From a virus (Duplodnaviria > Caudoviricetes), in IMG/VR virus record IMGVR_UViG_3300036785_000484, positions 1-63,688 of that record: DNA of 63,688 bases, one strand, 5' to 3'. Shown piece by piece: positions 1 through 63,688 of the stretch. The notes below the pieces were generated by a model. That model worked only from the letters and a program-made list of their open reading frames with translations. It was not told where the DNA came from and did not search any database. The position numbers were made by a program, and so were the translations under genes. Position 1 is the stretch's first letter; each line of letters begins with the position of its first letter.

Positions 1-666
1 GTGTGAGTCGGGATATCGTGCATGCAGCCCCGCCCACAGGTGGGACACACCACCCGGCACCGTTCCGCCACGATCACGCCGCCTCCCACCACCCCGAGCA
101 CAGCCACACAGCCACCTGGTGGACTATAGCTACCGCGATACCAGCAGTCCCCCCACGACTCCGGCAGGTACTCCCCACATACCACGGGCGTCGATAGGGC
201 AACTTCCCCCACGATTCCTCCACTACCCCCACCCGATACGCCAGGTACTTCCCGCCCACCACACGCCCGATAGAAAACGATCCCGCTTCCCTTTCCCAAC
301 CCACACGTGGGCACTGACCTGCACAATGTCCACTACTCAGCACCCCGTGGTAGAGGACATACTGGCCTCGATGAGCGAGGTTCACAGGCACACCACCACG
401 CCCTCACGACGCGCGCTCATGACCAGTCGGGTGCACAGTTGACTGGTCACGCCGGGAGCTGACCCACACCCATCCCGCCCACCGCCCGGGCACTATCCGC
501 CCACTACCTGCCGTCCTTCCCCGACCTCTACCACAGGGTTCCAGGGCTCCCACACCACACGCGTGACGCGTGACGCGATCCGCTACACACACCACCCCAC
601 ACCCACCCGACCACCCCAACACGCAGACACCCAAATGCACGCAGTACCAACACATCCCAACACACC

Positions 667-960
667 AAATGTGTTGCAGCACCAGCGAATTGGCGAACAG
701 CGACCCCGCCCGCCACAACGCCCACCGACCCGCCCGAACACAGCCCCAAATCGCCGCTCCCCGCGTCGATCTGGCGACGCTACGACGCCGTCCGCAAAGT
801 CGCCAACCGCGACGAGCATCGAGAGAGGACGTCTTCCGTTCTCTCCCCTGTACCTAGCGTGGCATCGCGTTGGGGCCCCTCGCGCCAATTCGCCGCTGCT
901 GCAACACATTTCACGTTCGCGGCGTTCACCAATTGCACGCAGCCCCAACACATTTCACGT
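667..960. repeat. Three copies of CCAATT-N11-CAACACATTT (one inverted at 667-695; two direct at 885-916 and 929-960)
   Basis: 667-695 is the reverse complement of 883-911 with 2 mismatches; the direct copies share CCAATT and CAACACATTTCACGT at a 44-bp period. Confidence 0.8.
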
Positions 961-1081
961 CCCCGTTGTAGGTTTTGGGGTTTGCTGGTCGGGCACGGTA
1001 AATCCGGCAAACCCGCAGCTCGGATACGCACTGCCCACGGGCGGGTAAGCACGGGTCAAGATTAGCCAGCCATCCCGGATT

Positions 1082-1136
1082 CTAGTGGGGTACTATTTGC
1101 GCAACGGGCACGGCACAGGGCCAGCCCCGGAAAGGG
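1082..1136 (+). promoter_or_regulatory. Promoter (TAGTGGGG-TACTAT) plus conserved leader motif GGCACAGGGCCAGCC
   Basis: TANNNT -10 at 1091-1096; similar context recurs at 17620 and 54231, and the leader at 17647, 54666 and 58583(-). Confidence 0.55.
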
Positions 1137-1143
1137 ATCTGTA

Positions 1144-1368
1144 ATGGATATCGGTATTTACGCGGACCGGGAGACGCTGCTCAAGATCGCGGAGCAGATC
1201 AGGATCGCGTTCGAGGGCACCTCCGGTCACACGGACACGGTGGTCTACGGGAAACCTAATTCGATCCTGTCGAGCGACGGGATCTCCGTGACCTTCTCGA
1301 ACGACGACTCGGAGCCAGATGACGGCGGGTATCAGGGCGGCGAGGTGCTCGTGGACGTGAACGAGTGA
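1144..1368 (+). CDS. hypothetical protein
   Basis: RBS GAAAGGGA; stop overlaps the next start. Confidence 0.75.
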   Translation: MDIGIYADRETLLKIAEQIRIAFEGTSGHTDTVVYGKPNSILSSDGISVTFSNDDSEPDDGGYQGGEVLVDVNE

Positions 1369-1739
1369 TGACCAAGCCCAATATCCCGGTCGTCGGTTAC
1401 GGCCTGCTCGCTTCGGTGGCGAGCCAGAAATTGCTGTTCATCAGCTACGGGCATGTGTACGACATCCTGTCGGAGCGGTTCTACTGGCGGGAGCGGTGGA
1501 ACGGGCATAACTGGTGCGACCCGGTGAAGGGGGTCTGCTGTGATGTGGCCCGGATCAACCGGGAGAACAACGAGCCGCTGCTGTCCTGCCTGGTCCGCCG
1601 GAAAGATGGGACCGTGGGGATGGGTTACATGACGGCGGCGGAGATCCGGTACGGGCAGACCCTCGGTGGTCGTGATGAGATCCAGGTTCACGCTGACCGG
1701 GAGCGGGAGAAGTGCTGGTCGTACTTCGGGGTGTACTGA
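1365..1739 (+). CDS. hypothetical protein
   Basis: GTGA coupling; phage-like codon use. Confidence 0.75.
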   Translation: MMTKPNIPVVGYGLLASVASQKLLFISYGHVYDILSERFYWRERWNGHNWCDPVKGVCCDVARINRENNEPLLSCLVRRKDGTVGMGYMTAAEIRYGQTLGGRDEIQVHADREREKCWSYFGVY

Positions 1740-1740
1740 C

Positions 1741-1953
1741 ATGCTTCAGCTGGTGAGCCCGGGTGACTATCCGTTCCCGGTGAAGGCGAGCGGGGTGCCG
1801 GATAACTCGGCGTTGCGGGCCTGGTGTTGGGCGCATGCGATCTATATCGCGGAGTTCGGACCGATCCCGATGTCCGCTATCGACGCGTGGCGGGACGCTC
1901 ACCGGGACCAGATTGAGAAAGCCCCGCTGGTCAAGGTGATCGTGCTGACATGA
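1741..1953 (+). CDS. Lsr2-like DNA-binding-domain protein (degenerate AT-hook)
   Basis: ALRAWCWAHAIYIAEFGPIPMSAIDAW resembles the Lsr2 C-terminal IRxWAxxxGxxVxxRGRIPxxVxxAY pattern. Confidence 0.5.
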   Translation: MLQLVSPGDYPFPVKASGVPDNSALRAWCWAHAIYIAEFGPIPMSAIDAWRDAHRDQIEKAPLVKVIVLT

Positions 1954-2109
1954 GCTATCCGGAGACGTGGCCGGGCCGCTGCACCGTGACCGGGTGCGAT
2001 CAGGTCGCCGGGGTCGCGATGACCTCGGACTTCGGCCGGAAACGGTGGGCCCGGTGCGACGAGCACCTGGGCTGCGACGACGACGGAAACCCAAGGGAAG
2101 GTGCGATCA

Positions 2110-2385
2110 ATGAGTGATGACCATGAAGTCCGGGAGCTGCGCCGAAGGCTGAAACGCGCTAACACGACGATGGGGCGTCAGGGGAGGACCATCGCGGACC
2201 TGCGTGGGCAGCTGGCCCGGGTCCGGGAGGACCACTCGAAGCTGGACCGGGGGGAACTCCGCCGGTTGGAGCGGTTCGAGGAGATGGCTTTGGAGCAGTT
2301 CGCGCTGGACAAGGACCGGCTGGACCGTTCGCACGAGGAGATCAAGCGGCTGCACGAGAAGCTGGACGAGGAGACGGACTCATGA
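2110..2385 (+). CDS. coiled-coil hypothetical protein
   Basis: Charged heptad-like sequence; coupled to the next gene. Confidence 0.7.
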   Translation: MSDDHEVRELRRRLKRANTTMGRQGRTIADLRGQLARVREDHSKLDRGELRRLERFEEMALEQFALDKDRLDRSHEEIKRLHEKLDEETDS

Positions 2386-2591
2386 TGACCGAGCCCGTGA
2401 CGAAGGAGCAGCCGAAAGCCAAGGCCGAGAAGTCCCGGAGGGTCCGGGTGTGGTGCTGCTATAACGCGGACGGCTCCAACTTTGTGCTGTTCAGCACGGA
2501 GCTGTCCGCCCTGCGCTACATGGCGGAGAACCACATGGACGGCTGTAAGTCGGTTGAGTACGGGGTTCCGCTGAACGAGCAGATCGGATGA
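2382..2591 (+). CDS. hypothetical protein
   Basis: RBS GAGGAG; ATGA overlaps at both ends. Confidence 0.75.
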   Translation: MMTEPVTKEQPKAKAEKSRRVRVWCCYNADGSNFVLFSTELSALRYMAENHMDGCKSVEYGVPLNEQIG

Positions 2592-3257
2592 CGCAGCCCC
2601 GGAAGTTGCACCTGACTGGGTACGCCGAAACGCATGGGGGTGCACGAGATCGCGGGCGGCCCGAAGCTGGGTGGCTGGCTGGAAGTGTGGCCGCGTGCCG
2701 CGATGGAGGACGCGGTAGCGGCCCGCCCGACCATCCCGCTGAAGATCGGGGACCGGGTGATCGGCGAGGCGAACCTGTCCGTGGACGACACCGGGCTGAA
2801 AATCGAAGCCGAAGTGGACCTGTCGTTCTCGTTCCGGGCCAAGGATCAGCAGTGGGAGAGGGACTCGGAATATCCCGGCGACGAGTACGCGCGCCGGGTG
2901 ATCAGCGGGCTGACCATCGAAAGCATGGAGCTGTCCACCGGAGAGGAGACGAACATGACTGATTATTACGTTGGTCAGTCCTGGGTGAACGACATCGACT
3001 TGAACGGGGTGAAGACCCTGTCCGCGCTGGAGTTGATCGTGCGGGACCTGAAGACCGCCCTCGAAGCGCAACCTGGCATCGACCCGTGCGGGCCGGTGGA
3101 ACTCTGGGGTAACACGGAGCAGAACTCCACCGGATTCTTCATGGGCGACACCACCGCGCTACACGACGAGGGCTGGTACCGGATCACCCCGATCCTGGGT
3201 GGGGTGGGAGTACCTGACGGAAGGAGGTCGTCGTGTGACGGAGATGAGCGCTGCTGA
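2588..3257 (+). pseudogene. Degenerate HK97 prohead-protease paralogue, frameshifted at the G5 run 2636-2640, running in frame into a second module with its own RBS/ATG at 2955
   Basis: LTGYAET / GGPKLGGWLE / LSVDDTGLKIEAEVD / LSFSFRAKDQQW align with LEGYAAT / GGPDRGGWVE / LSRDSHGLKVLARLD / MSFAFRVKDQLW of 13396..15018. Confidence 0.7.
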
Positions 3258-3399
3258 GAAGGACAAGCTGATCCTTGCTCTGCGCCGGAAGGGCTACACC
3301 TACGCGCAGATCGGGAAGTCGGTGGGGATGAGTAAGAACGGGGTCCGGTACGCCCTGATCCGTGCCGCGCAGGGCCGACCCGGGCGGTCGATCCGGTGA
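3244..3399 (+). CDS. small helix-turn-helix DNA-binding protein
   Basis: LRRKGYTYAQIGKSVGMSKNGVRYAL is an HTH signature; RBS AAGGAGG upstream (alternative GTG start at 3235). Confidence 0.75.
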   Translation: MSAAEKDKLILALRRKGYTYAQIGKSVGMSKNGVRYALIRAAQGRPGRSIR

Positions 3400-3617
3400 G
3401 CAACCGGCGGGCGGTCCTGCACGGCGGGCCGGTGGATCAGCGGGTCATCGAGGACGTGCCGGAGGAGACCGAGTTCATCAAGATCCCGTCGAACTCCGGG
3501 GTGAAGTACGCGCATTACCGGCGGATGGGTGACGGGGTGGATGATCACGGCCGGTTCTGGCGGTTCGACTTCACCAACGTGTACGACTCCGACCAGCTGC
3601 TCGTGGAGGGCTCATGA
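3396..3617 (+). CDS. hypothetical protein (LxGGPxD family)
   Basis: GTGA coupling; motif resembles 18279..18533. Confidence 0.7.
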   Translation: MSNRRAVLHGGPVDQRVIEDVPEETEFIKIPSNSGVKYAHYRRMGDGVDDHGRFWRFDFTNVYDSDQLLVEGS

Positions 3618-3814
3618 GTGAGAGCACCCAGGAGTGGGCGGAGCGGATCACGAAGACGAAGGACTGCCCGTGTATCGCGCACGCCCGGGAGCACCTGTCT
3701 AACGCGCAGAACCTCAACGAGGTCGAGGGCATGGCCGGTCAGGCGTTCTTCGTGCTGGGCTGCGCGCTGAACTCGCTGATCAACCATGTGGACGGTGTCC
3801 ATGACCCCCTCTGA
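3614..3814 (+). CDS. hypothetical protein
   Basis: RBS GGAGG; ATGA coupling. Confidence 0.7.
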   Translation: MSESTQEWAERITKTKDCPCIAHAREHLSNAQNLNEVEGMAGQAFFVLGCALNSLINHVDGVHDPL

Positions 3815-3827
3815 GAGAGGAAGACCC

Positions 3828-4169
3828 ATGCCCCGTAAGAAACCCGACGACGACCCGTTTCACGGCCCGGAGTGGGACGCGTACTGCACCCATGTCCGGG
3901 AGGAGCTGATCCCGATGATCACCGACAGCGCGGTCACGGTGTCCCTGGTCCCGTCCAACGGGAAACCGGACGTGAAGTTCGCCGTCGAACTTGGGTTCAT
4001 GATCATGCTCGACAAGCCGATCATCGCGGTGGTCCCGCCCGGTACCAAAGTGCCGTTGAAGCTGGTCAAGGTCGCCGACGAGATCGTGGAGGGCGACATT
4101 TCCGACCCGGACTTCCAGGACCGGTTCCACGCCGCTATCGACCGGACCACGGCGAAGGTGAAGCGATGA
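3828..4169 (+). CDS. nucleoside 2-deoxyribosyltransferase-like (flavodoxin-fold) protein
   Basis: ITDSAVTVSL...AVELGFMIMLDKPIIAV matches the ExGxAxxxGKPI motif; RBS GAGAGGA. Confidence 0.55.
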   Translation: MPRKKPDDDPFHGPEWDAYCTHVREELIPMITDSAVTVSLVPSNGKPDVKFAVELGFMIMLDKPIIAVVPPGTKVPLKLVKVADEIVEGDISDPDFQDRFHAAIDRTTAKVKR

Positions 4170-4363
4170 GGATCACGGTGGCGTTGGAGATCGGTGAGCG
4201 GACCGTGGTGGAGCAGCTGACGACCACGGAGGACTTCCGGGGTGACTACCGGGGCGCGATCCAGCAGATCGCGGGCCGGATCGAGCTGGGCACCTACGGC
4301 CCTCAGCAGAAGGAGGACGGGTACATGTTCGACCACCCGCTGCAGATGCGGATGCAGGAATGA
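4166..4363 (+). CDS. hypothetical protein
   Basis: ATGA coupling at both ends. Confidence 0.65.
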   Translation: MRITVALEIGERTVVEQLTTTEDFRGDYRGAIQQIAGRIELGTYGPQQKEDGYMFDHPLQMRMQE

Positions 4364-4695
4364 CCGAGGAGCTGATCGGGGCCGGGTCGATGGCCTGCCC
4401 CAACTGCCGGGCCGAGATGATCCGCGAGGGTACCGGGATCGGCTGCCACAAATGCGGGATGTACATCGGGCCGGGACCGGGCGGGAACGCCGGGGTGGAG
4501 TTGTTGACCAAGATGACGATGCCCCCGAACCCGCTGATGGTCCCGTTCCGGGACATCGAGGAGTTCCAGATCCAGAAGGGCTCCCGGGTCGGCTTCGAGA
4601 GGGACGGTGTGATCATCACCGGCATCGTCACGTCCTACGACGTGAACAAGGAGACCGGCGTGGTCACCATCACGATGGAGGACAACGACCCGTGA
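4360..4695 (+). CDS. zinc-ribbon hypothetical protein
   Basis: CPNC...CHKC. Confidence 0.7.
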   Translation: MTEELIGAGSMACPNCRAEMIREGTGIGCHKCGMYIGPGPGGNAGVELLTKMTMPPNPLMVPFRDIEEFQIQKGSRVGFERDGVIITGIVTSYDVNKETGVVTITMEDNDP

Positions 4696-5168
4696 TCCAC
4701 GCCGCCCGGTCCCAGGACAACCGCTACCAGTACGAGTTCACCTACCGGTGGGCGAAGGGTCCGCTCTGCGGCTGGATTCTGCTGAACCCGTCACGTCAGG
4801 AGATCAGCGCAAACGGCGACCCGGCTCATGTGCGGCTCGGGCCGACCGGTCAGCGCTGCGTCAACTACGCCTTGGCCTGGGGTTATTCCGGGATCGTGAT
4901 CCGTAACCGGTTCGCTTACCGGGTGACGAATCCGGCGGAGCTGCTGACCGTGGACGACCCGTACGGCCCGGAGAACCACCGCTACCTGCTCCGGGCCGGG
5001 GCCGAGCCGCTGACTATCGCGGCCTGGGGCCGGTCCCCGATCCTGCATCAGGCCCGGTCCCCGCTTGGTGTCGTGTTCCCGCTGATGTGTATCGGGAAGA
5101 ACATCGACGGCTCACCCCGGCATGTCCTGCACGCCGCCACTGTGGAGGAGCCGATGCCGTGGCCGTGA
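4692..5168 (+). CDS. DUF1643-family protein
   Basis: RYQY..W...WILLNPS, NRFAYRVTNPAEL, GPEN, IAAWG and GSPRH motifs. Confidence 0.8.
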   Translation: MIHAARSQDNRYQYEFTYRWAKGPLCGWILLNPSRQEISANGDPAHVRLGPTGQRCVNYALAWGYSGIVIRNRFAYRVTNPAELLTVDDPYGPENHRYLLRAGAEPLTIAAWGRSPILHQARSPLGVVFPLMCIGKNIDGSPRHVLHAATVEEPMPWP

Positions 5169-5329
5169 CCGACGAGATCGACACGATGGTGGACCGGATC
5201 GACGCGCTGGTCGACTGGGAGCTGACCGAGTCCCCGGCGGCGCGGGTGGAGCACGCCCCGCACCCGATGCGGTGCATGGTGGTCAGCTGGGGCGGCGATC
5301 TGAAGGCGACCCTGCAAAGGCCACGCTGA
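5165..5329 (+). CDS. hypothetical protein (IDxLVDxxL motif)
   Basis: Coupled to both neighbours; the motif also occurs near the C-terminus of 55085..56128. Confidence 0.6.
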   Translation: MTDEIDTMVDRIDALVDWELTESPAARVEHAPHPMRCMVVSWGGDLKATLQRPR

Positions 5330-5817
5330 TGCGCTCCTACAACGAGATCTACGAAAGTGCCGCTCCCACACCACCTTTCAGCAACGGCACCGAGTTCTAC
5401 GGCTGGTCTGAGAACTGGTGCTACGCCCCGTGCCATAACCCCGCCGAGCTGGCCTGGCAACGGTACGAGGAGGGGAAACGGAAGACCGCTCCGACGGAGT
5501 TCCCCGGCGGCTGCCCGCTGATCATGTGTGCGCTGAACGGCCGCACCCCGACTGAATGGTTGGAGCAGCCGCTGACCGACGGGCTGATCACGCTCGGCGA
5601 TCAGTACCACTGCATCGAGTTCCGCGGCCCCGACGAGGGCGGCGGCGATCCGCAGCCGCGACCGAAGCGGGACCCGCCGAACATGGACGGGCTGTTCCCG
5701 AGACCGGATCGTCGGGTGAGAATGCTGAGACCAACGGGGGCGGGGGCCGATGAATGGCGGAGATCAGAATCACGACCGTTGTCGAGATTAACGACAAGCG
5801 GGGCAGGCAGGCCATGA
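5329..5817 (+). CDS. Cys-containing hypothetical phage protein
   Basis: PFSNGTEFYGWSENWC...GCPLI; TGATG coupling. Confidence 0.7.
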   Translation: MRSYNEIYESAAPTPPFSNGTEFYGWSENWCYAPCHNPAELAWQRYEEGKRKTAPTEFPGGCPLIMCALNGRTPTEWLEQPLTDGLITLGDQYHCIEFRGPDEGGGDPQPRPKRDPPNMDGLFPRPDRRVRMLRPTGAGADEWRRSESRPLSRLTTSGAGRP

Positions 5818-5936
5818 CTGTTACCAAGGCCGCCGCCGCCGAGGCCGATCTCTCCGACTTCATCACCAAAGCGCTACACGAGGCCGAGCGTTCGCTGCGC
5901 TCCGTGATGAACACCCTCTACGGCGACTCGTCATGA
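5754..5936 (+). CDS. hypothetical protein
   Basis: Fills the gap; ATGA overlap with the next gene. Confidence 0.55.
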   Translation: MAEIRITTVVEINDKRGRQAMTVTKAAAAEADLSDFITKALHEAERSLRSVMNTLYGDSS

Positions 5937-6172
5937 GCTACCGAAAGGGCATGACCTTCGGCCAGTTCAACGACATGATGGCCGCTAGCCGACAATCCGC
6001 CGAGGAGCTTCCGGTGCCGTGCGTTCACCCGTTCGAGGTGACCGGGATGCAGTGGCACGCCCGGAAAACGCCCGGGCATGTGATGGTCACCATCGACTAC
6101 GTCTGCCCGGACTGCGGGAAGACTGTCGCCCGGTCCAAGCGGGATATCCGGCTGAAAGGAACCGAAGAGTGA
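5933..6172 (+). CDS. hypothetical protein (CxH...CPDC)
   Basis: Coupled ORF with putative Zn ligands. Confidence 0.65.
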   Translation: MSYRKGMTFGQFNDMMAASRQSAEELPVPCVHPFEVTGMQWHARKTPGHVMVTIDYVCPDCGKTVARSKRDIRLKGTEE

Positions 6173-6381
6173 AGTACGAAACCGAGATTGTGCTGGGCAC
6201 CCGGTACCGGGACCGGCACACCAACTTCGAGGGCGTCGCGATCTCGGTGCATTTCTACGAGCACTCCGAAGCCAAGACCACCCTCCGGGCGCTGGTCGAT
6301 AACAAGGTTCTGGACCAGGCGTTCGATGTCCCCGACTTGATCGCGGTCAACGGCGACAAGGCCGGATTCAGTGCCCCCTGA
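6169..6381 (+). CDS. hypothetical protein (SH3-like LGxxYRDxxTxFEG pattern)
   Basis: RBS AAAGGA; GTGA coupling. Confidence 0.65.
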   Translation: MKYETEIVLGTRYRDRHTNFEGVAISVHFYEHSEAKTTLRALVDNKVLDQAFDVPDLIAVNGDKAGFSAP

Positions 6382-6613
6382 CGCCCCGGCGAAGCTGGTT
6401 CGGCACGTGTTCGCGCTGCTCCGCGAGGCCCGGATCACCGACCGCAGGGACCGGCTGAACCTGTTCCGGTGGATTCTTGATGACCCGTCCGTGATGTCCA
6501 CCAACGATTTGAACGAGCACGAGATCCAGGGCATCGCGGACACGCTCCGGAACTGGCAGCGTGAGGGCGAGCTGGAAGCCCAGGCCCGCGCTCACACCGG
6601 CCCGTTCTCGTGA
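6371..6613 (+). CDS. hypothetical protein
   Basis: Overlaps both neighbours; STNDLNEHE motif. Confidence 0.65.
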   Translation: MPPDAPAKLVRHVFALLREARITDRRDRLNLFRWILDDPSVMSTNDLNEHEIQGIADTLRNWQREGELEAQARAHTGPFS

Positions 6614-6999
6614 CGATCATTGCAGCCGTCGTGCTGGCTATCGCGATCGGATGCGCCGTGATGTTCGGGATTGTCGCGCATTGCCTCCACGTGCGGCGGA
6701 ATGCGCTTGTGAAGAGATGCGATCAGCAGAACGCGTGGTTCCTGGCCGGGGACCCGAGAGGCATCTACGGTAATTCGATCCACTGGGTACGTGCCTGGAA
6801 TGTGGAGGCCGGTAAACCACCCCACCCGACCCCCGTGCTCGACGGGGTCAAGGTTGACTTCGGCGGTAACCGGGTCGCCCTGTCCACCGACCGGAAGCTG
6901 AACCAGGATCAGGTGGACGAGCTGACCCTGGCCTGGCACGCGTCGGCCACGAAACGCACACCGTCGGTGGACTGGATTGAGTTCGAGAGAGGCTGGTAA
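6610..6999 (+). CDS. membrane-anchored hypothetical protein
   Basis: N-terminal hydrophobic helix, then RCDQQNAWFLAGDPRGIYG. Confidence 0.7.
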   Translation: MTIIAAVVLAIAIGCAVMFGIVAHCLHVRRNALVKRCDQQNAWFLAGDPRGIYGNSIHWVRAWNVEAGKPPHPTPVLDGVKVDFGGNRVALSTDRKLNQDQVDELTLAWHASATKRTPSVDWIEFERGW

Positions 7000-8316
7000 A
7001 TGACCACCTACACCCCGGAGTTCTACACCGACCACCGGGACGGGTCGGCGTCGTCAGCGCGGGTCGTGGTCCCGATCCTGTCCGGGCTGATCCACCCGAT
7101 GACCGTGCTCGACGTGGGCTGCGGGGCGGGGACCTGGCTGCGGGAGTGGGATCGGGGCATCTCGGTGGCCGGGGTCGACGGGGAATGGGCGCGGGAGTCG
7201 CTGGTGATCCCGCTGGACTTCACCCCGTACGACCTGCGAAAGCCGCTCGATCTGGGGAAACGGTTCGACCTGGTGACCTGCCTGGAAGTCGCCGAGCACC
7301 TCCCGGCGAGGTCGGCGAAAACCCTGGTCGAGTCGCTGTGCCGTCACTCCGATGTGGTCGCGTTCTCTGCTGCCGTGCCCGGGCAGGGCGGTCAGGGTCA
7401 CGTCAACGAACGCTGGCCGTCCTACTGGGCGAAGCTGTTCGCCAAGCACGGGTACGAGCCGCACGACTTCGTCCGGGACCGGATCTGGTGGGATCAGCGG
7501 GTCGAGTGGTGGTACCGGCAGAACCTGATCCTGTTCGCGAAGCCGTCGAAGTCCCGGCGCTGGCGGCCCAGCTCCGGCCGGTCCCTGGACCTGGCGCAGC
7601 CCGCGCTCCTGATGCCCGAGCTGGCCCCCAGGCTCGACGCCACCGTGTGTATTCCGTGGCGGCCCACTAAGTCCCGGCTGGCCCCGTACGAGCGGGTCAG
7701 GGACTTCTGGGGGCTGTTCGGCTGGCCGGTGGTGACCGCTGACTCCGACACGAAGATCTTCAGCCTGTCTCAGGCCCGGAACGCCGCCGTCGACAAGGCG
7801 ACAACGGACGTTGTCATTGTTTCGGACGCGGACACCCTGATCGATCCGCTGAACGTGCTCCGAGCCGTCGCCGACCCGATCGGGGTCTGGTGGCCGTTCG
7901 ATAAGTACCGCGTCCTGAGCCCCGACTACCTGGACACCCCGCTGGCGGAGCTGGTGAACGTGCCGCACGTGAACACCTGGGACGGGGCCGGGATCGCCGG
8001 GGTCGGCGGGTGCATCGTCACCACCACGAAGGAGTACTGGCGGCTCGGGGGCCAGCCACCGGAGTTCATCGGCTGGGGCTGGGAGGACACCGCGTTCACG
8101 ATGATCGCCCGCACCCTCTCCACGGTCCGACGGCTGAAGGGCTGCGTGTACGCGTTCGAGCACAACACCAACGCTCACCGGTACGTCGGCGGGAAGGCCG
8201 ACAGCCCCGGCTGGGACCGCGACATCGACCGGAACAAGGAGCTGTTCGGCTATTACCGGGCCGGGGATGGCCGACCGTGGCTGATGCGTGAGCTGATCGC
8301 ACAGCGGGACACCTGA
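7000..8316 (+). CDS. class I SAM methyltransferase fused to GT-A (GT2/GT7-like) glycosyltransferase
   Basis: VLDVGCGAG and FDLVTCLEVAEHL in the N-terminal half; SQARN, DADT (DxD) and FIGWGWED in the C-terminal half. Confidence 0.85.
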   Translation: MTTYTPEFYTDHRDGSASSARVVVPILSGLIHPMTVLDVGCGAGTWLREWDRGISVAGVDGEWARESLVIPLDFTPYDLRKPLDLGKRFDLVTCLEVAEHLPARSAKTLVESLCRHSDVVAFSAAVPGQGGQGHVNERWPSYWAKLFAKHGYEPHDFVRDRIWWDQRVEWWYRQNLILFAKPSKSRRWRPSSGRSLDLAQPALLMPELAPRLDATVCIPWRPTKSRLAPYERVRDFWGLFGWPVVTADSDTKIFSLSQARNAAVDKATTDVVIVSDADTLIDPLNVLRAVADPIGVWWPFDKYRVLSPDYLDTPLAELVNVPHVNTWDGAGIAGVGGCIVTTTKEYWRLGGQPPEFIGWGWEDTAFTMIARTLSTVRRLKGCVYAFEHNTNAHRYVGGKADSPGWDRDIDRNKELFGYYRAGDGRPWLMRELIAQRDT

Positions 8317-8352
8317 CGTTTCGCCCGATTATCGGAGGACGGAGCAAACACA

Positions 8353-8490
8353 GTGGGTTGGACGCGTTGCAGCACCTGTGATCGGTGGTACCGGGTGTGG
8401 TGGTGGCACAAACGGACGCTTGCCCACCGGCGGTGCTTGGAGGCCATCCTTGCGCGGCTGCGTATCGAAGGACGGAGCAGACATGAGTGA
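8353..8490 (+). CDS. small Trp/Cys-rich hypothetical protein (45 aa)
   Basis: GTG after the repeat/RBS; open to TGA at 8490; below the ORF-track cutoff. Confidence 0.45.
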   Translation: MGWTRCSTCDRWYRVWWWHKRTLAHRRCLEAILARLRIEGRSRHE

Positions 8491-8608
8491 CAACTTCAAG
8501 ACCAGCACAGTCCGTGAGTGCGTTGACTGCGGATGCCCAAAAGTGCGTTGCGACGGATACGGGTACGGCGCAAAGTGCTGCCCAGACTGTAAGCACAACC
8601 CGAAATAA
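8483..8608 (+). CDS. small Cys-rich hypothetical protein
   Basis: CVDCGC...CCPDC; repeat/RBS upstream. Confidence 0.55.
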   Translation: MSDNFKTSTVRECVDCGCPKVRCDGYGYGAKCCPDCKHNPK

Positions 8609-8638
8609 CGCAGTTTTATCAGAGAACGGAGCAAAAAC

Positions 8639-8830
8639 ATGGGTGTGACGCAGGTCTGTCGGAACTGCAACAGGCCGGTCAAGGAAGAAGACGGGCTAGG
8701 GAACTGGGTTCATGTGAGCTATCGCAGCGCCCACGCCATCACATTCGGTAGCCGACAGTGCGAGCTGTACGCCACGCCGGTATCGACCAGATGCACCAGC
8801 GCGTACGGCCTTGGCACTTCGACTGGCTGA
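8639..8830 (+). CDS. small Zn-finger-like hypothetical protein
   Basis: CRNC...WVH...C...ATP; repeat/RBS upstream. Confidence 0.6.
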   Translation: MGVTQVCRNCNRPVKEEDGLGNWVHVSYRSAHAITFGSRQCELYATPVSTRCTSAYGLGTSTG

Positions 8831-8866
8831 ACATTCCGCACGATTATCGGTGAAAGGAAACAAAAC

Positions 8867-9076
8867 ATGGATGAACAGATGACCGCAATCGCCACGGCGA
8901 TGAAGCACCTTATAGACGCATGGGCGTGGACCCGCACTGCGGGCTCTCCCGATCTCGCGAAAGACCACCCGCTGAATGTCGCGCGCCGTTCGATAAGCGC
9001 GGCCCAAGACCAGTTGGAGATGGCCTGCGAATACCTCTTGGAAACTCGCGTCTCGGTCAAGACATCGGACCTGTAA
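8867..9076 (+). CDS. hypothetical protein
   Basis: RBS AAAGGA. Confidence 0.6.
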   Translation: MDEQMTAIATAMKHLIDAWAWTRTAGSPDLAKDHPLNVARRSISAAQDQLEMACEYLLETRVSVKTSDL

Positions 9077-9132
9077 GGGGTATCACATGAGCCGTCTGGC
9101 TAGCCCAAGCGGCCCGGCGACTACATGATCTT

Positions 9133-9186
9133 GGAGTTACAGCAAATCCGCTAGTTGGAGGCGGGTTCGGGTCCCGCCGACTCCAC
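9133..9186 (+). ncRNA. tRNA-like element or structured hairpin (acceptor stem + T-arm, no D-arm)
   Basis: GGAGTT pairs with GACTCC-A; GCGGG-TTCGGGT-CCCGC resembles a T-arm but lacks A58. Confidence 0.35.
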
Positions 9187-9265
9187 TTAACGTAAGGATG
9201 CGTTATCGGCGGGACACACCGCCGTAGTCTGACGCCAAGTCCGATGACGGGGCGATACTCAGGCC

Positions 9266-9802
9266 ATGCCCCGAAAGACCCCGGAGAACCGACGGGCTGA
9301 TGGTGAGCTGGACCGGCGGAAGGTTCGGCTGACTCAGGAGCAGCGGGCGGAGCGGAACCAGCTCATCCTGCAGTTCTTTTTGGCGGGCCGATCCGAGGTG
9401 TGGATCGGGAAACACCCGAAGGTTCTGCTGACCTCCCCTACCGTGCACAACATCATCGCCGACCAGCTGAAACTCGCCGCGAAACGGCAGGGGCTGCTGT
9501 CCGATCAGGCGATGACGGTGTACGTGGAGCGGCTGGAACTGCTCTGGGGCCGGGTCTCGCCGCGGATCATGGACCCCGACCCGGAGCAGGCCGCGACCCA
9601 GCTGAAGGCCATCGAGGTCGGACGCCGGTTGATGGAGCAGTTCGCCCGGCTCTACGACCTGAACGAGGAGCGCACCCCGGTCATCATGCCGCCGATGGCC
9701 GACGAGGAGCTGGACGTGGACGAGGACAGCCCGGCGTTCCAGCAGCTCGATGACCTGACGAAGTACCGGCTGAAGCAGCACCGCAAGGAGCAGGGCCGGT
9801 GA
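9266..9802 (+). CDS. probable terminase small subunit (HTH-containing)
   Basis: Position upstream of TerL; helical N-terminal HTH-like region; leaderless start 6 nt after GATACT. Confidence 0.6.
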   Translation: MPRKTPENRRADGELDRRKVRLTQEQRAERNQLILQFFLAGRSEVWIGKHPKVLLTSPTVHNIIADQLKLAAKRQGLLSDQAMTVYVERLELLWGRVSPRIMDPDPEQAATQLKAIEVGRRLMEQFARLYDLNEERTPVIMPPMADEELDVDEDSPAFQQLDDLTKYRLKQHRKEQGR

Positions 9803-9999
9803 AACGGCTGATCCTCGACGCTGTCGATGTCTTGTTCTGGGTCGCGATGTCACCGATCATTGCAGCCATGCGCCGCGCGGTCCGGGACGAGCTCAGCCAC
9901 GGGGAGATCACTGTCGACCTGGCCGAGATGGAGGCCGAGATCGAAGTCTGGGAGCCCCAGACTGGGTGGCGCGCCCGGTGGAACCTGCTGACGCCGTGA
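9799..9999 (+). CDS. hypothetical protein
   Basis: GTGA coupling on both sides. Confidence 0.6.
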   Translation: MKRLILDAVDVLFWVAMSPIIAAMRRAVRDELSHGEITVDLAEMEAEIEVWEPQTGWRARWNLLTP

Positions 10000-11636
10000 C
10001 CGCCTTCGCCGAGCCGGTCCGTGTGACCGGGAGCATGACCCCCCGGCTGTTCACCCCGCCGCTGATCGAGAACTGCGACGCCCAGCCCGGTGAGGAGCAG
10101 TGCCCATGCGGCTGCGGGCTGAACGACCGCACCTCGTGGGGCGGCGCGTGCATCGGCTTCCTCACCATGGTCTGCCGGTGGTCCCTGCTGCCCTGGCAGG
10201 TGTGGCTGTACTGGCACGCGCTGGAGAAGAAACTCGACCACACTGGATTCCGGTTCCAGTTCCTGGTGATCCTCGTCGCCCGGCAGAACGGCAAGACGAA
10301 ATGGGGCCGGGGCCTGGGGCTGTGGCGGCTGTTCTACTCCAAGAGCGGCCGGGTCAACGGGAAGCATCCAGGTGCCAAGCTGGCTGTGATCGCCGCCCAG
10401 ACCCTCGACTACGCCGAGACGACGCTGAAGGAGGTTGTGGACGAGATCCGCGACACGAATGCGCTGGCCCCGGAGTTGGTGAACCACAAGGAAACCAACG
10501 GTAAACACCGGGCCATCCTCACCAACCGGCGGTACTGGCGGGCGGCGACCGCGAACACGAAGGGCGCCCGGTCGCTGTCCGTGGATCTCGTTTGGCTGGA
10601 CGAGCTGAGAACGCACTCCACCTGGGACGCCTGGGACGCGATCACCCCGACCGGCACCGTCCGCCCCTGCTCGCAGGTGCTCTGCACCACCAACGCCGGG
10701 GACGCCCGCGCGGTGGTTTTGCTCTCCCAGCAGGCGGCGGCGCGGAGACGGATCACCAACAAAGACACCCGGAGCACGAAGACCGGCTACTTCGAATGGT
10801 CCGCCCCACCCGAGTCCGACCCGAGGGACCCGACCTACTGGCCGATGGCGAACCCCGCCGTGGGCCTGCTGAACGAGTTCACCATCGAGGATCTGCACGG
10901 CCGCCTGGAAACCATGCAATACAAGAACATGCCCGGGTGGCAAACCGAGTACCTGTGTCAAACGGTGGACGCGCTGGACCCGGGCGTGATCCCCGCCGAG
11001 TTCTGGCAGGACGGTATGGATGCAACCAGTGGGAGGGCAGAGACATCGCCTGTGTACGCGGCGCTCGACGTGAACTACCAGCGCACCACCAGCTACGTCG
11101 CTATCGCGGCGCGGCGCGGCGACGGGAACCTGCACATCGAGATCGCCGTGGCGGCCCGGGGGACGGACTGGGTGGTCGACTACCTCGCCGAGCGCAAAGA
11201 CCGGTTCGAGGGCGTGGCGGTGCAGAAGACGGGTGCCCCCGCGAGCGGGATGATCCCTGACCTGAAACGGGCCGGGGTCAAGGTGGTGGAGTGGGGACCG
11301 GGGCTGGAACTGCAGGCCGGGTGCGCGCTGTTCTTCGACGGGGTCTGCGATCACACCATCTTCCACCGCCGCTCCGCCGTGCTGGATAAGGCCGCCGCGA
11401 GCGGGGTGGCCCGGCGAGCCGGTGACGCGTGGATCTTCGACCGGCGGAACTCCCCGGTGGACGTGGCCCCCATCGTCGCCTGCACCGCCGCCGTCTGGCT
11501 GGAAGGGCGTCCGCCCCCGGCGAAGTCGAAGGTCTACGAATGGCCCGACGAGGACCTGATCACAGCGTGGGAGGCCGAAGCCGTCGAGGAGGCCAGGGCC
11601 GCAGAGGTGTTCGACCTTGACCAGTTACGGAGGTAA
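9996..11636 (+). CDS. terL: terminase large subunit
   Basis: LLPWQ, Walker A ARQNGKT, Walker B LVWLDE, TTNAGD, C-terminal nuclease ALDV. Confidence 0.95.
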   Translation: MTAFAEPVRVTGSMTPRLFTPPLIENCDAQPGEEQCPCGCGLNDRTSWGGACIGFLTMVCRWSLLPWQVWLYWHALEKKLDHTGFRFQFLVILVARQNGKTKWGRGLGLWRLFYSKSGRVNGKHPGAKLAVIAAQTLDYAETTLKEVVDEIRDTNALAPELVNHKETNGKHRAILTNRRYWRAATANTKGARSLSVDLVWLDELRTHSTWDAWDAITPTGTVRPCSQVLCTTNAGDARAVVLLSQQAAARRRITNKDTRSTKTGYFEWSAPPESDPRDPTYWPMANPAVGLLNEFTIEDLHGRLETMQYKNMPGWQTEYLCQTVDALDPGVIPAEFWQDGMDATSGRAETSPVYAALDVNYQRTTSYVAIAARRGDGNLHIEIAVAARGTDWVVDYLAERKDRFEGVAVQKTGAPASGMIPDLKRAGVKVVEWGPGLELQAGCALFFDGVCDHTIFHRRSAVLDKAAASGVARRAGDAWIFDRRNSPVDVAPIVACTAAVWLEGRPPPAKSKVYEWPDEDLITAWEAEAVEEARAAEVFDLDQLRR

Positions 11637-11639
11637 CCC

Positions 11640-12035
11640 GTGAGCGATTTCAACCCGTACGACGACGCTATCCCGGTCGGGGAGCGGCTGGGCTCCCAAC
11701 GGCTCTACGAGCCGGAGCCCGTGGTGGAACCCTCACCTGAACCGGGTGAGGTGGTCCAGATCAGCAAACGGCTGCTCAGGCGTCGAGCGAACGCTTCTGA
11801 GCAGCCGTTGAAGCCTGTACAGCAACCATCCCAACCGACGGCTGGCAAACCACGGGTGGATCGTCGGGAGTGGTCGTCCACCGCCCTGGAAGTCGGCGGC
11901 CTGTCGTCCTTCTCGGCGGGTTTCTGGTTCATCCCGGGCTGGGTCGGGGTCATGCTCGGGCTGATCGTGAGCGGGCTGTGCCTGGTGCTCCTCGGCGTGG
12001 CGACCTCGAATCAGCTCGGCAGGCCGCGAGACTAG
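11640..12035 (+). CDS. membrane protein between terminase and portal
   Basis: Two C-terminal hydrophobic segments; RBS GGAGG. Confidence 0.75.
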   Translation: MSDFNPYDDAIPVGERLGSQRLYEPEPVVEPSPEPGEVVQISKRLLRRRANASEQPLKPVQQPSQPTAGKPRVDRREWSSTALEVGGLSSFSAGFWFIPGWVGVMLGLIVSGLCLVLLGVATSNQLGRPRD

Positions 12036-12040
12036 GCGAC

Positions 12041-13375
12041 GTGAGTGTCCTCGCCCGACTGAGGCAGCCCGGCGCTGTCGAGCAGCGCACCCTGACCACC
12101 AGCGCCTTCGTGCCGCCGCCCGCGGTGGGGGTGCTGGACGACTACGTCGGTGTGCATCAGGCGATGTCCGTGATGACGGTGATGGCCTGCGTGCGGCTGC
12201 TGTCCGACACCATCGCTTCGCTGCCGTGGAAGGTGTACCGCCGGGACGCGAAGAACGTCCCCATCGAGGTCACCCCGCAACCGGCGCTGATCCGTACACC
12301 GTTCCCCGGGATGGACCTGTTCCAGTACAAGCAGCTGATGGTGATCAGCCTGGCGCTGCGCGGCAACTTCTACGGCCTGATCACCGCCCGGGACAACCGG
12401 GACAACCCGACCGCCGTGCTGCCGCTGCACCCCGACGTGGTGTTCCTGGAACGACGGCCCGATATCCTGCGCTGGTTCGATCCGGTCTACCGGGTGATGG
12501 GGGAGAAGCAGTCCACTCACGACATGCTGCATGTCCGGCGGTTCACGATGCCCGGCGAGCCGTGGGGACTGTCCCCGGTTAGGCAGGCGGCGGTGGCGAT
12601 CGGGATGAACCTCGCCGCCGAGGAGTACGGCTACCGCTACTTCAAGGAGTCCGCCACGCCAAGCGGTCTGCTCTGCTCCGATCAGGATCTGGACGACACG
12701 GCGGTGCTGCAGGCTCAGCAGCAGTGGATCAAGTCCCACCAGGGCCGGAAGCTGCCCGCTGTGCTCGCGAACGGGTTCAAGTTCCAGGGCCTCTCGATCA
12801 ACCCGGAGGAGTCCCAGTTCCTGGCGACGCGGCAGTTCCAGCGGTCCGAGATCTGCATCATGTACGGGGTCCCGCCGATCCTGATCGGCGACACGAAGGA
12901 GACCACGGCGTGGGGCACCGGGGTCGAGCAGATCAACCTGGCGGCGGTCGCGTACACGTTCCGGGCCTGGACGACCTGCATCGAATCCGTGTTCTCCGAC
13001 ATGCTGCCCGGCGGTCAGTTCGTCCGGTTCGACTTCAACTCCCTGCTGAGGGGCGACATCAAGACCCGCTTCGAGGCGTACGACAAGGCGCTGAAAGCGT
13101 TCTGGATCACCCCGAACGAGGTCAGGTCCTTCGAGGAGATGGAACCGCTGGAGAACGGCGATGAGCCTTTGCAGCCCGCGAACTACGTGCCGCTCGGCTT
13201 CGAGCCGATGGCCGGTGGGGTGCTGACGAAGCCGCTCACCGTGTCCGCCCCGGTCGGCAAGCCGGGCACGGCTCCCCAGCAGCCGCTGCCCGGCAAGCCC
13301 CTGGTTGGTGGGGAGTTCGGGAACGGTCAGCCGGTTGGCGCGCCTGCTGCCGCAAACGGTAAGGCGCGAGGATAA
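12041..13375 (+). CDS. HK97-family portal protein
   Basis: ACVRLLSDTIASLP, LRGNFY, GLSPV, SQFLATRQF...EICIMYGVPP, LLRGD, TPNEVR. Confidence 0.95.
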   Translation: MSVLARLRQPGAVEQRTLTTSAFVPPPAVGVLDDYVGVHQAMSVMTVMACVRLLSDTIASLPWKVYRRDAKNVPIEVTPQPALIRTPFPGMDLFQYKQLMVISLALRGNFYGLITARDNRDNPTAVLPLHPDVVFLERRPDILRWFDPVYRVMGEKQSTHDMLHVRRFTMPGEPWGLSPVRQAAVAIGMNLAAEEYGYRYFKESATPSGLLCSDQDLDDTAVLQAQQQWIKSHQGRKLPAVLANGFKFQGLSINPEESQFLATRQFQRSEICIMYGVPPILIGDTKETTAWGTGVEQINLAAVAYTFRAWTTCIESVFSDMLPGGQFVRFDFNSLLRGDIKTRFEAYDKALKAFWITPNEVRSFEEMEPLENGDEPLQPANYVPLGFEPMAGGVLTKPLTVSAPVGKPGTAPQQPLPGKPLVGGEFGNGQPVGAPAAANGKARG

Positions 13376-13395
13376 TCCCCGCCCAGGAGGTAGAG

Positions 13396-15018
13396 ATGAC
13401 TGAGCACGCCAATAGGGCACGCATCCTCGATGTCCGCGAGGAGCGGAAAGCCGCCAGCCGCTTCGAGTTCCGTGAGGACTCTGCCGGTGACTTCGTGCTG
13501 GAAGGCTACGCGGCCACGTTCACCCCCTACGACGTGTACGGGGGACCGGACCGGGGTGGCTGGGTGGAAACCCTGGCCCTGACCGCGTTCGACGTGACCC
13601 TCGGCGAGCGCCCCGATGTGCAGCTGCTAGTCAACCATGAGGGCCTCCCGTTGGCCCGGACCATCGCCGGGACGATGGACCTGTCCCGGGACTCGCACGG
13701 CCTGAAGGTGCTGGCCCGGCTGGACCGATCCGACCCGGATGTCCAGTCGCTGGCCCCGAAGCTGAAGCCGCAGCGCAACGGCCGGTCCAACATGGACGAG
13801 ATGAGTTTCGCGTTCCGGGTGAAGGACCAGCTCTGGGACGACAACTACACCAACCGGACGATCACCGAGGTGTCCCTGCACAAGGGCGATGTGTCCGTCG
13901 TGAATTACGGCATGAATCCGGGTACGAGGGCCGCGCTGCAGCAGGGGGTGGACGCGCTCGCGTCGCTGTCGCACAAGGAGCTGGTCGAGCTGCGCCGACT
14001 GGACCCCGATCTGGTGCACCGCGCCGAGCTGGCTTTGGCGTCGCTCCCGGACCGTCGGGCCTGGCAGTCCAACGAGGTGCACGACCTCACCAAAGGGCGC
14101 TGCGCGCGCTGCGAGGAGGCGCGCGCGAAGACACCCAAGGCGTACTCGGGTGTCTCCAACTTCGCAGACCCCGGCTATCTGGACTCCTCCGGGAACCCGG
14201 CCAAGGGCGGCAACGGGGTGAAGCGGTACCCCATCGACGCCGCGCACGTGAAGGCCGCGTGGTCCTACATCAACATGCCCAAGAACCAGAAGGGCTACAC
14301 CGCCGGTCAGCTGGCGTCGATCAAGAGCAAGATCCGGGCGGCGATGAAGGAAGCAGGGCACGACGTGAGCGATGACAGCAAAGGGGCCGCGAGCCTACGG
14401 CCCGTGTCGCAGTCCGGGCCGAGCGGTGTCTCCCACTACGACATGGTGCGGAACACGGACGGGGGCACCACAATGATCGCGGTGCTCTACGACGGCTCCC
14501 GTACCCCGCTGCCGTCGGCACCCGCGTCCCCGATGACGCAGGGTTCCCGACCGGCACCTGGGGACGCCCGGCTCGGCGGGATGTTCCCGTACGTCTGGCC
14601 CGGCCCCGGGGTGCGGGTCTCCGACCAGCGTGACGACGCTGAGGCGTGCGACGACCCGGACTGCGACAACCCGGACCACAACCACGAGGGCCGGGCGTTC
14701 GGCGGCAAGAAGGCCCCGCCGTTCAAGAAGGGCGGCGGGAAGGCCGACGACGGTGACGACGAGGACGACAACGAGCAGGGCCGTGGCTTCGTGGACGCCC
14801 AGGACGCGATGGCCGACTACGACGGCCAGGACGCCGAGGGTGCGCTCGATGACCAGCAAGACGATGACGAGGACGAGCACGAGGAAAGCGTCGGCAACGA
14901 GCTGCTCGGCCAGGGTCCGATCAACGTGACCCGGATGCTGAACGAGTTCCGCAAGTCGAACGAGATCCCGGACATCAGGAGCGTCAGCGAAGGTCTCGCC
15001 TACCTGAAACGCGCGTAA
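13396..15018 (+). CDS. HK97-family prohead protease with long C-terminal extension (DUF6582-like domain + acidic region)
   Basis: LEGYAATF, LVNH, MSFAF, DVSVV; then RYPIDAAHVKAAWSYINMPKN; RBS AGGAGG. Confidence 0.9.
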   Translation: MTEHANRARILDVREERKAASRFEFREDSAGDFVLEGYAATFTPYDVYGGPDRGGWVETLALTAFDVTLGERPDVQLLVNHEGLPLARTIAGTMDLSRDSHGLKVLARLDRSDPDVQSLAPKLKPQRNGRSNMDEMSFAFRVKDQLWDDNYTNRTITEVSLHKGDVSVVNYGMNPGTRAALQQGVDALASLSHKELVELRRLDPDLVHRAELALASLPDRRAWQSNEVHDLTKGRCARCEEARAKTPKAYSGVSNFADPGYLDSSGNPAKGGNGVKRYPIDAAHVKAAWSYINMPKNQKGYTAGQLASIKSKIRAAMKEAGHDVSDDSKGAASLRPVSQSGPSGVSHYDMVRNTDGGTTMIAVLYDGSRTPLPSAPASPMTQGSRPAPGDARLGGMFPYVWPGPGVRVSDQRDDAEACDDPDCDNPDHNHEGRAFGGKKAPPFKKGGGKADDGDDEDDNEQGRGFVDAQDAMADYDGQDAEGALDDQQDDDEDEHEESVGNELLGQGPINVTRMLNEFRKSNEIPDIRSVSEGLAYLKRA

Positions 15019-15046
15019 GTAACCAGGATCACAGCCCTGACCTGCG

Positions 15047-15084
15047 GCTAGCAATGGTTAATTGCTAGCGCGCTGCTATATAGT
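15047..15084 (+). promoter_or_regulatory. Palindromic operator GCTAGCAAT-N5-ATTGCTAGC next to -10 TATAGT (leaderless promoter)
   Basis: Perfect 9-bp inverted repeat at 15047-15069; TATAGT at 15079-15084 lies 6 nt before ATG 15091. Confidence 0.7.
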
Positions 15085-15090
15085 GGGGTT

Positions 15091-15387
15091 ATGAGCAAAA
15101 CACAGACCAAGACCATCATCAGGAACTACGAGCTGCTCCGTTGCAGCGGTCGGATCGGGGCTCTCGGTGGCGAGACGTCTCATCCCGAGATCATCGAGCG
15201 CGACATGATCGAGGTCGACACCGCCGACACCGATGCCAACCGGATCGAAGCCATCAACAACGTCATCGGCGGCATCCAGTGGTACCTGGACGAGGAGTCC
15301 GGTGACTGGGGCGCGGGCGAGACCCCGAGAATCGTGAAGGCCCGCCAGGAGCTGGCCGAGATCCGCAAGTCGGTGTTCGGGCGCTAA
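15091..15387 (+). CDS. hypothetical protein (moron-like)
   Basis: Has its own promoter; converges on the glycosyltransferase gene. Confidence 0.7.
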   Translation: MSKTQTKTIIRNYELLRCSGRIGALGGETSHPEIIERDMIEVDTADTDANRIEAINNVIGGIQWYLDEESGDWGAGETPRIVKARQELAEIRKSVFGR

Positions 15388-16364
15388 GCCCCCCGACGCG
15401 CGCACTTCTCCCGGACCCGCTGCGCGTTCAACTCCCGCCACTGCGGGAGCAGCTCCTCGATCCGGGCTTTGACACCCAGGAACAGCTCCTTGTCCTTCAC
15501 CACCATCCGGTTCCGGATCGCGCCGGGCCCCATCGTGTGGTACACGCGCGGGGTGCCCATCCCGTTGGACCGTTTCTGCTTGATGGTGATATTCGCCGCC
15601 TCCGGGAAGATCCGCTGCAGGGAGACCGCCCGGGTGTGGTCGTAGTAGGAGCGCATCGCCGACTTCGAGCTGGGCTCCTTCTTGTACCGGAGCAGGGGCA
15701 GCACGATGGCGGTGGAACTCCCGGCGTCCGCCCGGGTGCCGTACTGGAACGCGTGCGTGATGTCGTCCTCGTAGGGTCCGTACCAGTCCTCGCGGCCCGC
15801 CCCGACCTTCTCGATGAAGCAGGAGTAGGGGAACCCGGCCCGGGCGAGTTGCAGCTTCACGTACGGGATGGAGGACAGTTGCGCCCCGACCATCCGGCCG
15901 TTCGTGGCGAGTGTGACCGCGATCAGCAGGTCCACGAACAGCGCCAGCCCGCCGTTGCGGGCCACCACTTCCCGGCCCGCCCACCCGTCGCGGGGGAACA
16001 CGGCCCGGATGATGTTGTCATCGAGCTGCAAAACACCCCAGCAGCCGCGCCGCTCCGCTTCCCGGCAGGCCCACTCCCGGCCCGGGAACGCGCCGAGGAA
16101 CCCCGGGTTCGGTTCGGCGGCGAGCATCCAATGCTGCCGGGCGTAGTCGAGCGACCAGTCTTTCGTATAGACCGCGAGCCCGTGATCGTCGTGTTCGTAG
16201 TCGGGGGCGTCCCGCTCGGAGATCACCCACACAATGTCGTGCACACCGAATCCGTGCAGGTCGCTCAGGAACTGAGCGGTGGGGCGCTCATCCAGCTTGG
16301 GCCGCATCCCGGAGATCACCGCGACGAGCAGCCCGGAACGCTGGTCAGACCTTGTAACGAACAT
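15384..16364 (-). CDS. GT-A glycosyltransferase, TET-associated/GREB1-like type (putative DNA-base modification)
   Basis: VISGMRP, VWVISERDAPDY, REWAC, QLDDNI, PYSCF, YEDD, SAMRSYY; overlaps the upstream ParB gene. Confidence 0.65.
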   Translation of the reverse strand: MFVTRSDQRSGLLVAVISGMRPKLDERPTAQFLSDLHGFGVHDIVWVISERDAPDYEHDDHGLAVYTKDWSLDYARQHWMLAAEPNPGFLGAFPGREWACREAERRGCWGVLQLDDNIIRAVFPRDGWAGREVVARNGGLALFVDLLIAVTLATNGRMVGAQLSSIPYVKLQLARAGFPYSCFIEKVGAGREDWYGPYEDDITHAFQYGTRADAGSSTAIVLPLLRYKKEPSSKSAMRSYYDHTRAVSLQRIFPEAANITIKQKRSNGMGTPRVYHTMGPGAIRNRMVVKDKELFLGVKARIEELLPQWRELNAQRVREKCARRGA

Positions 16365-16908
16365 CGAGCACCCCATCCAGGTCCACCAGATAGCCCTGGG
16401 CCGCTTCGGCGCTCTCCTTGTCCACGAACACCACGTTCACGGTGAACCCGCCCTCGGCGTCGGCCTGAATATCGGGGGTCACGTCGATCCCGTACTCGTC
16501 CTCGAACTGGTCGATGATGCTCTGCCAGTCCTCCAGCGCGAGCACGTCGGCGAACTCCGGGCCGAGCGCTTCCAGCTCGGAGATCAGCTCCGGATAGTCC
16601 CAGGTGGTGAAGTCGTGGGTGCGGTTGTCCGCGATCCGGAACGCCCGGATCTCCGCGGCGCTCAGCCGGTCCGCGACGATCACCGGCACCATGTCGAGGC
16701 CCAGCCGCTGCGCCGCGAGCAGCCGGGTGTGACCGGCCACGATGACGATGCCCTTATCCACGATGATCGGCTGCTGCCAACCGAACTTGTGCAACGATTC
16801 CGCGACGATCTCGATGGCCCGGTCCGGGATCTTGCGCGGATTCTTCTCGTACGGGTGGATATCGGTCACCTTCATCACGGTGGCCTGGCCCAGATCAGCA
16901 ACCTTCAT
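16345..16908 (-). CDS. ParB/sulfiredoxin N-terminal-domain protein
   Basis: PYEKNPR, SLHKFGWQQPIIVD, IVAGHTRLLAA, AFRIADNR; RBS GGAGG. Confidence 0.9.
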   Translation of the reverse strand: MKVADLGQATVMKVTDIHPYEKNPRKIPDRAIEIVAESLHKFGWQQPIIVDKGIVIVAGHTRLLAAQRLGLDMVPVIVADRLSAAEIRAFRIADNRTHDFTTWDYPELISELEALGPEFADVLALEDWQSIIDQFEDEYGIDVTPDIQADAEGGFTVNVVFVDKESAEAAQGYLVDLDGVLDVRYKV

Positions 16909-16950
16909 GACCTCCGAGACTAATGCCTAGCGCTGTGTCACGATGGAGCC

Positions 16951-17091
16951 ATGCCGACCGAACACGCACAACCCACCAACCCGAAGCCGACCCGGAGCGA
17001 TCCGGCCCCCACGGAGCGCCGGGACATTCCGAAACCGGAGCGGCGCGACCTGCCCCGCCCCGAGCACCGGGATATCCGACCAGGCCGATGA
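16951..17091 (+). CDS. small Pro-rich hypothetical protein (46 aa)
   Basis: ATG 6 nt after CACGAT; repeated ExRD(I/L)P; ATGA overlap with the next gene. Confidence 0.45.
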   Translation: MPTEHAQPTNPKPTRSDPAPTERRDIPKPERRDLPRPEHRDIRPGR

Positions 17092-17372
17092 CCCGGTCCT
17101 TCGACTTACCGATCCCCGAGGACGGTCAGCCCATCACCATCGAGGTGCCCGAGGGCTACGAGGTCGAAGCCCAGATCCGTCGGCTCCAGGCTGGCGGGGA
17201 TATCGACCCGGGCAGGATCAGGCTGCCTGGCCGTGATCCCGGGATCGACGTGTTCCCTCCCCGGGACGGCTGGGGGGTATTCATTGACCCCGACACTGGG
17301 GAGAAACTGTACGGGCCGCTGCCTCCTCACCAGGCTGCTACTGGTGGACCGGTACCGGGGCCGTTCGTCTGA
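17088..17372 (+). CDS. hypothetical protein
   Basis: Coupled to both neighbours. Confidence 0.6.
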   Translation: MTRSFDLPIPEDGQPITIEVPEGYEVEAQIRRLQAGGDIDPGRIRLPGRDPGIDVFPPRDGWGVFIDPDTGEKLYGPLPPHQAATGGPVPGPFV

Positions 17373-17569
17373 TGGCCCAGTTCACCTGCGCGGCGTGTCA
17401 CGAGACGTTCGACGTGGACGAGGACTGGACCGAGGAGGACAAGATCGCCGAGTACGGGGAGACCTTTGGCGACCGGCCACTTGTCGATGTGGATGTGGTC
17501 TGCGATGACTGCTACCCGAAGATCCTCGGCTGGGCCCAGGACAAGGGGCTGATCGCCCCGGCGAATTGA
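17372..17569 (+). CDS. Zn-binding small protein
   Basis: CAAC...CDDC. Confidence 0.7.
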   Translation: MAQFTCAACHETFDVDEDWTEEDKIAEYGETFGDRPLVDVDVVCDDCYPKILGWAQDKGLIAPAN

Positions 17570-17685
17570 GCCCCACATCACATCCCCCACAACGGCTAAT
17601 TGGTAGCGCGCTAGACAATACTGGGGTAGATTCATCCTTGGAGCCAGGCACCAGGCCAGGCCAGAACCACCCAGGAGATTCGCAC

Positions 17686-18306
17686 ATGATCACCGTCAAG
17701 GTTTACCTCAACGAGAACAGCGGCTTCCGCGCTTTCAACCCGTTCCGCGCCGAGCTTCGGCTGGCCGTCGAGTTCCAGCTAGATGACACCGCCCCCGAGT
17801 TCGTCTTCGATGACGACCCCACCCTCACCAACGAGGAGGCCGACATCGCCTACCGCGCCGCCCGCGACGAGCACGCCACCTGGGTGATGCCGTTCCTGAA
17901 CCGGATCTACGAGCAGCTGAACGTCGGCGGCGACATGTTCCCCGCCGAGCCCTACACGGTCGAGTACCGGATGGCCGGTAACCGCTCACTCTCGGTCGGC
18001 GACCTGGTCGTCCTCGAATGGGACCGGGAGTTGATCAACGTGACCCGCGAAGGTCAGCCGGTCACCCTGCACGAGACCGAGGCGTACTCGGTCGAGTCGG
18101 TGGGCTTCCACCGCCGCCCGGCCCTGGCCGCCCGCAGAGGCGTCGAGAACTTCGCCAAGAACGAGGGCAGCCCGGACCACTTCATCCCGGTCCCGCGCAC
18201 CGACCTGGCCGTGAACGACGAGGGCCTGTTCGTCCTGAAGACCGACCGGCCCGCCGACAGCTACACCTTCGAGTTCGTTCAGGAGGATCTGCGCAACGGC
18301 CTGTGA
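17686..18306 (+). CDS. YodL-like domain protein
   Basis: RSLSVGDLVVL...AYSVESVGF motif; RBS AGGAG; own promoter at 17598-17632. Confidence 0.65.
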   Translation: MITVKVYLNENSGFRAFNPFRAELRLAVEFQLDDTAPEFVFDDDPTLTNEEADIAYRAARDEHATWVMPFLNRIYEQLNVGGDMFPAEPYTVEYRMAGNRSLSVGDLVVLEWDRELINVTREGQPVTLHETEAYSVESVGFHRRPALAARRGVENFAKNEGSPDHFIPVPRTDLAVNDEGLFVLKTDRPADSYTFEFVQEDLRNGL

Positions 18307-18533
18307 TCCAATCCATCTGAAGCCGCCCCGGGTGAGTCCATCCCCGGGGCGGCTTCCTGTTCGGGCATATGCCGGTAGACCGACGAGGTACCCACTCGCC
18401 GGTAGTCATGCCAGGCGATGTGCCCATTCCGGGTCGCGATCACCAGGACTCTTGGCAGCGGGGTGTAATACTCGACACACCGGCCCGCCGCCGGACCGTC
18501 GGCCAGCTCGACCTGCTTGAGAGCGACCATCAT
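18279..18533 (-). CDS. hypothetical protein (LxDGPxxG family)
   Basis: ATGA-type coupling to the methyltransferase stop. Confidence 0.55.
   Translation of the reverse strand: MMVALKQVELADGPAAGRCVEYYTPLPRVLVIATRNGHIAWHDYRRVGTSSVYRHMPEQEAAPGMDSPGAASDGLDHRPLRRSS
18319..18361 (+). terminator. intrinsic terminator hairpin
   Basis: GAAGCCGCCCCGGG / CCCGGGGCGGCTTC 14-bp stem where convergent genes meet. Confidence 0.7.
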
Positions 18534-19264
18534 CGGAGCCGGAACACGGCGAGTTCATGCGGAAGCGCGATCACCCCGCCCGGCCCCGGGATCTCCTCGA
18601 TGGCGTCGATCTTCGTCATCGAGAACGGGGCCGCCTCCAAGTCGTGCGGGCGCTCGCAGTAGCCGAGCCACGCGAAGTTCTCCGGCTTATAGTCGAACTC
18701 GTTGCTCACCCCGGGATAGCTGGACGCCAGCAGGTAGGTGGCCCCGGAGTCGGCGAACTTCCGCAAAACCAGCTCGATGTGCTCGGTGGGGAGATGAGCC
18801 AGGAAGTCCCGGCAGAGGATCGCGTCCATCACCGGCAGCCGGGGCACGGTGAGAATGTTCCGGGCGAAAAAGAAACACCCGGCGGGGTCGTCGGGGGTGA
18901 CCGTGACCCGGGGTGTCCCGAACCCGTCCCGGTTCCGCTGGATCTGCTCGATGTCCACGTCCCAGCCGACGTAGATCATCCGGCCCAGGTTGACGTGCCG
19001 CATCCAGGTCCAGTCGCCGCAGGGGGCGTCGAGCAGCGAGCTGATCTGATGCCGGTCCAACAGCTCACGCAGATGAAGCACCAGCGGCTCAGTGCAGCCC
19101 AGGCTGCTCCCGGGGCCGTTCAGCGACCCGCCCGGCTGATTCTGAGCGGCCAGGATCGGGGCCACGTCCTCTTCCATGAACTCCCGGATATCCACCCAGG
19201 CCCGTGCCTGAGCGTTGACGAAGTCCGGTCCTTCCAGCTTCTCGACGTACTCACGAATCACCAT
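18530..19264 (-). CDS. class I SAM-dependent methyltransferase
   Basis: NGPGSS, SLLDAPCGDWTW, YVGWDVD, DAILCRDFLAHL, DLEAAPF; leaderless after TAGGAT. Confidence 0.85.
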   Translation of the reverse strand: MVIREYVEKLEGPDFVNAQARAWVDIREFMEEDVAPILAAQNQPGGSLNGPGSSLGCTEPLVLHLRELLDRHQISSLLDAPCGDWTWMRHVNLGRMIYVGWDVDIEQIQRNRDGFGTPRVTVTPDDPAGCFFFARNILTVPRLPVMDAILCRDFLAHLPTEHIELVLRKFADSGATYLLASSYPGVSNEFDYKPENFAWLGYCERPHDLEAAPFSMTKIDAIEEIPGPGGVIALPHELAVFRLR

Positions 19265-19464
19265 CGGCGAATCCTAAGCGTGTCGCGCCGGGATTCCGGG
19301 GAGGCACGGCCTTAGAGTGATCGCACGTCTAGCGGTCTTCCGAGGCAAAGGCTGCCGCCCGGCACGGGCGGAATCACTGGCCGACATGCCCTATTCGAGT
19401 CCCGGCACGGGCACCCTCTTCCACCGTGCCCTCATGGCACTCGAAAACGAAGGACGCTCAAATC

Positions 19465-20931
19465 ATGACCGTAACCACCCTCGATCCGCTGAACCCGAAC
19501 GGTTCCGAGCGGATGGAGCCAGCCGGTGGGCTGGATGTCTATCTCGGGCAGCTGCTGAAGCGGCACACCAAACTGGTCCGCGACCGCGACGAGCTGAAGG
19601 CCAAAGCCGAGGCCGTGCTCATGGAAGCACGCGGCGCGGGCCGGGACGTGTTGGAGGCCGAGGAGGACAAGGACCTCCGTGGCTACATGACCAACATGGC
19701 GAAGATCGGCGACGAGCTGAGCGGCCTGGAGGAGCGGATCGAGCAGACCCGCGCCGAGGTCGAACGCTCCGGCACGATCAGCAAGGGCCTGGCCCGTATC
19801 CGCGCGGCCGGGGACCTGATCACCCGCGTCAAGGAGCAGTCCACCTATCCGCAGCCCAGCCGGAGTAACCCGGCGCACGTGTCCTACCTGCAGGACCTCA
19901 TCAAATACTCGATGAACCTGGACACCACGGGTCAAGCCCGTGACCGGCTGTTCCGGCACGCCCAGGATGTGATGACCGACGACGCGTACAAGGAGTTCCG
20001 GGACCTCTCCCGGGTCGACGGCTCCGGCGGCTACGCGGTCCCCCCGGCCTGGCTGATGTCCCAGTACATTGAGCTGGCCCGCCCGGGTCGCGCCATCGCG
20101 AACCTTGTGCAGCGTCAGCCGCTGCCCGGCGGGACGGACAGCATCAACATCCCGAAGCTGCTCTCCGGTTCCCAGACGGCGGTGCAGCAGCACGACAACG
20201 ACCCGGTGACGGACGTGGACATCACGGACACGTTCATCAACGCGCCGGTCAGGACCATCGCCGGTCAGCAGGGCCTCGCGATCCAGCTGATCGACCAATC
20301 CCCGATCGCTTTCGACGACGTCGTGTTCCGCGACCTGGTCGCCGACCACGCCAGCAGGACGGACGCGCAGGTCATCTCCGGGACGGGTGTGTCAGGCCAG
20401 ATCCTCGGCATCCTGCAGACCCCGAACATCGGTTCGGTGGCGGCGACGACGGTGGACATCAAGGGGTTCTACTCCGCGATCGCCAACGCCATCCAGACCG
20501 TGCACACCACCCGCTTCCAGCCGCCCGAAGTGATCGTCATGCACCCCCGACGGTGGGGCTGGTTCACCAGCCTGCTGGACGGGAACCAGCGCCCGCTGGT
20601 GCTACCCATCGCGGGTGGGCCGTTCAACGTCGCCGGTCTACTGGAGGCCGTCGACAGCCAGCAACGGGTCGGCCAGATTCAGGGCCTGCCTGTGGTCACC
20701 GACCCGAACCTGCCCACCACGGGCGGCGCGGGCACGGAGGACCCGGTCCTGGTGATGCGCGCCTCCGACATCGTGTTGTGGGAGGGCGGTATCCGTTCCC
20801 GGGTGCTGCCGGAGACGAAGGCCGCGAACCTGACGGTCCTGCTGCAGATCTACAACTACCTGGCTTTCAGCGCTGCCCGCTACCCGGCGAGCATCGTGCA
20901 GGTCACGGGCCTCACCGCCCCCGTCTGGTGA
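19465..20931 (+). CDS. major capsid protein (HK97 fold, N-terminal coiled-coil delta domain)
   Basis: Coiled-coil N-terminus, GGYAVPP, SGTG, VMHP, IQGLPVVTD; RBS GAAGGA. Confidence 0.93.
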   Translation: MTVTTLDPLNPNGSERMEPAGGLDVYLGQLLKRHTKLVRDRDELKAKAEAVLMEARGAGRDVLEAEEDKDLRGYMTNMAKIGDELSGLEERIEQTRAEVERSGTISKGLARIRAAGDLITRVKEQSTYPQPSRSNPAHVSYLQDLIKYSMNLDTTGQARDRLFRHAQDVMTDDAYKEFRDLSRVDGSGGYAVPPAWLMSQYIELARPGRAIANLVQRQPLPGGTDSINIPKLLSGSQTAVQQHDNDPVTDVDITDTFINAPVRTIAGQQGLAIQLIDQSPIAFDDVVFRDLVADHASRTDAQVISGTGVSGQILGILQTPNIGSVAATTVDIKGFYSAIANAIQTVHTTRFQPPEVIVMHPRRWGWFTSLLDGNQRPLVLPIAGGPFNVAGLLEAVDSQQRVGQIQGLPVVTDPNLPTTGGAGTEDPVLVMRASDIVLWEGGIRSRVLPETKAANLTVLLQIYNYLAFSAARYPASIVQVTGLTAPVW

Positions 20932-20951
20932 GCTAAGCCGAACGAGAAAGG

Positions 20952-20987
20952 GGCACCGGCCAGCGATCCTGGCCGGTGCCTTTCGTT
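20952..20987 (+). terminator. bidirectional intrinsic terminator after the capsid gene
   Basis: GGCACCGGCCAG-N5-CTGGCCGGTGCC followed by TTTCGTT, with GAAA on the 5' side. Confidence 0.85.
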
Positions 20988-20991
20988 GCGC

Positions 20992-21654
20992 CTACTGAGG
21001 AGTCCCTGACACCAGCTGACCGAGGAAGGTGACCTCGCACAGGTCCGGGCTCACGGCGGGTATCACCCGGTACGTCCACTCCGAGCCGGTCGAGTCCCTG
21101 ACCGTGAGGAGTAGCTCACCGAAGCCGGTCAGGACACTCGTCGCCTGGATCGGCCCGGAAGGCGAGTCACCCTCGGTCACGGTGGAGATGGTGATGGTGC
21201 CGTCGCCGCCGAGCATGTTGGTGTATGTCATCGGCGGCAGGTTCTGGTTCCCCAGTTCGGACTGGAACGAGCAGACGTAGCCCCAGTTGCCGTCCTTGGT
21301 CACCAGCACGTTACCCAGGCCGACCGTGGGTAATACTTCCAGCGCCCGCTGTACGTCCCCGGCGGCGGGGTGGTGGTTGATGTTGTCGGTGTCCGCGCCG
21401 TTGAAGTTCAGCCGGAAGCTGCCTGAGCCGGGGCTGCCGCCGATGTCGACCCGCTGAACCTCATTGACGCCGGTGGTGGGATTGATTCCCGCTCCGACGC
21501 TCATCAGATCCTCGATCCGGGCACTGACCAGCGTGATCACACCCGTCATCCCTTCGAGGATGCCGCCGTTGTTCACTGGCCGGGCCGGTGCTCCGAGCCC
21601 GCAGATCAGGGAACCGTCCGGGGCGGTGACGAGCACGTGAATCTCACCAGTCAT
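20992..21654 (-). CDS. virion-decoration-like protein (antisense)
   Basis: NEVQRVDIGGSPGSGSFRLNFNGADT...AGDVQRALEVL resembles a module found on actinophage structural proteins; leaderless after TGCGACGAT. Confidence 0.65.
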   Translation of the reverse strand: MTGEIHVLVTAPDGSLICGLGAPARPVNNGGILEGMTGVITLVSARIEDLMSVGAGINPTTGVNEVQRVDIGGSPGSGSFRLNFNGADTDNINHHPAAGDVQRALEVLPTVGLGNVLVTKDGNWGYVCSFQSELGNQNLPPMTYTNMLGGDGTITISTVTEGDSPSGPIQATSVLTGFGELLLTVRDSTGSEWTYRVIPAVSPDLCEVTFLGQLVSGTPQ

Positions 21655-21733
21655 GGCGTCATCGTCGCATCCGTCGGCCGACATGCCGTGACGGCGCGCG
21701 GTCCGTGACGGCCCCGGGCCTTACCATCACCGC

Positions 21734-22231
21734 ATGGCACTCTCACGTAGCACCTTCCCGCCCCACGAGCTGACCGACGATGAGCGGGCCGCCACCGTCG
21801 GTCGATACGACCCCGACACGACCGCCGTGCCCGACCCGACCGGTCCGGGTGGCAGGCAGCGCCGGAACCCGCCACCGCCGGGGGGCAGCCACTACGTCCG
21901 GGACGAGGCGAGGGACCGGGCCGAGTCGATCCGGACAGCGGTGGCGCAGTACGAGGCGGTGGGTGCCGAAGTGCCCGACCATTTAGCGTCGCTGGCCGCC
22001 GAGCTCCCCGAGCCGGAACCCGAGCCCGAGGAGGAGCCCGAGGGGGCCGAGGCCGGGGCCGAGGAAGCCGAGACGGAGACCGAGACGGAGCCGAACGGCG
22101 ACGAGGAGGACTCCTGGGAGGATCTGACCGTGGCCGAGCTGCGCACCGAGCTGGACTCGATGGGTATCGAGGTCCCGCCGCACGCCAAGAAGGCCGACCT
22201 GATCGAACTGATCGTCAACGCGGCGGAGTAG
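21734..22231 (+). CDS. acidic protein with C-terminal Rho-N/HeH-like domain
   Basis: LTVAELRTELDSMGIEVPPHAKKADLIELI. Confidence 0.75.
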   Translation: MALSRSTFPPHELTDDERAATVGRYDPDTTAVPDPTGPGGRQRRNPPPPGGSHYVRDEARDRAESIRTAVAQYEAVGAEVPDHLASLAAELPEPEPEPEEEPEGAEAGAEEAETETETEPNGDEEDSWEDLTVAELRTELDSMGIEVPPHAKKADLIELIVNAAE

Positions 22232-22234
22232 CTG

Positions 22235-22870
22235 ATGAACGCCAAGGCCATCCCGGACCTGATCGGCGTCACCGACCCGGACTGGCAGTCGTTTCTTACC
22301 AGCGACCCCGCCTACTACCTTCGGGTGGCCGGGGCCGCGATCCGGAAATACTGCGGCTGGCATCTCTGGCCGTCGATGACGGTCACCAAAACCAAGCTGA
22401 TGACCGGCTCGGATGGGATCGTCATGCTGCCCTCGCGCTACGTGACCGATGTCAGCCAGGTGGTGATGGAGAACCGCGACCCCGGGCTGGACCCGGTGAC
22501 GCTCGACCCGGACTCGTACAAGTGGTTCGAGCCGGGCTGGGTGCAGTGGATCGGGTCGGGGTGCGGCTGGGGCTGGGGCTGGCCCGGCGCGTACTACTAC
22601 GGCCCCGACACCCCCTACTACCTCCCGGTGACGAACTACGGGCTGGCGGACGTGACGTTCACGCACGGCTACGACGAGCTGCCCGACGATATCAAGCAGG
22701 TCGCGTTCGAGCTGACGAAAGGCATCCTGACGATCGGCCCCGGGGTGACGAACGTCAAGGAGGTGCAGTCCCCCCAGTACAAGACGGTGTTCGGGCAGGC
22801 GTCCGGGCTCACCCTGAACGATCAGCAGAAGGGCCGACTGGCCAACTACCGGATCGGCCGGTTCGCATGA
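22235..22870 (+). CDS. head-to-tail adaptor
   Basis: AIRKYCGWH, LPSRYVTDV, VTFTHGYDELPDD; synteny. Confidence 0.85.
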   Translation: MNAKAIPDLIGVTDPDWQSFLTSDPAYYLRVAGAAIRKYCGWHLWPSMTVTKTKLMTGSDGIVMLPSRYVTDVSQVVMENRDPGLDPVTLDPDSYKWFEPGWVQWIGSGCGWGWGWPGAYYYGPDTPYYLPVTNYGLADVTFTHGYDELPDDIKQVAFELTKGILTIGPGVTNVKEVQSPQYKTVFGQASGLTLNDQQKGRLANYRIGRFA

Positions 22871-22886
22871 GCATCAAGCTGGCCTG

Positions 22887-23297
22887 ATGTCCCTGTTCGC
22901 CGAGCCGTTCACGGTCTGTCACATCCCGCGCCGGATCGACGTGACCACCACCGACCGGAACGGTAACCACCCTCTGCGCCCGCTGCCCCCGGTGAACCGG
23001 ACCTGCCAGTCGCTGACCCAGTTCGGTCGGCGCGGATCGTCTCATTCGATCATGAGCATCGAGTACGCCCAACGGGTGGAGACGACCATCCACATGGCCT
23101 GCTCCGATGTGACCCCCTACCAGGATCAGGACCAGGTGCAGTGCTTCGGGACGGTGGACGACACCGGCAACTATGTCGGCGGGATCGCGTACGTGGTGGA
23201 CGGTGACCCCGCCGACGACACCCACGGTCCGCTAGGCCAAAGCGTGTACCGGACGCTGGGCTTCGGTGGAACCGTCAAGCTAAGGCGGGTGAGCTGA
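22887..23297 (+). CDS. head-to-tail stopper
   Basis: Synteny; YVVDGDP...VKLRRV. Confidence 0.7.
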   Translation: MSLFAEPFTVCHIPRRIDVTTTDRNGNHPLRPLPPVNRTCQSLTQFGRRGSSHSIMSIEYAQRVETTIHMACSDVTPYQDQDQVQCFGTVDDTGNYVGGIAYVVDGDPADDTHGPLGQSVYRTLGFGGTVKLRRVS

Positions 23298-23830
23298 TGG
23301 CGTTCGTGGAGGTCGGCGTCGAAGCCGTCGAAGCCGTCGAAGGAACCGAGGCGGCGAGTGCCACCGAGGCCGGTTCGGCCGCCGAGGAGCTGGACGAGAA
23401 CGCCCCGTCCGGGGAGCACAACCTGGGCAACGGGAACTCGATGCACCTCTCGGAGGCGCAGTTCAAGGCGCTGCTGCACTCGCAGGCGGCGGTCGCGGCG
23501 GTGATGGACCGGGCCGGGAAGTGCGCTGACATCGCGAACTCGCTGGCGATCACGACCGGGGCCCGGTACGCGGTGAGCCTGCAGAATAAGCCGGACCGGT
23601 CCCGGACGCGGGCGGCGGTGTACGCCGCGAACTTCAAAGCTGTGATTGACGAGCTGTATCACTCCACCCTGCTGAAGGCGGCGGCGCAGACCGGGAGTGA
23701 TCCCCGGCAGACCTCGGAAAGCCACGAGGGTGAACACCCGCACGGTGAGGAGCACGAAGCCCCGGTCAAGGGTGCGGCGGAAGCCGAGAGCACCGCTGAA
23801 GCCGCCGAGTCCACCCTGGGGGAGCTGTGA
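23297..23830 (+). CDS. neck-region protein (HK97 gp10-like position)
   Basis: Synteny; RTRAAV...TLLKA. Confidence 0.65.
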   Translation: MAFVEVGVEAVEAVEGTEAASATEAGSAAEELDENAPSGEHNLGNGNSMHLSEAQFKALLHSQAAVAAVMDRAGKCADIANSLAITTGARYAVSLQNKPDRSRTRAAVYAANFKAVIDELYHSTLLKAAAQTGSDPRQTSESHEGEHPHGEEHEAPVKGAAEAESTAEAAESTLGEL

Positions 23831-24390
23831 CCCGGCCGTTCCCCACCGTGCTGCCGCCGCCGATGGCCGGGCTGCTGGTCAGCTACCTGACACCCCTGCT
23901 GGCCCCGGCCCCGGTCACCACCCGGCGGCCTCACCCACTACCCGGCGACGATGTCGCCTACCCGGACGGGTATGTGCGGGTGGAGACGGCGGGCGGCACC
24001 TGGATGGCCCGCTCCGAAATTTTCTTCGACGCCAGCGCGATCATCCACAGCTACGTCGACTACGGGCACGAACCGCAGGGTGAGGACCTCTGCAACCGTG
24101 CCCTGGCCTGGGGCGGGAACTCGCAAGGCCTGACCCTCCCGCTCACCGACACGTTCGACGGGATCACCTACGACTGGTATGTCACCTACTCCCGGATCAC
24201 CGCGCTGTGCACCGAGCATTCCGACCCGCTGGTGCGTTTGACCCGGTACCGGGGAATGGTGACCTGGAGGTGCGCCGCCATCGGTCTGCCTGAGCCGACA
24301 CCCGTTACAGCTGTTCATGTTCATGAGAAGACCGACCAGCCCGCACGACGGGTCAGGCGAGGGGTCAAAGTCAAAGTAGAGAGAGGATGA
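23827..24390 (+). CDS. tail terminator
   Basis: VRVETAGG, DPLVRLTRY; immediately precedes the tail tube gene. Confidence 0.7.
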   Translation: MTRPFPTVLPPPMAGLLVSYLTPLLAPAPVTTRRPHPLPGDDVAYPDGYVRVETAGGTWMARSEIFFDASAIIHSYVDYGHEPQGEDLCNRALAWGGNSQGLTLPLTDTFDGITYDWYVTYSRITALCTEHSDPLVRLTRYRGMVTWRCAAIGLPEPTPVTAVHVHEKTDQPARRVRRGVKVKVERG

Positions 24391-24465
24391 CGCCGCGTGT
24401 CGCGGCTCGATTCTTCACGGAATGATGCGACGCTATCCCCGGATCGATCCCACCAGGAGGAGTAA

Positions 24466-25113
24466 ATGACCACCGCAGCCCCCCCGACCGTCATCGCGGA
24501 AGTCGCGGAACTCGCGGCACCCTCGCCCCGGGTCACCGGCGGTGTCCTGTTCAACCTCAACCTCGCTGTCACGCTGCCGCAGAGCGCGAAAGACCCGCTC
24601 GACCCGACGTTCACCACCCTCGGCCGGGTGTCGTCCGACGGCGTCGACCGCACGGAGGAACGCGGGAACGTCGAGGTCCAGGACTGGGGTGGGAATCTTG
24701 TGGCCGTGCTGCAGGACAAGTACGGGTTGACCATCAAGTTCAAGCTGCTGCAGTCGATGAACGCCGACGTGCAGAAGGCGGCGCACGGCCACAACAACGT
24801 GACCGTGACCCCACCGACCACGACCACCGGCACTGAGATCGCCGCCAAGCTGAACCAGACCCTGCTCGACAACGGCGTCTGGGTGTTCGACGGCTTCTAC
24901 GGGAAGATCCTCATGCGGCTGGTCATCCCCTACGCGCGCATCACCCTGGTCGGGCCGATGAAGTGGACCCACAAGGAACTGGTCATGTACGACATGACCC
25001 TCAAGCCGCTCCCCGACAACGCCAACAACCACGGCTACCAGTACTGGAACGACGGCGTCACCACGCTCGGCTACTCCGTCACCCAGGGTGCAGTGGTCAA
25101 AAAGGCCGCATAG
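24466..25113 (+). CDS. major tail (tube) protein
   Basis: LGRVSSDGV, DWGG, RLVIP; strong RBS AGGAGGAG. Confidence 0.85.
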   Translation: MTTAAPPTVIAEVAELAAPSPRVTGGVLFNLNLAVTLPQSAKDPLDPTFTTLGRVSSDGVDRTEERGNVEVQDWGGNLVAVLQDKYGLTIKFKLLQSMNADVQKAAHGHNNVTVTPPTTTTGTEIAAKLNQTLLDNGVWVFDGFYGKILMRLVIPYARITLVGPMKWTHKELVMYDMTLKPLPDNANNHGYQYWNDGVTTLGYSVTQGAVVKKAA

Positions 25114-25116
25114 CCC

Positions 25117-25590
25117 GTGACCACCACCGCCACGAAGCGGAAGACGACCGCGCGTAAGCCCGCGAAGGCCCGCGCGTCGAACGGCCAGACCAACGGGCAT
25201 GCGAATGTGCCGGTGGTCCGACCGCCGGAGGAGCACGTCCCCCGGGAGCCAGAAACCGAACCTGCAGCGTCGGCCCCAGCTCCCGGGGTGATCCCGGATC
25301 ACCCGTACGGCGACCGGATGATTCAGGTGTTCTTCCCCTCCGAGGGTGAGCCGATCGTCGTCCCGCACATCTCGACCGTGCAGGTCACGGAGCTGTTCCT
25401 GTGGGAGAACCACCGGCAGGGACTCGACCTTATGCAGCAGTCCTGGCGGTGGATGGACCTGGCCGAGATCCCCGATGTCGTTCAGCGTCAGGTGGTGGCG
25501 TTGGAGAGGACCGACAAGAAAATGTTCTGGGAGCAGTGGTTCGCCGGGTACAGCCCGCCCGCCACCGGGGAGCCACCGGGGGAATCGTGA
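25117..25590 (+). CDS. tail assembly chaperone (G)
   Basis: Between the tail tube and tape measure genes; ends at the slippery site. Confidence 0.85.
   Translation: MTTTATKRKTTARKPAKARASNGQTNGHANVPVVRPPEEHVPREPETEPAASAPAPGVIPDHPYGDRMIQVFFPSEGEPIVVPHISTVQVTELFLWENHRQGLDLMQQSWRWMDLAEIPDVVQRQVVALERTDKKMFWEQWFAGYSPPATGEPPGES
25578..25584 (+). other. -1 programmed frameshift site G GGG GAA
   Basis: The -1 frame is open to TGA at 26012. Confidence 0.85.
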
Positions 25591-26012
25591 TGGTGGGGCG
25601 GGTGATCTGCGAGCACCGCCACGCCCTAGTCCGAGACCTGCTCGCGATGGGCTTCCGGGCGCATGACCTGTTCACCCCCAAGCTGTCGTTCTATGAGCTG
25701 ACCTGCATCATCGTCGCCGCCCCACCGACCAGCTCGGTCCGGTACTTCCTCGACGGCGGGTGGAGCAAGGAAGCCCAGCTGCTGGCTAACCAGCAGGAAT
25801 ACATGGCCGGGTTCGCTAAGCTGGCGCACCCCTACGACCGGCCCGGCCAGATCCTCGGCAGCGGCGACCCGGATCAGCGCACCGCCGCGAACCCGTTCGG
25901 GTCGGGCATCTTCAAAGCCGACGCGTACACGTGGGACGAGTTCACCGCCCTGGAACGGGAGCGGTACGCCAACGCCCAGTACACCCCGACCGCCGGGGCC
26001 AGGAGGATCTGA
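25578..26012 (+). CDS. tail assembly chaperone frameshift extension (GT)
   Basis: HALVRDLLAMG...AAPPTS...GWSKEAQLLA. Confidence 0.8.
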   Translation, partial: GGIVMVGRVICEHRHALVRDLLAMGFRAHDLFTPKLSFYELTCIIVAAPPTSSVRYFLDGGWSKEAQLLANQQEYMAGFAKLAHPYDRPGQILGSGDPDQRTAANPFGSGIFKADAYTWDEFTALERERYANAQYTPTAGARRI

Positions 26013-29000
26013 TGACCGCCGCCCTGGGGGAAGCTGCCGGAGGGTTCGACCTCACCAGCCTGTTCGTCTCCGTCGTCCCGTCCTTCTCCGGGATGGCCGA
26101 CGCGATGAAGGAAGCCGGTGGAGCCGGGGCTGAGGGCTTCCAGGAGGGCTTCAAGGATTCGTTCCACCCGTTCGAGAACGCGTCGAGTGTCATCTCGGAG
26201 AGCACCAACATGTTCGCCAAGGTCGGCGGGGAAGCGGCTGAGGCGTTCGCCGGGGCGTTCTCCTCGCTGATGAAAGGCCAAATGCCGGACCTGGTCAGCG
26301 GTTTCAATGTGGCCGAGGACGCCGTGAAGGAGTTCGTGGGCAACACGGTGGGCGAGATCCCGCTGATCGGGGGCATCTTCGAGAAGACGTTCGGCGGGAT
26401 CATGGACACCATCGACGCGTTCAAAGGACCCGCCGGGGAGTTCATCGACACGCTGATGCAGATGGGTGAGGGCTGGCAGGAGACGGCCCGGACCATCGCC
26501 GGTCAAACACTGGACACGGGGAAGATCCCGGAGCTGATGGACATCGTGAAGCAGCTCGGGGCCGAGGGTGTCCCGAACCTGGAAGTGGTGAGCAAATCCA
26601 TCGGTCAGATCTCCACCCGGCTCGGCGAGCTGAACCCGGAGCAGCTGAAGGAGTTCATGAAAACCTACGCCGGGTTCAGCGAGCTACTGGGCACCGCGCC
26701 CAGCGCCGAGACCCTGACCGGGGTGATGAACGCGTTCAAAGTGCCCACCGAGGACGCGAATAAGGCACTCACCGAGCTCGGTAACACCGCGATCGCGGCG
26801 GGGATACCCATCAATGAGCTGCTGATGCAGATGGGGCGCGGCGATGTCGGGCTGGCGGCGTTCGGTTTCAACATCCAGCAGGCCGGGACGATGCTGGCGT
26901 CGATGAACAAGGAGGGTATCCAGGGCGGACGGATGCTTGCCGCGTTCCAGACGGCGGGGGCGAAGTTCGCCAAGGAGGGGCTCACGCCGAAGGAGGGCTT
27001 CAAAGACCTGGTCGACACCATCAAGAACGACATCGCGAAGGGCACCGACGCGGGCGGCACGGAGGCCCTTCTACTCCTCAAAAAGTATTTCGGCGCGGCT
27101 AACGCCGAAAAGATCTTCGAGGGCATCAAGCAGCATCTCATCGACCTGCCCGACCTGATCAAGCCGCTAGAGGACTTGGATCAGGGGCCGGAGAAGGCGC
27201 TCTCCGCGACCGAAACCCTGGAAGACAAGCTCAAGTCGCTGAAAGCTGTTCTTGACTCGGCGCTGGAACCGCTCACCAAAGGGATGGCCGACAAGCTGAC
27301 CGAGGTCGGCACCAGGGTTTCAACGTGGATTCAGACTCACCAGGGGGAGATCCTCGGCGCGGTGAAAACCGTCCTCGACCAGATCGTGTCGTGGACGTCC
27401 ACCTCGCTGGACATCATGGGGCACGCCGTGCTCGGGGTCGCGCCCTACCTGAATGTGATCAAGAGCATCATGGTCGACATCGGCAAGATCATGGTCGACA
27501 TGCTTGAAACCCTGACCACGGTCGGGGCGGCGGTGCACCTACCCGGGATGGCGGACGCGAAGCGGTCCGTGGACGAGATGCACGGCGCGCTGGACCGGCT
27601 CGGGAATCTGGATATCACCAAGTTCTCGACTCAGTTCGGCAACGACATGCTCTGGGCGCGGGGCCAGGTGAACAAGGCCGGGGAGGGGCTGGATGGTCTG
27701 CTGAACCCGATGATCGCCGCCGGGAACATCTCGGACGCGTTCAAGATGAACATCACCGACGCGAAAACCGGGGTTGAGGGCGTCAAGGACATGTTCGAGA
27801 AGACCGCCGAGGGCGGCCTGAAGATCCTCGGCGACGACAACCAGTACGAGATGATCACCGCCAAGCTGCGGAAGCTCGGCATCGACGTGACCACCGGCCC
27901 GGACGGGGTCGTCACCAAGATCACGGCGGGCAACCAGCTGATCGGGAAGCAGTTCGGCGACTGGTACAAGCAGGCCACCGGGAAGGATCTGACAGTCAAG
28001 GTCGAGGTCAAGCCCCATGAGAAGCAGACCCTCGATGACCTGATGACCGGGGCTGGGGTGCCGGATGCGAACAAAGGGCCGGAAGGGGTGAAGCTGCCGT
28101 TCACACTGTTCATGGACCCCAACCAGGCGTCGGGTGGGCTCGGCACACTCGTCCCGGGCGGGCTCGGCTCGCTGGAAGTCGGCGGGGGAGGGAGCACCGG
28201 ACTCCCGGGCAGCCCCGGAACGGGTTTCCAGGCGGGCGGGGAGGTGAAAGGGGCGGTTCAAAAGGCGATGATCGACTCCGGGTTCTCCGCCGCCGACTGG
28301 CCCGCCATCGACTACATCATCAGCCATGAATCCTCCTGGGACCCGACCTCGCAGAACAACTACGACATCAACGCGAAGCAGGGCAACCCGTCGCGGGGTT
28401 TGGGTCAGCTGACCCTGTCGAACTACCGGGCCGCCGGGGTCGACCCGCACACCAACGACCCGTACCTGCAGGGCATGGCGATGATGAGCTACATCAAAGG
28501 CCGGTACGGCTCCCCGTCCGCCGCCTACGCGCACTGGGTCGCCAACCACAACTACGCGGGCGGCGGGCCGAACATGGGTAAGTTCTCCACGATGGGCCAG
28601 CCTGTCCCCGGGGAATGGCAGCCGGGCCGGGACACGGTGCACGGGGTCCTCGAAGTCGGCGAGTACGTCGTGCGCCGCGATAAGGCTCAGAAGCACAAGA
28701 AGCTGCTCGACGCCGTCAACTTCGGTGGGATGGGATTCGTCACGGGCGGCAATGTGCCGTTCCCGAACGACGGCAGCCCCGGCAGCCCGGACTACGGGGT
28801 GTCCCCCGAAATCCTTCAGGTCGAGCAGATCGCCCGGAACTTCAACCTGCCCCTGACCTCCGGCTATCGCGATCCGGGCGGACCGGCGGTGGCCGGGGTC
28901 AGCGCCGCGAAGTCGTATCACGGTCGGGGGATGGCGGGCGACTTCTCCGACGGCGACAAGACCGAGAACGAACTGAGGTTCGCGGCCTACATGTACCAGA

Positions 29001-30049
29001 ACTACGGCCGGGGGATCGCCGAGCTGATCCACGACGACCCGCGCTGGACGCACAACATCAACGACGGCCGGGATGTGGGGCCGATGGGCCAGTTCTACAC
29101 CACGGCCCAGGCCGGTTATCACGGCGACCATGTGCACATCGCCATCAAGCACGCGGGCTCGGGCACGGGCGGTCCTGACGATCTCGGCTCCCCGGGCGGG
29201 TCGGGCTTCCCCGGCGGCTTCTCCCCGATGGGGCTGGGCAGCCCCGGCGGCGGCGGTCTGTTCGGCGGCGGTGGAATTGGCGGGCCGACCCCGGCCCAGC
29301 AGCGGGAGCTGGCCCGGATCGATGAGCGGATCGCGAAGATCAAGGCCAAGCTGGACACCGCCGAAGCCGACTACAACAGATACGCCCAGATGGCCCCGGA
29401 GGAGCAGGCGCTCAATAGGAACGAAATGGAGAAGGCCAAGGACAAGCGGGACAAGCTGCAGGGTGAATACGACGACGCGCTGCAATCGCGCAACGACAAG
29501 CAGCTGTCGATCAACGAGCACCTCGCGAAGGAGGGAGGGAAGGAGAAGACGTTGTTCGGGAAGACCACCGACGAGAGCGCGGGAAGCCGGATCGGTGAGG
29601 GTCTAGTCAAAGGCGTGTTCCAGGAGCTGGGTTTCCCCGACGTTTTCGGGAAGCCGTTCACCGAGTGGGGCATCTGGAAACTCGCGATGGGCGGCCTCGG
29701 TTTCGGGGCCGGGCTGCTAGAGCAGGCGATGGGCGGCGGTCAGGGCGGCGGTCAGGGGGGAAAATCCGGTGGCGGCGGAGGTCTACTCGCCGGGGCCGGT
29801 GGCGGTCTGATCAAAGCGCTGACCGGGATGGACTCCAAAGGTATCGCCTCGGTAATGGCTCCGAGTCAGGCCCCGGAGAACGTGCCGCTCGGGGCGAACC
29901 CGGCGGCGTTCGGCGGGCTGTCCATCGTCAACAATAACAACGGGATCATGCACCCCAACGACGTTCAGTCCACGATCCAGCGCGGCATCGTGGACGGTTC
30001 CCGTCAGGTCGCGACGAGCGGCGGCGCTCCGGTGGTGCAGCCGCACTGA
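26012..30049 (+). CDS. tape measure protein with lytic transglycosylase-like and M15-like peptidase domains
   Basis: Long helical Ala/Gly-rich body; IISHESSW...RGLGQL...YIKGRYG; TSGYR...SYHGRGMAGD...HGDHVH. Confidence 0.92.
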   Translation: MTAALGEAAGGFDLTSLFVSVVPSFSGMADAMKEAGGAGAEGFQEGFKDSFHPFENASSVISESTNMFAKVGGEAAEAFAGAFSSLMKGQMPDLVSGFNVAEDAVKEFVGNTVGEIPLIGGIFEKTFGGIMDTIDAFKGPAGEFIDTLMQMGEGWQETARTIAGQTLDTGKIPELMDIVKQLGAEGVPNLEVVSKSIGQISTRLGELNPEQLKEFMKTYAGFSELLGTAPSAETLTGVMNAFKVPTEDANKALTELGNTAIAAGIPINELLMQMGRGDVGLAAFGFNIQQAGTMLASMNKEGIQGGRMLAAFQTAGAKFAKEGLTPKEGFKDLVDTIKNDIAKGTDAGGTEALLLLKKYFGAANAEKIFEGIKQHLIDLPDLIKPLEDLDQGPEKALSATETLEDKLKSLKAVLDSALEPLTKGMADKLTEVGTRVSTWIQTHQGEILGAVKTVLDQIVSWTSTSLDIMGHAVLGVAPYLNVIKSIMVDIGKIMVDMLETLTTVGAAVHLPGMADAKRSVDEMHGALDRLGNLDITKFSTQFGNDMLWARGQVNKAGEGLDGLLNPMIAAGNISDAFKMNITDAKTGVEGVKDMFEKTAEGGLKILGDDNQYEMITAKLRKLGIDVTTGPDGVVTKITAGNQLIGKQFGDWYKQATGKDLTVKVEVKPHEKQTLDDLMTGAGVPDANKGPEGVKLPFTLFMDPNQASGGLGTLVPGGLGSLEVGGGGSTGLPGSPGTGFQAGGEVKGAVQKAMIDSGFSAADWPAIDYIISHESSWDPTSQNNYDINAKQGNPSRGLGQLTLSNYRAAGVDPHTNDPYLQGMAMMSYIKGRYGSPSAAYAHWVANHNYAGGGPNMGKFSTMGQPVPGEWQPGRDTVHGVLEVGEYVVRRDKAQKHKKLLDAVNFGGMGFVTGGNVPFPNDGSPGSPDYGVSPEILQVEQIARNFNLPLTSGYRDPGGPAVAGVSAAKSYHGRGMAGDFSDGDKTENELRFAAYMYQNYGRGIAELIHDDPRWTHNINDGRDVGPMGQFYTTAQAGYHGDHVHIAIKHAGSGTGGPDDLGSPGGSGFPGGFSPMGLGSPGGGGLFGGGGIGGPTPAQQRELARIDERIAKIKAKLDTAEADYNRYAQMAPEEQALNRNEMEKAKDKRDKLQGEYDDALQSRNDKQLSINEHLAKEGGKEKTLFGKTTDESAGSRIGEGLVKGVFQELGFPDVFGKPFTEWGIWKLAMGGLGFGAGLLEQAMGGGQGGGQGGKSGGGGGLLAGAGGGLIKALTGMDSKGIASVMAPSQAPENVPLGANPAAFGGLSIVNNNNGIMHPNDVQSTIQRGIVDGSRQVATSGGAPVVQPH

Positions 30050-31188
30050 TGAGACTCTCACGCGGTGGTCCGCTAGTCCCCAGCCTGTACACCCTGACCG
30101 GTCCAGCGGCCACGTGGCCGGGTAACACGACCGTGTTCGACCCGCAGCCGTTCCTGGACCCGGCGATCCCGTTCGCCGCGCTGCCGCCCGCCCTGCGCGG
30201 CATGAACACGCACCTGGTCTACCTGTCCCCGACCAACGATGTCATCAACCTGGCCGGTCCGCACGCGGGCCGGGAAGGGGTCCGCGCCGCCACCCAGATG
30301 CAGGGCGATCAGCAGTGGCCGTTCGAGCAGGTCATCACCAACAGCCCGTATGTGATGGGCGGGGAGATTGAACGCACCAACATCCCGCAGCGGGAATACA
30401 ACCTGGGTATCATCATCGGCTCCCACGCCCCGCCGATGACCGAGTACCAGTACCGGATGGCCGAGGATCACTGGTGGGATACCCAGGACGAGAACAACGA
30501 CGGCTGGCTGTGCGGATACACCCGGTTCTCCGGGTGGCGGTTCGACCCGGTGCGCCCCTTCAAAACGGTGCAGTCCCCGCAGAAGATGGACTCCACCGCG
30601 TACGGGAACAATGTCAGCCAGTGGGACATCACCTGGGTCGCGGCCCGGCCGTACTTCACCAAACCGGCGCTCTGGCGGACGTTCCAGTCGGCGCTGGCGG
30701 GGCCACCGAAACCGCCGCCGGGCACCGCGCTGCAGGAGCTGATCGACCAGCTGACGCACGACGTGTACTACTGGGGCACCCTGCCGATCGCTAACCGGGG
30801 GAACCTGGCCTCGAATGTGACGTTCTACGTGTCCAGTCCCGGGCAGGCGATTGTGCAGGACAACGACTCGTCCCGGCTGGTGGCGCTGCCGTTCACGCAG
30901 CCCGACGTGGGCACCTACTTCGTGGACACGGAGAACGGTCACCGGACCCTGACCGCCGCCAACGACCCTCAGGACAACCTGCTGTTCGACCTGATCCGGC
31001 AGTCCCAGATCCTCGATTTCTTCCTCTCCGGCATCGCGAACGAGGGCCTGCCGCTGGCGCTCACATGGAACAACCGGTTCATCTATCAGATCCCGCCGCG
31101 CACCGTCGTGTCGTTCACGGTCGGGCACTCCGAGCCGGACGGGGTCATCGTCGCCAGCGTGTCTCAGCGGTTCAAACGGTCCCGGTGA
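30049..31188 (+). CDS. minor tail protein (distal tail-like)
   Basis: Directly follows the tape measure gene; NLAGPHAGREGV, NRGN. Confidence 0.8.
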   Translation: MRLSRGGPLVPSLYTLTGPAATWPGNTTVFDPQPFLDPAIPFAALPPALRGMNTHLVYLSPTNDVINLAGPHAGREGVRAATQMQGDQQWPFEQVITNSPYVMGGEIERTNIPQREYNLGIIIGSHAPPMTEYQYRMAEDHWWDTQDENNDGWLCGYTRFSGWRFDPVRPFKTVQSPQKMDSTAYGNNVSQWDITWVAARPYFTKPALWRTFQSALAGPPKPPPGTALQELIDQLTHDVYYWGTLPIANRGNLASNVTFYVSSPGQAIVQDNDSSRLVALPFTQPDVGTYFVDTENGHRTLTAANDPQDNLLFDLIRQSQILDFFLSGIANEGLPLALTWNNRFIYQIPPRTVVSFTVGHSEPDGVIVASVSQRFKRSR

Positions 31189-31203
31189 TGCGAGCATCGG
31201 ACC

Positions 31204-31422
31204 ATGAAACTGACCTGGGATGAACTCAAGGACGATCAGGGCACCTACTGGGCGTCGATGCCCTACGTGATCCGCACATTCGGGGTCACCGGCAGCGGCG
31301 AGCTGACCTACCGGCTGGAAGGCCCCGGCGTCGACTCCAAGAGCGACGATGTGTCGTCCCTGATGATCGAGGCGCAGCTCGACGCCGACCGGGCCGCGTT
31401 CCGAAAGGCGCTGGGAGTGTGA
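31204..31422 (+). CDS. hypothetical protein
   Basis: Leaderless after TGCGAGCAT. Confidence 0.65.
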   Translation: MKLTWDELKDDQGTYWASMPYVIRTFGVTGSGELTYRLEGPGVDSKSDDVSSLMIEAQLDADRAAFRKALGV

Positions 31423-31856
31423 CGATGGCCGACAAAAAGACGACCCCGGAGCCGGAAACCCCCGGCGACCCGAACATTCACCGGTTCGAGAACGGCTGGG
31501 TGCTGATCACCCACGGCGGCTGGCAGGTCAGCGTCGGCCCGGACGGGCTGATCATGCTGCCTCGTCACCTGCTCCCCGACGAGGTGGAGGACTTCTGCGC
31601 CGCCGCGACCGCCGCCGCCGAGATCGGGCGCGCGATCCGGGCGGCGAACCGGGCCAACGAAACCCCGCTAGGCCAGCTACCCAGCAGCAAAGCGATGGTG
31701 GTGGAGGGCCCACCACCACCCGGCTACGTCCCGATGCCGGTCCGGGAAGGACCGAACTCGCCGCCGCGTCAGACCTCGACGATCGGACGCCGGTCGCGTA
31801 ACCCGCGCGCTCCCCAGGCCGCGATGCCAGGCCAGTCTCAGCAGCGCCGGAGGTAA
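31419..31856 (+). CDS. hypothetical protein
   Basis: GTGA coupling. Confidence 0.65.
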   Translation: MTMADKKTTPEPETPGDPNIHRFENGWVLITHGGWQVSVGPDGLIMLPRHLLPDEVEDFCAAATAAAEIGRAIRAANRANETPLGQLPSSKAMVVEGPPPPGYVPMPVREGPNSPPRQTSTIGRRSRNPRAPQAAMPGQSQQRRR

Positions 31857-31862
31857 CCCGTC

Positions 31863-33809
31863 GTGAGCCAGTTCCTCACGAATATCTTCGGGCTGCCCAC
31901 ACAGTCCAACATCGGCCTGAGGTTCACCCAGTGGCTCGATGACTTCCTGCCCACGCCGGGGGCCACCGGAGTCCCCGACCTGATGACCCAGCCGCTGCAA
32001 TGCATGACGTACCTCAACGGGGTCCGGGACCTGATGGCGCAGTCGGGGAAGCAGAAACCGCTGATCCGGCTCGGCGACTCCAACTTGGAGGTCATGCAGG
32101 AACTGGACGGTGAACTGTCCTGCTCGATGGAGGAGCTGATCGCCGACACCGGCAAGGTTGTGCTCACCATCCATAAAGACAACTGGCTGGTCGACTACAT
32201 GACCAAGCAGACGATGGGTGTCACCGACCTGCACCTGATCATCGACCCGATCCCGACCAAGCAGAACTGGCGCTACCGGTGGGGCGGGAAGATCACCGCG
32301 ATCCACGTCCGGAAGACCGAGAAGGGCGAGGCGGAGATCGAGCTGACCGCGCTCAGCTTCTACGAGCACTCGAAAAGGCTGCTGGTGGCGGCGAATCCGC
32401 TCTTCCCGCCGGAGATCCAGCTGCCCCGCATGTGGGTGCTGCCCGGGCCGGTGCGGTCCATCATCGCGGCGACGATGTTCGTCAACCTGGCCCGAATCTT
32501 CATGCCCGGCTGGTCCACGATCACCAACATCGCGAACCCGGCGGCCTGGATCAACCCGCTCAACCCGGACGCCGTGCTCAACGTCCTCCCGACCGAATGG
32601 CCGATCCAGGTCGCGTTCGTGGACCCCGTGCTCGACCAGTCCCGGTGGAGCAGCATCGGTTCCACCTGGAACAACTGGCACGACGCGTTCAAGGATCTGC
32701 TGCTCGACGCGGGCTGCATGATGCGCTGGTACACCTACCTGAAGACCGACGAGGACTCCCCGAACATTGAGCTGGCCAAGCTGCTCAACCTGGCCCCCGA
32801 CCTGCTCTCCGAGATCCTCGGGGTGGACCTCTCCCAGGTGGATCAGACCATCGAGAAACTGACTGCGCCGCAACGGAACTGCGCCATCGTCAGCCTGATC
32901 GACATCTCCGGGGTGACCGGCCCGACCGGGACCGCCGCCGACGGGCTGCTCTCGACGGTGGCGGTCACGCTGGACGACCTGATCACCCCCATCGCGATCA
33001 ACCTCGGCACCGGGGAAACCTACGACCCCGGCCAGATACTCAACGGGGAGCCGGTGCAGGAGGCCACCGGGATCGACCAGACCCTGCTGATCGAGCAGCT
33101 GTTCGACGTGGCCCCGGTCCCGCCGAAAGTGATCTGGTGGGACGGCTACTTCAACGGCATGATCTCCACCGACCTGACCTGGAACAAGGGCACGGTCAAG
33201 ACGATCATGACCGGCTCAAAATCGCCGACCCTCGTCAACGAAGCCCAAACCTTCGCCATCCGCTACGGCCTCTCCCAACTGCAAACCGTCATCACCGCAG
33301 GCCTATTCGCCAACGAAGGACCCGCCCCCGTCGGCGCGGGCCTGGACAACCTGTACCAGGGCCAGCTGGATAACACCCTGCTGGCGTGGGAGCGGTTCAC
33401 CGACCCGATCCGCGCCCTCTACGCCGGGGACCTGGCCTGGCAGGAGCACTTCGAGAAGGGCTCCGGCACCGCCTACACCCTGGCTAGCATCCTGACCCTG
33501 CGGTCCGGTAACTGGAAGACGAGAGACTGGGCCGCGTTCAAAGCGGTCCCACTGGACGGGCACCCGTGGATCGCGCTACTCGACTACGCGCTCGGGGACC
33601 GGATCGGGTTCGAGTCCGACGGGATCATCTACGTCGACAACGTGACCGGGCTGAAGCGTGAATGGGACTGGTCGAAGCCGGTGAAGGTCACCGTCCAAAT
33701 CGGGCAGGACAAAAACAAGGCTGATCCTCTAAACGCTGCTTTCAAGACCTTGGCTGCTGTGTACTCATTTGTCGGAGAGTTGGCAGGTGAGGGCACGTTG
33801 TTCGGCTAG
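31863..33809 (+). CDS. minor tail protein (baseplate hub-like)
   Basis: KPLIRLGD, RWGGKI, NPLFPPEIQLP, GSKSP, AYTL, DYALGDRIGF; RBS GGAGG. Confidence 0.88.
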   Translation: MSQFLTNIFGLPTQSNIGLRFTQWLDDFLPTPGATGVPDLMTQPLQCMTYLNGVRDLMAQSGKQKPLIRLGDSNLEVMQELDGELSCSMEELIADTGKVVLTIHKDNWLVDYMTKQTMGVTDLHLIIDPIPTKQNWRYRWGGKITAIHVRKTEKGEAEIELTALSFYEHSKRLLVAANPLFPPEIQLPRMWVLPGPVRSIIAATMFVNLARIFMPGWSTITNIANPAAWINPLNPDAVLNVLPTEWPIQVAFVDPVLDQSRWSSIGSTWNNWHDAFKDLLLDAGCMMRWYTYLKTDEDSPNIELAKLLNLAPDLLSEILGVDLSQVDQTIEKLTAPQRNCAIVSLIDISGVTGPTGTAADGLLSTVAVTLDDLITPIAINLGTGETYDPGQILNGEPVQEATGIDQTLLIEQLFDVAPVPPKVIWWDGYFNGMISTDLTWNKGTVKTIMTGSKSPTLVNEAQTFAIRYGLSQLQTVITAGLFANEGPAPVGAGLDNLYQGQLDNTLLAWERFTDPIRALYAGDLAWQEHFEKGSGTAYTLASILTLRSGNWKTRDWAAFKAVPLDGHPWIALLDYALGDRIGFESDGIIYVDNVTGLKREWDWSKPVKVTVQIGQDKNKADPLNAAFKTLAAVYSFVGELAGEGTLFG

Positions 33810-33831
33810 TACAGTAGTATGATAGTACCCC

Positions 33832-34455
33832 GTGGAGCGGTGGAGACCAATCACTCGGGGTGGTGGAAAATTCATCGGTCGGTATGAGGTCAGCGATCAC
33901 GGTCGGGTTAAGAGCGTCGAACGAAGCGCCCAGGTCGGCGGTGGAGGCACCCGCCGGGTCCGTGAGCGGATCTTGAAGCAGAACCCGAACGGTAAGCCGG
34001 GTCGTGAGTACCTGTACGTCGGGCTGCATGTACCCGGTCATCCGCCGATGAGATGCGCCGTTCATGTGCTCGTGCTGGAGGAGTTCGTTGGCCTGTGCCC
34101 TCCGGGGATGGAGAGCTGCCACGGCGACGGCGACACTCAGAACAACTGGCTGACGAATCTGCGCTGGGACACGCCCACGAACAACAACGCCGACAAGATC
34201 AAGCACGGTCGGCACCGGGGCCGGAAGCCGGGCGGCCCGATCTGCGATAAGGGCCATCTCCGGGAATGTGTCGGGGTCAATGATCTCGGTGAGGCGCTGT
34301 GGTTCTGCCGGGAATGTAAGCGAGAGCGCGATAATGAAGCCCGCCGGGATCGGGTTCCCACAGATCAGCAGCGCCAGCGGACGCTCGACTACCAGCGGGA
34401 GTATCAGCGGGAGTATTACCACCGGGTAGTCAAACCGAGGAGAGCGAAGCGGTGA
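33832..34455 (+). CDS. NUMOD4-HNH homing endonuclease
   Basis: ERWRPI..YEVSDHGRVKS; VHVLVLEEFVG..CHGDGDTQNNWLTNLRW. Confidence 0.92.
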   Translation: MERWRPITRGGGKFIGRYEVSDHGRVKSVERSAQVGGGGTRRVRERILKQNPNGKPGREYLYVGLHVPGHPPMRCAVHVLVLEEFVGLCPPGMESCHGDGDTQNNWLTNLRWDTPTNNNADKIKHGRHRGRKPGGPICDKGHLRECVGVNDLGEALWFCRECKRERDNEARRDRVPTDQQRQRTLDYQREYQREYYHRVVKPRRAKR

Positions 34456-35132
34456 GCAACAAGTCCAAGCGGAACGGTCGTTCGAGGGTCTCCGAGGGTC
34501 AGCCCCGCTCCCCGGGTCACCGGAGCGACACGTCGTCCCGGTATTCGTTCGGTGGGGCGGACCCGTACAGCCGGAAGCCGCCGACGCTTCAGTTCGGGGA
34601 TCGGGGCGAGCTGACCCCGCGCACCATCGAACAGGCCAACCTGAGCCCGGAGGAGAAGCGGCTGGCCCGCGAGATGCTGCTGGTTCAGGCCGCGTACCTG
34701 GAGATCTACGACTGCCTGGACTACCCCACCGACCCGGACGGGCACACCGTGGACCTGTCCGCTATCCACATGACCCAGCCGAAGATCGCCATCGCCTGGA
34801 CGCTGGCCCTGAACGGTTTCCGGCGCACCGAGCATCAGTACATCAAGAAGCGGCATTATTCCGCGCCCGGTGTGGTCGAGGGCGCGTACACCTGGGTCGA
34901 CACTCGGAGCGGGGAGACCGCCGCCGAGGAACTGAGGCCCGATCACCGGCCCGATGATCCCCATCTGCCCCCGGACACCCGGAGGCTGGCCGCTCAGCGT
35001 GACGGGGCTCCCGGCCAGCAGCCGCCCGACCTGTGGAGTGTGACCGTGGTGCCGACGTTTGAAGGCTTTGACGACGACGACCGGCGCGCATCCCCGGCTG
35101 TCGAGGGTCCATCGGGCACCATAACGCCATGA
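34452..35132 (+). CDS. DUF2744-like minor tail-region protein
   Basis: Position after the hub gene; LALNGFRR...IKKR...GAYTWV. Confidence 0.6.
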   Translation: MSNKSKRNGRSRVSEGQPRSPGHRSDTSSRYSFGGADPYSRKPPTLQFGDRGELTPRTIEQANLSPEEKRLAREMLLVQAAYLEIYDCLDYPTDPDGHTVDLSAIHMTQPKIAIAWTLALNGFRRTEHQYIKKRHYSAPGVVEGAYTWVDTRSGETAAEELRPDHRPDDPHLPPDTRRLAAQRDGAPGQQPPDLWSVTVVPTFEGFDDDDRRASPAVEGPSGTITP

Positions 35133-37003
35133 CCGTGACCATTCCGCTCGGTGATCCGGTGACCACCGCCGCTCAAGCGCTGCCGGTCGGCTCCCTGGTG
35201 TACTTGGCGTCGTACCTGATCCGGATGAAGCTGAACGCGGAGACCACCGGACCGGACACACCGAACCTGTACTCCGCTGACCTGGAAATCCAGGGCGACC
35301 AGGGCGCGATGAATGTCGATCCGCTGGTCGGGCCGCAAGGCTACCTGGGTCACCACTCGTTCCCGCTGCGCCGCCAGGAGACCGCACCCGACGGGTCGAT
35401 AGTTTCCACCTCGGACGACCTGGCCGCGTTCGAGGACACACTCACCGATACCCCGGCGGACATCGGCAAGTACTGGAACCTGAGCCTGGTCGATGAGTGG
35501 GGCAACATCATCGGCCTGGAGTCTCACATCTGGTGGGGCACGGCCTGGCGGATTCTGATGATCGGGAGTTTCGGTCAGCCCGGCCCGGTGCCGAACATTG
35601 AGCCGTCGATCGATGTCATCGAACCTCAGCTCCTTCCGACCTACCCGGATATCACGTCCTCGATTGACACCTACGGCACCACAACCGACCCGTCCTGGGT
35701 GTTCAACCTGGCGCTGCCCGCCGGGGTGGCCGGGCCGGTGACCGAGCTGTACGAGTTCCCCGACGTGGACACCGCCGGGTGGCCGCCGCCGTCGGGGTCG
35801 CTGATGACCGCCACCGACGAGTTCACCAGCGGCGGGTTTCGGATCTGGCGTGCGATGGTGGTGGACCAGTGGCTGCCCGGGGCCTGGTCGATGCCGGAGA
35901 ACTCGTTCGTCACGTACACCGGGGTGGCCCAGCAGGCGGGGATCGGCAGCTTCGTGATCCCGCCGCAGCCGTGGCCGTGGACCGTGATCGTGTGGGGTCA
36001 TCTGGGCTCAACCGGCTCCGGGGTGACCCTGAGCGCGAAGCCGCTGATGATCGGCTGCCAGGTGCTGCTCGGCGACCCGGTCAGCGGCACCCTGATCGGG
36101 CGCGGGCTGGGTAACGTGCTGTCCAAGGTCGCGATCATGCCGCACTATTCGAACTCCGAGGTGAAGGGTGCCGACAAGGACTCGATGACCCCCACCAACC
36201 GGCGGGCGCTGGTCCCGGCCAACCACACCAACCCGGCTCAGGGCACGGTTTACATCAACCTGTGGAACGACGGCGCGCTGGGCGTGTACAACTTCCACCC
36301 GAAGGACGCCCAGCTGTTCCTGATGGTGCTGCCCGCGCTCAACGAGCCCCCGCCGCCGCCGCCGACGACGATCCCCATCACGGTGGTGCACGGCCAGCAC
36401 TGCGACCACCTGTGGGGAAGTTTCCCGCACTCGGTGGCGTCCGGGAACGCCGTCGTGATGATGGTCTCCGGGTTCTCCACGGGCGGGACGGTCACGGTGC
36501 ACCCGCCGACCATCAACTGGCTGTCGCCGGTCACCCCGGCCGGGGCCTTCCCGGTCTGGGCCGGGTCGGGGGGAAGCAACTGTCTGCTCAGCTCGGCCGG
36601 GGGCTGGTTCATCTCGATCTGGGTGCTCCCGGACTGCCCGGCGGCGAACGGGCTTAGGGTGTCGGTCGACGGCGCGGGCGGCTACGGCTGGGACGCCATC
36701 GAGGTCAGCGGCCTGGGTACTTCCCCCACGGTGAACGCCCAGAATCACGGCACGGCCGCCAGCAGCGACAAGTACACGTCGGGTGTGATCACCCCCACCG
36801 CGCTCAACGCGCTGATCCTCGGCAACTGCGACTCCGGTGATGGGATCGCGACGACACCCGGGTCGCCGTGGACGACGTACGGGACGCTCACCCGGGCCTG
36901 CGGCTGGCGCATCCATGACGGGGCGACCCCCAGCTACGACTGGTCGGGGAAGCTGACCGTCAACGGATCGTGGGTCTCCGGTGTCGTCGCCCTTACCCCG
37001 TAA
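35129..37003 (+). CDS. minor tail protein (paralogue A, with extra C-terminal beta domain)
   Basis: N-terminal ~400 aa align with 37022..38146; PPPPP linker, then a Ser/Gly/Thr-rich domain. Confidence 0.82.
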   Translation: MTVTIPLGDPVTTAAQALPVGSLVYLASYLIRMKLNAETTGPDTPNLYSADLEIQGDQGAMNVDPLVGPQGYLGHHSFPLRRQETAPDGSIVSTSDDLAAFEDTLTDTPADIGKYWNLSLVDEWGNIIGLESHIWWGTAWRILMIGSFGQPGPVPNIEPSIDVIEPQLLPTYPDITSSIDTYGTTTDPSWVFNLALPAGVAGPVTELYEFPDVDTAGWPPPSGSLMTATDEFTSGGFRIWRAMVVDQWLPGAWSMPENSFVTYTGVAQQAGIGSFVIPPQPWPWTVIVWGHLGSTGSGVTLSAKPLMIGCQVLLGDPVSGTLIGRGLGNVLSKVAIMPHYSNSEVKGADKDSMTPTNRRALVPANHTNPAQGTVYINLWNDGALGVYNFHPKDAQLFLMVLPALNEPPPPPPTTIPITVVHGQHCDHLWGSFPHSVASGNAVVMMVSGFSTGGTVTVHPPTINWLSPVTPAGAFPVWAGSGGSNCLLSSAGGWFISIWVLPDCPAANGLRVSVDGAGGYGWDAIEVSGLGTSPTVNAQNHGTAASSDKYTSGVITPTALNALILGNCDSGDGIATTPGSPWTTYGTLTRACGWRIHDGATPSYDWSGKLTVNGSWVSGVVALTP

Positions 37004-37021
37004 CCCCGATGGAGGCCGAGG

Positions 37022-38146
37022 ATGACCACCGCCCAAAGTGATCTGACGTTCCTGGCGAACTACCTGATCAACGCCCGGGTCTACGGCGTCGTCGTGCCGC
37101 CTGACGCTATCGGGAGCGAATTCTTCGCCACCTTCGAGGTGCAGGGCGACCAGGGCACGCTGACGATGGCGGCGATCATCGGCCCGCGCGGGCCTGCCGG
37201 TCAGGACGCGTTCCTGCTGTTGCTGCAGAACGATGCGCTCGATGACCCCGCCAACCTGCCGATCACGTTGCAGAACACCAAGGCCGATATCGGTAAGACG
37301 TGGCTGTTCGATGACATTGACGGGGTCGGGAACATCATCGGCTCCTCCGCGTACATCTGGTACGGGACCGCGTACCGGCGGATGATGCTCGGCACCCCCG
37401 GACCGCCCGGGCCGTACCCGATCATCACCCCGGATGTGGAGCTGGTCCCCCCGGCTCAGGGCTCCACGATCTCCGTGGACTACACGAACCCGGCGAAGCC
37501 GTTCTGGCACCTCCAACTCGGCGTTCCGCAAGGCCCTCAGGGACCGGCCCCCGCGATGGGGCTGTGCCCCGATGTGGATCTCGTGACCAACCCGCCGCAG
37601 CCGCTGTCCCTGCTCGGCTTCACCGGCCGGATGACCACCGACCCGACCCCGAGACCTATCTGGGTGCCGGTCTCCGTCAGCCAGCTCATCCCGAGCCCGT
37701 TCTCGATGCCCGAGAGCGCGTTCACCTCGTTCTCCGGGCTGTCCCAGCGGGCCGCTATCGGATCGTTCGTGATCCCGCCTCAGCCGTTCCCCTGGACCCC
37801 GATCTGCTGGGGCCATCTCGGCGCGTTCGGGCTGGAACTTTCCGCCGACCCGCTGACTATCGGCGGGGAGATCCGGCTCGGCGACCCGACCACCGGCCAG
37901 TTAGTCTCCCGGGGCTTCGGGAACACGCTCGGTGAAGTGAACTTCATGCCGCACTACTCCAACCCGAGCAACACAGGTGCCGCGATCACCCCCACCAACG
38001 GGGTCGCGACGGTCCCGGCGAACCATTCCAGCCCGGCTCAGGGCACGCTCTACGTGAACCTGTACAACGACGGCGCCGCCGGGGTGTACCAGTTCCACCC
38101 GACCGACGCGCAGGTGATGGTGCTGATCCTGCCAGTGACCGAGTAG
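37022..38146 (+). CDS. minor tail protein (paralogue B)
   Basis: Short collagen-like GPxG motifs; SMPESAF, IGSFVIPPQP; RBS GGAGG. Confidence 0.82.
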   Translation: MTTAQSDLTFLANYLINARVYGVVVPPDAIGSEFFATFEVQGDQGTLTMAAIIGPRGPAGQDAFLLLLQNDALDDPANLPITLQNTKADIGKTWLFDDIDGVGNIIGSSAYIWYGTAYRRMMLGTPGPPGPYPIITPDVELVPPAQGSTISVDYTNPAKPFWHLQLGVPQGPQGPAPAMGLCPDVDLVTNPPQPLSLLGFTGRMTTDPTPRPIWVPVSVSQLIPSPFSMPESAFTSFSGLSQRAAIGSFVIPPQPFPWTPICWGHLGAFGLELSADPLTIGGEIRLGDPTTGQLVSRGFGNTLGEVNFMPHYSNPSNTGAAITPTNGVATVPANHSSPAQGTLYVNLYNDGAAGVYQFHPTDAQVMVLILPVTE

Positions 38147-38157
38147 AGGGGCCTCTG

Positions 38158-41100
38158 ATGGGTGCCACCGGGGCCATCGACCTTTACGCGGGCCGGAACT
38201 CGATCAGCGGGTCGAACATCTTCGACCTCAACAAATCGCCGCTCAGTCAGCTCAACGCAGGCACCGAGGATGTCATCGGCGAGCACGGCCAGAACGTCGG
38301 TGACGCGTTGTGGAAATCCGTTCAGATGATCATCGACTCCATCCTCGGCCTGGACCCCAGCAGCATGTCCGGGAAGACCGCCAACGACATCATCACGATG
38401 TTCGAGAACGTCTGGAACTTCCTGGGTGAGCTGAACCCGACCAGCCCGACCTTCGATCCGCTGGCCGCGATCGTCACCTTCATCAACAGCATGCTCAAGC
38501 CGTCCAACCTGATCGCGACCCTGGTGGCTGACGCCACCCATTCCGGTGGGGTGACCGGGTTCATCCCGCTGGAGAACCTGGCGCTGGACGCCATTGAAGG
38601 TGCGGTCGGCAGCGTTCAGCAGCTGATCGACGCCATCATGAATTTCTTCGGCTTCGGGGCGGGCACCGCCTCCTACGACGAAGTGCAGAAGCTGTTCGGA
38701 TTCTTCTACCAGTTCCTCGGTGCGCCGTCCGGCTGGCTGTCCGACCTCACCGACGCGGGCGCGTCGATCATCGGCTTCATCGAACACCAGCTGATGCCGA
38801 CCAACCTGCTGACCGGCTTCGACATGTTCATGCTGCACTGGCGGACCGGCCTGAACCTGGTGCTCGACCCCAGCTTCGAAACGACGCTGGCGTGGCCCGG
38901 CGCGATCATGGGCGTGCAGTCCACCGACCACGCGCGCACCGGCACCCACTCAATGAAGATCACCTCCGACGGCACCACCCGCGACGGGCACCTGCTGCGC
39001 AACCAGGTCGGTCCCCTGACGCAGTACGTGAAGTCCGGGCAGACCTTCGACGTCGAAGCGTTCGTCTACCCGGACCCCGCCACCGCCACCGCCGGGACCG
39101 GTCATCTCGACCTGGTGATGATCGCCACCGAGTCCACCGGCAGCGACCCCAGCTCCGAGGTGTCGGCCACCCGCATCGTCATGCCGACCACCGGCCAGTG
39201 GACGTGGATGCGCGGCAAGGTCACCGTGCCCAGCACCTACAACTACGACACCGCCGACTTCGTCTTCCGGATCGAAAGCGACATCCCCACCGGCGACATC
39301 GTCTACATCGACGACATCGCGGTGATCGACACCTCGGCGCAGCAGGACATCCTGCAGGCCATCCTTAACTCGGTCGGCCTGGGCGGCATCCTCAACGTCA
39401 CCCAGCTGGACACGTTCTTCCACAACCTCACCGCGATGCTGGGCCTACCGACGCTGGCGGATGTCTCGTTCGATATCGAGAACGCGATCAACAACTTCGT
39501 CAACAACATGCTGGACCCCAGCGTTTACTTCAGCAACCTGACCGCGATGCTGGGCCTGCCGACCCTTTCCGATGTCGCGTTCGATGTGACCACCGCGATC
39601 CAGACGTTCATCACCGACATGCTGCACCCGGCCAACCTGCTGGCGCCGTTGGAGCAGCTGACCTCCGGGGTCTTCACCATCCCGCAGCTCAACATCCCCG
39701 GACTGGACGCGACGAAGATCATCTCGGGTATCTTCGGCACCGGGCAAATCCCCAACCTGGACGCGTCCAAGATCATCTCCGGTGTCCTGAACGCTTTGCA
39801 GATTCCCGGCCTCGATGCGACGAAGATCATCACCGGGACGTTCACGGCGGGTCAGATCCCGAGTCTGCTTGCCGGGTGGGGGAAGACCGTCGATGCCACG
39901 CTGATGGCGAATGTCACCGTCGCGAACACGGCGGCGTGGCTGACCGCGACCGATCAGAACATCTCCGACTACATCTATCAGGCGATCCACGGCGGCACGA
40001 CCACCGGCAACGCACTGACCACCATCAAGACTTCGCTGCAGAACATTCCCGGCCTCAACATCGTCAGCGCGGTCCTGGCGTCCATCATCCCGGCGCTTGA
40101 CGCGACGAAGATCACCACCGGCATCTTCACCACGGGCCAGATCCCGAATCTGGATGCGTCCAAAATCGTGACCGGCGTGCTCAACGCGCTGCAGATTCCG
40201 GGTCTGGATGCCTCCAAGATCATCTCCGGAGTGGTTGCGGCGGCGAGCATCCCGAATATCACCAAGGCCATGTCAACCGACATGCAGTCCATCATCGACA
40301 ACGTTTATCAGGCCAGCTTTGGCGGTAGCTCCACCGGCAACACCCTGGCCTCGGTTAAGACCTCGCTGCTGAGTATTCCTGGCGTCAATATCATTTCGTC
40401 GTTGCTGGCCTCGGTGATCCCCGCGCTCGATGCCACCAAGATCACCACCGGTACCTTCCCCCAATCCATGCTCAATATCACCAGCATCGCGGGCTCAATC
40501 ATCACCGGCACCGTCGCGGCAGCGAACATCGCCGGTTTGGACGCCACCAAAATCATCAGCGGCATCTTCACGACCGGCCAGATACCCAACCTTGACGCCT
40601 CCAAAATCGTTACCGGTGTGCTCAACGCCTTACAGATACCGGGTTTGGACGCGACCAAAATTATCAGCGGTGTAGTGGCGGCGGCTCAGATCCCGAACAT
40701 CACCGCAGCGATGAGCACCGACATCCAGGCTTTGGTCGACGGCGCATTCCAGGCCATGCACGGGGGTACGTCAACGGGGAACCTGGTATCGACATTCAAA
40801 ACGAGTCTGCTCAACATTCCCGGCGCGAACATCATCTCGGCCATCCTGGCGTCCATCGTCCCCGGCCTCGATGCGACGAAGATCGTCACCGGGACGTTCC
40901 CGCAGTCAATGCTCAGCATCACGTCGATAGCGGGCAGCATCATCACCGGCACCGTCGCGGCGGCCAACATCGCTGGCCTCGACGCCACCAAGATCATTTC
41001 GGGCATTTTTACGACCGGTCAGATACCGAACTTGGACGCCTCGAAGATCGTGTCCGGCGTCCTCAACGCCTTACAGATCCCCGGTTTGGATGCCACGAAA

Positions 41101-44100
41101 ATTACCAGCGGTATCTTCACGACCGGCCAGATACCGAACCTCGACGCGTCGAAGATTGTGTCGGGAGTGCTGAACGCGCTACAGGTCCCCGGCTTGGATG
41201 CCTCCAAGATCATCAGCGGCACGTTCGCCAACTCCATGTCGCCCGGTCTGTTGCCGCAATCACTATGGAAAACCAGCACGACCGCGGGTACCAACCTGGT
41301 GCTCAGTCCCGACTTCGAGGACAACACAGTCGCAAGGACTGCGAGCAGCTTCAGTTCCCCCGCTAACGCGACATTCACCTACTCGACCACCCAAGCCCAC
41401 GGCGGCACACAGTCGTACGCCATCCAAACCGCATCGGACGTATCGAGCCAATGGGATGTCATGTGGCTGCCCGGCAGCAACTACGGGACCAACTCCTTCG
41501 ACCAAATGACTCGGTGCCAGGCCGGTCAATGGTTCTACATGGAGCTATACATCAGGGCCAAGTCCACCAATACGGCGACGAGTGGTTTAGCTAACTTCGG
41601 GTTGTTCCTCGCCAACTCCGCGTCCGGCGGTTCCACCCAGACAGCTATTTGGACTCAAACCCCGGCAGTGACGTCGATCTCCACTACCGGGTGGACGAAA
41701 ATGTCCGGGTGGGTGCAGGTTCCGGTTGGGTATGACCTGTGTTGCGCGATGCTCACGTTCAGTAATCAGAACGTCGGGGCGCAGACCTACTACATAGACG
41801 ACGCTCGGTGTGTTGAGGAAACACAGCCGCAGTCGATCACCGACCTGTTCAGCCAGGGTCTTTACGGGGCGAGCAGACCGGCCATCCCGGTGGTTTTCGA
41901 CGCGGTCGGTGCCGGTGTCCAATTAGATAGCACGGTCGTCACCGAGAACCACACCATCACCGGCCCGAACGCCGTGGTGTTCGTGTCGACGTACGATACG
42001 CCAGGCACTCTCACCGTGAGGATCGGCGGGTCGTCCGGCCCGCTGATGACGCAAGTCGCCTCTGTGAGCTATTCTTCGTCGCCCGTCGACTACCTCTTCG
42101 CGTTCGTCCTGCAGAACGCACCCACCGGAGTCCAGCAGATCTATGCGTCGGCATCGAACGCTGTAGCGATGTCCATCAACTCCGAGTCCTTCAGCAGCGC
42201 GGTGTCGTTCGGCACCCCAGTCACCGCCTTTAGTAATGCGGCGACCACGCCGTCCCTGACGGTGGGCGGCACCAATACCTACGACCGGGTGGTGGCGGCA
42301 TTCGGCGGATACTCGACCAGCTTCACCGGGTTCAATCAGACGCAGCGATCCAACCAGCCGTTCACCCCCGGCGCTGGGCTTCCGCTGGTGATCGGCGACG
42401 CCCCCGGCGCGGCCAGCGTCAACTTCTCCTGCACAAATTCAAACCCGTGGGGCGGCATCGCCATCCCGATCAGCGGCACCCCAGCCAGCTCCACGAATAC
42501 CGGCAACCCGGTCAGCTCCCTGTTCGCCGGGCTGCAGGACATGATGACCCGGATCTACAGCCAGCCCACCTTGGGCAGTTTCATCCCAGGGCTTAATGTG
42601 CAGAGCCCTATCGGTGGCGTACTCACCGACGTGACCACGGCGTTCCAGACCACTGTCGACAAGACCATCCAGGGCGTCACGGGTAGTACCGGCAGCGGCA
42701 ACGCGGTCGGCCAGCTTGCGTCGGTGTTCAACCAGGCGATGGGCTACCTCGGGTTCAACTTCAACAACCAGACCACCCCGCCCACCAACTCGGTCGCGGG
42801 TACCACCGGCACCAACCAGACCAGCTTGAACAACCGGGCGGTGACCAAGCCGTCCTACAACGCGATCGACCCCACCGCCGATTCGGTGTTTCCGCTGTCC
42901 AGCATTAGCGGCTCGTCGTCGGCCACCACCGTCTCGGTCACCGCCGCCCAGAGCGCGATGGGAATCATCGGCACCCCCGATGCCGGGGTCAAGCAGAGCG
43001 TGGAGTGGCTGGGTTACGGTCCGGCCACCATCACCGGCGTCTACTACAACATTTACTCGATGAACGGCTCCACCGGGGCGCTGACCCTGGTGTACGCGTC
43101 ACCTAATGTCGTGGGCAACATCACTCTCGGTGGATCGTCGCCGACCTGGGTCAACCTCGCGATCCCGGCTGCCAACTACCTCACCGCGCAGCAGAACACC
43201 TACTACGCCATGGAGGTGGTCGTCGCGGGCACCGGCACCTACAGCCTCGCCGGGATCAACCACGCCTGGCTACCCAGCGCGGGCCACCCCACCGCGTACC
43301 CGAAGCAACTCGCCGTCACGCGGGCCATCAGCGCCGGGACCATCGCCATCGACGCTTCCCCGGCTGGAAACAACGTTGCGGTCGCGGGGGCAGCCACCCA
43401 GAACACCAACGTCACCATCGCCGCCACCGCGACCGCACTTGTCGTCGGAGTCACCGTCGTCACGGCAGCAAACACCACCAGCGCACCGACGATTTCATGC
43501 AAGATCGGCAGCACAACCCTCGCCCAGCTCGGTGTGTATCAGTCCGGTCCCATCGGCGGGGTCTGCTCTACCGTCGCCCTGTATGGGCTGATCAACCCGC
43601 CCACCGGGGCACAGACCATTACCACCACCGCAACACCGAACCCGCTCGCCAGTGACGCCGCCTACCTCAGCGTCTGTGTCGACACGTACACGAACGTCGC
43701 GTCGTTCGGCACGGCGCAAACAGCAAACGGGTCAACGGCAGCGGCGTCACACACCGTGACCAGCGGTGCGACAGGTGGCCGCATCGTCCAGATGTTCGGC
43801 GTGGTGCAGGCGAACGTGTCTCTGACGTTGAGCGCCTACAACCAAACTCAGCGCCAAAACGTCGCCAGCGGTGCCAGCAGCTACGGCTCGTGTGTGATGG
43901 GTGACGCGGCGGGGGCAGCGAGCGTCACCATCTCGGCGACGATCTCGTCGGCGGCGGCCTGGGGCTCGGTCGCCGTCCCGCTCAACCCGGCACCGGCCGC
44001 GCCGCCCAGCAGCATCCCCAGCCCCACCTGGTCGCAGACCGTGCCATGGATGGCGCTGTCCGGCGCGGCCGCGGCCACGACCTATGCACCACTTGTGACG

Positions 44101-44664
44101 CAGTACGCGGCGGCGGGCTCCTACACCTACAGCGTCCCGTCGTGGATGAAAGCGGGGAACCACTTCGACATCCTGGTGGTCGGCGCGGGTATGGGCGGCC
44201 AGGGCGGCGGCGGTCCATCCAACGGTGTCGGCGGTGGTGCCGGAATCTGGGCGACGCCGGTGACCCTCGTCTATGGCGTCGACATCCCCACCAGCACCAC
44301 CAACTTCACCGTCACCATCGGCGCGGGCGGGATAGGCGGTGCTGGCGGCGGTGGCTTTCCCAGCGGCAGTGCGGGCGCGCAATCGTCGGTGGCCATGACC
44401 GGGCACACCACCATCGCCGCCAATGGCGGCTCCTCGGCAGCAGGCTCCACTACCGGGCTCTCACCCGGTAACCAGCCCCTGACGGGCGCCGACGGTTACG
44501 CCGGGATCTACTACGGCGGTGGAACACAACCCGCCGCCGGAGCCAACGGGAACGCGCCGGGCGGCGGCGGCGGCGGCGGTATCTGGGGTTACTTCAACGC
44601 GCTGGCCGCAGGTCCTGGTGGCAAGGGCGGCGATGGTGGAGTCTGGATCCGCGCCTACATGTAA
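38158..44664 (+). CDS. very large minor tail / receptor-binding protein (2168 aa)
   Basis: Many IPxLDA(S/T)KI repeats; two CBM-like NLVxxPxFE...YIDD domains; two related beta modules; Gly-rich C-terminus. Confidence 0.88.
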   Translation: MGATGAIDLYAGRNSISGSNIFDLNKSPLSQLNAGTEDVIGEHGQNVGDALWKSVQMIIDSILGLDPSSMSGKTANDIITMFENVWNFLGELNPTSPTFDPLAAIVTFINSMLKPSNLIATLVADATHSGGVTGFIPLENLALDAIEGAVGSVQQLIDAIMNFFGFGAGTASYDEVQKLFGFFYQFLGAPSGWLSDLTDAGASIIGFIEHQLMPTNLLTGFDMFMLHWRTGLNLVLDPSFETTLAWPGAIMGVQSTDHARTGTHSMKITSDGTTRDGHLLRNQVGPLTQYVKSGQTFDVEAFVYPDPATATAGTGHLDLVMIATESTGSDPSSEVSATRIVMPTTGQWTWMRGKVTVPSTYNYDTADFVFRIESDIPTGDIVYIDDIAVIDTSAQQDILQAILNSVGLGGILNVTQLDTFFHNLTAMLGLPTLADVSFDIENAINNFVNNMLDPSVYFSNLTAMLGLPTLSDVAFDVTTAIQTFITDMLHPANLLAPLEQLTSGVFTIPQLNIPGLDATKIISGIFGTGQIPNLDASKIISGVLNALQIPGLDATKIITGTFTAGQIPSLLAGWGKTVDATLMANVTVANTAAWLTATDQNISDYIYQAIHGGTTTGNALTTIKTSLQNIPGLNIVSAVLASIIPALDATKITTGIFTTGQIPNLDASKIVTGVLNALQIPGLDASKIISGVVAAASIPNITKAMSTDMQSIIDNVYQASFGGSSTGNTLASVKTSLLSIPGVNIISSLLASVIPALDATKITTGTFPQSMLNITSIAGSIITGTVAAANIAGLDATKIISGIFTTGQIPNLDASKIVTGVLNALQIPGLDATKIISGVVAAAQIPNITAAMSTDIQALVDGAFQAMHGGTSTGNLVSTFKTSLLNIPGANIISAILASIVPGLDATKIVTGTFPQSMLSITSIAGSIITGTVAAANIAGLDATKIISGIFTTGQIPNLDASKIVSGVLNALQIPGLDATKITSGIFTTGQIPNLDASKIVSGVLNALQVPGLDASKIISGTFANSMSPGLLPQSLWKTSTTAGTNLVLSPDFEDNTVARTASSFSSPANATFTYSTTQAHGGTQSYAIQTASDVSSQWDVMWLPGSNYGTNSFDQMTRCQAGQWFYMELYIRAKSTNTATSGLANFGLFLANSASGGSTQTAIWTQTPAVTSISTTGWTKMSGWVQVPVGYDLCCAMLTFSNQNVGAQTYYIDDARCVEETQPQSITDLFSQGLYGASRPAIPVVFDAVGAGVQLDSTVVTENHTITGPNAVVFVSTYDTPGTLTVRIGGSSGPLMTQVASVSYSSSPVDYLFAFVLQNAPTGVQQIYASASNAVAMSINSESFSSAVSFGTPVTAFSNAATTPSLTVGGTNTYDRVVAAFGGYSTSFTGFNQTQRSNQPFTPGAGLPLVIGDAPGAASVNFSCTNSNPWGGIAIPISGTPASSTNTGNPVSSLFAGLQDMMTRIYSQPTLGSFIPGLNVQSPIGGVLTDVTTAFQTTVDKTIQGVTGSTGSGNAVGQLASVFNQAMGYLGFNFNNQTTPPTNSVAGTTGTNQTSLNNRAVTKPSYNAIDPTADSVFPLSSISGSSSATTVSVTAAQSAMGIIGTPDAGVKQSVEWLGYGPATITGVYYNIYSMNGSTGALTLVYASPNVVGNITLGGSSPTWVNLAIPAANYLTAQQNTYYAMEVVVAGTGTYSLAGINHAWLPSAGHPTAYPKQLAVTRAISAGTIAIDASPAGNNVAVAGAATQNTNVTIAATATALVVGVTVVTAANTTSAPTISCKIGSTTLAQLGVYQSGPIGGVCSTVALYGLINPPTGAQTITTTATPNPLASDAAYLSVCVDTYTNVASFGTAQTANGSTAAASHTVTSGATGGRIVQMFGVVQANVSLTLSAYNQTQRQNVASGASSYGSCVMGDAAGAASVTISATISSAAAWGSVAVPLNPAPAAPPSSIPSPTWSQTVPWMALSGAAAATTYAPLVTQYAAAGSYTYSVPSWMKAGNHFDILVVGAGMGGQGGGGPSNGVGGGAGIWATPVTLVYGVDIPTSTTNFTVTIGAGGIGGAGGGGFPSGSAGAQSSVAMTGHTTIAANGGSSAAGSTTGLSPGNQPLTGADGYAGIYYGGGTQPAAGANGNAPGGGGGGGIWGYFNALAAGPGGKGGDGGVWIRAYM
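39690..41230 (+). repeat. intragenic LDA(S/T)KI repeats with a 441-bp higher-order period
   Basis: GIFTTGQIPNLDASKIV starts at 40120, 40561 and 41002. Confidence 0.9.
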
Positions 44665-44673
44665 AGGAGAGAG

Positions 44674-44994
44674 ATGGGAAGCAACCAAGTCGTTCCGTCA
44701 ACGCCGCACACGTCGTGGCTCATCAACGTCAACCCGCCCAATACCGACGACCCGACCCAGCCGTCCATCCTGGACGTGTACGACCTGATGGCCACACTGC
44801 CCTCGGGTGGCTACCGGGTGGAGTGGCTGTCCTACCCCGACGAGGAGCATCCCGGCGACCTTGCCTACCTACTGAGCCTCTACAAGAACAGTCAGGCTCA
44901 GCAGGCGCACATCGGCGACTACGTGGTGTTCGACGGCGAGAACGCGCGCCGCTACGACGCCACCGAGTACGAAGCGACGTTCGCCCCGGCATAA
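44674..44994 (+). CDS. hypothetical tail-region protein
   Basis: RBS AAAGGAG. Confidence 0.75.
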   Translation: MGSNQVVPSTPHTSWLINVNPPNTDDPTQPSILDVYDLMATLPSGGYRVEWLSYPDEEHPGDLAYLLSLYKNSQAQQAHIGDYVVFDGENARRYDATEYEATFAPA

Positions 44995-45031
44995 ATTCAC
45001 AACAAGGAGGATCAGATGAAGGAGAGAACAC

Positions 45032-45298
45032 ATGGGTGACGAGCACACCAACGGATCGTCAGCCGCTCAGCCGTCGATGAAGGAGCGGCTCACACGGCTG
45101 GAGCAGGAGTCGGCGCTGCAGGCGCAGACCATTCAGCGTCTCGCTGCCGCGCTGGGCGCGTTTCTGGCCAGCGCGATGCAGCCGCAGCTGAAAGATCAGC
45201 TGACCGAGCAGCTGCTCGGCGGCGGCGGGTCGCCGTTGCAGATGCCGATCCCCAAGCTCAACGATGTCAACGCGGTAGAGGCGGTGTCACATGGCTGA
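45032..45298 (+). CDS. hypothetical coiled-coil protein
   Basis: RBS AAGGAG. Confidence 0.7.
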   Translation: MGDEHTNGSSAAQPSMKERLTRLEQESALQAQTIQRLAAALGAFLASAMQPQLKDQLTEQLLGGGGSPLQMPIPKLNDVNAVEAVSHG

Positions 45299-45557
45299 GC
45301 AGACCAAACCTAAGATCCCCGTTCCGGTCCCGGCGGAAATCCCGATGCCACGGGATGTTCCCACGCCGACACCGCCGGAGTACGCGACGGGCGCGGTCAA
45401 GCAGGACCCAACCACGCTCGCCGTCGCGGTCCGCACCGATATTCCCGACGTCGACTACAGCCACGACTGGGGTGTGATGACGATTGAGCACGGCGGCCAT
45501 TACGCCACCTGGGATGAGGTGTCGACCTGGGATGACCTGGCCGTCACCGCCCGTTAG
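45291..45557 (+). CDS. hypothetical tail-region protein
   Basis: GAVKQDP..AVAVRT..WGVMT..GG; overlaps the upstream gene. Confidence 0.7.
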   Translation: MAEQTKPKIPVPVPAEIPMPRDVPTPTPPEYATGAVKQDPTTLAVAVRTDIPDVDYSHDWGVMTIEHGGHYATWDEVSTWDDLAVTAR

Positions 45558-47221
45558 AACAGTGCGAAGAATCCGCTCGGCGACGCCGCCGGGGCGGGCG
45601 GGACGTTGAGGTTGTCCCAGATGGTGTTGTTCACGGTGATAGTGCCGCTGCTGGCGCCGCCGAACACCTCCAGCTCCAGCTGGGTGATATCCAAGATGGT
45701 GTTCGTCCAGGTCATGTAGTTCGTCCAGGTGACACCGTCTGGGCTGGCATCGAAATAAATCACGTTCGCGGTGTGTCGAATACGCAGCCACGCGAAACTG
45801 GTGGAGTTGTACGCGTAGAAGTTCGACACGATGTTGCTGTTGTTGATGAACACGCTGGCGGACATGTACAGGGCGGTGCCGCTGTCGTTTCGAGCCCACT
45901 CCACATAATTCAGGCCATTGGTACTGGTGAGCCGGAAAGGGGCGTACAGGGTGGTGGCAGCCTGGCCGAACTGGACAACCTGGACATAAACCGCCGACTC
46001 GGTGAGGTCATATACGGCAACGGACGTGACGATGCCGCTCCCGGAAGCGGCCGTGAGCAGCACCAGTTGCCCACCGGACACGGAGGCGTTGGAGCCCCAC
46101 CCCGCCCACTTGGAGACGTCCTGGGTCGCGAAGTTGTCGGTGAAGGTGGAGATCTTCGGACCCGGCGGGGTGTTGACGTTGTCCCAGATGGTGTTGGGAA
46201 CAGTAATGGTTCCGGTGGTCTGTCCGCCGAGCAGCGCGACATACATATTGGTCATGCCGGTGGTGCCGCTGACGGTCCAACTGCCGCAGTTCGTCCAGGT
46301 CAGACAGTCCGGGCTGGCATCGAAATAGACCACGCCCCCGGTGTGGCGAAACCGCAGCCAGGCAAAAGTGACGGGATCGTAGGTGTAAAAGGCGCTGACA
46401 TAGACCTGGGCTGCGTTGACGTACACAGAAATTGCGATCGCGTTGCCATTGGTGGGGCTGGGAATATAGCCCCACTCCATATAGTCGCCGTAACCATTGT
46501 TGGGGGAAGCGAGCCGGAACGGCACGTAGTTGCTGGTAGCACACTGGGAGAACTGAAGAGCCCGGACGTAAATAGACGACTCGGTCAGATCGTAAACCGC
46601 GTTACTGGTTATCTGCCCCGGACTAGAGGGGGCAGCGACCAACGACAATTGCTGATTGACTACCGAAGCGTTGGCGCCCCACCCCGTCCATTTCGTGGTG
46701 TCCTGGGTGGCGAAGCTGTCGCTGAAGGTGGACACCTTCGGCGGTGCCGTGTAGGTGACGGTGAGGTCGACCTGGTCGAGTGAGAAGACGGAGCTTGTTG
46801 TGCCGCTGTGGGTGGCTGTCACCAGCACCCGCAGACCATTGAACACCTGCAGGTCGGTCGGTGTGCCCACCGTCAATGTGTCCGTGTGCGCCGACGTACT
46901 GAGTGTCGCGGTCGCCGCCGAGCCGATGGCGGTGCCGGTAGAATCCTGCAGCTGCACCGTAATCGAAGTCCAACGCGAAGTAGTAGCAACCAAACTTCGT
47001 ATCGCGGCGCTGACGCTGCTGATTGTCGCGCCCATCACGGGACCGGTGAACGTGTACCCGCCGATAACGATGGTGCCGACGCCGCCGGAGGCCGCATTGG
47101 TGAAGGTGGCGTAGGTGGCCGGGTTTGTGCCTACCGCGCCGTCCCAGGCGTTGGCGGTGCTGGCCCATGTTGTGCCGCTGGTGGAGACAACACTGGTGCC
47201 GCGCGACTGAGCGGTGGCCAT
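45554..47221 (-). CDS. adhesin-like protein with two tandem lectin-like beta-sandwich domains
   Basis: Duplicated K(V/I)STF.D.FATQD..KW.GWG ... FAWLR.RHT..V.YFDASPD..TWTN ... WDN; ends GFFALF. Confidence 0.75.
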   Translation of the reverse strand: MATAQSRGTSVVSTSGTTWASTANAWDGAVGTNPATYATFTNAASGGVGTIVIGGYTFTGPVMGATISSVSAAIRSLVATTSRWTSITVQLQDSTGTAIGSAATATLSTSAHTDTLTVGTPTDLQVFNGLRVLVTATHSGTTSSVFSLDQVDLTVTYTAPPKVSTFSDSFATQDTTKWTGWGANASVVNQQLSLVAAPSSPGQITSNAVYDLTESSIYVRALQFSQCATSNYVPFRLASPNNGYGDYMEWGYIPSPTNGNAIAISVYVNAAQVYVSAFYTYDPVTFAWLRFRHTGGVVYFDASPDCLTWTNCGSWTVSGTTGMTNMYVALLGGQTTGTITVPNTIWDNVNTPPGPKISTFTDNFATQDVSKWAGWGSNASVSGGQLVLLTAASGSGIVTSVAVYDLTESAVYVQVVQFGQAATTLYAPFRLTSTNGLNYVEWARNDSGTALYMSASVFINNSNIVSNFYAYNSTSFAWLRIRHTANVIYFDASPDGVTWTNYMTWTNTILDITQLELEVFGGASSGTITVNNTIWDNLNVPPAPAASPSGFFALF

Positions 47222-47703
47222 CAGTAACTGTTGACCGCGACGCAGACGTACTTGGCGGCGACCTCGTCGTAGATGAAACCCATGATGTGTGTCTTGCCGA
47301 CCGTGGTGGAGCTGATCATCGCGGCGTTATCGGAGCTCTGGAACTGAGTTCCGGGTGCGAAGGTTCTCGACGTGCCGTTGTCCTTCACCCGCACGATCAG
47401 CTTGTAGCCCGCCGCCGGGCCGGTCACCGTGATGCCGGTGAGGTTGACCGCGAGCGCGGTGATGTTCAGCTGGTCGTTGCCGCACGCGGTCAGCGACGGG
47501 GTGGCCGAGGACGCGGTCGACGTGACATTGGGCGCATCGGCCTTGGAAGCCCAGGCGGAGCCGGTGGAGGTGAGCACGAAGCCGGTCGTGCCCGCAGCGG
47601 AGACCCCGGTGCCGCCGTTGGCCATCGGCAGGACGTTGGCGACCTCAGCGGTCAGGTCGATGCTTTCTACGACCTGCCGGTCGGCGACCTTGGTGACAGC
47701 CAT
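47221..47703 (-). CDS. fibre tip/adaptor protein
   Basis: LPMANGGTG fibre repeat; SSATP...LIVRVKDNGTSR...GFIYD...CVAV; RBS AGGAG. Confidence 0.7.
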   Translation of the reverse strand: MAVTKVADRQVVESIDLTAEVANVLPMANGGTGVSAAGTTGFVLTSTGSAWASKADAPNVTSTASSATPSLTACGNDQLNITALAVNLTGITVTGPAAGYKLIVRVKDNGTSRTFAPGTQFQSSDNAAMISSTTVGKTHIMGFIYDEVAAKYVCVAVNSY

Positions 47704-47708
47704 AGCTC

Positions 47709-49325
47709 CTACTTGAAGTAACTGACCCTCACTTTGTCGCCCGAGAGCGGCGCGGTGAGGTACGTGATGGTCGCGCCCGAAATGGTGTAATCATTGCCCG
47801 CGCCGGGCTCCTGCTGCAGCCCGTTCAAGTACACCTCCTCGGTCCCCGCGATGGGGGTGTTGGCCAGGGTGAAGGTGACGTTGGAGCCGTTCACCGAGCC
47901 GGACGGCGTTTCTCGGGTGATCCGGTTGGTGGCGTTCAGGTAATCGGCACCGGCGGTGTTGCTGGCCGCGCTGATGGCGGTGCCGTTGCCTTTCAGCAGG
48001 CCGGTGATGCTGGTCTGCACAGTGATGGCCGGGGTGGTGGTGGCTGTGGCCACGGTGCCCGCGAACCCGTTGGCGGAGGCGACCGACACGCTGGTGACCG
48101 TGCCGCCACCGGCACCGGCGTTGGTGATGCTGTACGCGGCGTCCCACGTCCCGGCGGTGGTGCCGATGTTGGTGACGGTGGCCAGCAGCTGCGAGGACGC
48201 GGCCATCGTGATGAGCAGGCTGCCGCCGTTCATGTTGACGGTGATGGTGCCGGTGGAGCGGTTGGTGATCCAGAACGATTGACCGGCGACCAGGGTGGTG
48301 GCGTTGGGCAGTACCAGGGTCTGGTTCAAGGTGCCGGTGAACTGGGTCAGGCCGGGAGATGCGACGGTCAGCGTGGTGGTGGTACCGCCGGTGGCGATGC
48401 TCTGCACCGTCTCGATCAGGCTGTTGAACGCGGCATTGCCGTTGGCGTCGCGGAAAGCGACCGTCGATGCGGTGGACAAGGCCGTCATCGGGACGGCGGT
48501 CGGGGTGGCGGCGGAGCCGGTGGCGTTGGCGATGACGCTGTTGGCGGCCAGGTTCGCCATCTTGGCCAGCGTCACGGCGGCGGCGGCGATGGTGGTGGCG
48601 TTCGACCCGGCAGCGGCGGTGACATCGCCGGTCAGCGCGGCGCGACCCAGCTGGTTACCGGTCTTCGTCAACGACGAGTCGACGGTGACCTCCCCGGCGC
48701 CGGAAAACATCGTCCACTGCATGTTGTTGGTGCCGTAGACGAATCCCGACCCCGACGACGGGACGACGACGGTGTAGCCGCTGCCCGCCGTGATCGACGT
48801 GCCGTTCTCCACGAACACGTAGTCCCCGGCCGGGTTCTCGCTGCCGGACTGCTCGGGGGCGCGGGCCACCGTCAGGTTGGTGGTGTTGGCCGAGCACTTG
48901 TAGAGGCCGTTTGCTGGTTGGCTGGTGTAGTTTCCCGCGCCGCCCGCCGCGCCGGTCGCTGCGGGCGCGTTCATGATCAGGATGTAGTCGTTGACGGCGA
49001 TGGCGACACCGTCGACCGTGGTGCCGCCGATCTGCGTGACGCTGCCCGAGGAGATCGTCAACGTCTCCGTCACGGTCGCGGCCCGCGCCGACGGCTTGGT
49101 GTCCAGGCCCTGCGCCACACTGTCGACGTAGCCCTTGGTGGCCAGCGACGTGGACGAGGTGGGGGTGATACCCGCCTGCTCCCCGGTGAACGCGCGGGTG
49201 CCGTCGGCCTTGATGTAGGAGGTGGCGAGCTGGCCGTCGGTGATCCCCGCCGCAGCGGCCAGCTGGGTGGTGGTGATGGTGGCGGAGCGTATCTGCTTGC
49301 CACCGTCAATCTGCTGCTGGGTCAT
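47709..49325 (-). CDS. long fibre-like protein
   Basis: ATKGYVDSVAQGLDTK, VFVENG, QWTMFSGAG, LTGDVT, VTLAKM, VTSVSV, YLNGLQQEPG..DYT; RBS AAAGG. Confidence 0.8.
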   Translation of the reverse strand: MTQQQIDGGKQIRSATITTTQLAAAAGITDGQLATSYIKADGTRAFTGEQAGITPTSSTSLATKGYVDSVAQGLDTKPSARAATVTETLTISSGSVTQIGGTTVDGVAIAVNDYILIMNAPAATGAAGGAGNYTSQPANGLYKCSANTTNLTVARAPEQSGSENPAGDYVFVENGTSITAGSGYTVVVPSSGSGFVYGTNNMQWTMFSGAGEVTVDSSLTKTGNQLGRAALTGDVTAAAGSNATTIAAAAVTLAKMANLAANSVIANATGSAATPTAVPMTALSTASTVAFRDANGNAAFNSLIETVQSIATGGTTTTLTVASPGLTQFTGTLNQTLVLPNATTLVAGQSFWITNRSTGTITVNMNGGSLLITMAASSQLLATVTNIGTTAGTWDAAYSITNAGAGGGTVTSVSVASANGFAGTVATATTTPAITVQTSITGLLKGNGTAISAASNTAGADYLNATNRITRETPSGSVNGSNVTFTLANTPIAGTEEVYLNGLQQEPGAGNDYTISGATITYLTAPLSGDKVRVSYFK

Positions 49326-49336
49326 GGGTCAGCCTT

Positions 49337-49747
49337 TCACTGGACGATGTAGTCAACGCTCAGGTCGTCGGTGGGTTGTGGTGCTACCGAGAACGTAATC
49401 TGGCTGGCGCCGGTCTCGGTGTATCCCGAGCCGCGCGTCTCACGCAGCCCGTTCCGGTAGACCGCCGTGGTATCGGTGCGGTAGGGCTGCGCGGTATCGA
49501 AGTTCGTGTTGACCCCGTTTTTGACGCCCGAAGGTGCTTCTCCGACAACAGGATTGCCGGTACCGGGCGGTCCGGGTTCTCCGGGTGGCCCGGGCGGACC
49601 GGCCGGTCCGCCCCCGGAGACGGTGACCCCGAACACCGGGACATCGACGGTGACCTGCGGGACAGGCACCTGGACGGTGATGTCGAACTGCGGAACCTCG
49701 ACCGTGATCTCGCCGATGGCCTGGTCGGTGACGATCTCATCCGTCAT
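49337..49747 (-). CDS. collagen-like connector protein
   Basis: GPAGPPGPPGEPGPPG; C-terminal ExPSGxxNGxNxxF...NGL domain shared with 47709..49325. Confidence 0.75.
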   Translation of the reverse strand: MTDEIVTDQAIGEITVEVPQFDITVQVPVPQVTVDVPVFGVTVSGGGPAGPPGPPGEPGPPGTGNPVVGEAPSGVKNGVNTNFDTAQPYRTDTTAVYRNGLRETRGSGYTETGASQITFSVAPQPTDDLSVDYIVQ

Positions 49748-50196
49748 GGCAGCCGGGTGACGTCAGCGTCCAGCGTGATCGTGCCCTGCACCAGGGTGAT
49801 GACCGGGTCTGGGTTAGTCGGGTCGCTGATCTGGCAGTCCCATACCCCGGTGTAGGTCTGGATCTGCTGGGTGGCGCCGGTCTGGGGGTTGGTGCTTCTC
49901 CGTATGGTCCCGGTCCCGGCCAGCCGGGCGGTGTCGACTGACGATAAAACGACAGCAGCAGGTCCACTGCCGACCGGGGGCGTGATCAGAAACGACGCGT
50001 CGATCGGGGTGGAAGGGTTACGGTCCTTACGTACCTGAGCGTTCCAGTCCATGCCCGTGACGAGCGAGGTCGGCGCGGTGATCTGAATGGTGAGGGTGTC
50101 GCCGCCGTAGGCGGCGATGTCGACCTCCTGAGGCCTGGTGTCGATGGTCTCCGCAGCCGCTACAGGCTCAACTTCCAGACGCTGCTCAGGGGACAT
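49744..50196 (-). CDS. BppU-N-like fibre anchoring protein
   Basis: DIAAYGGDT...AQVR...GVWDCQI...TLVQGTITLDADVTR; start could be 50205. Confidence 0.65.
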   Translation of the reverse strand: MSPEQRLEVEPVAAAETIDTRPQEVDIAAYGGDTLTIQITAPTSLVTGMDWNAQVRKDRNPSTPIDASFLITPPVGSGPAAVVLSSVDTARLAGTGTIRRSTNPQTGATQQIQTYTGVWDCQISDPTNPDPVITLVQGTITLDADVTRLP

Positions 50197-50203
50197 AGGG
50201 CAC

Positions 50204-50282
50204 ATGGTCGCAGATTCAGACGGGGCCGGATCATTGACACGCCAGCAATCGACCGGGCAGCACCTGCGCTGTGTGCGACCAT
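50204..50282. promoter_or_regulatory. divergent promoter pair (TGCGACCAT on both strands) flanking a GACAC box
   Basis: TGCGACCAT at 50274-50282(+) and 50212-50204(-), 6-7 nt from the start codons; GACAC at 50236. Confidence 0.6.
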
Positions 50283-50288
50283 CAGGCC

Positions 50289-52586
50289 GTGTCACATTAC
50301 ACACCCGATGACATCGCGCTGGGTATCATCGCCGAGGGACAGCGGCGCGGGGTCACCCAGAAGGGCATCCAGATCGCCATCTCCACCGGCCTGGTGGAGA
50401 GCAACTTGACGATGTACGCCAACCACGCGGACCCGGAAAGCCTCACCTACCCGCACGACGCCATCGGCTCCGATGCCAACAGTGTCGGGGTGTTCCAGCA
50501 GCGCGACCCGTGGTGGGGCAACTGCTATGAGCGCATGCACGTCCCCGACAGCTCCGGCCTGTTCTTCGACTCGCTGGTGGATCAGCGAATCGGCGGCGAT
50601 GACTACAACACCAACGCCACCACCCCCGGCGGCTGGGCGCAGATGGTGCAGCAGAGCGCATACCCGGACCGCTACGACGAACGGTATCCGGAGGCGTGTG
50701 AGATCTATGACCGCCTGGTAGGTCAAACAACGGGAGGAGCCCCGCTCGTGGGTGAGAAGGTACTGGCCTATGACCACAGCATCGTGCCGCAGGAGACCGG
50801 CTACTGGTGCGGCCCGGCTAGCGCGCAGGTCTGCCTGAACATCCGGGGCATCTATGTCCCCGAATCCCAACTAGCCGAGGAGTGCGGCACCGACCAGGGC
50901 GGCACCGACTATGTGGCGCTGATCGAACGGTGCCTGGACCCGAGACTCCCGGAAGCCAACTACACCAGCGTCGACGCCCCCCACGACCCACCCACCGCCG
51001 ACGAGAAGGACCGGCTGTGGGACGGCATCCTGCGGTCCATCAACTCCGGGTACGGGATCGTGATGAACTGGGTCGCCCCACCGGCGAACTACCCGGTTGG
51101 GATCAAAGGGTCACAGTCCCCCAGCTACGGCGGCGGGACCATCTACCACTACGTCACCTGCGCCGGTTACGACGACAACCCCGCTCAGCGGGCGGTGTGG
51201 ATCGCCGACTCCGGTTTTCAGCCGTTCGGCTACTGGATGAGCTTCGACCAGTGCGCCACCCTGATCCCACCCAAAGCAGCGTGCTACGCCAACCTGCCCC
51301 ACCCCACCTCGGAGGCACCGGTGCCTGACTACGTCCGACTCGACTACGAGCAGAAATGCGGACCCATCGACCCGGCCACCGGGTACGGCACCGGCTGGCC
51401 GCAGCTGGGTGTCAACGAGCAGGGTCAGAACCTGTACCTGGTGGACGCGCTGTCCGACATCCTGCATCTGCTGGAGCAGGGCAAGTCGTCGGTGCACTGG
51501 CGCGCTGAGTACGCCGCGCCCAAGACCCCGCTCGACTACGCGAAGCTGGACTACGAGCAGAACGCCGGACCGGTCGGCGAAGACGGCTACGGGCACGGCT
51601 GGCCGCAGCTGGGTGGCCGTAGCATCACCGACGCGGTCGCGCACATCAAGAACACCCTGGCGGGTGGTGAGCCCCCTTTCCCCCCTAACCCCGGCGGAGG
51701 GGGGTCCGGGCGGTTAGCGATCCTGACGTTCGCCGGGACCTGGGCGGCACCGGGGGTCGGGTTCCCCAGCGATGTGGCTCAGGCCTGCGCCGACGTGGCT
51801 GACGAGGTCCCCGTCCAGGCACCGTGGAGCTTCGGTAAGCCGGTGAGCTACGCCGAATCTGTGAGGATCGGTGTGGACTGGGCGGTGGACTGGACCCTGA
51901 CCCACGCCGACCGACCGGTCATCCTCGGCGGATACAGCCAGGGCGGCGAGGCGGCGGCCCGGGTCCGGATGGAGTTCGAACCCGGCGGTCGGCTCGCGCA
52001 GCTGCACCCCAACTATGTCGCCGGGTACGTGTTCGGGAACCCGTCCCGCCACCTGGAGAAGACGTTCCACGGCGGGCCGCCGACCGACGGTGAAGGGATC
52101 GCCCAGTTCCGGCTGCCGCTGCTCGGGGACGAGTGGTGCGAACTGGTCGACACCTACGACATGTACGCCGGGGTGCCCGCCACCCTGACCGGGGAAATCA
52201 TGCGGGACGTGTACACGCTCTGCACCGAACTGGAGCTCGGCGGCGGTTTCGAGGAGACATTCGTCGCCAACTGCCTCGCGCTGCTCGGCAACCTCGACGG
52301 GGACGCCTACGACGACGTGAAACGCGGCATGTACCGGCACGGCATCGACATCGAGGAAGCGCAGCTGCTCCCCGAGGCCGTGATCAACCCACTCACGGAC
52401 CGGCTGATCTCCGTCAAAGGCATCGCCGCCGCCATCCAGGCGTGCGTGCTGGGGATCCAGTTCATCTGCTGGCAGCCACCCACCGCCCCGCACATAGAAT
52501 ATGGAATCAGAGAAGTTTTCCCGGGCCAAACCTACGTTCAGCTGGCCATACAGCACGTACATCATTGGGCCGCAGTGCGGGTGTAG
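50289..52586 (+). CDS. lysin A - lysin B fusion (lysozyme-like + C39-like peptidase + 2 wall-binding repeats + alpha/beta-hydrolase)
   Basis: LVES...SVGVFQQR; QETGYWCGPAS...HY...IADSG; two GWPQLG repeats; GYSQG and FGNP in one uninterrupted frame. Confidence 0.88.
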   Translation: MSHYTPDDIALGIIAEGQRRGVTQKGIQIAISTGLVESNLTMYANHADPESLTYPHDAIGSDANSVGVFQQRDPWWGNCYERMHVPDSSGLFFDSLVDQRIGGDDYNTNATTPGGWAQMVQQSAYPDRYDERYPEACEIYDRLVGQTTGGAPLVGEKVLAYDHSIVPQETGYWCGPASAQVCLNIRGIYVPESQLAEECGTDQGGTDYVALIERCLDPRLPEANYTSVDAPHDPPTADEKDRLWDGILRSINSGYGIVMNWVAPPANYPVGIKGSQSPSYGGGTIYHYVTCAGYDDNPAQRAVWIADSGFQPFGYWMSFDQCATLIPPKAACYANLPHPTSEAPVPDYVRLDYEQKCGPIDPATGYGTGWPQLGVNEQGQNLYLVDALSDILHLLEQGKSSVHWRAEYAAPKTPLDYAKLDYEQNAGPVGEDGYGHGWPQLGGRSITDAVAHIKNTLAGGEPPFPPNPGGGGSGRLAILTFAGTWAAPGVGFPSDVAQACADVADEVPVQAPWSFGKPVSYAESVRIGVDWAVDWTLTHADRPVILGGYSQGGEAAARVRMEFEPGGRLAQLHPNYVAGYVFGNPSRHLEKTFHGGPPTDGEGIAQFRLPLLGDEWCELVDTYDMYAGVPATLTGEIMRDVYTLCTELELGGGFEETFVANCLALLGNLDGDAYDDVKRGMYRHGIDIEEAQLLPEAVINPLTDRLISVKGIAAAIQACVLGIQFICWQPPTAPHIEYGIREVFPGQTYVQLAIQHVHHWAAVRV

Positions 52587-52596
52587 TATCACATTT

Positions 52597-53169
52597 GTGT
52601 CAGCTGAGGAATGGCGGTCGGTAGTCGGCTGGGAGGACCTGTACGAAGTCAGCTCACTTGGCCGGGTACGTGTTCTCGACAGGATCATCCAACGGCATGG
52701 TCGGCCACAGAAGCATGGCGGGAATCTCGGCGGCAGCTATGTGAAGCGCGGTCATCTGCTCTCGCCATATAGGACACCGCCGATGGACTACCTCACCGTG
52801 AACTTGGAGCGGGGGGATGAAAAGCGCCGCGTGCGCATTCACACGCTGGTGATCGAAGCGTTTGTCGGGCCACGGCCAGGCGGCCTTGAGGCGTGTCACG
52901 GTCCCGGCGGCTCAGACGATAACAGCCGTCCGAATCTCAGATGGGACACCAGACGCGAGAATATGTTGGACGAGGTACGTCACGGCACCCACCACAACGC
53001 CGTGAAGACGCACTGCAAGCGCAACCATGAGTTCACGCCCGAGAACACCAGGATCAATCCCACCAGCGGGTCGCGCCAATGTCGGCGCTGTGTCTACGAG
53101 GGGAATAAGGCGCGTATCTTGGCTAAGGCGTCGGCGGTTCTGCCGGGGGTGGCGGCGGAGCCGGGGTGA
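52597..53169 (+). CDS. NUMOD4-HNH homing endonuclease
   Basis: EEWRSVVGWEDLYEVSSLGRVR; IHTLVIEAFVG..CH..NLRW; KTHCKRNH. Confidence 0.92.
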   Translation: MSAEEWRSVVGWEDLYEVSSLGRVRVLDRIIQRHGRPQKHGGNLGGSYVKRGHLLSPYRTPPMDYLTVNLERGDEKRRVRIHTLVIEAFVGPRPGGLEACHGPGGSDDNSRPNLRWDTRRENMLDEVRHGTHHNAVKTHCKRNHEFTPENTRINPTSGSRQCRRCVYEGNKARILAKASAVLPGVAAEPG

Positions 53170-53590
53170 GACCCGGCGGTGGCCATTGATCCTGAGGGGT
53201 CGGACCCGTTATCGCCCACGGCACACCCCACCCATCCGGGATCACATCGGGGTCGGGACGGCCAGGGTGATCCGGCTGGCCGGGGAACACCCGCCAGCAC
53301 TGCCACATCTGCGCGATGGGGATGAACCCGCCCCATTCACAGTGAATGTGGCCCTCGATGGTGAAATTGAAGTCGCAGTAGCCGCCACCGGCGCCGAGGA
53401 CGTTGACGGCGGTCCCCACACCGGGGCAGAGCAGGAGTGCCGCCGCACCGGGAGTCAGGCCGGGGCTGATGCCCGGCTCACCGCCGAGACCGTTCCCGCT
53501 ACCTCCCGGGTCACCCGACGCAGTCGGGGCAGGCAGCAGGATGACCAGTCCAGCCAGGGCCGCGAAGGCAAGCCTGGCTGGACTGGTCAT
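53123..53590 (-). CDS. secreted Cys/Pro-rich protein
   Basis: Sec signal peptide ending PTASG-DP; 4 Cys; Pro-rich tail; leaderless after GATACT. Confidence 0.7.
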   Translation of the reverse strand: MTSPARLAFAALAGLVILLPAPTASGDPGGSGNGLGGEPGISPGLTPGAAALLLCPGVGTAVNVLGAGGGYCDFNFTIEGHIHCEWGGFIPIAQMWQCWRVFPGQPDHPGRPDPDVIPDGWGVPWAITGPTPQDQWPPPGLTPAPPPPPAEPPTP

Positions 53591-53650
53591 CCCCGAAGTA
53601 TCAGCGCGCCATCCACACCGGCCGGGTTACCACGCCGACAATGTAAGCCC

Positions 53651-53959
53651 ATGACCGAACCCGAGCCCAAGCCGCCGTTGCTGCCCCGCTGGTTCGCCAC
53701 CAAGGGACCACAACCCGGCTGGCTGGCCGAGTACTGGTCGATGATCCTGGCGGTGCTCAGCGCGGTGGTGGTGCTGCTCAACACCCTCGTCACCGTGCAG
53801 GGGATGAGCGTCACGACCGAGAAATGGGTGAACGCCGTGGTGGCGTGGGTCGCGGCGGGCGCGCTGTTCCTGCAGAGCCGGTATAAGAACGTGGGCGCTA
53901 TCGCGAAGTGGCGCGCCCAGGTGCGTGCCGAGGAGGCCGAGAAGCCGACGGAGGGCTAG
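53651..53959 (+). CDS. holin-like membrane protein
   Basis: Two TM segments and a charged C-terminus; downstream of the lysin. Confidence 0.6.
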   Translation: MTEPEPKPPLLPRWFATKGPQPGWLAEYWSMILAVLSAVVVLLNTLVTVQGMSVTTEKWVNAVVAWVAAGALFLQSRYKNVGAIAKWRAQVRAEEAEKPTEG

Positions 53960-54222
53960 GCCGTGCGGGGCTGGTACAGCGGGGGCAGCTCGTCGTCCAG
54001 TTCGTTCTTGATCTGATAGATACGCGGGGTGGAGAGCCCGGTCTCCTCACGGACCGGGGTGACAGTCACTCCCTCATCGAACGCGTCACGGATCGCTGAG
54101 CGCAGTCTCAGCTCCGACTCCCACGCCAGCTGACGCTTCTCGTCCAGGTCAGCCGCCGCCGACCGGAGAAGCGCACGGTGCCGTTCCTCCACCTCAGGCG
54201 GTGCGCCCTTTCGATTAGCCAT
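53956..54222 (-). CDS. small HTH DNA-binding protein
   Basis: AIRDAFDEGVTVTPVREETGLSTPRIYQI; leaderless after TATAGT. Confidence 0.75.
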   Translation of the reverse strand: MANRKGAPPEVEERHRALLRSAAADLDEKRQLAWESELRLRSAIRDAFDEGVTVTPVREETGLSTPRIYQIKNELDDELPPLYQPRTA

Positions 54223-54272
54223 AAAAGGTGACTATACCCCGCTATCAATTAAAACGCTAAACTAGCTAACTT

Positions 54273-54650
54273 ATGGTTGCCCGCTGCCCAGTCAAGGGAT
54301 GTGTTAAACAGGTCTACGCCCTAGGGCTTTGTAAGCGTCACTGGGACAAACAGCGTCGTTATGGCGACGTGAATCACGAACGACCTCGTCGCGAGAGTCA
54401 CTGGGCGTGGCGGGGTGATCAAGTTAGCTCGGGAGGAGTTCACGCCCGGCTCCGGGTATGGCATGGACCGGCCCGGCAGTATCCCTGTGTTGACTGCGGC
54501 GAGCCTGCCCTGGATTGGTCATTTAATGGCGGGCCAGGATTCAGTACCGATCTTGACCAGTACAAACCGAGGTGCCGGAAATGCCATTCCACAATGGACC
54601 GAAAACTAGGCTGCTGGTACCGCGCTACCAATAACCCAAACCTGGACTAG
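54273..54650 (+). CDS. HNH-like Zn-binding protein
   Basis: CPVKGC..GLCKRH; VHARL...CVDCG...WS...YKPRCRKCH. Confidence 0.75.
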   Translation: MVARCPVKGCVKQVYALGLCKRHWDKQRRYGDVNHERPRRESHWAWRGDQVSSGGVHARLRVWHGPARQYPCVDCGEPALDWSFNGGPGFSTDLDQYKPRCRKCHSTMDRKLGCWYRATNNPNLD

Positions 54651-54701
54651 ACTAGACCTTGGCCTGGCAAGCGGCCAGCCCCCTCCGAGAGGACCACGAC
54701 G

Positions 54702-55088
54702 ATGCCGACACAGACCGCCATGATGACGGTGGCGGAACTCACCTGCACCCGATCGTTCCTGGGGTTTTCGCAGACCCAGCTGGCCCGGCACCTGCAGATT
54801 GACCTGCGCCGATTGCAGCGGATGGAGAAGGGTGAGGAAGCCATCCCGTCCGGGATCGTGACCGAGATCGACGACATCTACGAGGAGACCGAGAACCTGG
54901 TCAACAACCTGATCCTGCAGTACCGGCGGAAACTCAAGAAGGCGGAGGAGACCGGGGATGATGTGATCCTCATTACCCAACGGGACGCGGAAGCGACCGG
55001 AAGGTATCCGGCGTCTTGGCACCGGGCTGTCGCCGCCCGCGTCGTCAGCGCGGTCCCCGGTCTCGTTATCGACTACGAACCCATCTAA
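54702..55088 (+). CDS. XRE-type HTH protein, DUF1870/YdiL (Aca2-like) family
   Basis: MTVAEL..RSFLGFSQTQLARHL...QRMEKGEEAIP; YPASWHRAVAARV. Confidence 0.7.
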   Translation: MPTQTAMMTVAELTCTRSFLGFSQTQLARHLQIDLRRLQRMEKGEEAIPSGIVTEIDDIYEETENLVNNLILQYRRKLKKAEETGDDVILITQRDAEATGRYPASWHRAVAARVVSAVPGLVIDYEPI

Positions 55089-56128
55089 CCCCGCCACTGC
55101 TTGATCTCCTCCTCATCCGCGAACGCCCCCGGGCAGCCCGCCGCCCCCAGGGAATGCCCGAACTGATCCATCCCGCCGGTCCCGGTCAGCCCGTGCCAGC
55201 CTTCCCCGCAGACCGGGCAGCGCTCCACATAGTCCCGCGCGTAGTCGTCCCGGGGACCCGAATCGAGCTGCTCGTTGACCAGCTCGTCTATCGCGTCCAG
55301 AACCTCCTGCTCGTCGTTCCCGGTCTTGGGAGCCCGCCTCGGGTCCCGCCGCCGGTTATAGCGGCTCCCAGGCGGAAATTCGCGTAGCCGGGCCGGGTCG
55401 GCGTACCGCTGGAACGCGGTCAGGGTGTCGTCCACCGTGTAGCGGGGCATCTGAGGCTGTCGGCTCACGGTCACCGGTCCCTCATAGAGCGGGGTCAGTC
55501 CTTCCAACCGTCGGACCGTGTTGGGGCTCAGCATGGTCGCCAGCAGCTCCGCCGGGATACCGAACGCGGCCGCGATCTGCTCCCGGTTCAATGGGACCGC
55601 CTCGGTGAAGTCGATAGTGTGCGGCCAGGACAGCAGCGGCTGACCGGAGTGGAACCGGATCTCGTGCAGCTCGGCGTCCCGGGTCCGCTCACTGAGCAGG
55701 CGTCGAGGATCAGGACAGCCCTGAATCTCGGTCCGATCACTGATCTGATAGTCACCCGGGTGGCAGGTGTTCCCCGGCAGCGCGTACCAGTCCAGCCCGG
55801 GGCAGCCCCACCACACCACGTAGCAGTCGATGCGCTCCGAGTCCACGAACCGGCGTTGCAAGTCGGGGAACTCGGTCACCCGTCGGGTGGTGATCATCCG
55901 GAACGCAGGCGGGTTGAGCAGCGTGGTGTCCGGGTCACGGGACCGGTTGAACGTGACACTGGCCTCCTCGATATCGTCCGGTCGGTCGGCGGCATGCACA
56001 GGCTGATCGCCGACCGGGAGGCGCATCTTCCACCAGTGCCAGTCGCCGTGCAGCAGCTCGCTGTTCCTCGGGTAGCGCGGCAGCTCGTGCGGGCGCAGCA
56101 GGATGCGCGTCATCAGCCGTAGTCCCAC
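55085..56128 (-). CDS. mosaic hypothetical protein
   Basis: Long ORF in the leftward operon; C-terminal IDELVNEQL...CPVC..WHGL. Confidence 0.65.
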   Translation of the reverse strand: MGLRLMTRILLRPHELPRYPRNSELLHGDWHWWKMRLPVGDQPVHAADRPDDIEEASVTFNRSRDPDTTLLNPPAFRMITTRRVTEFPDLQRRFVDSERIDCYVVWWGCPGLDWYALPGNTCHPGDYQISDRTEIQGCPDPRRLLSERTRDAELHEIRFHSGQPLLSWPHTIDFTEAVPLNREQIAAAFGIPAELLATMLSPNTVRRLEGLTPLYEGPVTVSRQPQMPRYTVDDTLTAFQRYADPARLREFPPGSRYNRRRDPRRAPKTGNDEQEVLDAIDELVNEQLDSGPRDDYARDYVERCPVCGEGWHGLTGTGGMDQFGHSLGAAGCPGAFADEEEIKQWRG

Positions 56129-56370
56129 TCTCGTTCACACCCCGGGAAGCAAGTCCGGTCCTGATGACACCGGGAACAGTCGTACCGGCACCACGGACCC
56201 CAATAGCTCGGCTCGATAGTGTCGAATAGCACCCAGTCATGCGGAAGATGGGCCCGGCAGCCGAAGCACCACCTCATCCTGCCCGGTTTCCGTCTGACCT
56301 CCCGGAACGGGCCAGTCGTGCAGATATGGCCGATGGTCCGGTCGCCTTCCGCGATCGGGTAACAGCTCAC
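56113..56370 (-). CDS. Cys-rich hypothetical protein
   Basis: WCFGCR...CSRC; coupled. Confidence 0.65.
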   Translation of the reverse strand: MSCYPIAEGDRTIGHICTTGPFREVRRKPGRMRWCFGCRAHLPHDWVLFDTIEPSYWGPWCRYDCSRCHQDRTCFPGCEREWDYG

Positions 56371-56864
56371 CGCCGCCCCTTCGGGACCGGCATGGTCACC
56401 TCGTCGGTCGGCTGGAACGAGACCCCGTTCTCCCGCTGCACCGGACGGGTGGACGGGTTCTCGCCGGAGCGCACGATCAGCCCGAGCGCGTGCGACCAGC
56501 CGGGATGCTCAGTCGCGAAATGGTGGCAGCGTCGGCACAGATGCAGAATGTTCGCCGGATGCCATCGCCCACCCACCCCGCGGGACTTGCGGTGGTGCAT
56601 CTCCTGGCCGGTCATCTTCATGCAGAACTCACAAATGCCCCCGGACCGGCCGGAGACAGCGGCCCGGGTGGAGGTCTCCGTCCAGACCGGGCCGAGCTGA
56701 CCGGACATCCGGCAGTCCATCCCCACCGAGTCGGGATGTCTCAGCACCAGGCCGTGCTCGTCGGTGCGGACGGGGTTCAGGCAGACCGGGCACAGCACAG
56801 CTGCTCCTCTCCGGGTGGGATGCCGCCGGGGCGCTGGATGGGTCTCGGACCCCGAGGTCGTCAT
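56367..56864 (-). CDS. HNH endonuclease with N-terminal Zn finger
   Basis: CPVC..H..C; RSGGICEFC..HHRKSR..NILHLCRRCH. Confidence 0.8.
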   Translation of the reverse strand: MTTSGSETHPAPRRHPTRRGAAVLCPVCLNPVRTDEHGLVLRHPDSVGMDCRMSGQLGPVWTETSTRAAVSGRSGGICEFCMKMTGQEMHHRKSRGVGGRWHPANILHLCRRCHHFATEHPGWSHALGLIVRSGENPSTRPVQRENGVSFQPTDEVTMPVPKGRR

Positions 56865-56953
56865 TGGACCGTCCATCGTTTCCGTTGGTGCCGGGGAGAT
56901 TCGCGATGTTAGAAGACCCGGCTCCGGTGACGTTGACGCCCCGGCGGCACGCT

Positions 56954-57133
56954 TCATGGGGCGGGATAGTTCGCGGCGACCCAGGCGCGGCCCGCCCGCC
57001 GCGCCGCACCCTTGTTGGTGTAGTCGCTCCGTGGGGACACGAAGCACGCCCCGTTGCTGGACTGGTACACCCAGCGCCAACCCCGGTCGGTCTCCTCCAC
57101 ATCGACATCGACGTGGTTCATGCTGCTGGTCAT
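56954..57133 (-). CDS. small protein, DUF1508-like pattern
   Basis: GWRWVYQSSNG...S..YTNKGAARRA. Confidence 0.5.
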   Translation of the reverse strand: MTSSMNHVDVDVEETDRGWRWVYQSSNGACFVSPRSDYTNKGAARRAGRAWVAANYPAP

Positions 57134-57351
57134 CGACGCTCCTGCAGGAGCCGATAGATCGCGCCGAGCATGTGCGCGCACGCGGCCATCGCCTGGTCGC
57201 CGCTTAGCGCGGCCATCGCCTGGTCGTAGTGCCAGAAGTGATCCGGTCTCGGCCCGCCGTTGTCCATGTCCATCCGTTGCCTTTCGCTTTCGCTCGACAG
57301 CCAGTATTCGGCGTCCATCCGGTGCGTCGGGTGCGCCATGATCTGCGACAT
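57130..57351 (-). CDS. hypothetical protein
   Basis: AMAA repeat; coupled. Confidence 0.55.
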   Translation of the reverse strand: MSQIMAHPTHRMDAEYWLSSESERQRMDMDNGGPRPDHFWHYDQAMAALSGDQAMAACAHMLGAIYRLLQERR

Positions 57352-57368
57352 GCTGACCGCACCGGCCT

Positions 57369-57497
57369 TCACGGCAGGTCCGGGATCGCGGCCAGCATCC
57401 GGCGCAGCAGCACCGGGTCGGTCACGGTCGGGATCGCCTGCAGCACCCGAACCGCCAGCTCCGTCAGCTCGAACATCGTGATCTCCTCCTCGCTCAT
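57369..57497 (-). CDS. small hypothetical protein
   Basis: RBS GGGAG. Confidence 0.45.
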   Translation of the reverse strand: MSEEEITMFELTELAVRVLQAIPTVTDPVLLRRMLAAIPDLP

Positions 57498-57505
57498 GTC
57501 GCTCC

Positions 57506-58036
57506 CTATCCATGTCGGCGCACCCGCTCGGCGGTGTGGACCCGGCCGGGGGCGGCTTCGGGCCGGGCCAGGTGAACCACCCGGCCCGCCCGAGTCTGCT
57601 CCGCCTTGGCCCTCAGGGACGCCAGCAACACGTCCTCCTCCGAAGCCTTCACGTCCTCGGTCTGCTCCGCGTCGAGCCAGTCCCAGTCGGTCTCCGCCAC
57701 CAGCCAGCGCTCGACCTGATCCGACCACTCCGACTCCGCCGTGACCCAGTCAGCCACGTCCTGCTCGAAGTCCGCCCCGAGCCAGGTGTCCATCGGGTCG
57801 GCGGTGCGCTCAGCGAACGCGGTCAGCGCCCCGGACGCCCGGACCGAGCTACCCCGACGCCGCTCCGACCGGACGAACTCCATCGTTCGGGTCAGGCGCT
57901 CGTTGGTGGACGACGAGCACTGCGTGTTCTGGCAGCACTCCGACGAATGCACGCCGCCGTTCGTCCAGTAGCCGTCGTCGCCGCACGGGAAGCACCCGGC
58001 GGGGCAGCACAGGTCGTTCGGGTTGCTGTAGCTCAT
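57506..58036 (-). CDS. hypothetical protein (Cys-rich N-terminus, acidic Trp repeats)
   Basis: RBS GGAG; ATGA coupling. Confidence 0.6.
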   Translation of the reverse strand: MSYSNPNDLCCPAGCFPCGDDGYWTNGGVHSSECCQNTQCSSSTNERLTRTMEFVRSERRRGSSVRASGALTAFAERTADPMDTWLGADFEQDVADWVTAESEWSDQVERWLVAETDWDWLDAEQTEDVKASEEDVLLASLRAKAEQTRAGRVVHLARPEAAPGRVHTAERVRRHG

Positions 58037-58545
58037 GACGACATCTCCATCGCGCCATAGGTGTTGAACGGCAGATCGCGGATGATCAGCTCCTCCACCC
58101 AGCGGTGCGTGATCACACCGTCGTCGCCGTGGACCTGGTGCGGTCCGTCGTGCGGGAACACCCGCTCGGAGCAGCACAGCCGCTCCGCGAACACCGGGAG
58201 GATGCAGACCATCCCGTCCGGGTGCACCGCGCCGCAGTCCCGGGCGGCGACCTTCGCCCCGTCCTCGAAACCGTCCATGACCGCAGCCCCGGCCAGGGTG
58301 GCGTTCGCCAGGTCCAGGCGGGTCGGGATCGGCTCCTTCACCGACTCCTCGACGTGCCCGAGCGAGGCGAACAGGGTCGCCGTGACACGCGGCGTCCGGG
58401 TGTGCGGGACGACGAGCACACCGTCGTCCTTGGCGTAGGCGGCTGACATGTTGAAGCCCTTGTCGATCAAGGCGTCGCCGATCTCGGTGAAACTTCCGCG
58501 CTTCAGCGTGGTGTTGCAGTAGCGCGCAACGAACTCCTGGTTCAT
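58033..58545 (-). CDS. hypothetical protein
   Basis: RBS GAGGAG, conserved leader and own promoter at 58596-58620. Confidence 0.7.
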   Translation of the reverse strand: MNQEFVARYCNTTLKRGSFTEIGDALIDKGFNMSAAYAKDDGVLVVPHTRTPRVTATLFASLGHVEESVKEPIPTRLDLANATLAGAAVMDGFEDGAKVAARDCGAVHPDGMVCILPVFAERLCCSERVFPHDGPHQVHGDDGVITHRWVEELIIRDLPFNTYGAMEMSS

Positions 58546-59156
58546 CGCGTATCTCCTCGGGTGGTCCGGGCTGGCCTGGTGCCAACCGCTGAACTGAATA
58601 TAGCAGCGCAGTAGCAATTATGTCCAACCGGTTAGCTGACAACCGATGGACCAGTTAACTCGGGCACCAGCAGCAGGGCCCGGGACAGCTCCTTGGCCCC
58701 TGGATTGATCTGACGGTGCGGCCAGATCATCGTCGCGCAGTCCCAGCAGACCGATTGAAGACCCGAGAAGTTCTGGCAGATCGCGCAGGTTCGCATCATC
58801 GTCATGTCCTTCAGTCGTCGTCCCACTGAGCGCCGGGTATCGGCACGGTGTACTCCCCACACTCGGGGCACGTCGGTTCGTCGGTCAGCGCTGCGCACAG
58901 CACACACTCACGGGGCCCGTCCTGGGGCTCAGGCTCGTTCTCCGGGCCGAACCGGGCCGGGTTGGTGTGCCAGGACTGAAGCGGCTTAGGGATGCGCTCA
59001 GGGACGAAATCACGCGACGGCATCAGGACGCCATCGTCACCGGGTACCAGCACGGCCCGACCCCACGCTTGTGGTACGGCCACTTGTCGTGCGCGCAGGC
59101 GCAGACCCCCCGGGTGGTGGACTCCCGGTACTCCGTGCACGCGCACGTCTTCGGCT

Positions 59157-59525
59157 TCATTGCAGGTCCAGCTCCGGCTGCGCGGGCTCGGGCAGTCCCG
59201 GCCCGGGCGGGTGCTGCTTCCGGTAGGCGCGGGCCACCTCGATATCGGCCCGCTCCACCGCCAGCCGCGCGTCCGCGAGATACGGGATCTCGTAGTCGTG
59301 GTGATCTGACCGGACCGCGATCCGGGCCGCCCGCTCCGCCGCCTGCTGCGAGGCCCCCGCCGCCAGCGCCGCCGCCAACGCCACCCGTACCGGATGCGCC
59401 GGGGAGAACCGCATCGGACGCCGGGACTCCTGGCCCTTCCCCGGCCAGGTGGTGCCCAGACACACCGCACCCGGGGCCGACCCGCAGTGCAGGCAGCGGA
59501 CATCCAGCGCCGGGTTCGTACTCAC
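59157..59525 (-). CDS. Zn-finger protein
   Basis: ALDVRCLHCGSAPGAVC...HPVR. Confidence 0.7.
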   Translation of the reverse strand: MSTNPALDVRCLHCGSAPGAVCLGTTWPGKGQESRRPMRFSPAHPVRVALAAALAAGASQQAAERAARIAVRSDHHDYEIPYLADARLAVERADIEVARAYRKQHPPGPGLPEPAQPELDLQ

Positions 59526-60136
59526 ACCCGGATACCCAGCTTGGCTAGGCCGGACAGGACGTAATGCTTCGCGCAGAACTGGGCGAACGTGGACGGTTTA
59601 TCGCAGGACGGGTCGGCGCACTCCGCACCCGGCGGATGCTCCACCGGGCACACCACCGGGGGCACCTCCGCGTACCCGGACCGGACCCGCTGCCAGTACG
59701 CGGCCAGCCGCTGATCCGACGACCAATCCTCCGGGTACTCCGGGTCGGGCACCGACTTATCGACGTAGCCGTACCGGTCCCGACGCTGCCCGGCGGAGTC
59801 CACGTACCCGCCGCCGAACGCCAACTGCTGCGCCGGGGGCCGACCACCCAGATCGGACCAGGCGTCCTCCCGGGTATTTGGGTCCGACCGCTCGTACGCG
59901 TCCCGACGGAACCGCTGGATGATTAAGCCCAGATCGGCGGGCTGAACCAGTCGCTCCCGGGGCCGCTTGCACAGCTCGTGCGCCGCCGCCACTAGGTCAT
60001 CCCCGGTCCAGCCCAGATAACCGTCGTAATACTTTGACCAAGCAGCCATCGTCGCCTCGTTCGGCTCCGGTGTCTTATCGGGCGCGTTGGCAGCGAGCAT
60101 CGCGAGCGCGTCCCCAATGTCGATTCGAGTAATCAT
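59522..60136 (-). CDS. putative helicase loader/inhibitor-like protein
   Basis: Coupled directly downstream of the initiator; ATMAAW...QPADL pattern. Confidence 0.55.
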   Translation of the reverse strand: MITRIDIGDALAMLAANAPDKTPEPNEATMAAWSKYYDGYLGWTGDDLVAAAHELCKRPRERLVQPADLGLIIQRFRRDAYERSDPNTREDAWSDLGGRPPAQQLAFGGGYVDSAGQRRDRYGYVDKSVPDPEYPEDWSSDQRLAAYWQRVRSGYAEVPPVVCPVEHPPGAECADPSCDKPSTFAQFCAKHYVLSGLAKLGIRV

Positions 60137-60987
60137 GTCAGCCCTTTCGGTTGACCGGGCTGACGACCCATTGCCATCCAGCCCAGCGTTTTCTCCTCGG
60201 CCCGGCTCAGCCGGTGTCCGTTCCTGGTCGCCCCAGCGCGACGTTTCATCAGCTCGGTGTACATGTGCGGCAGCTGACCGGGATAGACATCCGTGGTACC
60301 GGCCCACTCGCTCAGCACCGAGGACACGTCGTCGGGCGTCGCCCCGTCGTTGATCAGAATCTGGGTGTGCGCGTACAGCCCATCCCGGGTCCGTCGGGTC
60401 CGGAGCTGAGTTTTCGGCACCGCCTCGTGGACCAGTTTTCGGGCGTCATCGGAGACCCGGATTTGGTCGATGCCCTCGGGGCTTAGTGACGTACCCCTGT
60501 TAGTAACAACCAAGCCTGGAGAAGGAGAGTTCGTAGGTGGTTCTTTTAAAGAAAGAACATCCTTACCTGCCTGTGGAATAACCGTCTCAGTAACGGTTTC
60601 AGTAACGGTCTCCGTTACGTTATCCGTAACGTTACTGCCCTGATTGGCCAGCTCAGCCTGCCTGGCTCTCCACCTGGCCTGGCGCTCGGCGTTCATCCGC
60701 CGGGCATGGGCAGCCGACCTGTGCTGATCCCTGCTGGTCTGGGTCTCCTCGAACTCGGGGATGCTCCACCCGGTGAGGGTCGCGACGAACAGTTCCGCCT
60801 TCACGAGATCCGGGAGCACGGCCCGGTCGAAATGGGGAATCAGCGGGAGGTCATCGGTCTCGATCATGCCGTCGGTGCGATTCGCGACCGACCACATCAA
60901 GGCGCTGACGAACGATTGGAAATGAGCGGGTGATTTGTGGACCCGTCGGTCATTCAGCCATCGGTCAGGCAATCGCGTGTCGGTCAT
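60133..60987 (-). CDS. replication initiator-like protein
   Basis: MWSVANRTDGMI wHTH-like N-terminus, RQARWR, then a VT(E/D) repeat linker as in lambda O-type initiators. Confidence 0.65.
   Translation of the reverse strand: MTDTRLPDRWLNDRRVHKSPAHFQSFVSALMWSVANRTDGMIETDDLPLIPHFDRAVLPDLVKAELFVATLTGWSIPEFEETQTSRDQHRSAAHARRMNAERQARWRARQAELANQGSNVTDNVTETVTETVTETVIPQAGKDVLSLKEPPTNSPSPGLVVTNRGTSLSPEGIDQIRVSDDARKLVHEAVPKTQLRTRRTRDGLYAHTQILINDGATPDDVSSVLSEWAGTTDVYPGQLPHMYTELMKRRAGATRNGHRLSRAEEKTLGWMAMGRQPGQPKGLT
60541..60637. repeat. putative origin: five 12-bp iteron-like units beside an AT-rich tract
   Basis: ATAACCGTCTCA, GTAACGGTTTCA, GTAACGGTCTCC, GTTACGTTATCC, GTAACGTTACTG (60578-60637); TTCTTTTAAAGAAAGAA at 60541. 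Confidence 0.6.
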
Positions 60988-61272
60988 CGGGTATTCACCC
61001 AAGCCGAGAATCACGCGAGCTAAGATCCACAACGTCAGCTCCCATTCGCATTAGCTGGCCGGTCCCGGGCGGGCTCACATCCCGCGCCGGGGCGCTTAAT
61101 CTTCGGGGAACCTGGGGGACTTTAGACCCTCTCACGGCGGATGGGAACTGCCCTGATCCGGTCGGCCGAAACTGGGGATAAACCTGGGGATTGTGTTCTG
61201 GGGACACGCCTTTGAATGTGTTTCGGTTCGGTCCCATCGCGCGATATCCTGTCCCTTGCAATCCCTGTCAAC

Positions 61273-61319
61273 GATTCAGCCCCGGCCCTGGTATTCGCTC
61301 CCAGGACCGGGGCTGAATC
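61273..61319 (-). terminator. hairpin terminator downstream of the RecT-like gene
   Basis: GATTCAGCCCCGG / CCGGGGCTGAATC 13-bp stem, extendable. Confidence 0.7.
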
Positions 61320-61367
61320 AACTACCTGCCTAGCCGGTAGCCAGCTACTCCCTCAGATGTTTGCTGC

Positions 61368-62411
61368 CTAGTCACCCGGCGCGCCCTGCTGCGGCTCCGG
61401 GATGGTCTCGGGGCCAGGCGGTTCGGGTGTCGTGTAGTGGCCGATGATCTCGTCGGCTTCCGACGATGTGAGTTTATGCAGATCCGGCAGCCGCTTCTCG
61501 CGCTGCAAGAACAGGGTGATGTCCTCCAAAAGCCCGGCAGCAGAAAGCCCTTGGCCTTTGCCGAGCGCCCGGATACGGGTCAACTGCTCGTCGGTGGCGA
61601 GCTCGCAGTCCGGGTCGACCACCATGACCCCGGTAGGAGGAGACTCCCCGGTCGGCTGGGGCGCGAGAGGAGTCGCCTCGACCGGGGAGTCATTCGGGTC
61701 CACGTCGGCGGTCGCCTTGGACGCCTCCTCGGCGATCTCACGGAGCCGCGCGGTGCCGCGCACCCCCTCCCGCACCACTCTTTGCACGGTGACGTTCTGC
61801 AGCTGCAGCTCCTCCACGCTGTACGCCATCCCGAGTAGCACATCCGGGTATTGGATGCGGCACACTTCGGCGGTCGCTTTCGCGCGCAGCATCTCGGTCG
61901 GGTTGGTCTGGTACCGCTCGTTGGTGGTGTAACCGGCCTGCCGGGCGCGTTCCATCGTCCACTCCGACGACGCCCAATGCCCGTCCCGTAAACCCCGCCA
62001 GATGACCGACTCGTCGGAGGCGGACACCTCCTCGATCTTGAACCCGGCCCGGAGTACCTGAGCGGCCATCGTGCGCGCGTACACGGCGGGCTTCCCGTGT
62101 ACCACGAACACGTTCTGCGCTGACGCCATCGCGGACAGCCCGATCTCGCTCCCGTACAGCACAGCAGCCGCGAGGTTGTAGGTGGCGGTCTCCCCCAGCG
62201 GGTCGGTGCAACCCCGGGGCTTGTGACCCTGCTGGAAATGCTCCGGCACCATCGTCGTCTTGCTCATCGCCAGCGCCCACCGGTACGCCTTGTCCAGCGC
62301 GGCCACTTCCGCTTCGAGGCGCTGCAGCGCTCCGGTGGTGGGTTCGGTGATCTCCGAGACCGACGGCAGCTGCTGCTGCTCGACGGTTTCGATCTCCCTG
62401 TTTTCGCTCAT
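61368..62411 (-). CDS. RecT-like single-strand annealing protein
   Basis: VPEHF, LYGSEIGL, VVHGKP, WTMERARQAG, PTEMLRAKA; paired with YqaJ. Confidence 0.8.
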   Translation of the reverse strand: MSENREIETVEQQQLPSVSEITEPTTGALQRLEAEVAALDKAYRWALAMSKTTMVPEHFQQGHKPRGCTDPLGETATYNLAAAVLYGSEIGLSAMASAQNVFVVHGKPAVYARTMAAQVLRAGFKIEEVSASDESVIWRGLRDGHWASSEWTMERARQAGYTTNERYQTNPTEMLRAKATAEVCRIQYPDVLLGMAYSVEELQLQNVTVQRVVREGVRGTARLREIAEEASKATADVDPNDSPVEATPLAPQPTGESPPTGVMVVDPDCELATDEQLTRIRALGKGQGLSAAGLLEDITLFLQREKRLPDLHKLTSSEADEIIGHYTTPEPPGPETIPEPQQGAPGD

Positions 62412-62529
62412 GTCGTTGTCACCTTCCGTTCCGAGACCGGTCCAAAAATGCCGGTCTGCGTTCCATGAAGCGACGGGTCCGAGCGGGCCAAGCTGAGGCC
62501 GAACTGTACTCCTGCCCGTCGCCGATTCG

Positions 62530-63453
62530 TCACCTCGCTGTTAACTGGGATGGGTCCATTTTCGCCACCAGGGAGACCCCGCCCCGGAAGTGCGGCTGCC
62601 GGGCCGCGACCCGCTCCCCGTTGCACTCAATAAACTGCGCGCTACCCGCCTCCGACAGGATCTTCGACTTCAGCCCGACCAGCACCGCGTCCGCCGACTT
62701 GCACTCCGTGAGCGCGGTCAGATAATCCGACGCCAACGCCTCCGGGATCTCCACCGACGTGCCCGGCTCGATATCCGGGTGCAACTGTCGGAGGGTGGTG
62801 TACGTGGACACCGAGTCATCCAAATCGGGTGGCTGATCGTCGGCGAGGGACTTCCAGAACCGGCGGCACACCGCCAGCATCCACTCCCCGACCTTCTCAT
62901 CGAAGCTGACCGGATATGTGTGATGCGCGAAGTACGGGCCCATCAGCACCAGGTCGGCAGGCCAGTTCGTCATCCCGCAGAACAGCTGCTCCGCCTGCAC
63001 CTGCAGCGCGTAATCGGCTGGGCAGTCGCCGTCCAAATTCGGGTCGCCCCACTCGCCGAGATCCCTCGCGGTTTTCAACTCGATCACTTTCCGGGCCCGG
63101 CCCCGGCAGGCCCGACGGTCCGGGGTCGCCACCGTCGGGAACCCGAACTCCTCACTGACGTACTGCACCTCACCCGGGCTGAGTTTCCAGCCGGGGTGCT
63201 CCAGCTTCCACAGCTCCGCCAACGCCGACTCGAACGCGTGCCCGACCCGGAACCGGTCCGCATCAGGCTCCGGCCCAATCCGACCGGCCATCCTCATCCA
63301 GACGGTGTACGCCGAATGGAACCGAGACACCCCGCAGATCGACGCGACCTTGCTCGGCGAGATCATCGCCAGATGTTGAGGGGTGCCGGGCTCGATGAAC
63401 CCCCGACGGGTCGGGAATACCGGAGTGACCTCAAACATGCCTAACTGATCCAT
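62530..63453 (-). CDS. YqaJ/RecE-like exonuclease
   Basis: SKVASICGVSRF, GHAFE, ATPD, IELKT, YALQVQ; RBS GGAGG. Confidence 0.88.
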   Translation of the reverse strand: MDQLGMFEVTPVFPTRRGFIEPGTPQHLAMISPSKVASICGVSRFHSAYTVWMRMAGRIGPEPDADRFRVGHAFESALAELWKLEHPGWKLSPGEVQYVSEEFGFPTVATPDRRACRGRARKVIELKTARDLGEWGDPNLDGDCPADYALQVQAEQLFCGMTNWPADLVLMGPYFAHHTYPVSFDEKVGEWMLAVCRRFWKSLADDQPPDLDDSVSTYTTLRQLHPDIEPGTSVEIPEALASDYLTALTECKSADAVLVGLKSKILSEAGSAQFIECNGERVAARQPHFRGGVSLVAKMDPSQLTAR

Positions 63454-63536
63454 CCGGCCCTCCTGCTCGTCGGCCTTTTGCCGCCTACGATCTGGACCTT
63501 AAACCAGGGTTGTGACAAGTCTCGGTAGGGACTCGG

Positions 63537-63686
63537 CTACGCACCGGCATTGAGCCACGGGTTCTCCTCGGCGTCGAATTGGAGATTCTCGATCCGTGCC
63601 TGCTGGTGACGGGCTCGGTGGTCCTTTGCTACCGACAGACGCTCAAACTCCAGTCGGTCGAGGTAGTATCGGCCCGCCGGAGTTTG
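63537..63686 (-). CDS. partial gene, possibly an excisionase-like HTH C-terminus (cut by the window edge)
   Basis: Open frame QTPAGRYYLDRLEFERL... to TAG at 63537. Confidence 0.4.
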   Translation of the reverse strand, partial: QTPAGRYYLDRLEFERLSVAKDHRARHQQARIENLQFDAEENPWLNAGA

Positions 63687-63688
63687 AG

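Follow-up and report, generated by a model that had tools for sequence, protein, structure and literature searches.

A predicted Lysin A-Lysin B fusion in a single frame of an uncultured soil actinophage, with a putative -1 frameshift site in its split relatives

The lysin gene at 50271-52586 of the window (the whole 63,688-nt stretch of DNA analysed here; all features below lie on its + strand) joins the domains of a Lysin A and a Lysin B in a single open frame that begins with GTG and encodes 771 aa, and we put the probability that it is a real, functional fused LysA-LysB lysin at about 0.8. Its source is an uncultured siphovirus-type actinophage from soil, and the likeliest host is a mycolic-acid bacterium, from Mycobacterium or its kin. 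To our knowledge, Lysin A and Lysin B have always been described as separate proteins acting in sequence, and a natural LysA-LysB fusion was not reported in the literature searched, a search whose scope lay outside subscription journals and supplements. For the group to which the gene belongs we favour, at somewhat better than even odds, a model in which LysB would never be free and would be made only as an extension of LysA, through a programmed -1 frameshift at C_CCU_UUC/A that gives a fixed LysA:LysA-LysB ratio, several lineages, the window's included, having independently hard-wired the fusion.

Domains, integrity and distribution of the fused gene

The sequence-only reading of this DNA had proposed a single stop-free frame with LysA parts followed by LysB, and the translation of the 771-aa ORF bears this out. 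Every motif it had named is present: LVES at residue 41, GYWCGP at 177, YHYV at 292, IADSG at 311, GWPQLG twice (375 and 443), GYSQG at 554 (51930-51944, where that reading had placed it) and FGNP. An EPPF at residue 467 is followed by a PPNPGGGGSG linker. The start taken in that reading was a second in-frame GTG at 50289, which gives 765 aa; since the N-terminal Met of relatives (MPHYTPD and similar) aligns with it, we treat both 50271 and 50289 as possible starts.

The N-terminal domain (50316-50705, residues 16-145) is lysozyme-like and matches the solved GH184 muramidases 8b2h (E 3.5e-23) and 8b2e (E 1.3e-17), PDB codes that both come from the GH184 paper. Aligned to 8b2h, the protein is identical or nearly so over LVESN and GVFQQR, with Glu43 of the LVES motif at 50397-50399. 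PHROG 700, an endolysin family, matches residues 8-158, and tape-measure PHROGs match this domain too. The C39-like cysteine peptidase that follows (50754-51326, residues 162-352) is matched by PHROG 1519 (E 1.7e-107) and, over residues 171-314, by Peptidase_C39_2 (PF13529; 54 bits against a cut-off of 24), and its Cys180 (50808-50810), His293 (51147-51149) and Asp313 show no variation among 15 relatives. Compared with the LysA of cultured Mycobacterium phages, its identity reaches 69% in the segment that aligns best. A local copy of Pfam matched this domain alone in the window protein, and NCBIfam gave zero matches with the whole protein and with the repeat region. The repeat region (51327-51662) consists of two ~68-aa units, each reading (L)DYEQ..GP..GYG.GWPQLG and then a helix, which are also direct repeats in the DNA (51327-51411 and 51534-51615, 74-88% identical). 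The module is the likely cell-wall-binding part of LysA, and PF27131 appears as a precomputed annotation on LysA-only relatives.

A Pro/Gly linker (51663-51710, residues 465-480) connects LysA to the Lysin B domain (51711-52577), which profile, model and triad place in the cutinase-like alpha/beta hydrolase fold. In a profile search against the PDB, D29 Lysin B (3HC7) was the top match at E 1.9e-19, with the next at E 1.5e-3, and PHROG 102, a LysB-type family, matches the domain at E 2e-63. An AF2 model of residues 475-771 (pLDDT 91.4, pTM 0.90) again returned 3HC7 first in Foldseek (E 6.4e-8, TM 0.67 on the target), and acetyl-xylan esterases and cutinases came next; the C-terminal alpha/beta hydrolase proposed before thus models as a cutinase/LysB fold, by profile and by fold. 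The full-length AF2 model is poor (pLDDT 62.6) and was used for linker positions alone, where pLDDT is below 50 at residues 465-478. The triad of Ser556 (51936-51938, in GYSQG), Asp630 (52158-52160) and His741 (52491-52493) is invariant across 23 aligned LysB domains, named-type phages included, and in the profile search the regions around Ser and Asp are aligned with 3HC7. PHROG 102 matches the window just once, at 51711-52577, in agreement with the earlier statement that it holds no separate lysB; since the record is a linear viral contig of ~65% estimated completeness, a second lysB could still lie elsewhere in the genome.

Upstream of the lysin are terminase, portal, protease, capsid, tape measure and minor tail genes. 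Directly downstream is a NUMOD4/HNH homing-endonuclease-like gene (52597-53169; PHROG 1492, E 3e-67; NUMOD4 and HNH_3), the longest ORF of which starts at 52501 and overlaps the lysin end. A candidate holin of 106 aa (53639-53959, the C-terminal part of ORF 53027-53959) is suggested by its position and by its translation, in which two hydrophobic stretches were spotted by eye; zero PHROG or Pfam matches were obtained with it.

The junction is continuous in contigs assembled from the reads of two runs, a comparison at contig level in which neither a stop nor a frame-breaking indel was seen and which rare variants at the junction could have escaped. Run X1, probably the source sample, gave with another assembler an 82,987-nt contig that agrees with the window over 50880-52700 with 0 differences and 0 gaps at a depth of ~12. 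From run X2, of another soil study, a 730-nt contig covers 51446-52172 with 39 substitutions, and its single indel near the junction adds 3 nt after 51695 without changing the frame. Because the second assembler returned the identical sequence and the run X2 variant is in frame, we do not attribute the open frame to an assembly slip. Further, a relative (L002) is fused across residues 137-771 at 92% identity, its LysB domain being 95% identical to that of the window.

The fusion is not confined to the window contig; it recurs in at least two clades, and the clade of the window is nested among split forms. We found 11 fused protein clusters, all metagenomic (P0001-P0008, P0020, P0023 and P0025), which reach down to ~45-57% identity. 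The fusion is absent from 50,697 phage records, and in 0 of the 2165 matching phage records did 80% or more of the protein match at one place, so the arrangement is uncommon in databases; had it proved common, this would have told against the sequence-only reading. Megablast of the lysin gene against phages gave 22 partial matches, all in the C39 region, and zero with window positions 30000-50000; no close cultured relative exists. By tblastn, pieces of the protein land in phages on annotated lysin B genes of Mycobacterium and Gordonia phages, and the genome relatives are, in 25 cases out of 25, in Mycobacterium, Mycolicibacterium or Actinomycetes MAGs. Two domain assignments in other fused proteins were dropped: a GH25-like reading of the N-terminal domain in P0020, L005, P0023 and P0025 obtained no Pfam support at E <=1e-3, and a GH19 match of P0002 reached 22.1 bits, under the Pfam cut-off of 25.5.

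The junction heptamer in split relatives and in the window

At 30 of the 33 loci having both parts, lysB lies in the -1 frame of lysA; many of these 30 come from few related soil projects and are not independent, and they comprise 20 distinct junctions. The 8-nt motif CCCCCTTT is invariant in all 20 while the flanking columns vary, and its position coincides with the junction, its register being that of a slippery heptamer, C_CCT_TTN. The heptamer itself, C_CCT_TTC/A, stands at the lysA end at every one of the 20 distinct split junctions, and the window has it too. Its codons are rare ones: CCT makes up 5.9% of the Pro codons in the window's genes, and TTA, which the motif carries at 7 of the 20 junctions, 1.0% of their Leu codons. 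Before the first conserved strand the lysB frame is without ATG, GTG or TTG at 17 of the 20, and at 7 a stop one codon upstream of the motif closes it. Past the motif the -1 frame always encodes a Pro/Gly linker, of 9-29 codons and resembling the linker of the fused forms, and the zero-frame tails are mutually unrelated.

Seven close relatives allow the substitutions on either side of the motif to be compared. Before it, 6 of 10 variable columns are zero-frame third positions; of the 4 columns that vary after it, 3 are -1-frame third positions and 0 are zero-frame ones. Seven distinct DNAs encode 2 distinct -1-frame peptides, against 7 distinct zero-frame peptides. The codon positions thus indicate that selection switches frame at the heptamer in these relatives. 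As a control, 7 lysB genes from sequenced Mycobacterium-type genomes were inspected; all 7 begin at a start codon of their own and lack the motif. Hairpins are common downstream of the heptamer, as the DNA is G+C-rich, with single-sequence z-scores of -2.6 to +1.5 that are mostly near zero; a conserved stimulatory RNA structure 3' of the heptamer was not found, and RNAalifold covariation terms were ~0.

Given the invariant heptamer, the 17 startless junctions out of 20 and the switch in selection, the relatives probably produce two proteins, LysA and, by -1 frameshifting, a LysA-LysB fusion. With lysB of the close relatives placed in the -1 frame after a conserved slippery heptamer, the fused protein is probably the normal product throughout the group. 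Frameshifting in lysis genes was not reported in the literature searched, again with subscription journals and supplements outside its scope.

The window carries the same junction motif as the relatives with a -1-frame lysB, and reads it straight through. Its heptamer, C_CCT_TTC, is at 51674-51680, in slippery register and overlapping CCCCCTTT (51672-51679), which is found once in the whole window, both strands considered. A TAA of the -1 frame (51686-51688) stands two codons past the heptamer, and a -1 slip there would yield a 472-aa product with the LysA domains only; L002 and the run X2 variant have TGA at the place of this TAA. From the linker to the first LysB strand the window has no ATG, GTG or TTG. 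We consider the window gene to be probably a hard-wired descendant that still bears the heptamer, a direction of evolution that we infer from the comparison with the split forms, and a frameshift origin of its fusion seems to us the better bet.

Alternative readings of the junction and of the C-terminal domain

The unchanged heptamer raises the question of whether the window gene gives two proteins, mostly the 771-aa fusion and, from a fraction of -1 slips at C_CCT_TTC, the 472-aa LysA, in a mirror image of the relatives. The -1-frame stop two codons past the heptamer would fit this, all the more as the codon differs in the L002/run X2 variant and is a stop all the same, and as off-frame stops are rare in DNA of 65% G+C. 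However, with LysB domains that are 95% identical, the stop shared by the window and L002 counts as one observation. The older fused lineages (P0002, P0003-P0008 and P0025) are without P-P-F/L at the junction and the PPPF of L005 uses non-slippery codons, so slippage seems not to be maintained by selection after lysB has come into frame; a stimulatory RNA structure was not found either. We regard production of two proteins from the window gene as rather unlikely. A different objection is that lysB of the relatives could be an ordinary gene, expressed by termination-reinitiation or from a non-canonical start, and the window a one-off fusion unlinked to frameshifting. This fails at six junctions or more (L003, L006, L083, L104, L108 and L110), where there are zero start codons and the zero-frame stop lies at least 55 nt inside the LysB domain. 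It also leaves unexplained the invariance of CCCCCTTT in spite of its rare codons, the always-open Pro/Gly linker in the -1 frame and the switch of synonymous positions, and the emergence of fusions at one position in two or more clades speaks against it. Its attraction is that at 13-14 of the 20 junctions, those ending in C, the zero-frame TGA overlaps the Leu CTG of the LTF strand (CTGA), that L084 and L085 have a GTG at or one codon before that Leu and L112 a TTGA, and that known LysB proteins start a few residues before the LTF strand. Ordinary 4-nt gene overlaps also give a -1 relation, and the failure to find a conserved stimulator is in its favour, but the CTGA overlap is a by-product of Leu(CTG)-Thr(ACN) codons. 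On balance an ordinary lysB in the relatives appears unlikely, and we retain -1 frameshifting as the probable explanation for them.

The remaining alternatives concern the fused chain itself. Classical C39 peptidases cleave after double-glycine motifs, and the linkers of most relatives, like that of the window, contain a GG-rich run, so that the fusion might be cleaved after translation into LysA and LysB, for instance at these glycines and by the C39-like peptidase of the same chain. Cleavage of this kind is pure inference; linker sequences differ widely, Gly/Pro-rich linkers are common without cleavage, and C39-like domains of LysA are regarded as peptidoglycan peptidases in the available part of Payne and Hatfull 2012 (PMC3314691). 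We hold it to be very improbable. An error of assembly or sequencing, with a 1-nt indel in the C/T run of the junction having merged two ordinary genes into a single frame, is hardly credible: another assembler gave the same sequence at a depth of ~12 and no indel, a divergent variant from another study is also in frame, L002, L005 and eight more proteins are fused, and the downstream frame is without a start codon of its own. These observations outweigh the homopolymer-rich nature of the junction (C5 T3 C6) and the fact that close relatives are one frame apart there. Finally, the C-terminal domain could be a cutinase-family esterase acting on something else than mycolyl-arabinogalactan, such as another lipid or an acetylated polysaccharide, in which case the host need not be a mycolic-acid bacterium. 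Identity is indeed low, 19% to 3HC7 and ~30-37% to LysB of cultured phages, and acetyl-xylan esterases and cutinases come closely behind 3HC7 in the profile and fold searches. This reading is nevertheless improbable, given the large lead of 3HC7 in the profile search (E 1.9e-19 vs 1.5e-3), the mycobacterial or actinomycete affiliation of 25/25 genome relatives and the tblastn phage matches, which are annotated lysin B of Mycobacterium and Gordonia phages.

Proposed action and relation to known systems

In the mechanism that we propose, one chain would combine two peptidoglycan hydrolases (GH184-like muramidase and C39-like cysteine peptidase) with a wall-binding module of two repeats and, past a flexible Pro/Gly linker, a LysB-type serine esterase, the muramidase, peptidase and esterase activities and the wall binding being predicted from sequence. 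In known phages the LysB-type esterase cuts mycolic acids from arabinogalactan. Released through a holin at the end of infection, a single wall-anchored molecule would then cut both peptidoglycan and the mycolyl-arabinogalactan link. Split relatives would make LysA by normal termination and LysA-LysB by -1 frameshifting at C_CCU_UUC/A, and in the lineage of the window a 1-nt change just past the heptamer would have brought lysB in frame.

Lysin A and Lysin B are two enzyme classes under development as anti-mycobacterial protein drugs. Here a natural single chain would join two predicted peptidoglycan hydrolases, a wall anchor and a mycolate esterase, and the comparative data argue that this tethered arrangement is used and has been kept by selection in several lineages. 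The fusions supply ready-made linkers and domain orders for engineering; if the model is true, they are a natural blueprint for a tethered anti-mycobacterial lysin with three activities. The pattern also suggests a conserved frameshift site outside phage tail genes, at loci that gene callers now mis-annotate with a truncated or start-less lysB. If confirmed, lysis timing or stoichiometry would join the phage processes controlled by recoding, and phage lysis cassettes would gain their first described case of it.

With D29 gp12 LysB (3HC7) the C-terminal domain shares the cutinase-like alpha/beta hydrolase fold, the GYSQG nucleophile elbow, the Ser-Asp-His triad and a location beside the endolysin function in the lysis cassette. 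D29 LysB has its own gene and start, whereas the LysB of the window is the C-terminal domain of an endolysin; a separate lysB gene is how the family is usually organised, although the enzyme does not require it, and it is here that the window departs. The two are 19% identical in the fold alignment, and the window domain has an extra helical insert at about residues 165-260 of the domain model. Ms6 LysB reportedly has an N-terminal peptidoglycan-binding domain of its own, and so it resembles the fusion in tethering an outer-layer esterase to a peptidoglycan-binding module on a single chain; that tether is a PG_binding_1 domain, while in the window it is a whole endolysin with two catalytic domains and repeats. 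As in the modular mycobacteriophage LysA proteins described in the available part of PMC3314691 (N5 C39-like cysteine protease type), a glycosidase domain and a C-terminal repeat module share one chain and domains are shuffled between relatives. The order differs, being glycosidase-peptidase-repeats in the window and usually peptidase-glycosidase/amidase-C-terminal domain in LysA according to the same part of that source. The window glycosidase is moreover GH184-type and a LysB domain is appended, an organisation that the available part of Payne and Hatfull 2012 (PMC3314691) does not list among 224 lysins.

On the side of expression, the split relatives are like the tail assembly chaperones (G/GT type) and dnaX in having a conserved X_XXY_YYZ at the end of the upstream ORF, a startless downstream ORF and two predicted products with a common N-terminus, with hard-wired fusions as comparative support. 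They differ from the chaperones in that their site is in lysis genes and is deduced from comparison, with a stimulatory structure not identified; the window itself, unlike chaperone genes and dnaX, needs no frameshift. Two products from one lysis gene have reportedly been seen before, in Ms6 lysA through an embedded start and as two isoforms of the staphylococcal phi2638A endolysin. These cases share with our proposal a long and a short isoform with common domains from one lysis gene, but they use internal starts and truncate the N-terminus, whereas the isoforms proposed here would differ at the C-terminus, by recoding.

Domain composition and genomic setting of the fused lysin

The lysin is encoded by a single ORF on the forward strand (50271-52586, 771 aa, GTG start). 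An in-frame GTG at 50289, which the sequence-only reading had taken as the start, lines up with the Met at which relatives start, and all the motifs quoted in that reading were found in the translation at their positions. It had also described a lysozyme-like domain, a C39-like peptidase, two repeats and an alpha/beta-hydrolase, a domain reading that profile and fold searches support with GH184-like, C39-like and LysB matches. Residues 16-145 match the solved GH184 muramidases 8b2h (E 3.5e-23) and 8b2e (E 1.3e-17), both tabulated in PMC10394673. The peptidase region carries Pfam Peptidase_C39_2 (residues 171-314, 54 bits against a cut-off of 24) and PHROG 1519 'endolysin' (residues 162-352, E 1.7e-107), and its Cys180, His293 and Asp313 are unchanged across 15 relatives. 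Two repeats, visible as direct repeats in the DNA too, occupy residues 353-464, and residues 481-768 match PHROG 102 (E 2e-63). The top match of a profile built from 23 LysB domains was D29 Lysin B (3HC7, E 1.9e-19), followed by an acetyl-xylan esterase (E 1.5e-3). When residues 475-771 were modelled with AF2 (pLDDT 91.4, pTM 0.90) a cutinase/LysB fold was obtained, for which Foldseek ranked 3HC7 best (E 6.4e-8, TM 0.67 on the target), ahead of acetyl-xylan esterases, cutinases, MSMEG_6394 and Rv3802c. Ser556 (in GYSQG), Asp630 and His741 are constant in all 23 aligned LysB sequences.

The window, 63,688 bases long, is a linear viral contig from IMG/VR with an estimated completeness of 65%. 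PHROG 102 matches it only once and therefore, as had been noted from the sequence, it holds no separate lysB. The gene neighbourhood is that of a siphovirus-type actinophage, with terminase (9966-11636), portal, protease and major head protein (19426-20931), tape measure (25931-30049) and minor tail proteins up to 44664. A five-gene reverse-strand block (45554-50304) separates the tail genes from the lysin, directly 3' of which lie a NUMOD4/HNH endonuclease gene (52597-53169, forward strand) and then a small, two-TM candidate holin. The block includes a collagen-like GPPGPPGEPGPPG protein (49337-49747) and two big Thr/Gly/Ala-rich proteins (538 and 555 aa) whose sole PHROG matches are weak ones, to families of unknown function; its first gene, which starts at 50304 at the latest, diverges from the lysin and may overlap the lysin start. 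Upstream of the terminase, a 438-aa protein (7000-8316, forward) matches a phage galactosyl-transferase PHROG over its C-terminal half (E 3.8e-28), and the 2168-aa minor tail protein at 38158-44664 (forward) contains internal repeats of one PHROG, phrog_7565, matched in 7 stretches.

Lysin A genes of Mycobacterium phages share 73-76% DNA identity with the C39 region. In the genomes of 185,579 species the closest lysB showed only 45% identity, and all 25 genome matches came from Mycobacterium, Mycolicibacterium or Actinomycetes MAGs. NCBI assigns one LysA-only relative, protein cluster P0028 (64% identity), to the MAG of an alphaproteobacterium, Rhodopila sp., probably because a phage contig was mis-binned.

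Integrity and rarity of the fusion

We looked for a stop or an indel at the junction in contigs from two sequencing runs. An 82,987-nt contig of run X1 (probably the source sample), built by a different assembler, spans 50880-52700 with no differences and no gaps. The second, a 730-nt contig of run X2 from another soil study, covers 51446-52172 with 39 substitutions, and its sole change near the junction is a 3-nt insertion. This variant corresponds to locus L002 in IMG/VR, which is fused over residues 137-771.

A word-indexed protein search detected fused homologues in clusters P0003-P0008 (804-814 aa, 54-57% identity, 99% coverage), P0002, P0020 (the protein of locus L005), P0023 and P0025. 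Querying longer proteins with the LysB domain alone returned the same 11 fused clusters, all metagenomic, and no other. Among 50,697 phage records, 2165 match some part of the lysin, none of them over at least 80% of it in one place; the best matches are split into two segments that coincide with neighbouring genes annotated 'lysin A' and 'lysin B'. The concern that such fusions might prove common was thus not borne out. Given the contig from the second assembler, the X2/L002 variant, the few fused clusters and the search of phage records, we regard the LysA-LysB fusion as genuine and as rare among database entries.

Among close relatives, swaps of the N-terminal glycosidase module are seen (L002:5380-6000, P0002, P0020/L005, P0023 and P0025). 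The N-terminus of L002 is unlike that of the window, yet identity is 92% from residue 137 onward; that of P0002 is weakly GH19-like, those of P0020 and P0023 have no family assigned, and in P0023 and P0025 one wall-binding repeat is located before the C39 domain. HMMER, run over all 1.84 billion representatives, gave 668 LysB-like proteins. Pfam analysis of 24 long proteins among the best 150 of these revealed, in the metagenomic clusters P0144, P0147 and P0182, a glycosidase-like domain joined to a LysB/cutinase domain, the former being Rv2525c-like or GH25 (P0144, P0147/P0269 and P0182, 500-838 aa), so that peptidoglycan hydrolase-LysB fusions with different partners exist outside this lysin family.

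The lysA-lysB junction in split relatives

Close relatives of the LysA part are often only 471-504 aa long (P0009-P0019, 73-80% identity). We compared reading frames by tblastn on the relatives' DNA from viral and metagenome contigs. LysB matched in 54 loci, and 33 of these, the window counted, hold both parts of this lysin family. Three have both in one frame (the window, L002 and L005). In the other 30, many of them from a few soil projects, lysB is shifted to -1 relative to lysA; they represent 20 distinct junction sequences.

The block CCCCCTTT is invariant in all 20 distinct junctions, and the columns flanking it agree in only 7-19 of 20, one GG excepted. Read in the lysA frame it gives C_CCT_TTC (13 junctions) or C_CCT_TTA (7), which conform to the X_XXY_YYZ pattern of -1 slippery sites. 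It occurs once on either strand of the whole window, exactly at the lysA-lysB junction; in the window's genes CCT makes up 5.9% of Pro codons and TTA 1.0% of Leu codons. From the upstream stop to the first conserved LysB strand (LTF), no lysB-frame ATG, GTG or TTG is present in 17 of the 20 junctions, the exceptions being L084 and L085 (GTG at the strand's first residue) and L112 (TTG). In 7 of 20, a stop one codon 5' of the motif closes the -1 frame, so that entry is possible at the motif only.

Translated in the -1 frame, the sequence beyond the motif gives in every case a Pro/Gly-rich linker (9-29 codons) similar to the linker of the fused proteins, and the zero-frame tails (5 to >41 codons) share nothing with each other. 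In seven close relatives, 6 of 10 variable columns before the motif are zero-frame third positions; of the 4 variable columns in the 11 codons that follow, 3 are -1-frame third positions and none is a zero-frame third position, and the seven distinct DNAs encode 2 peptides in the -1 frame versus 7 in the zero frame. As a control, seven lysB genes from sequenced Mycobacterium-type genomes were inspected; each one has a start of its own and an N-terminal extension, and none has the heptamer. A search for a stimulatory RNA structure by the heptamer found none.

In split locus L006, a NUMOD4/HNH homing-endonuclease ORF (6846-7367) lies within the lysA region between wall-binding repeats 1 and 2; repeat 2 opens its own short ORF, which leads on to the heptamer and to lysB in the -1 frame, so a frameshift product would consist of repeat 2 and LysB only. 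A look-alike of the window's endonuclease ORF lies 3' of lysB in L003 (8382-8927). It seems that homing endonucleases accompany this lysis module.

Proposed frameshifting, its probable history and known slippery heptamers

The simplest account of these sequences is that in this phage group LysA arises by termination, and LysA-LysB by -1 frameshifting at the heptamer. In the split relatives, normal termination would yield LysA and slippage the long product, which in the window's lineage would have been fixed by a 1-nt change just 3' of the heptamer. Junctions ending in C may instead allow reinitiation giving free LysB, since there the zero-frame stop, TGA, shares bases with the CTG codon of the LTF strand. 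The Leu-Thr codons make this overlap unavoidable, and the explanation breaks down at junctions ending in A.

In the LysB-domain tree, the window, L002 and P0002 are nested with strong support in split forms (L004, L105 and L112). A second fused group of 10 rows falls together with split L007, and well-supported branches require at least two changes of state. Since the motif has been lost in older fused lineages (P0002, P0003-P0008 and P0025 at the protein level, L005 at the DNA level), the window's heptamer looks like a recent relic. It is rather unlikely that it still lets a fraction of ribosomes slip -1 to give a 472-aa LysA, an idea favoured by a TAA two codons after the heptamer in the -1 frame (TGA in L002).

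Neither a natural LysA-LysB fusion nor a lysis-gene frameshift was found in the main texts of full-text articles outside subscription journals, nor in passages of the Gordonia lysis-cassette study, the 2018 mycobacteriophage lysis-enzyme review, the Arthrobacter phage paper and Payne and Hatfull 2012 (PMC3314691). The last of these counts 25 ways in which LysA is organised across 224 phages and lists phages without lysB, using neither 'fused' nor 'frameshift'. In the eukaryotic-virus literature, CCCUUUA and CCCUUUC are reported as slippery heptamers. In its architecture the lysin is a new variant among known lysis enzymes, and its neighbours in sequence space suggest that the lysis genes of phages contain a recoding site not described so far.
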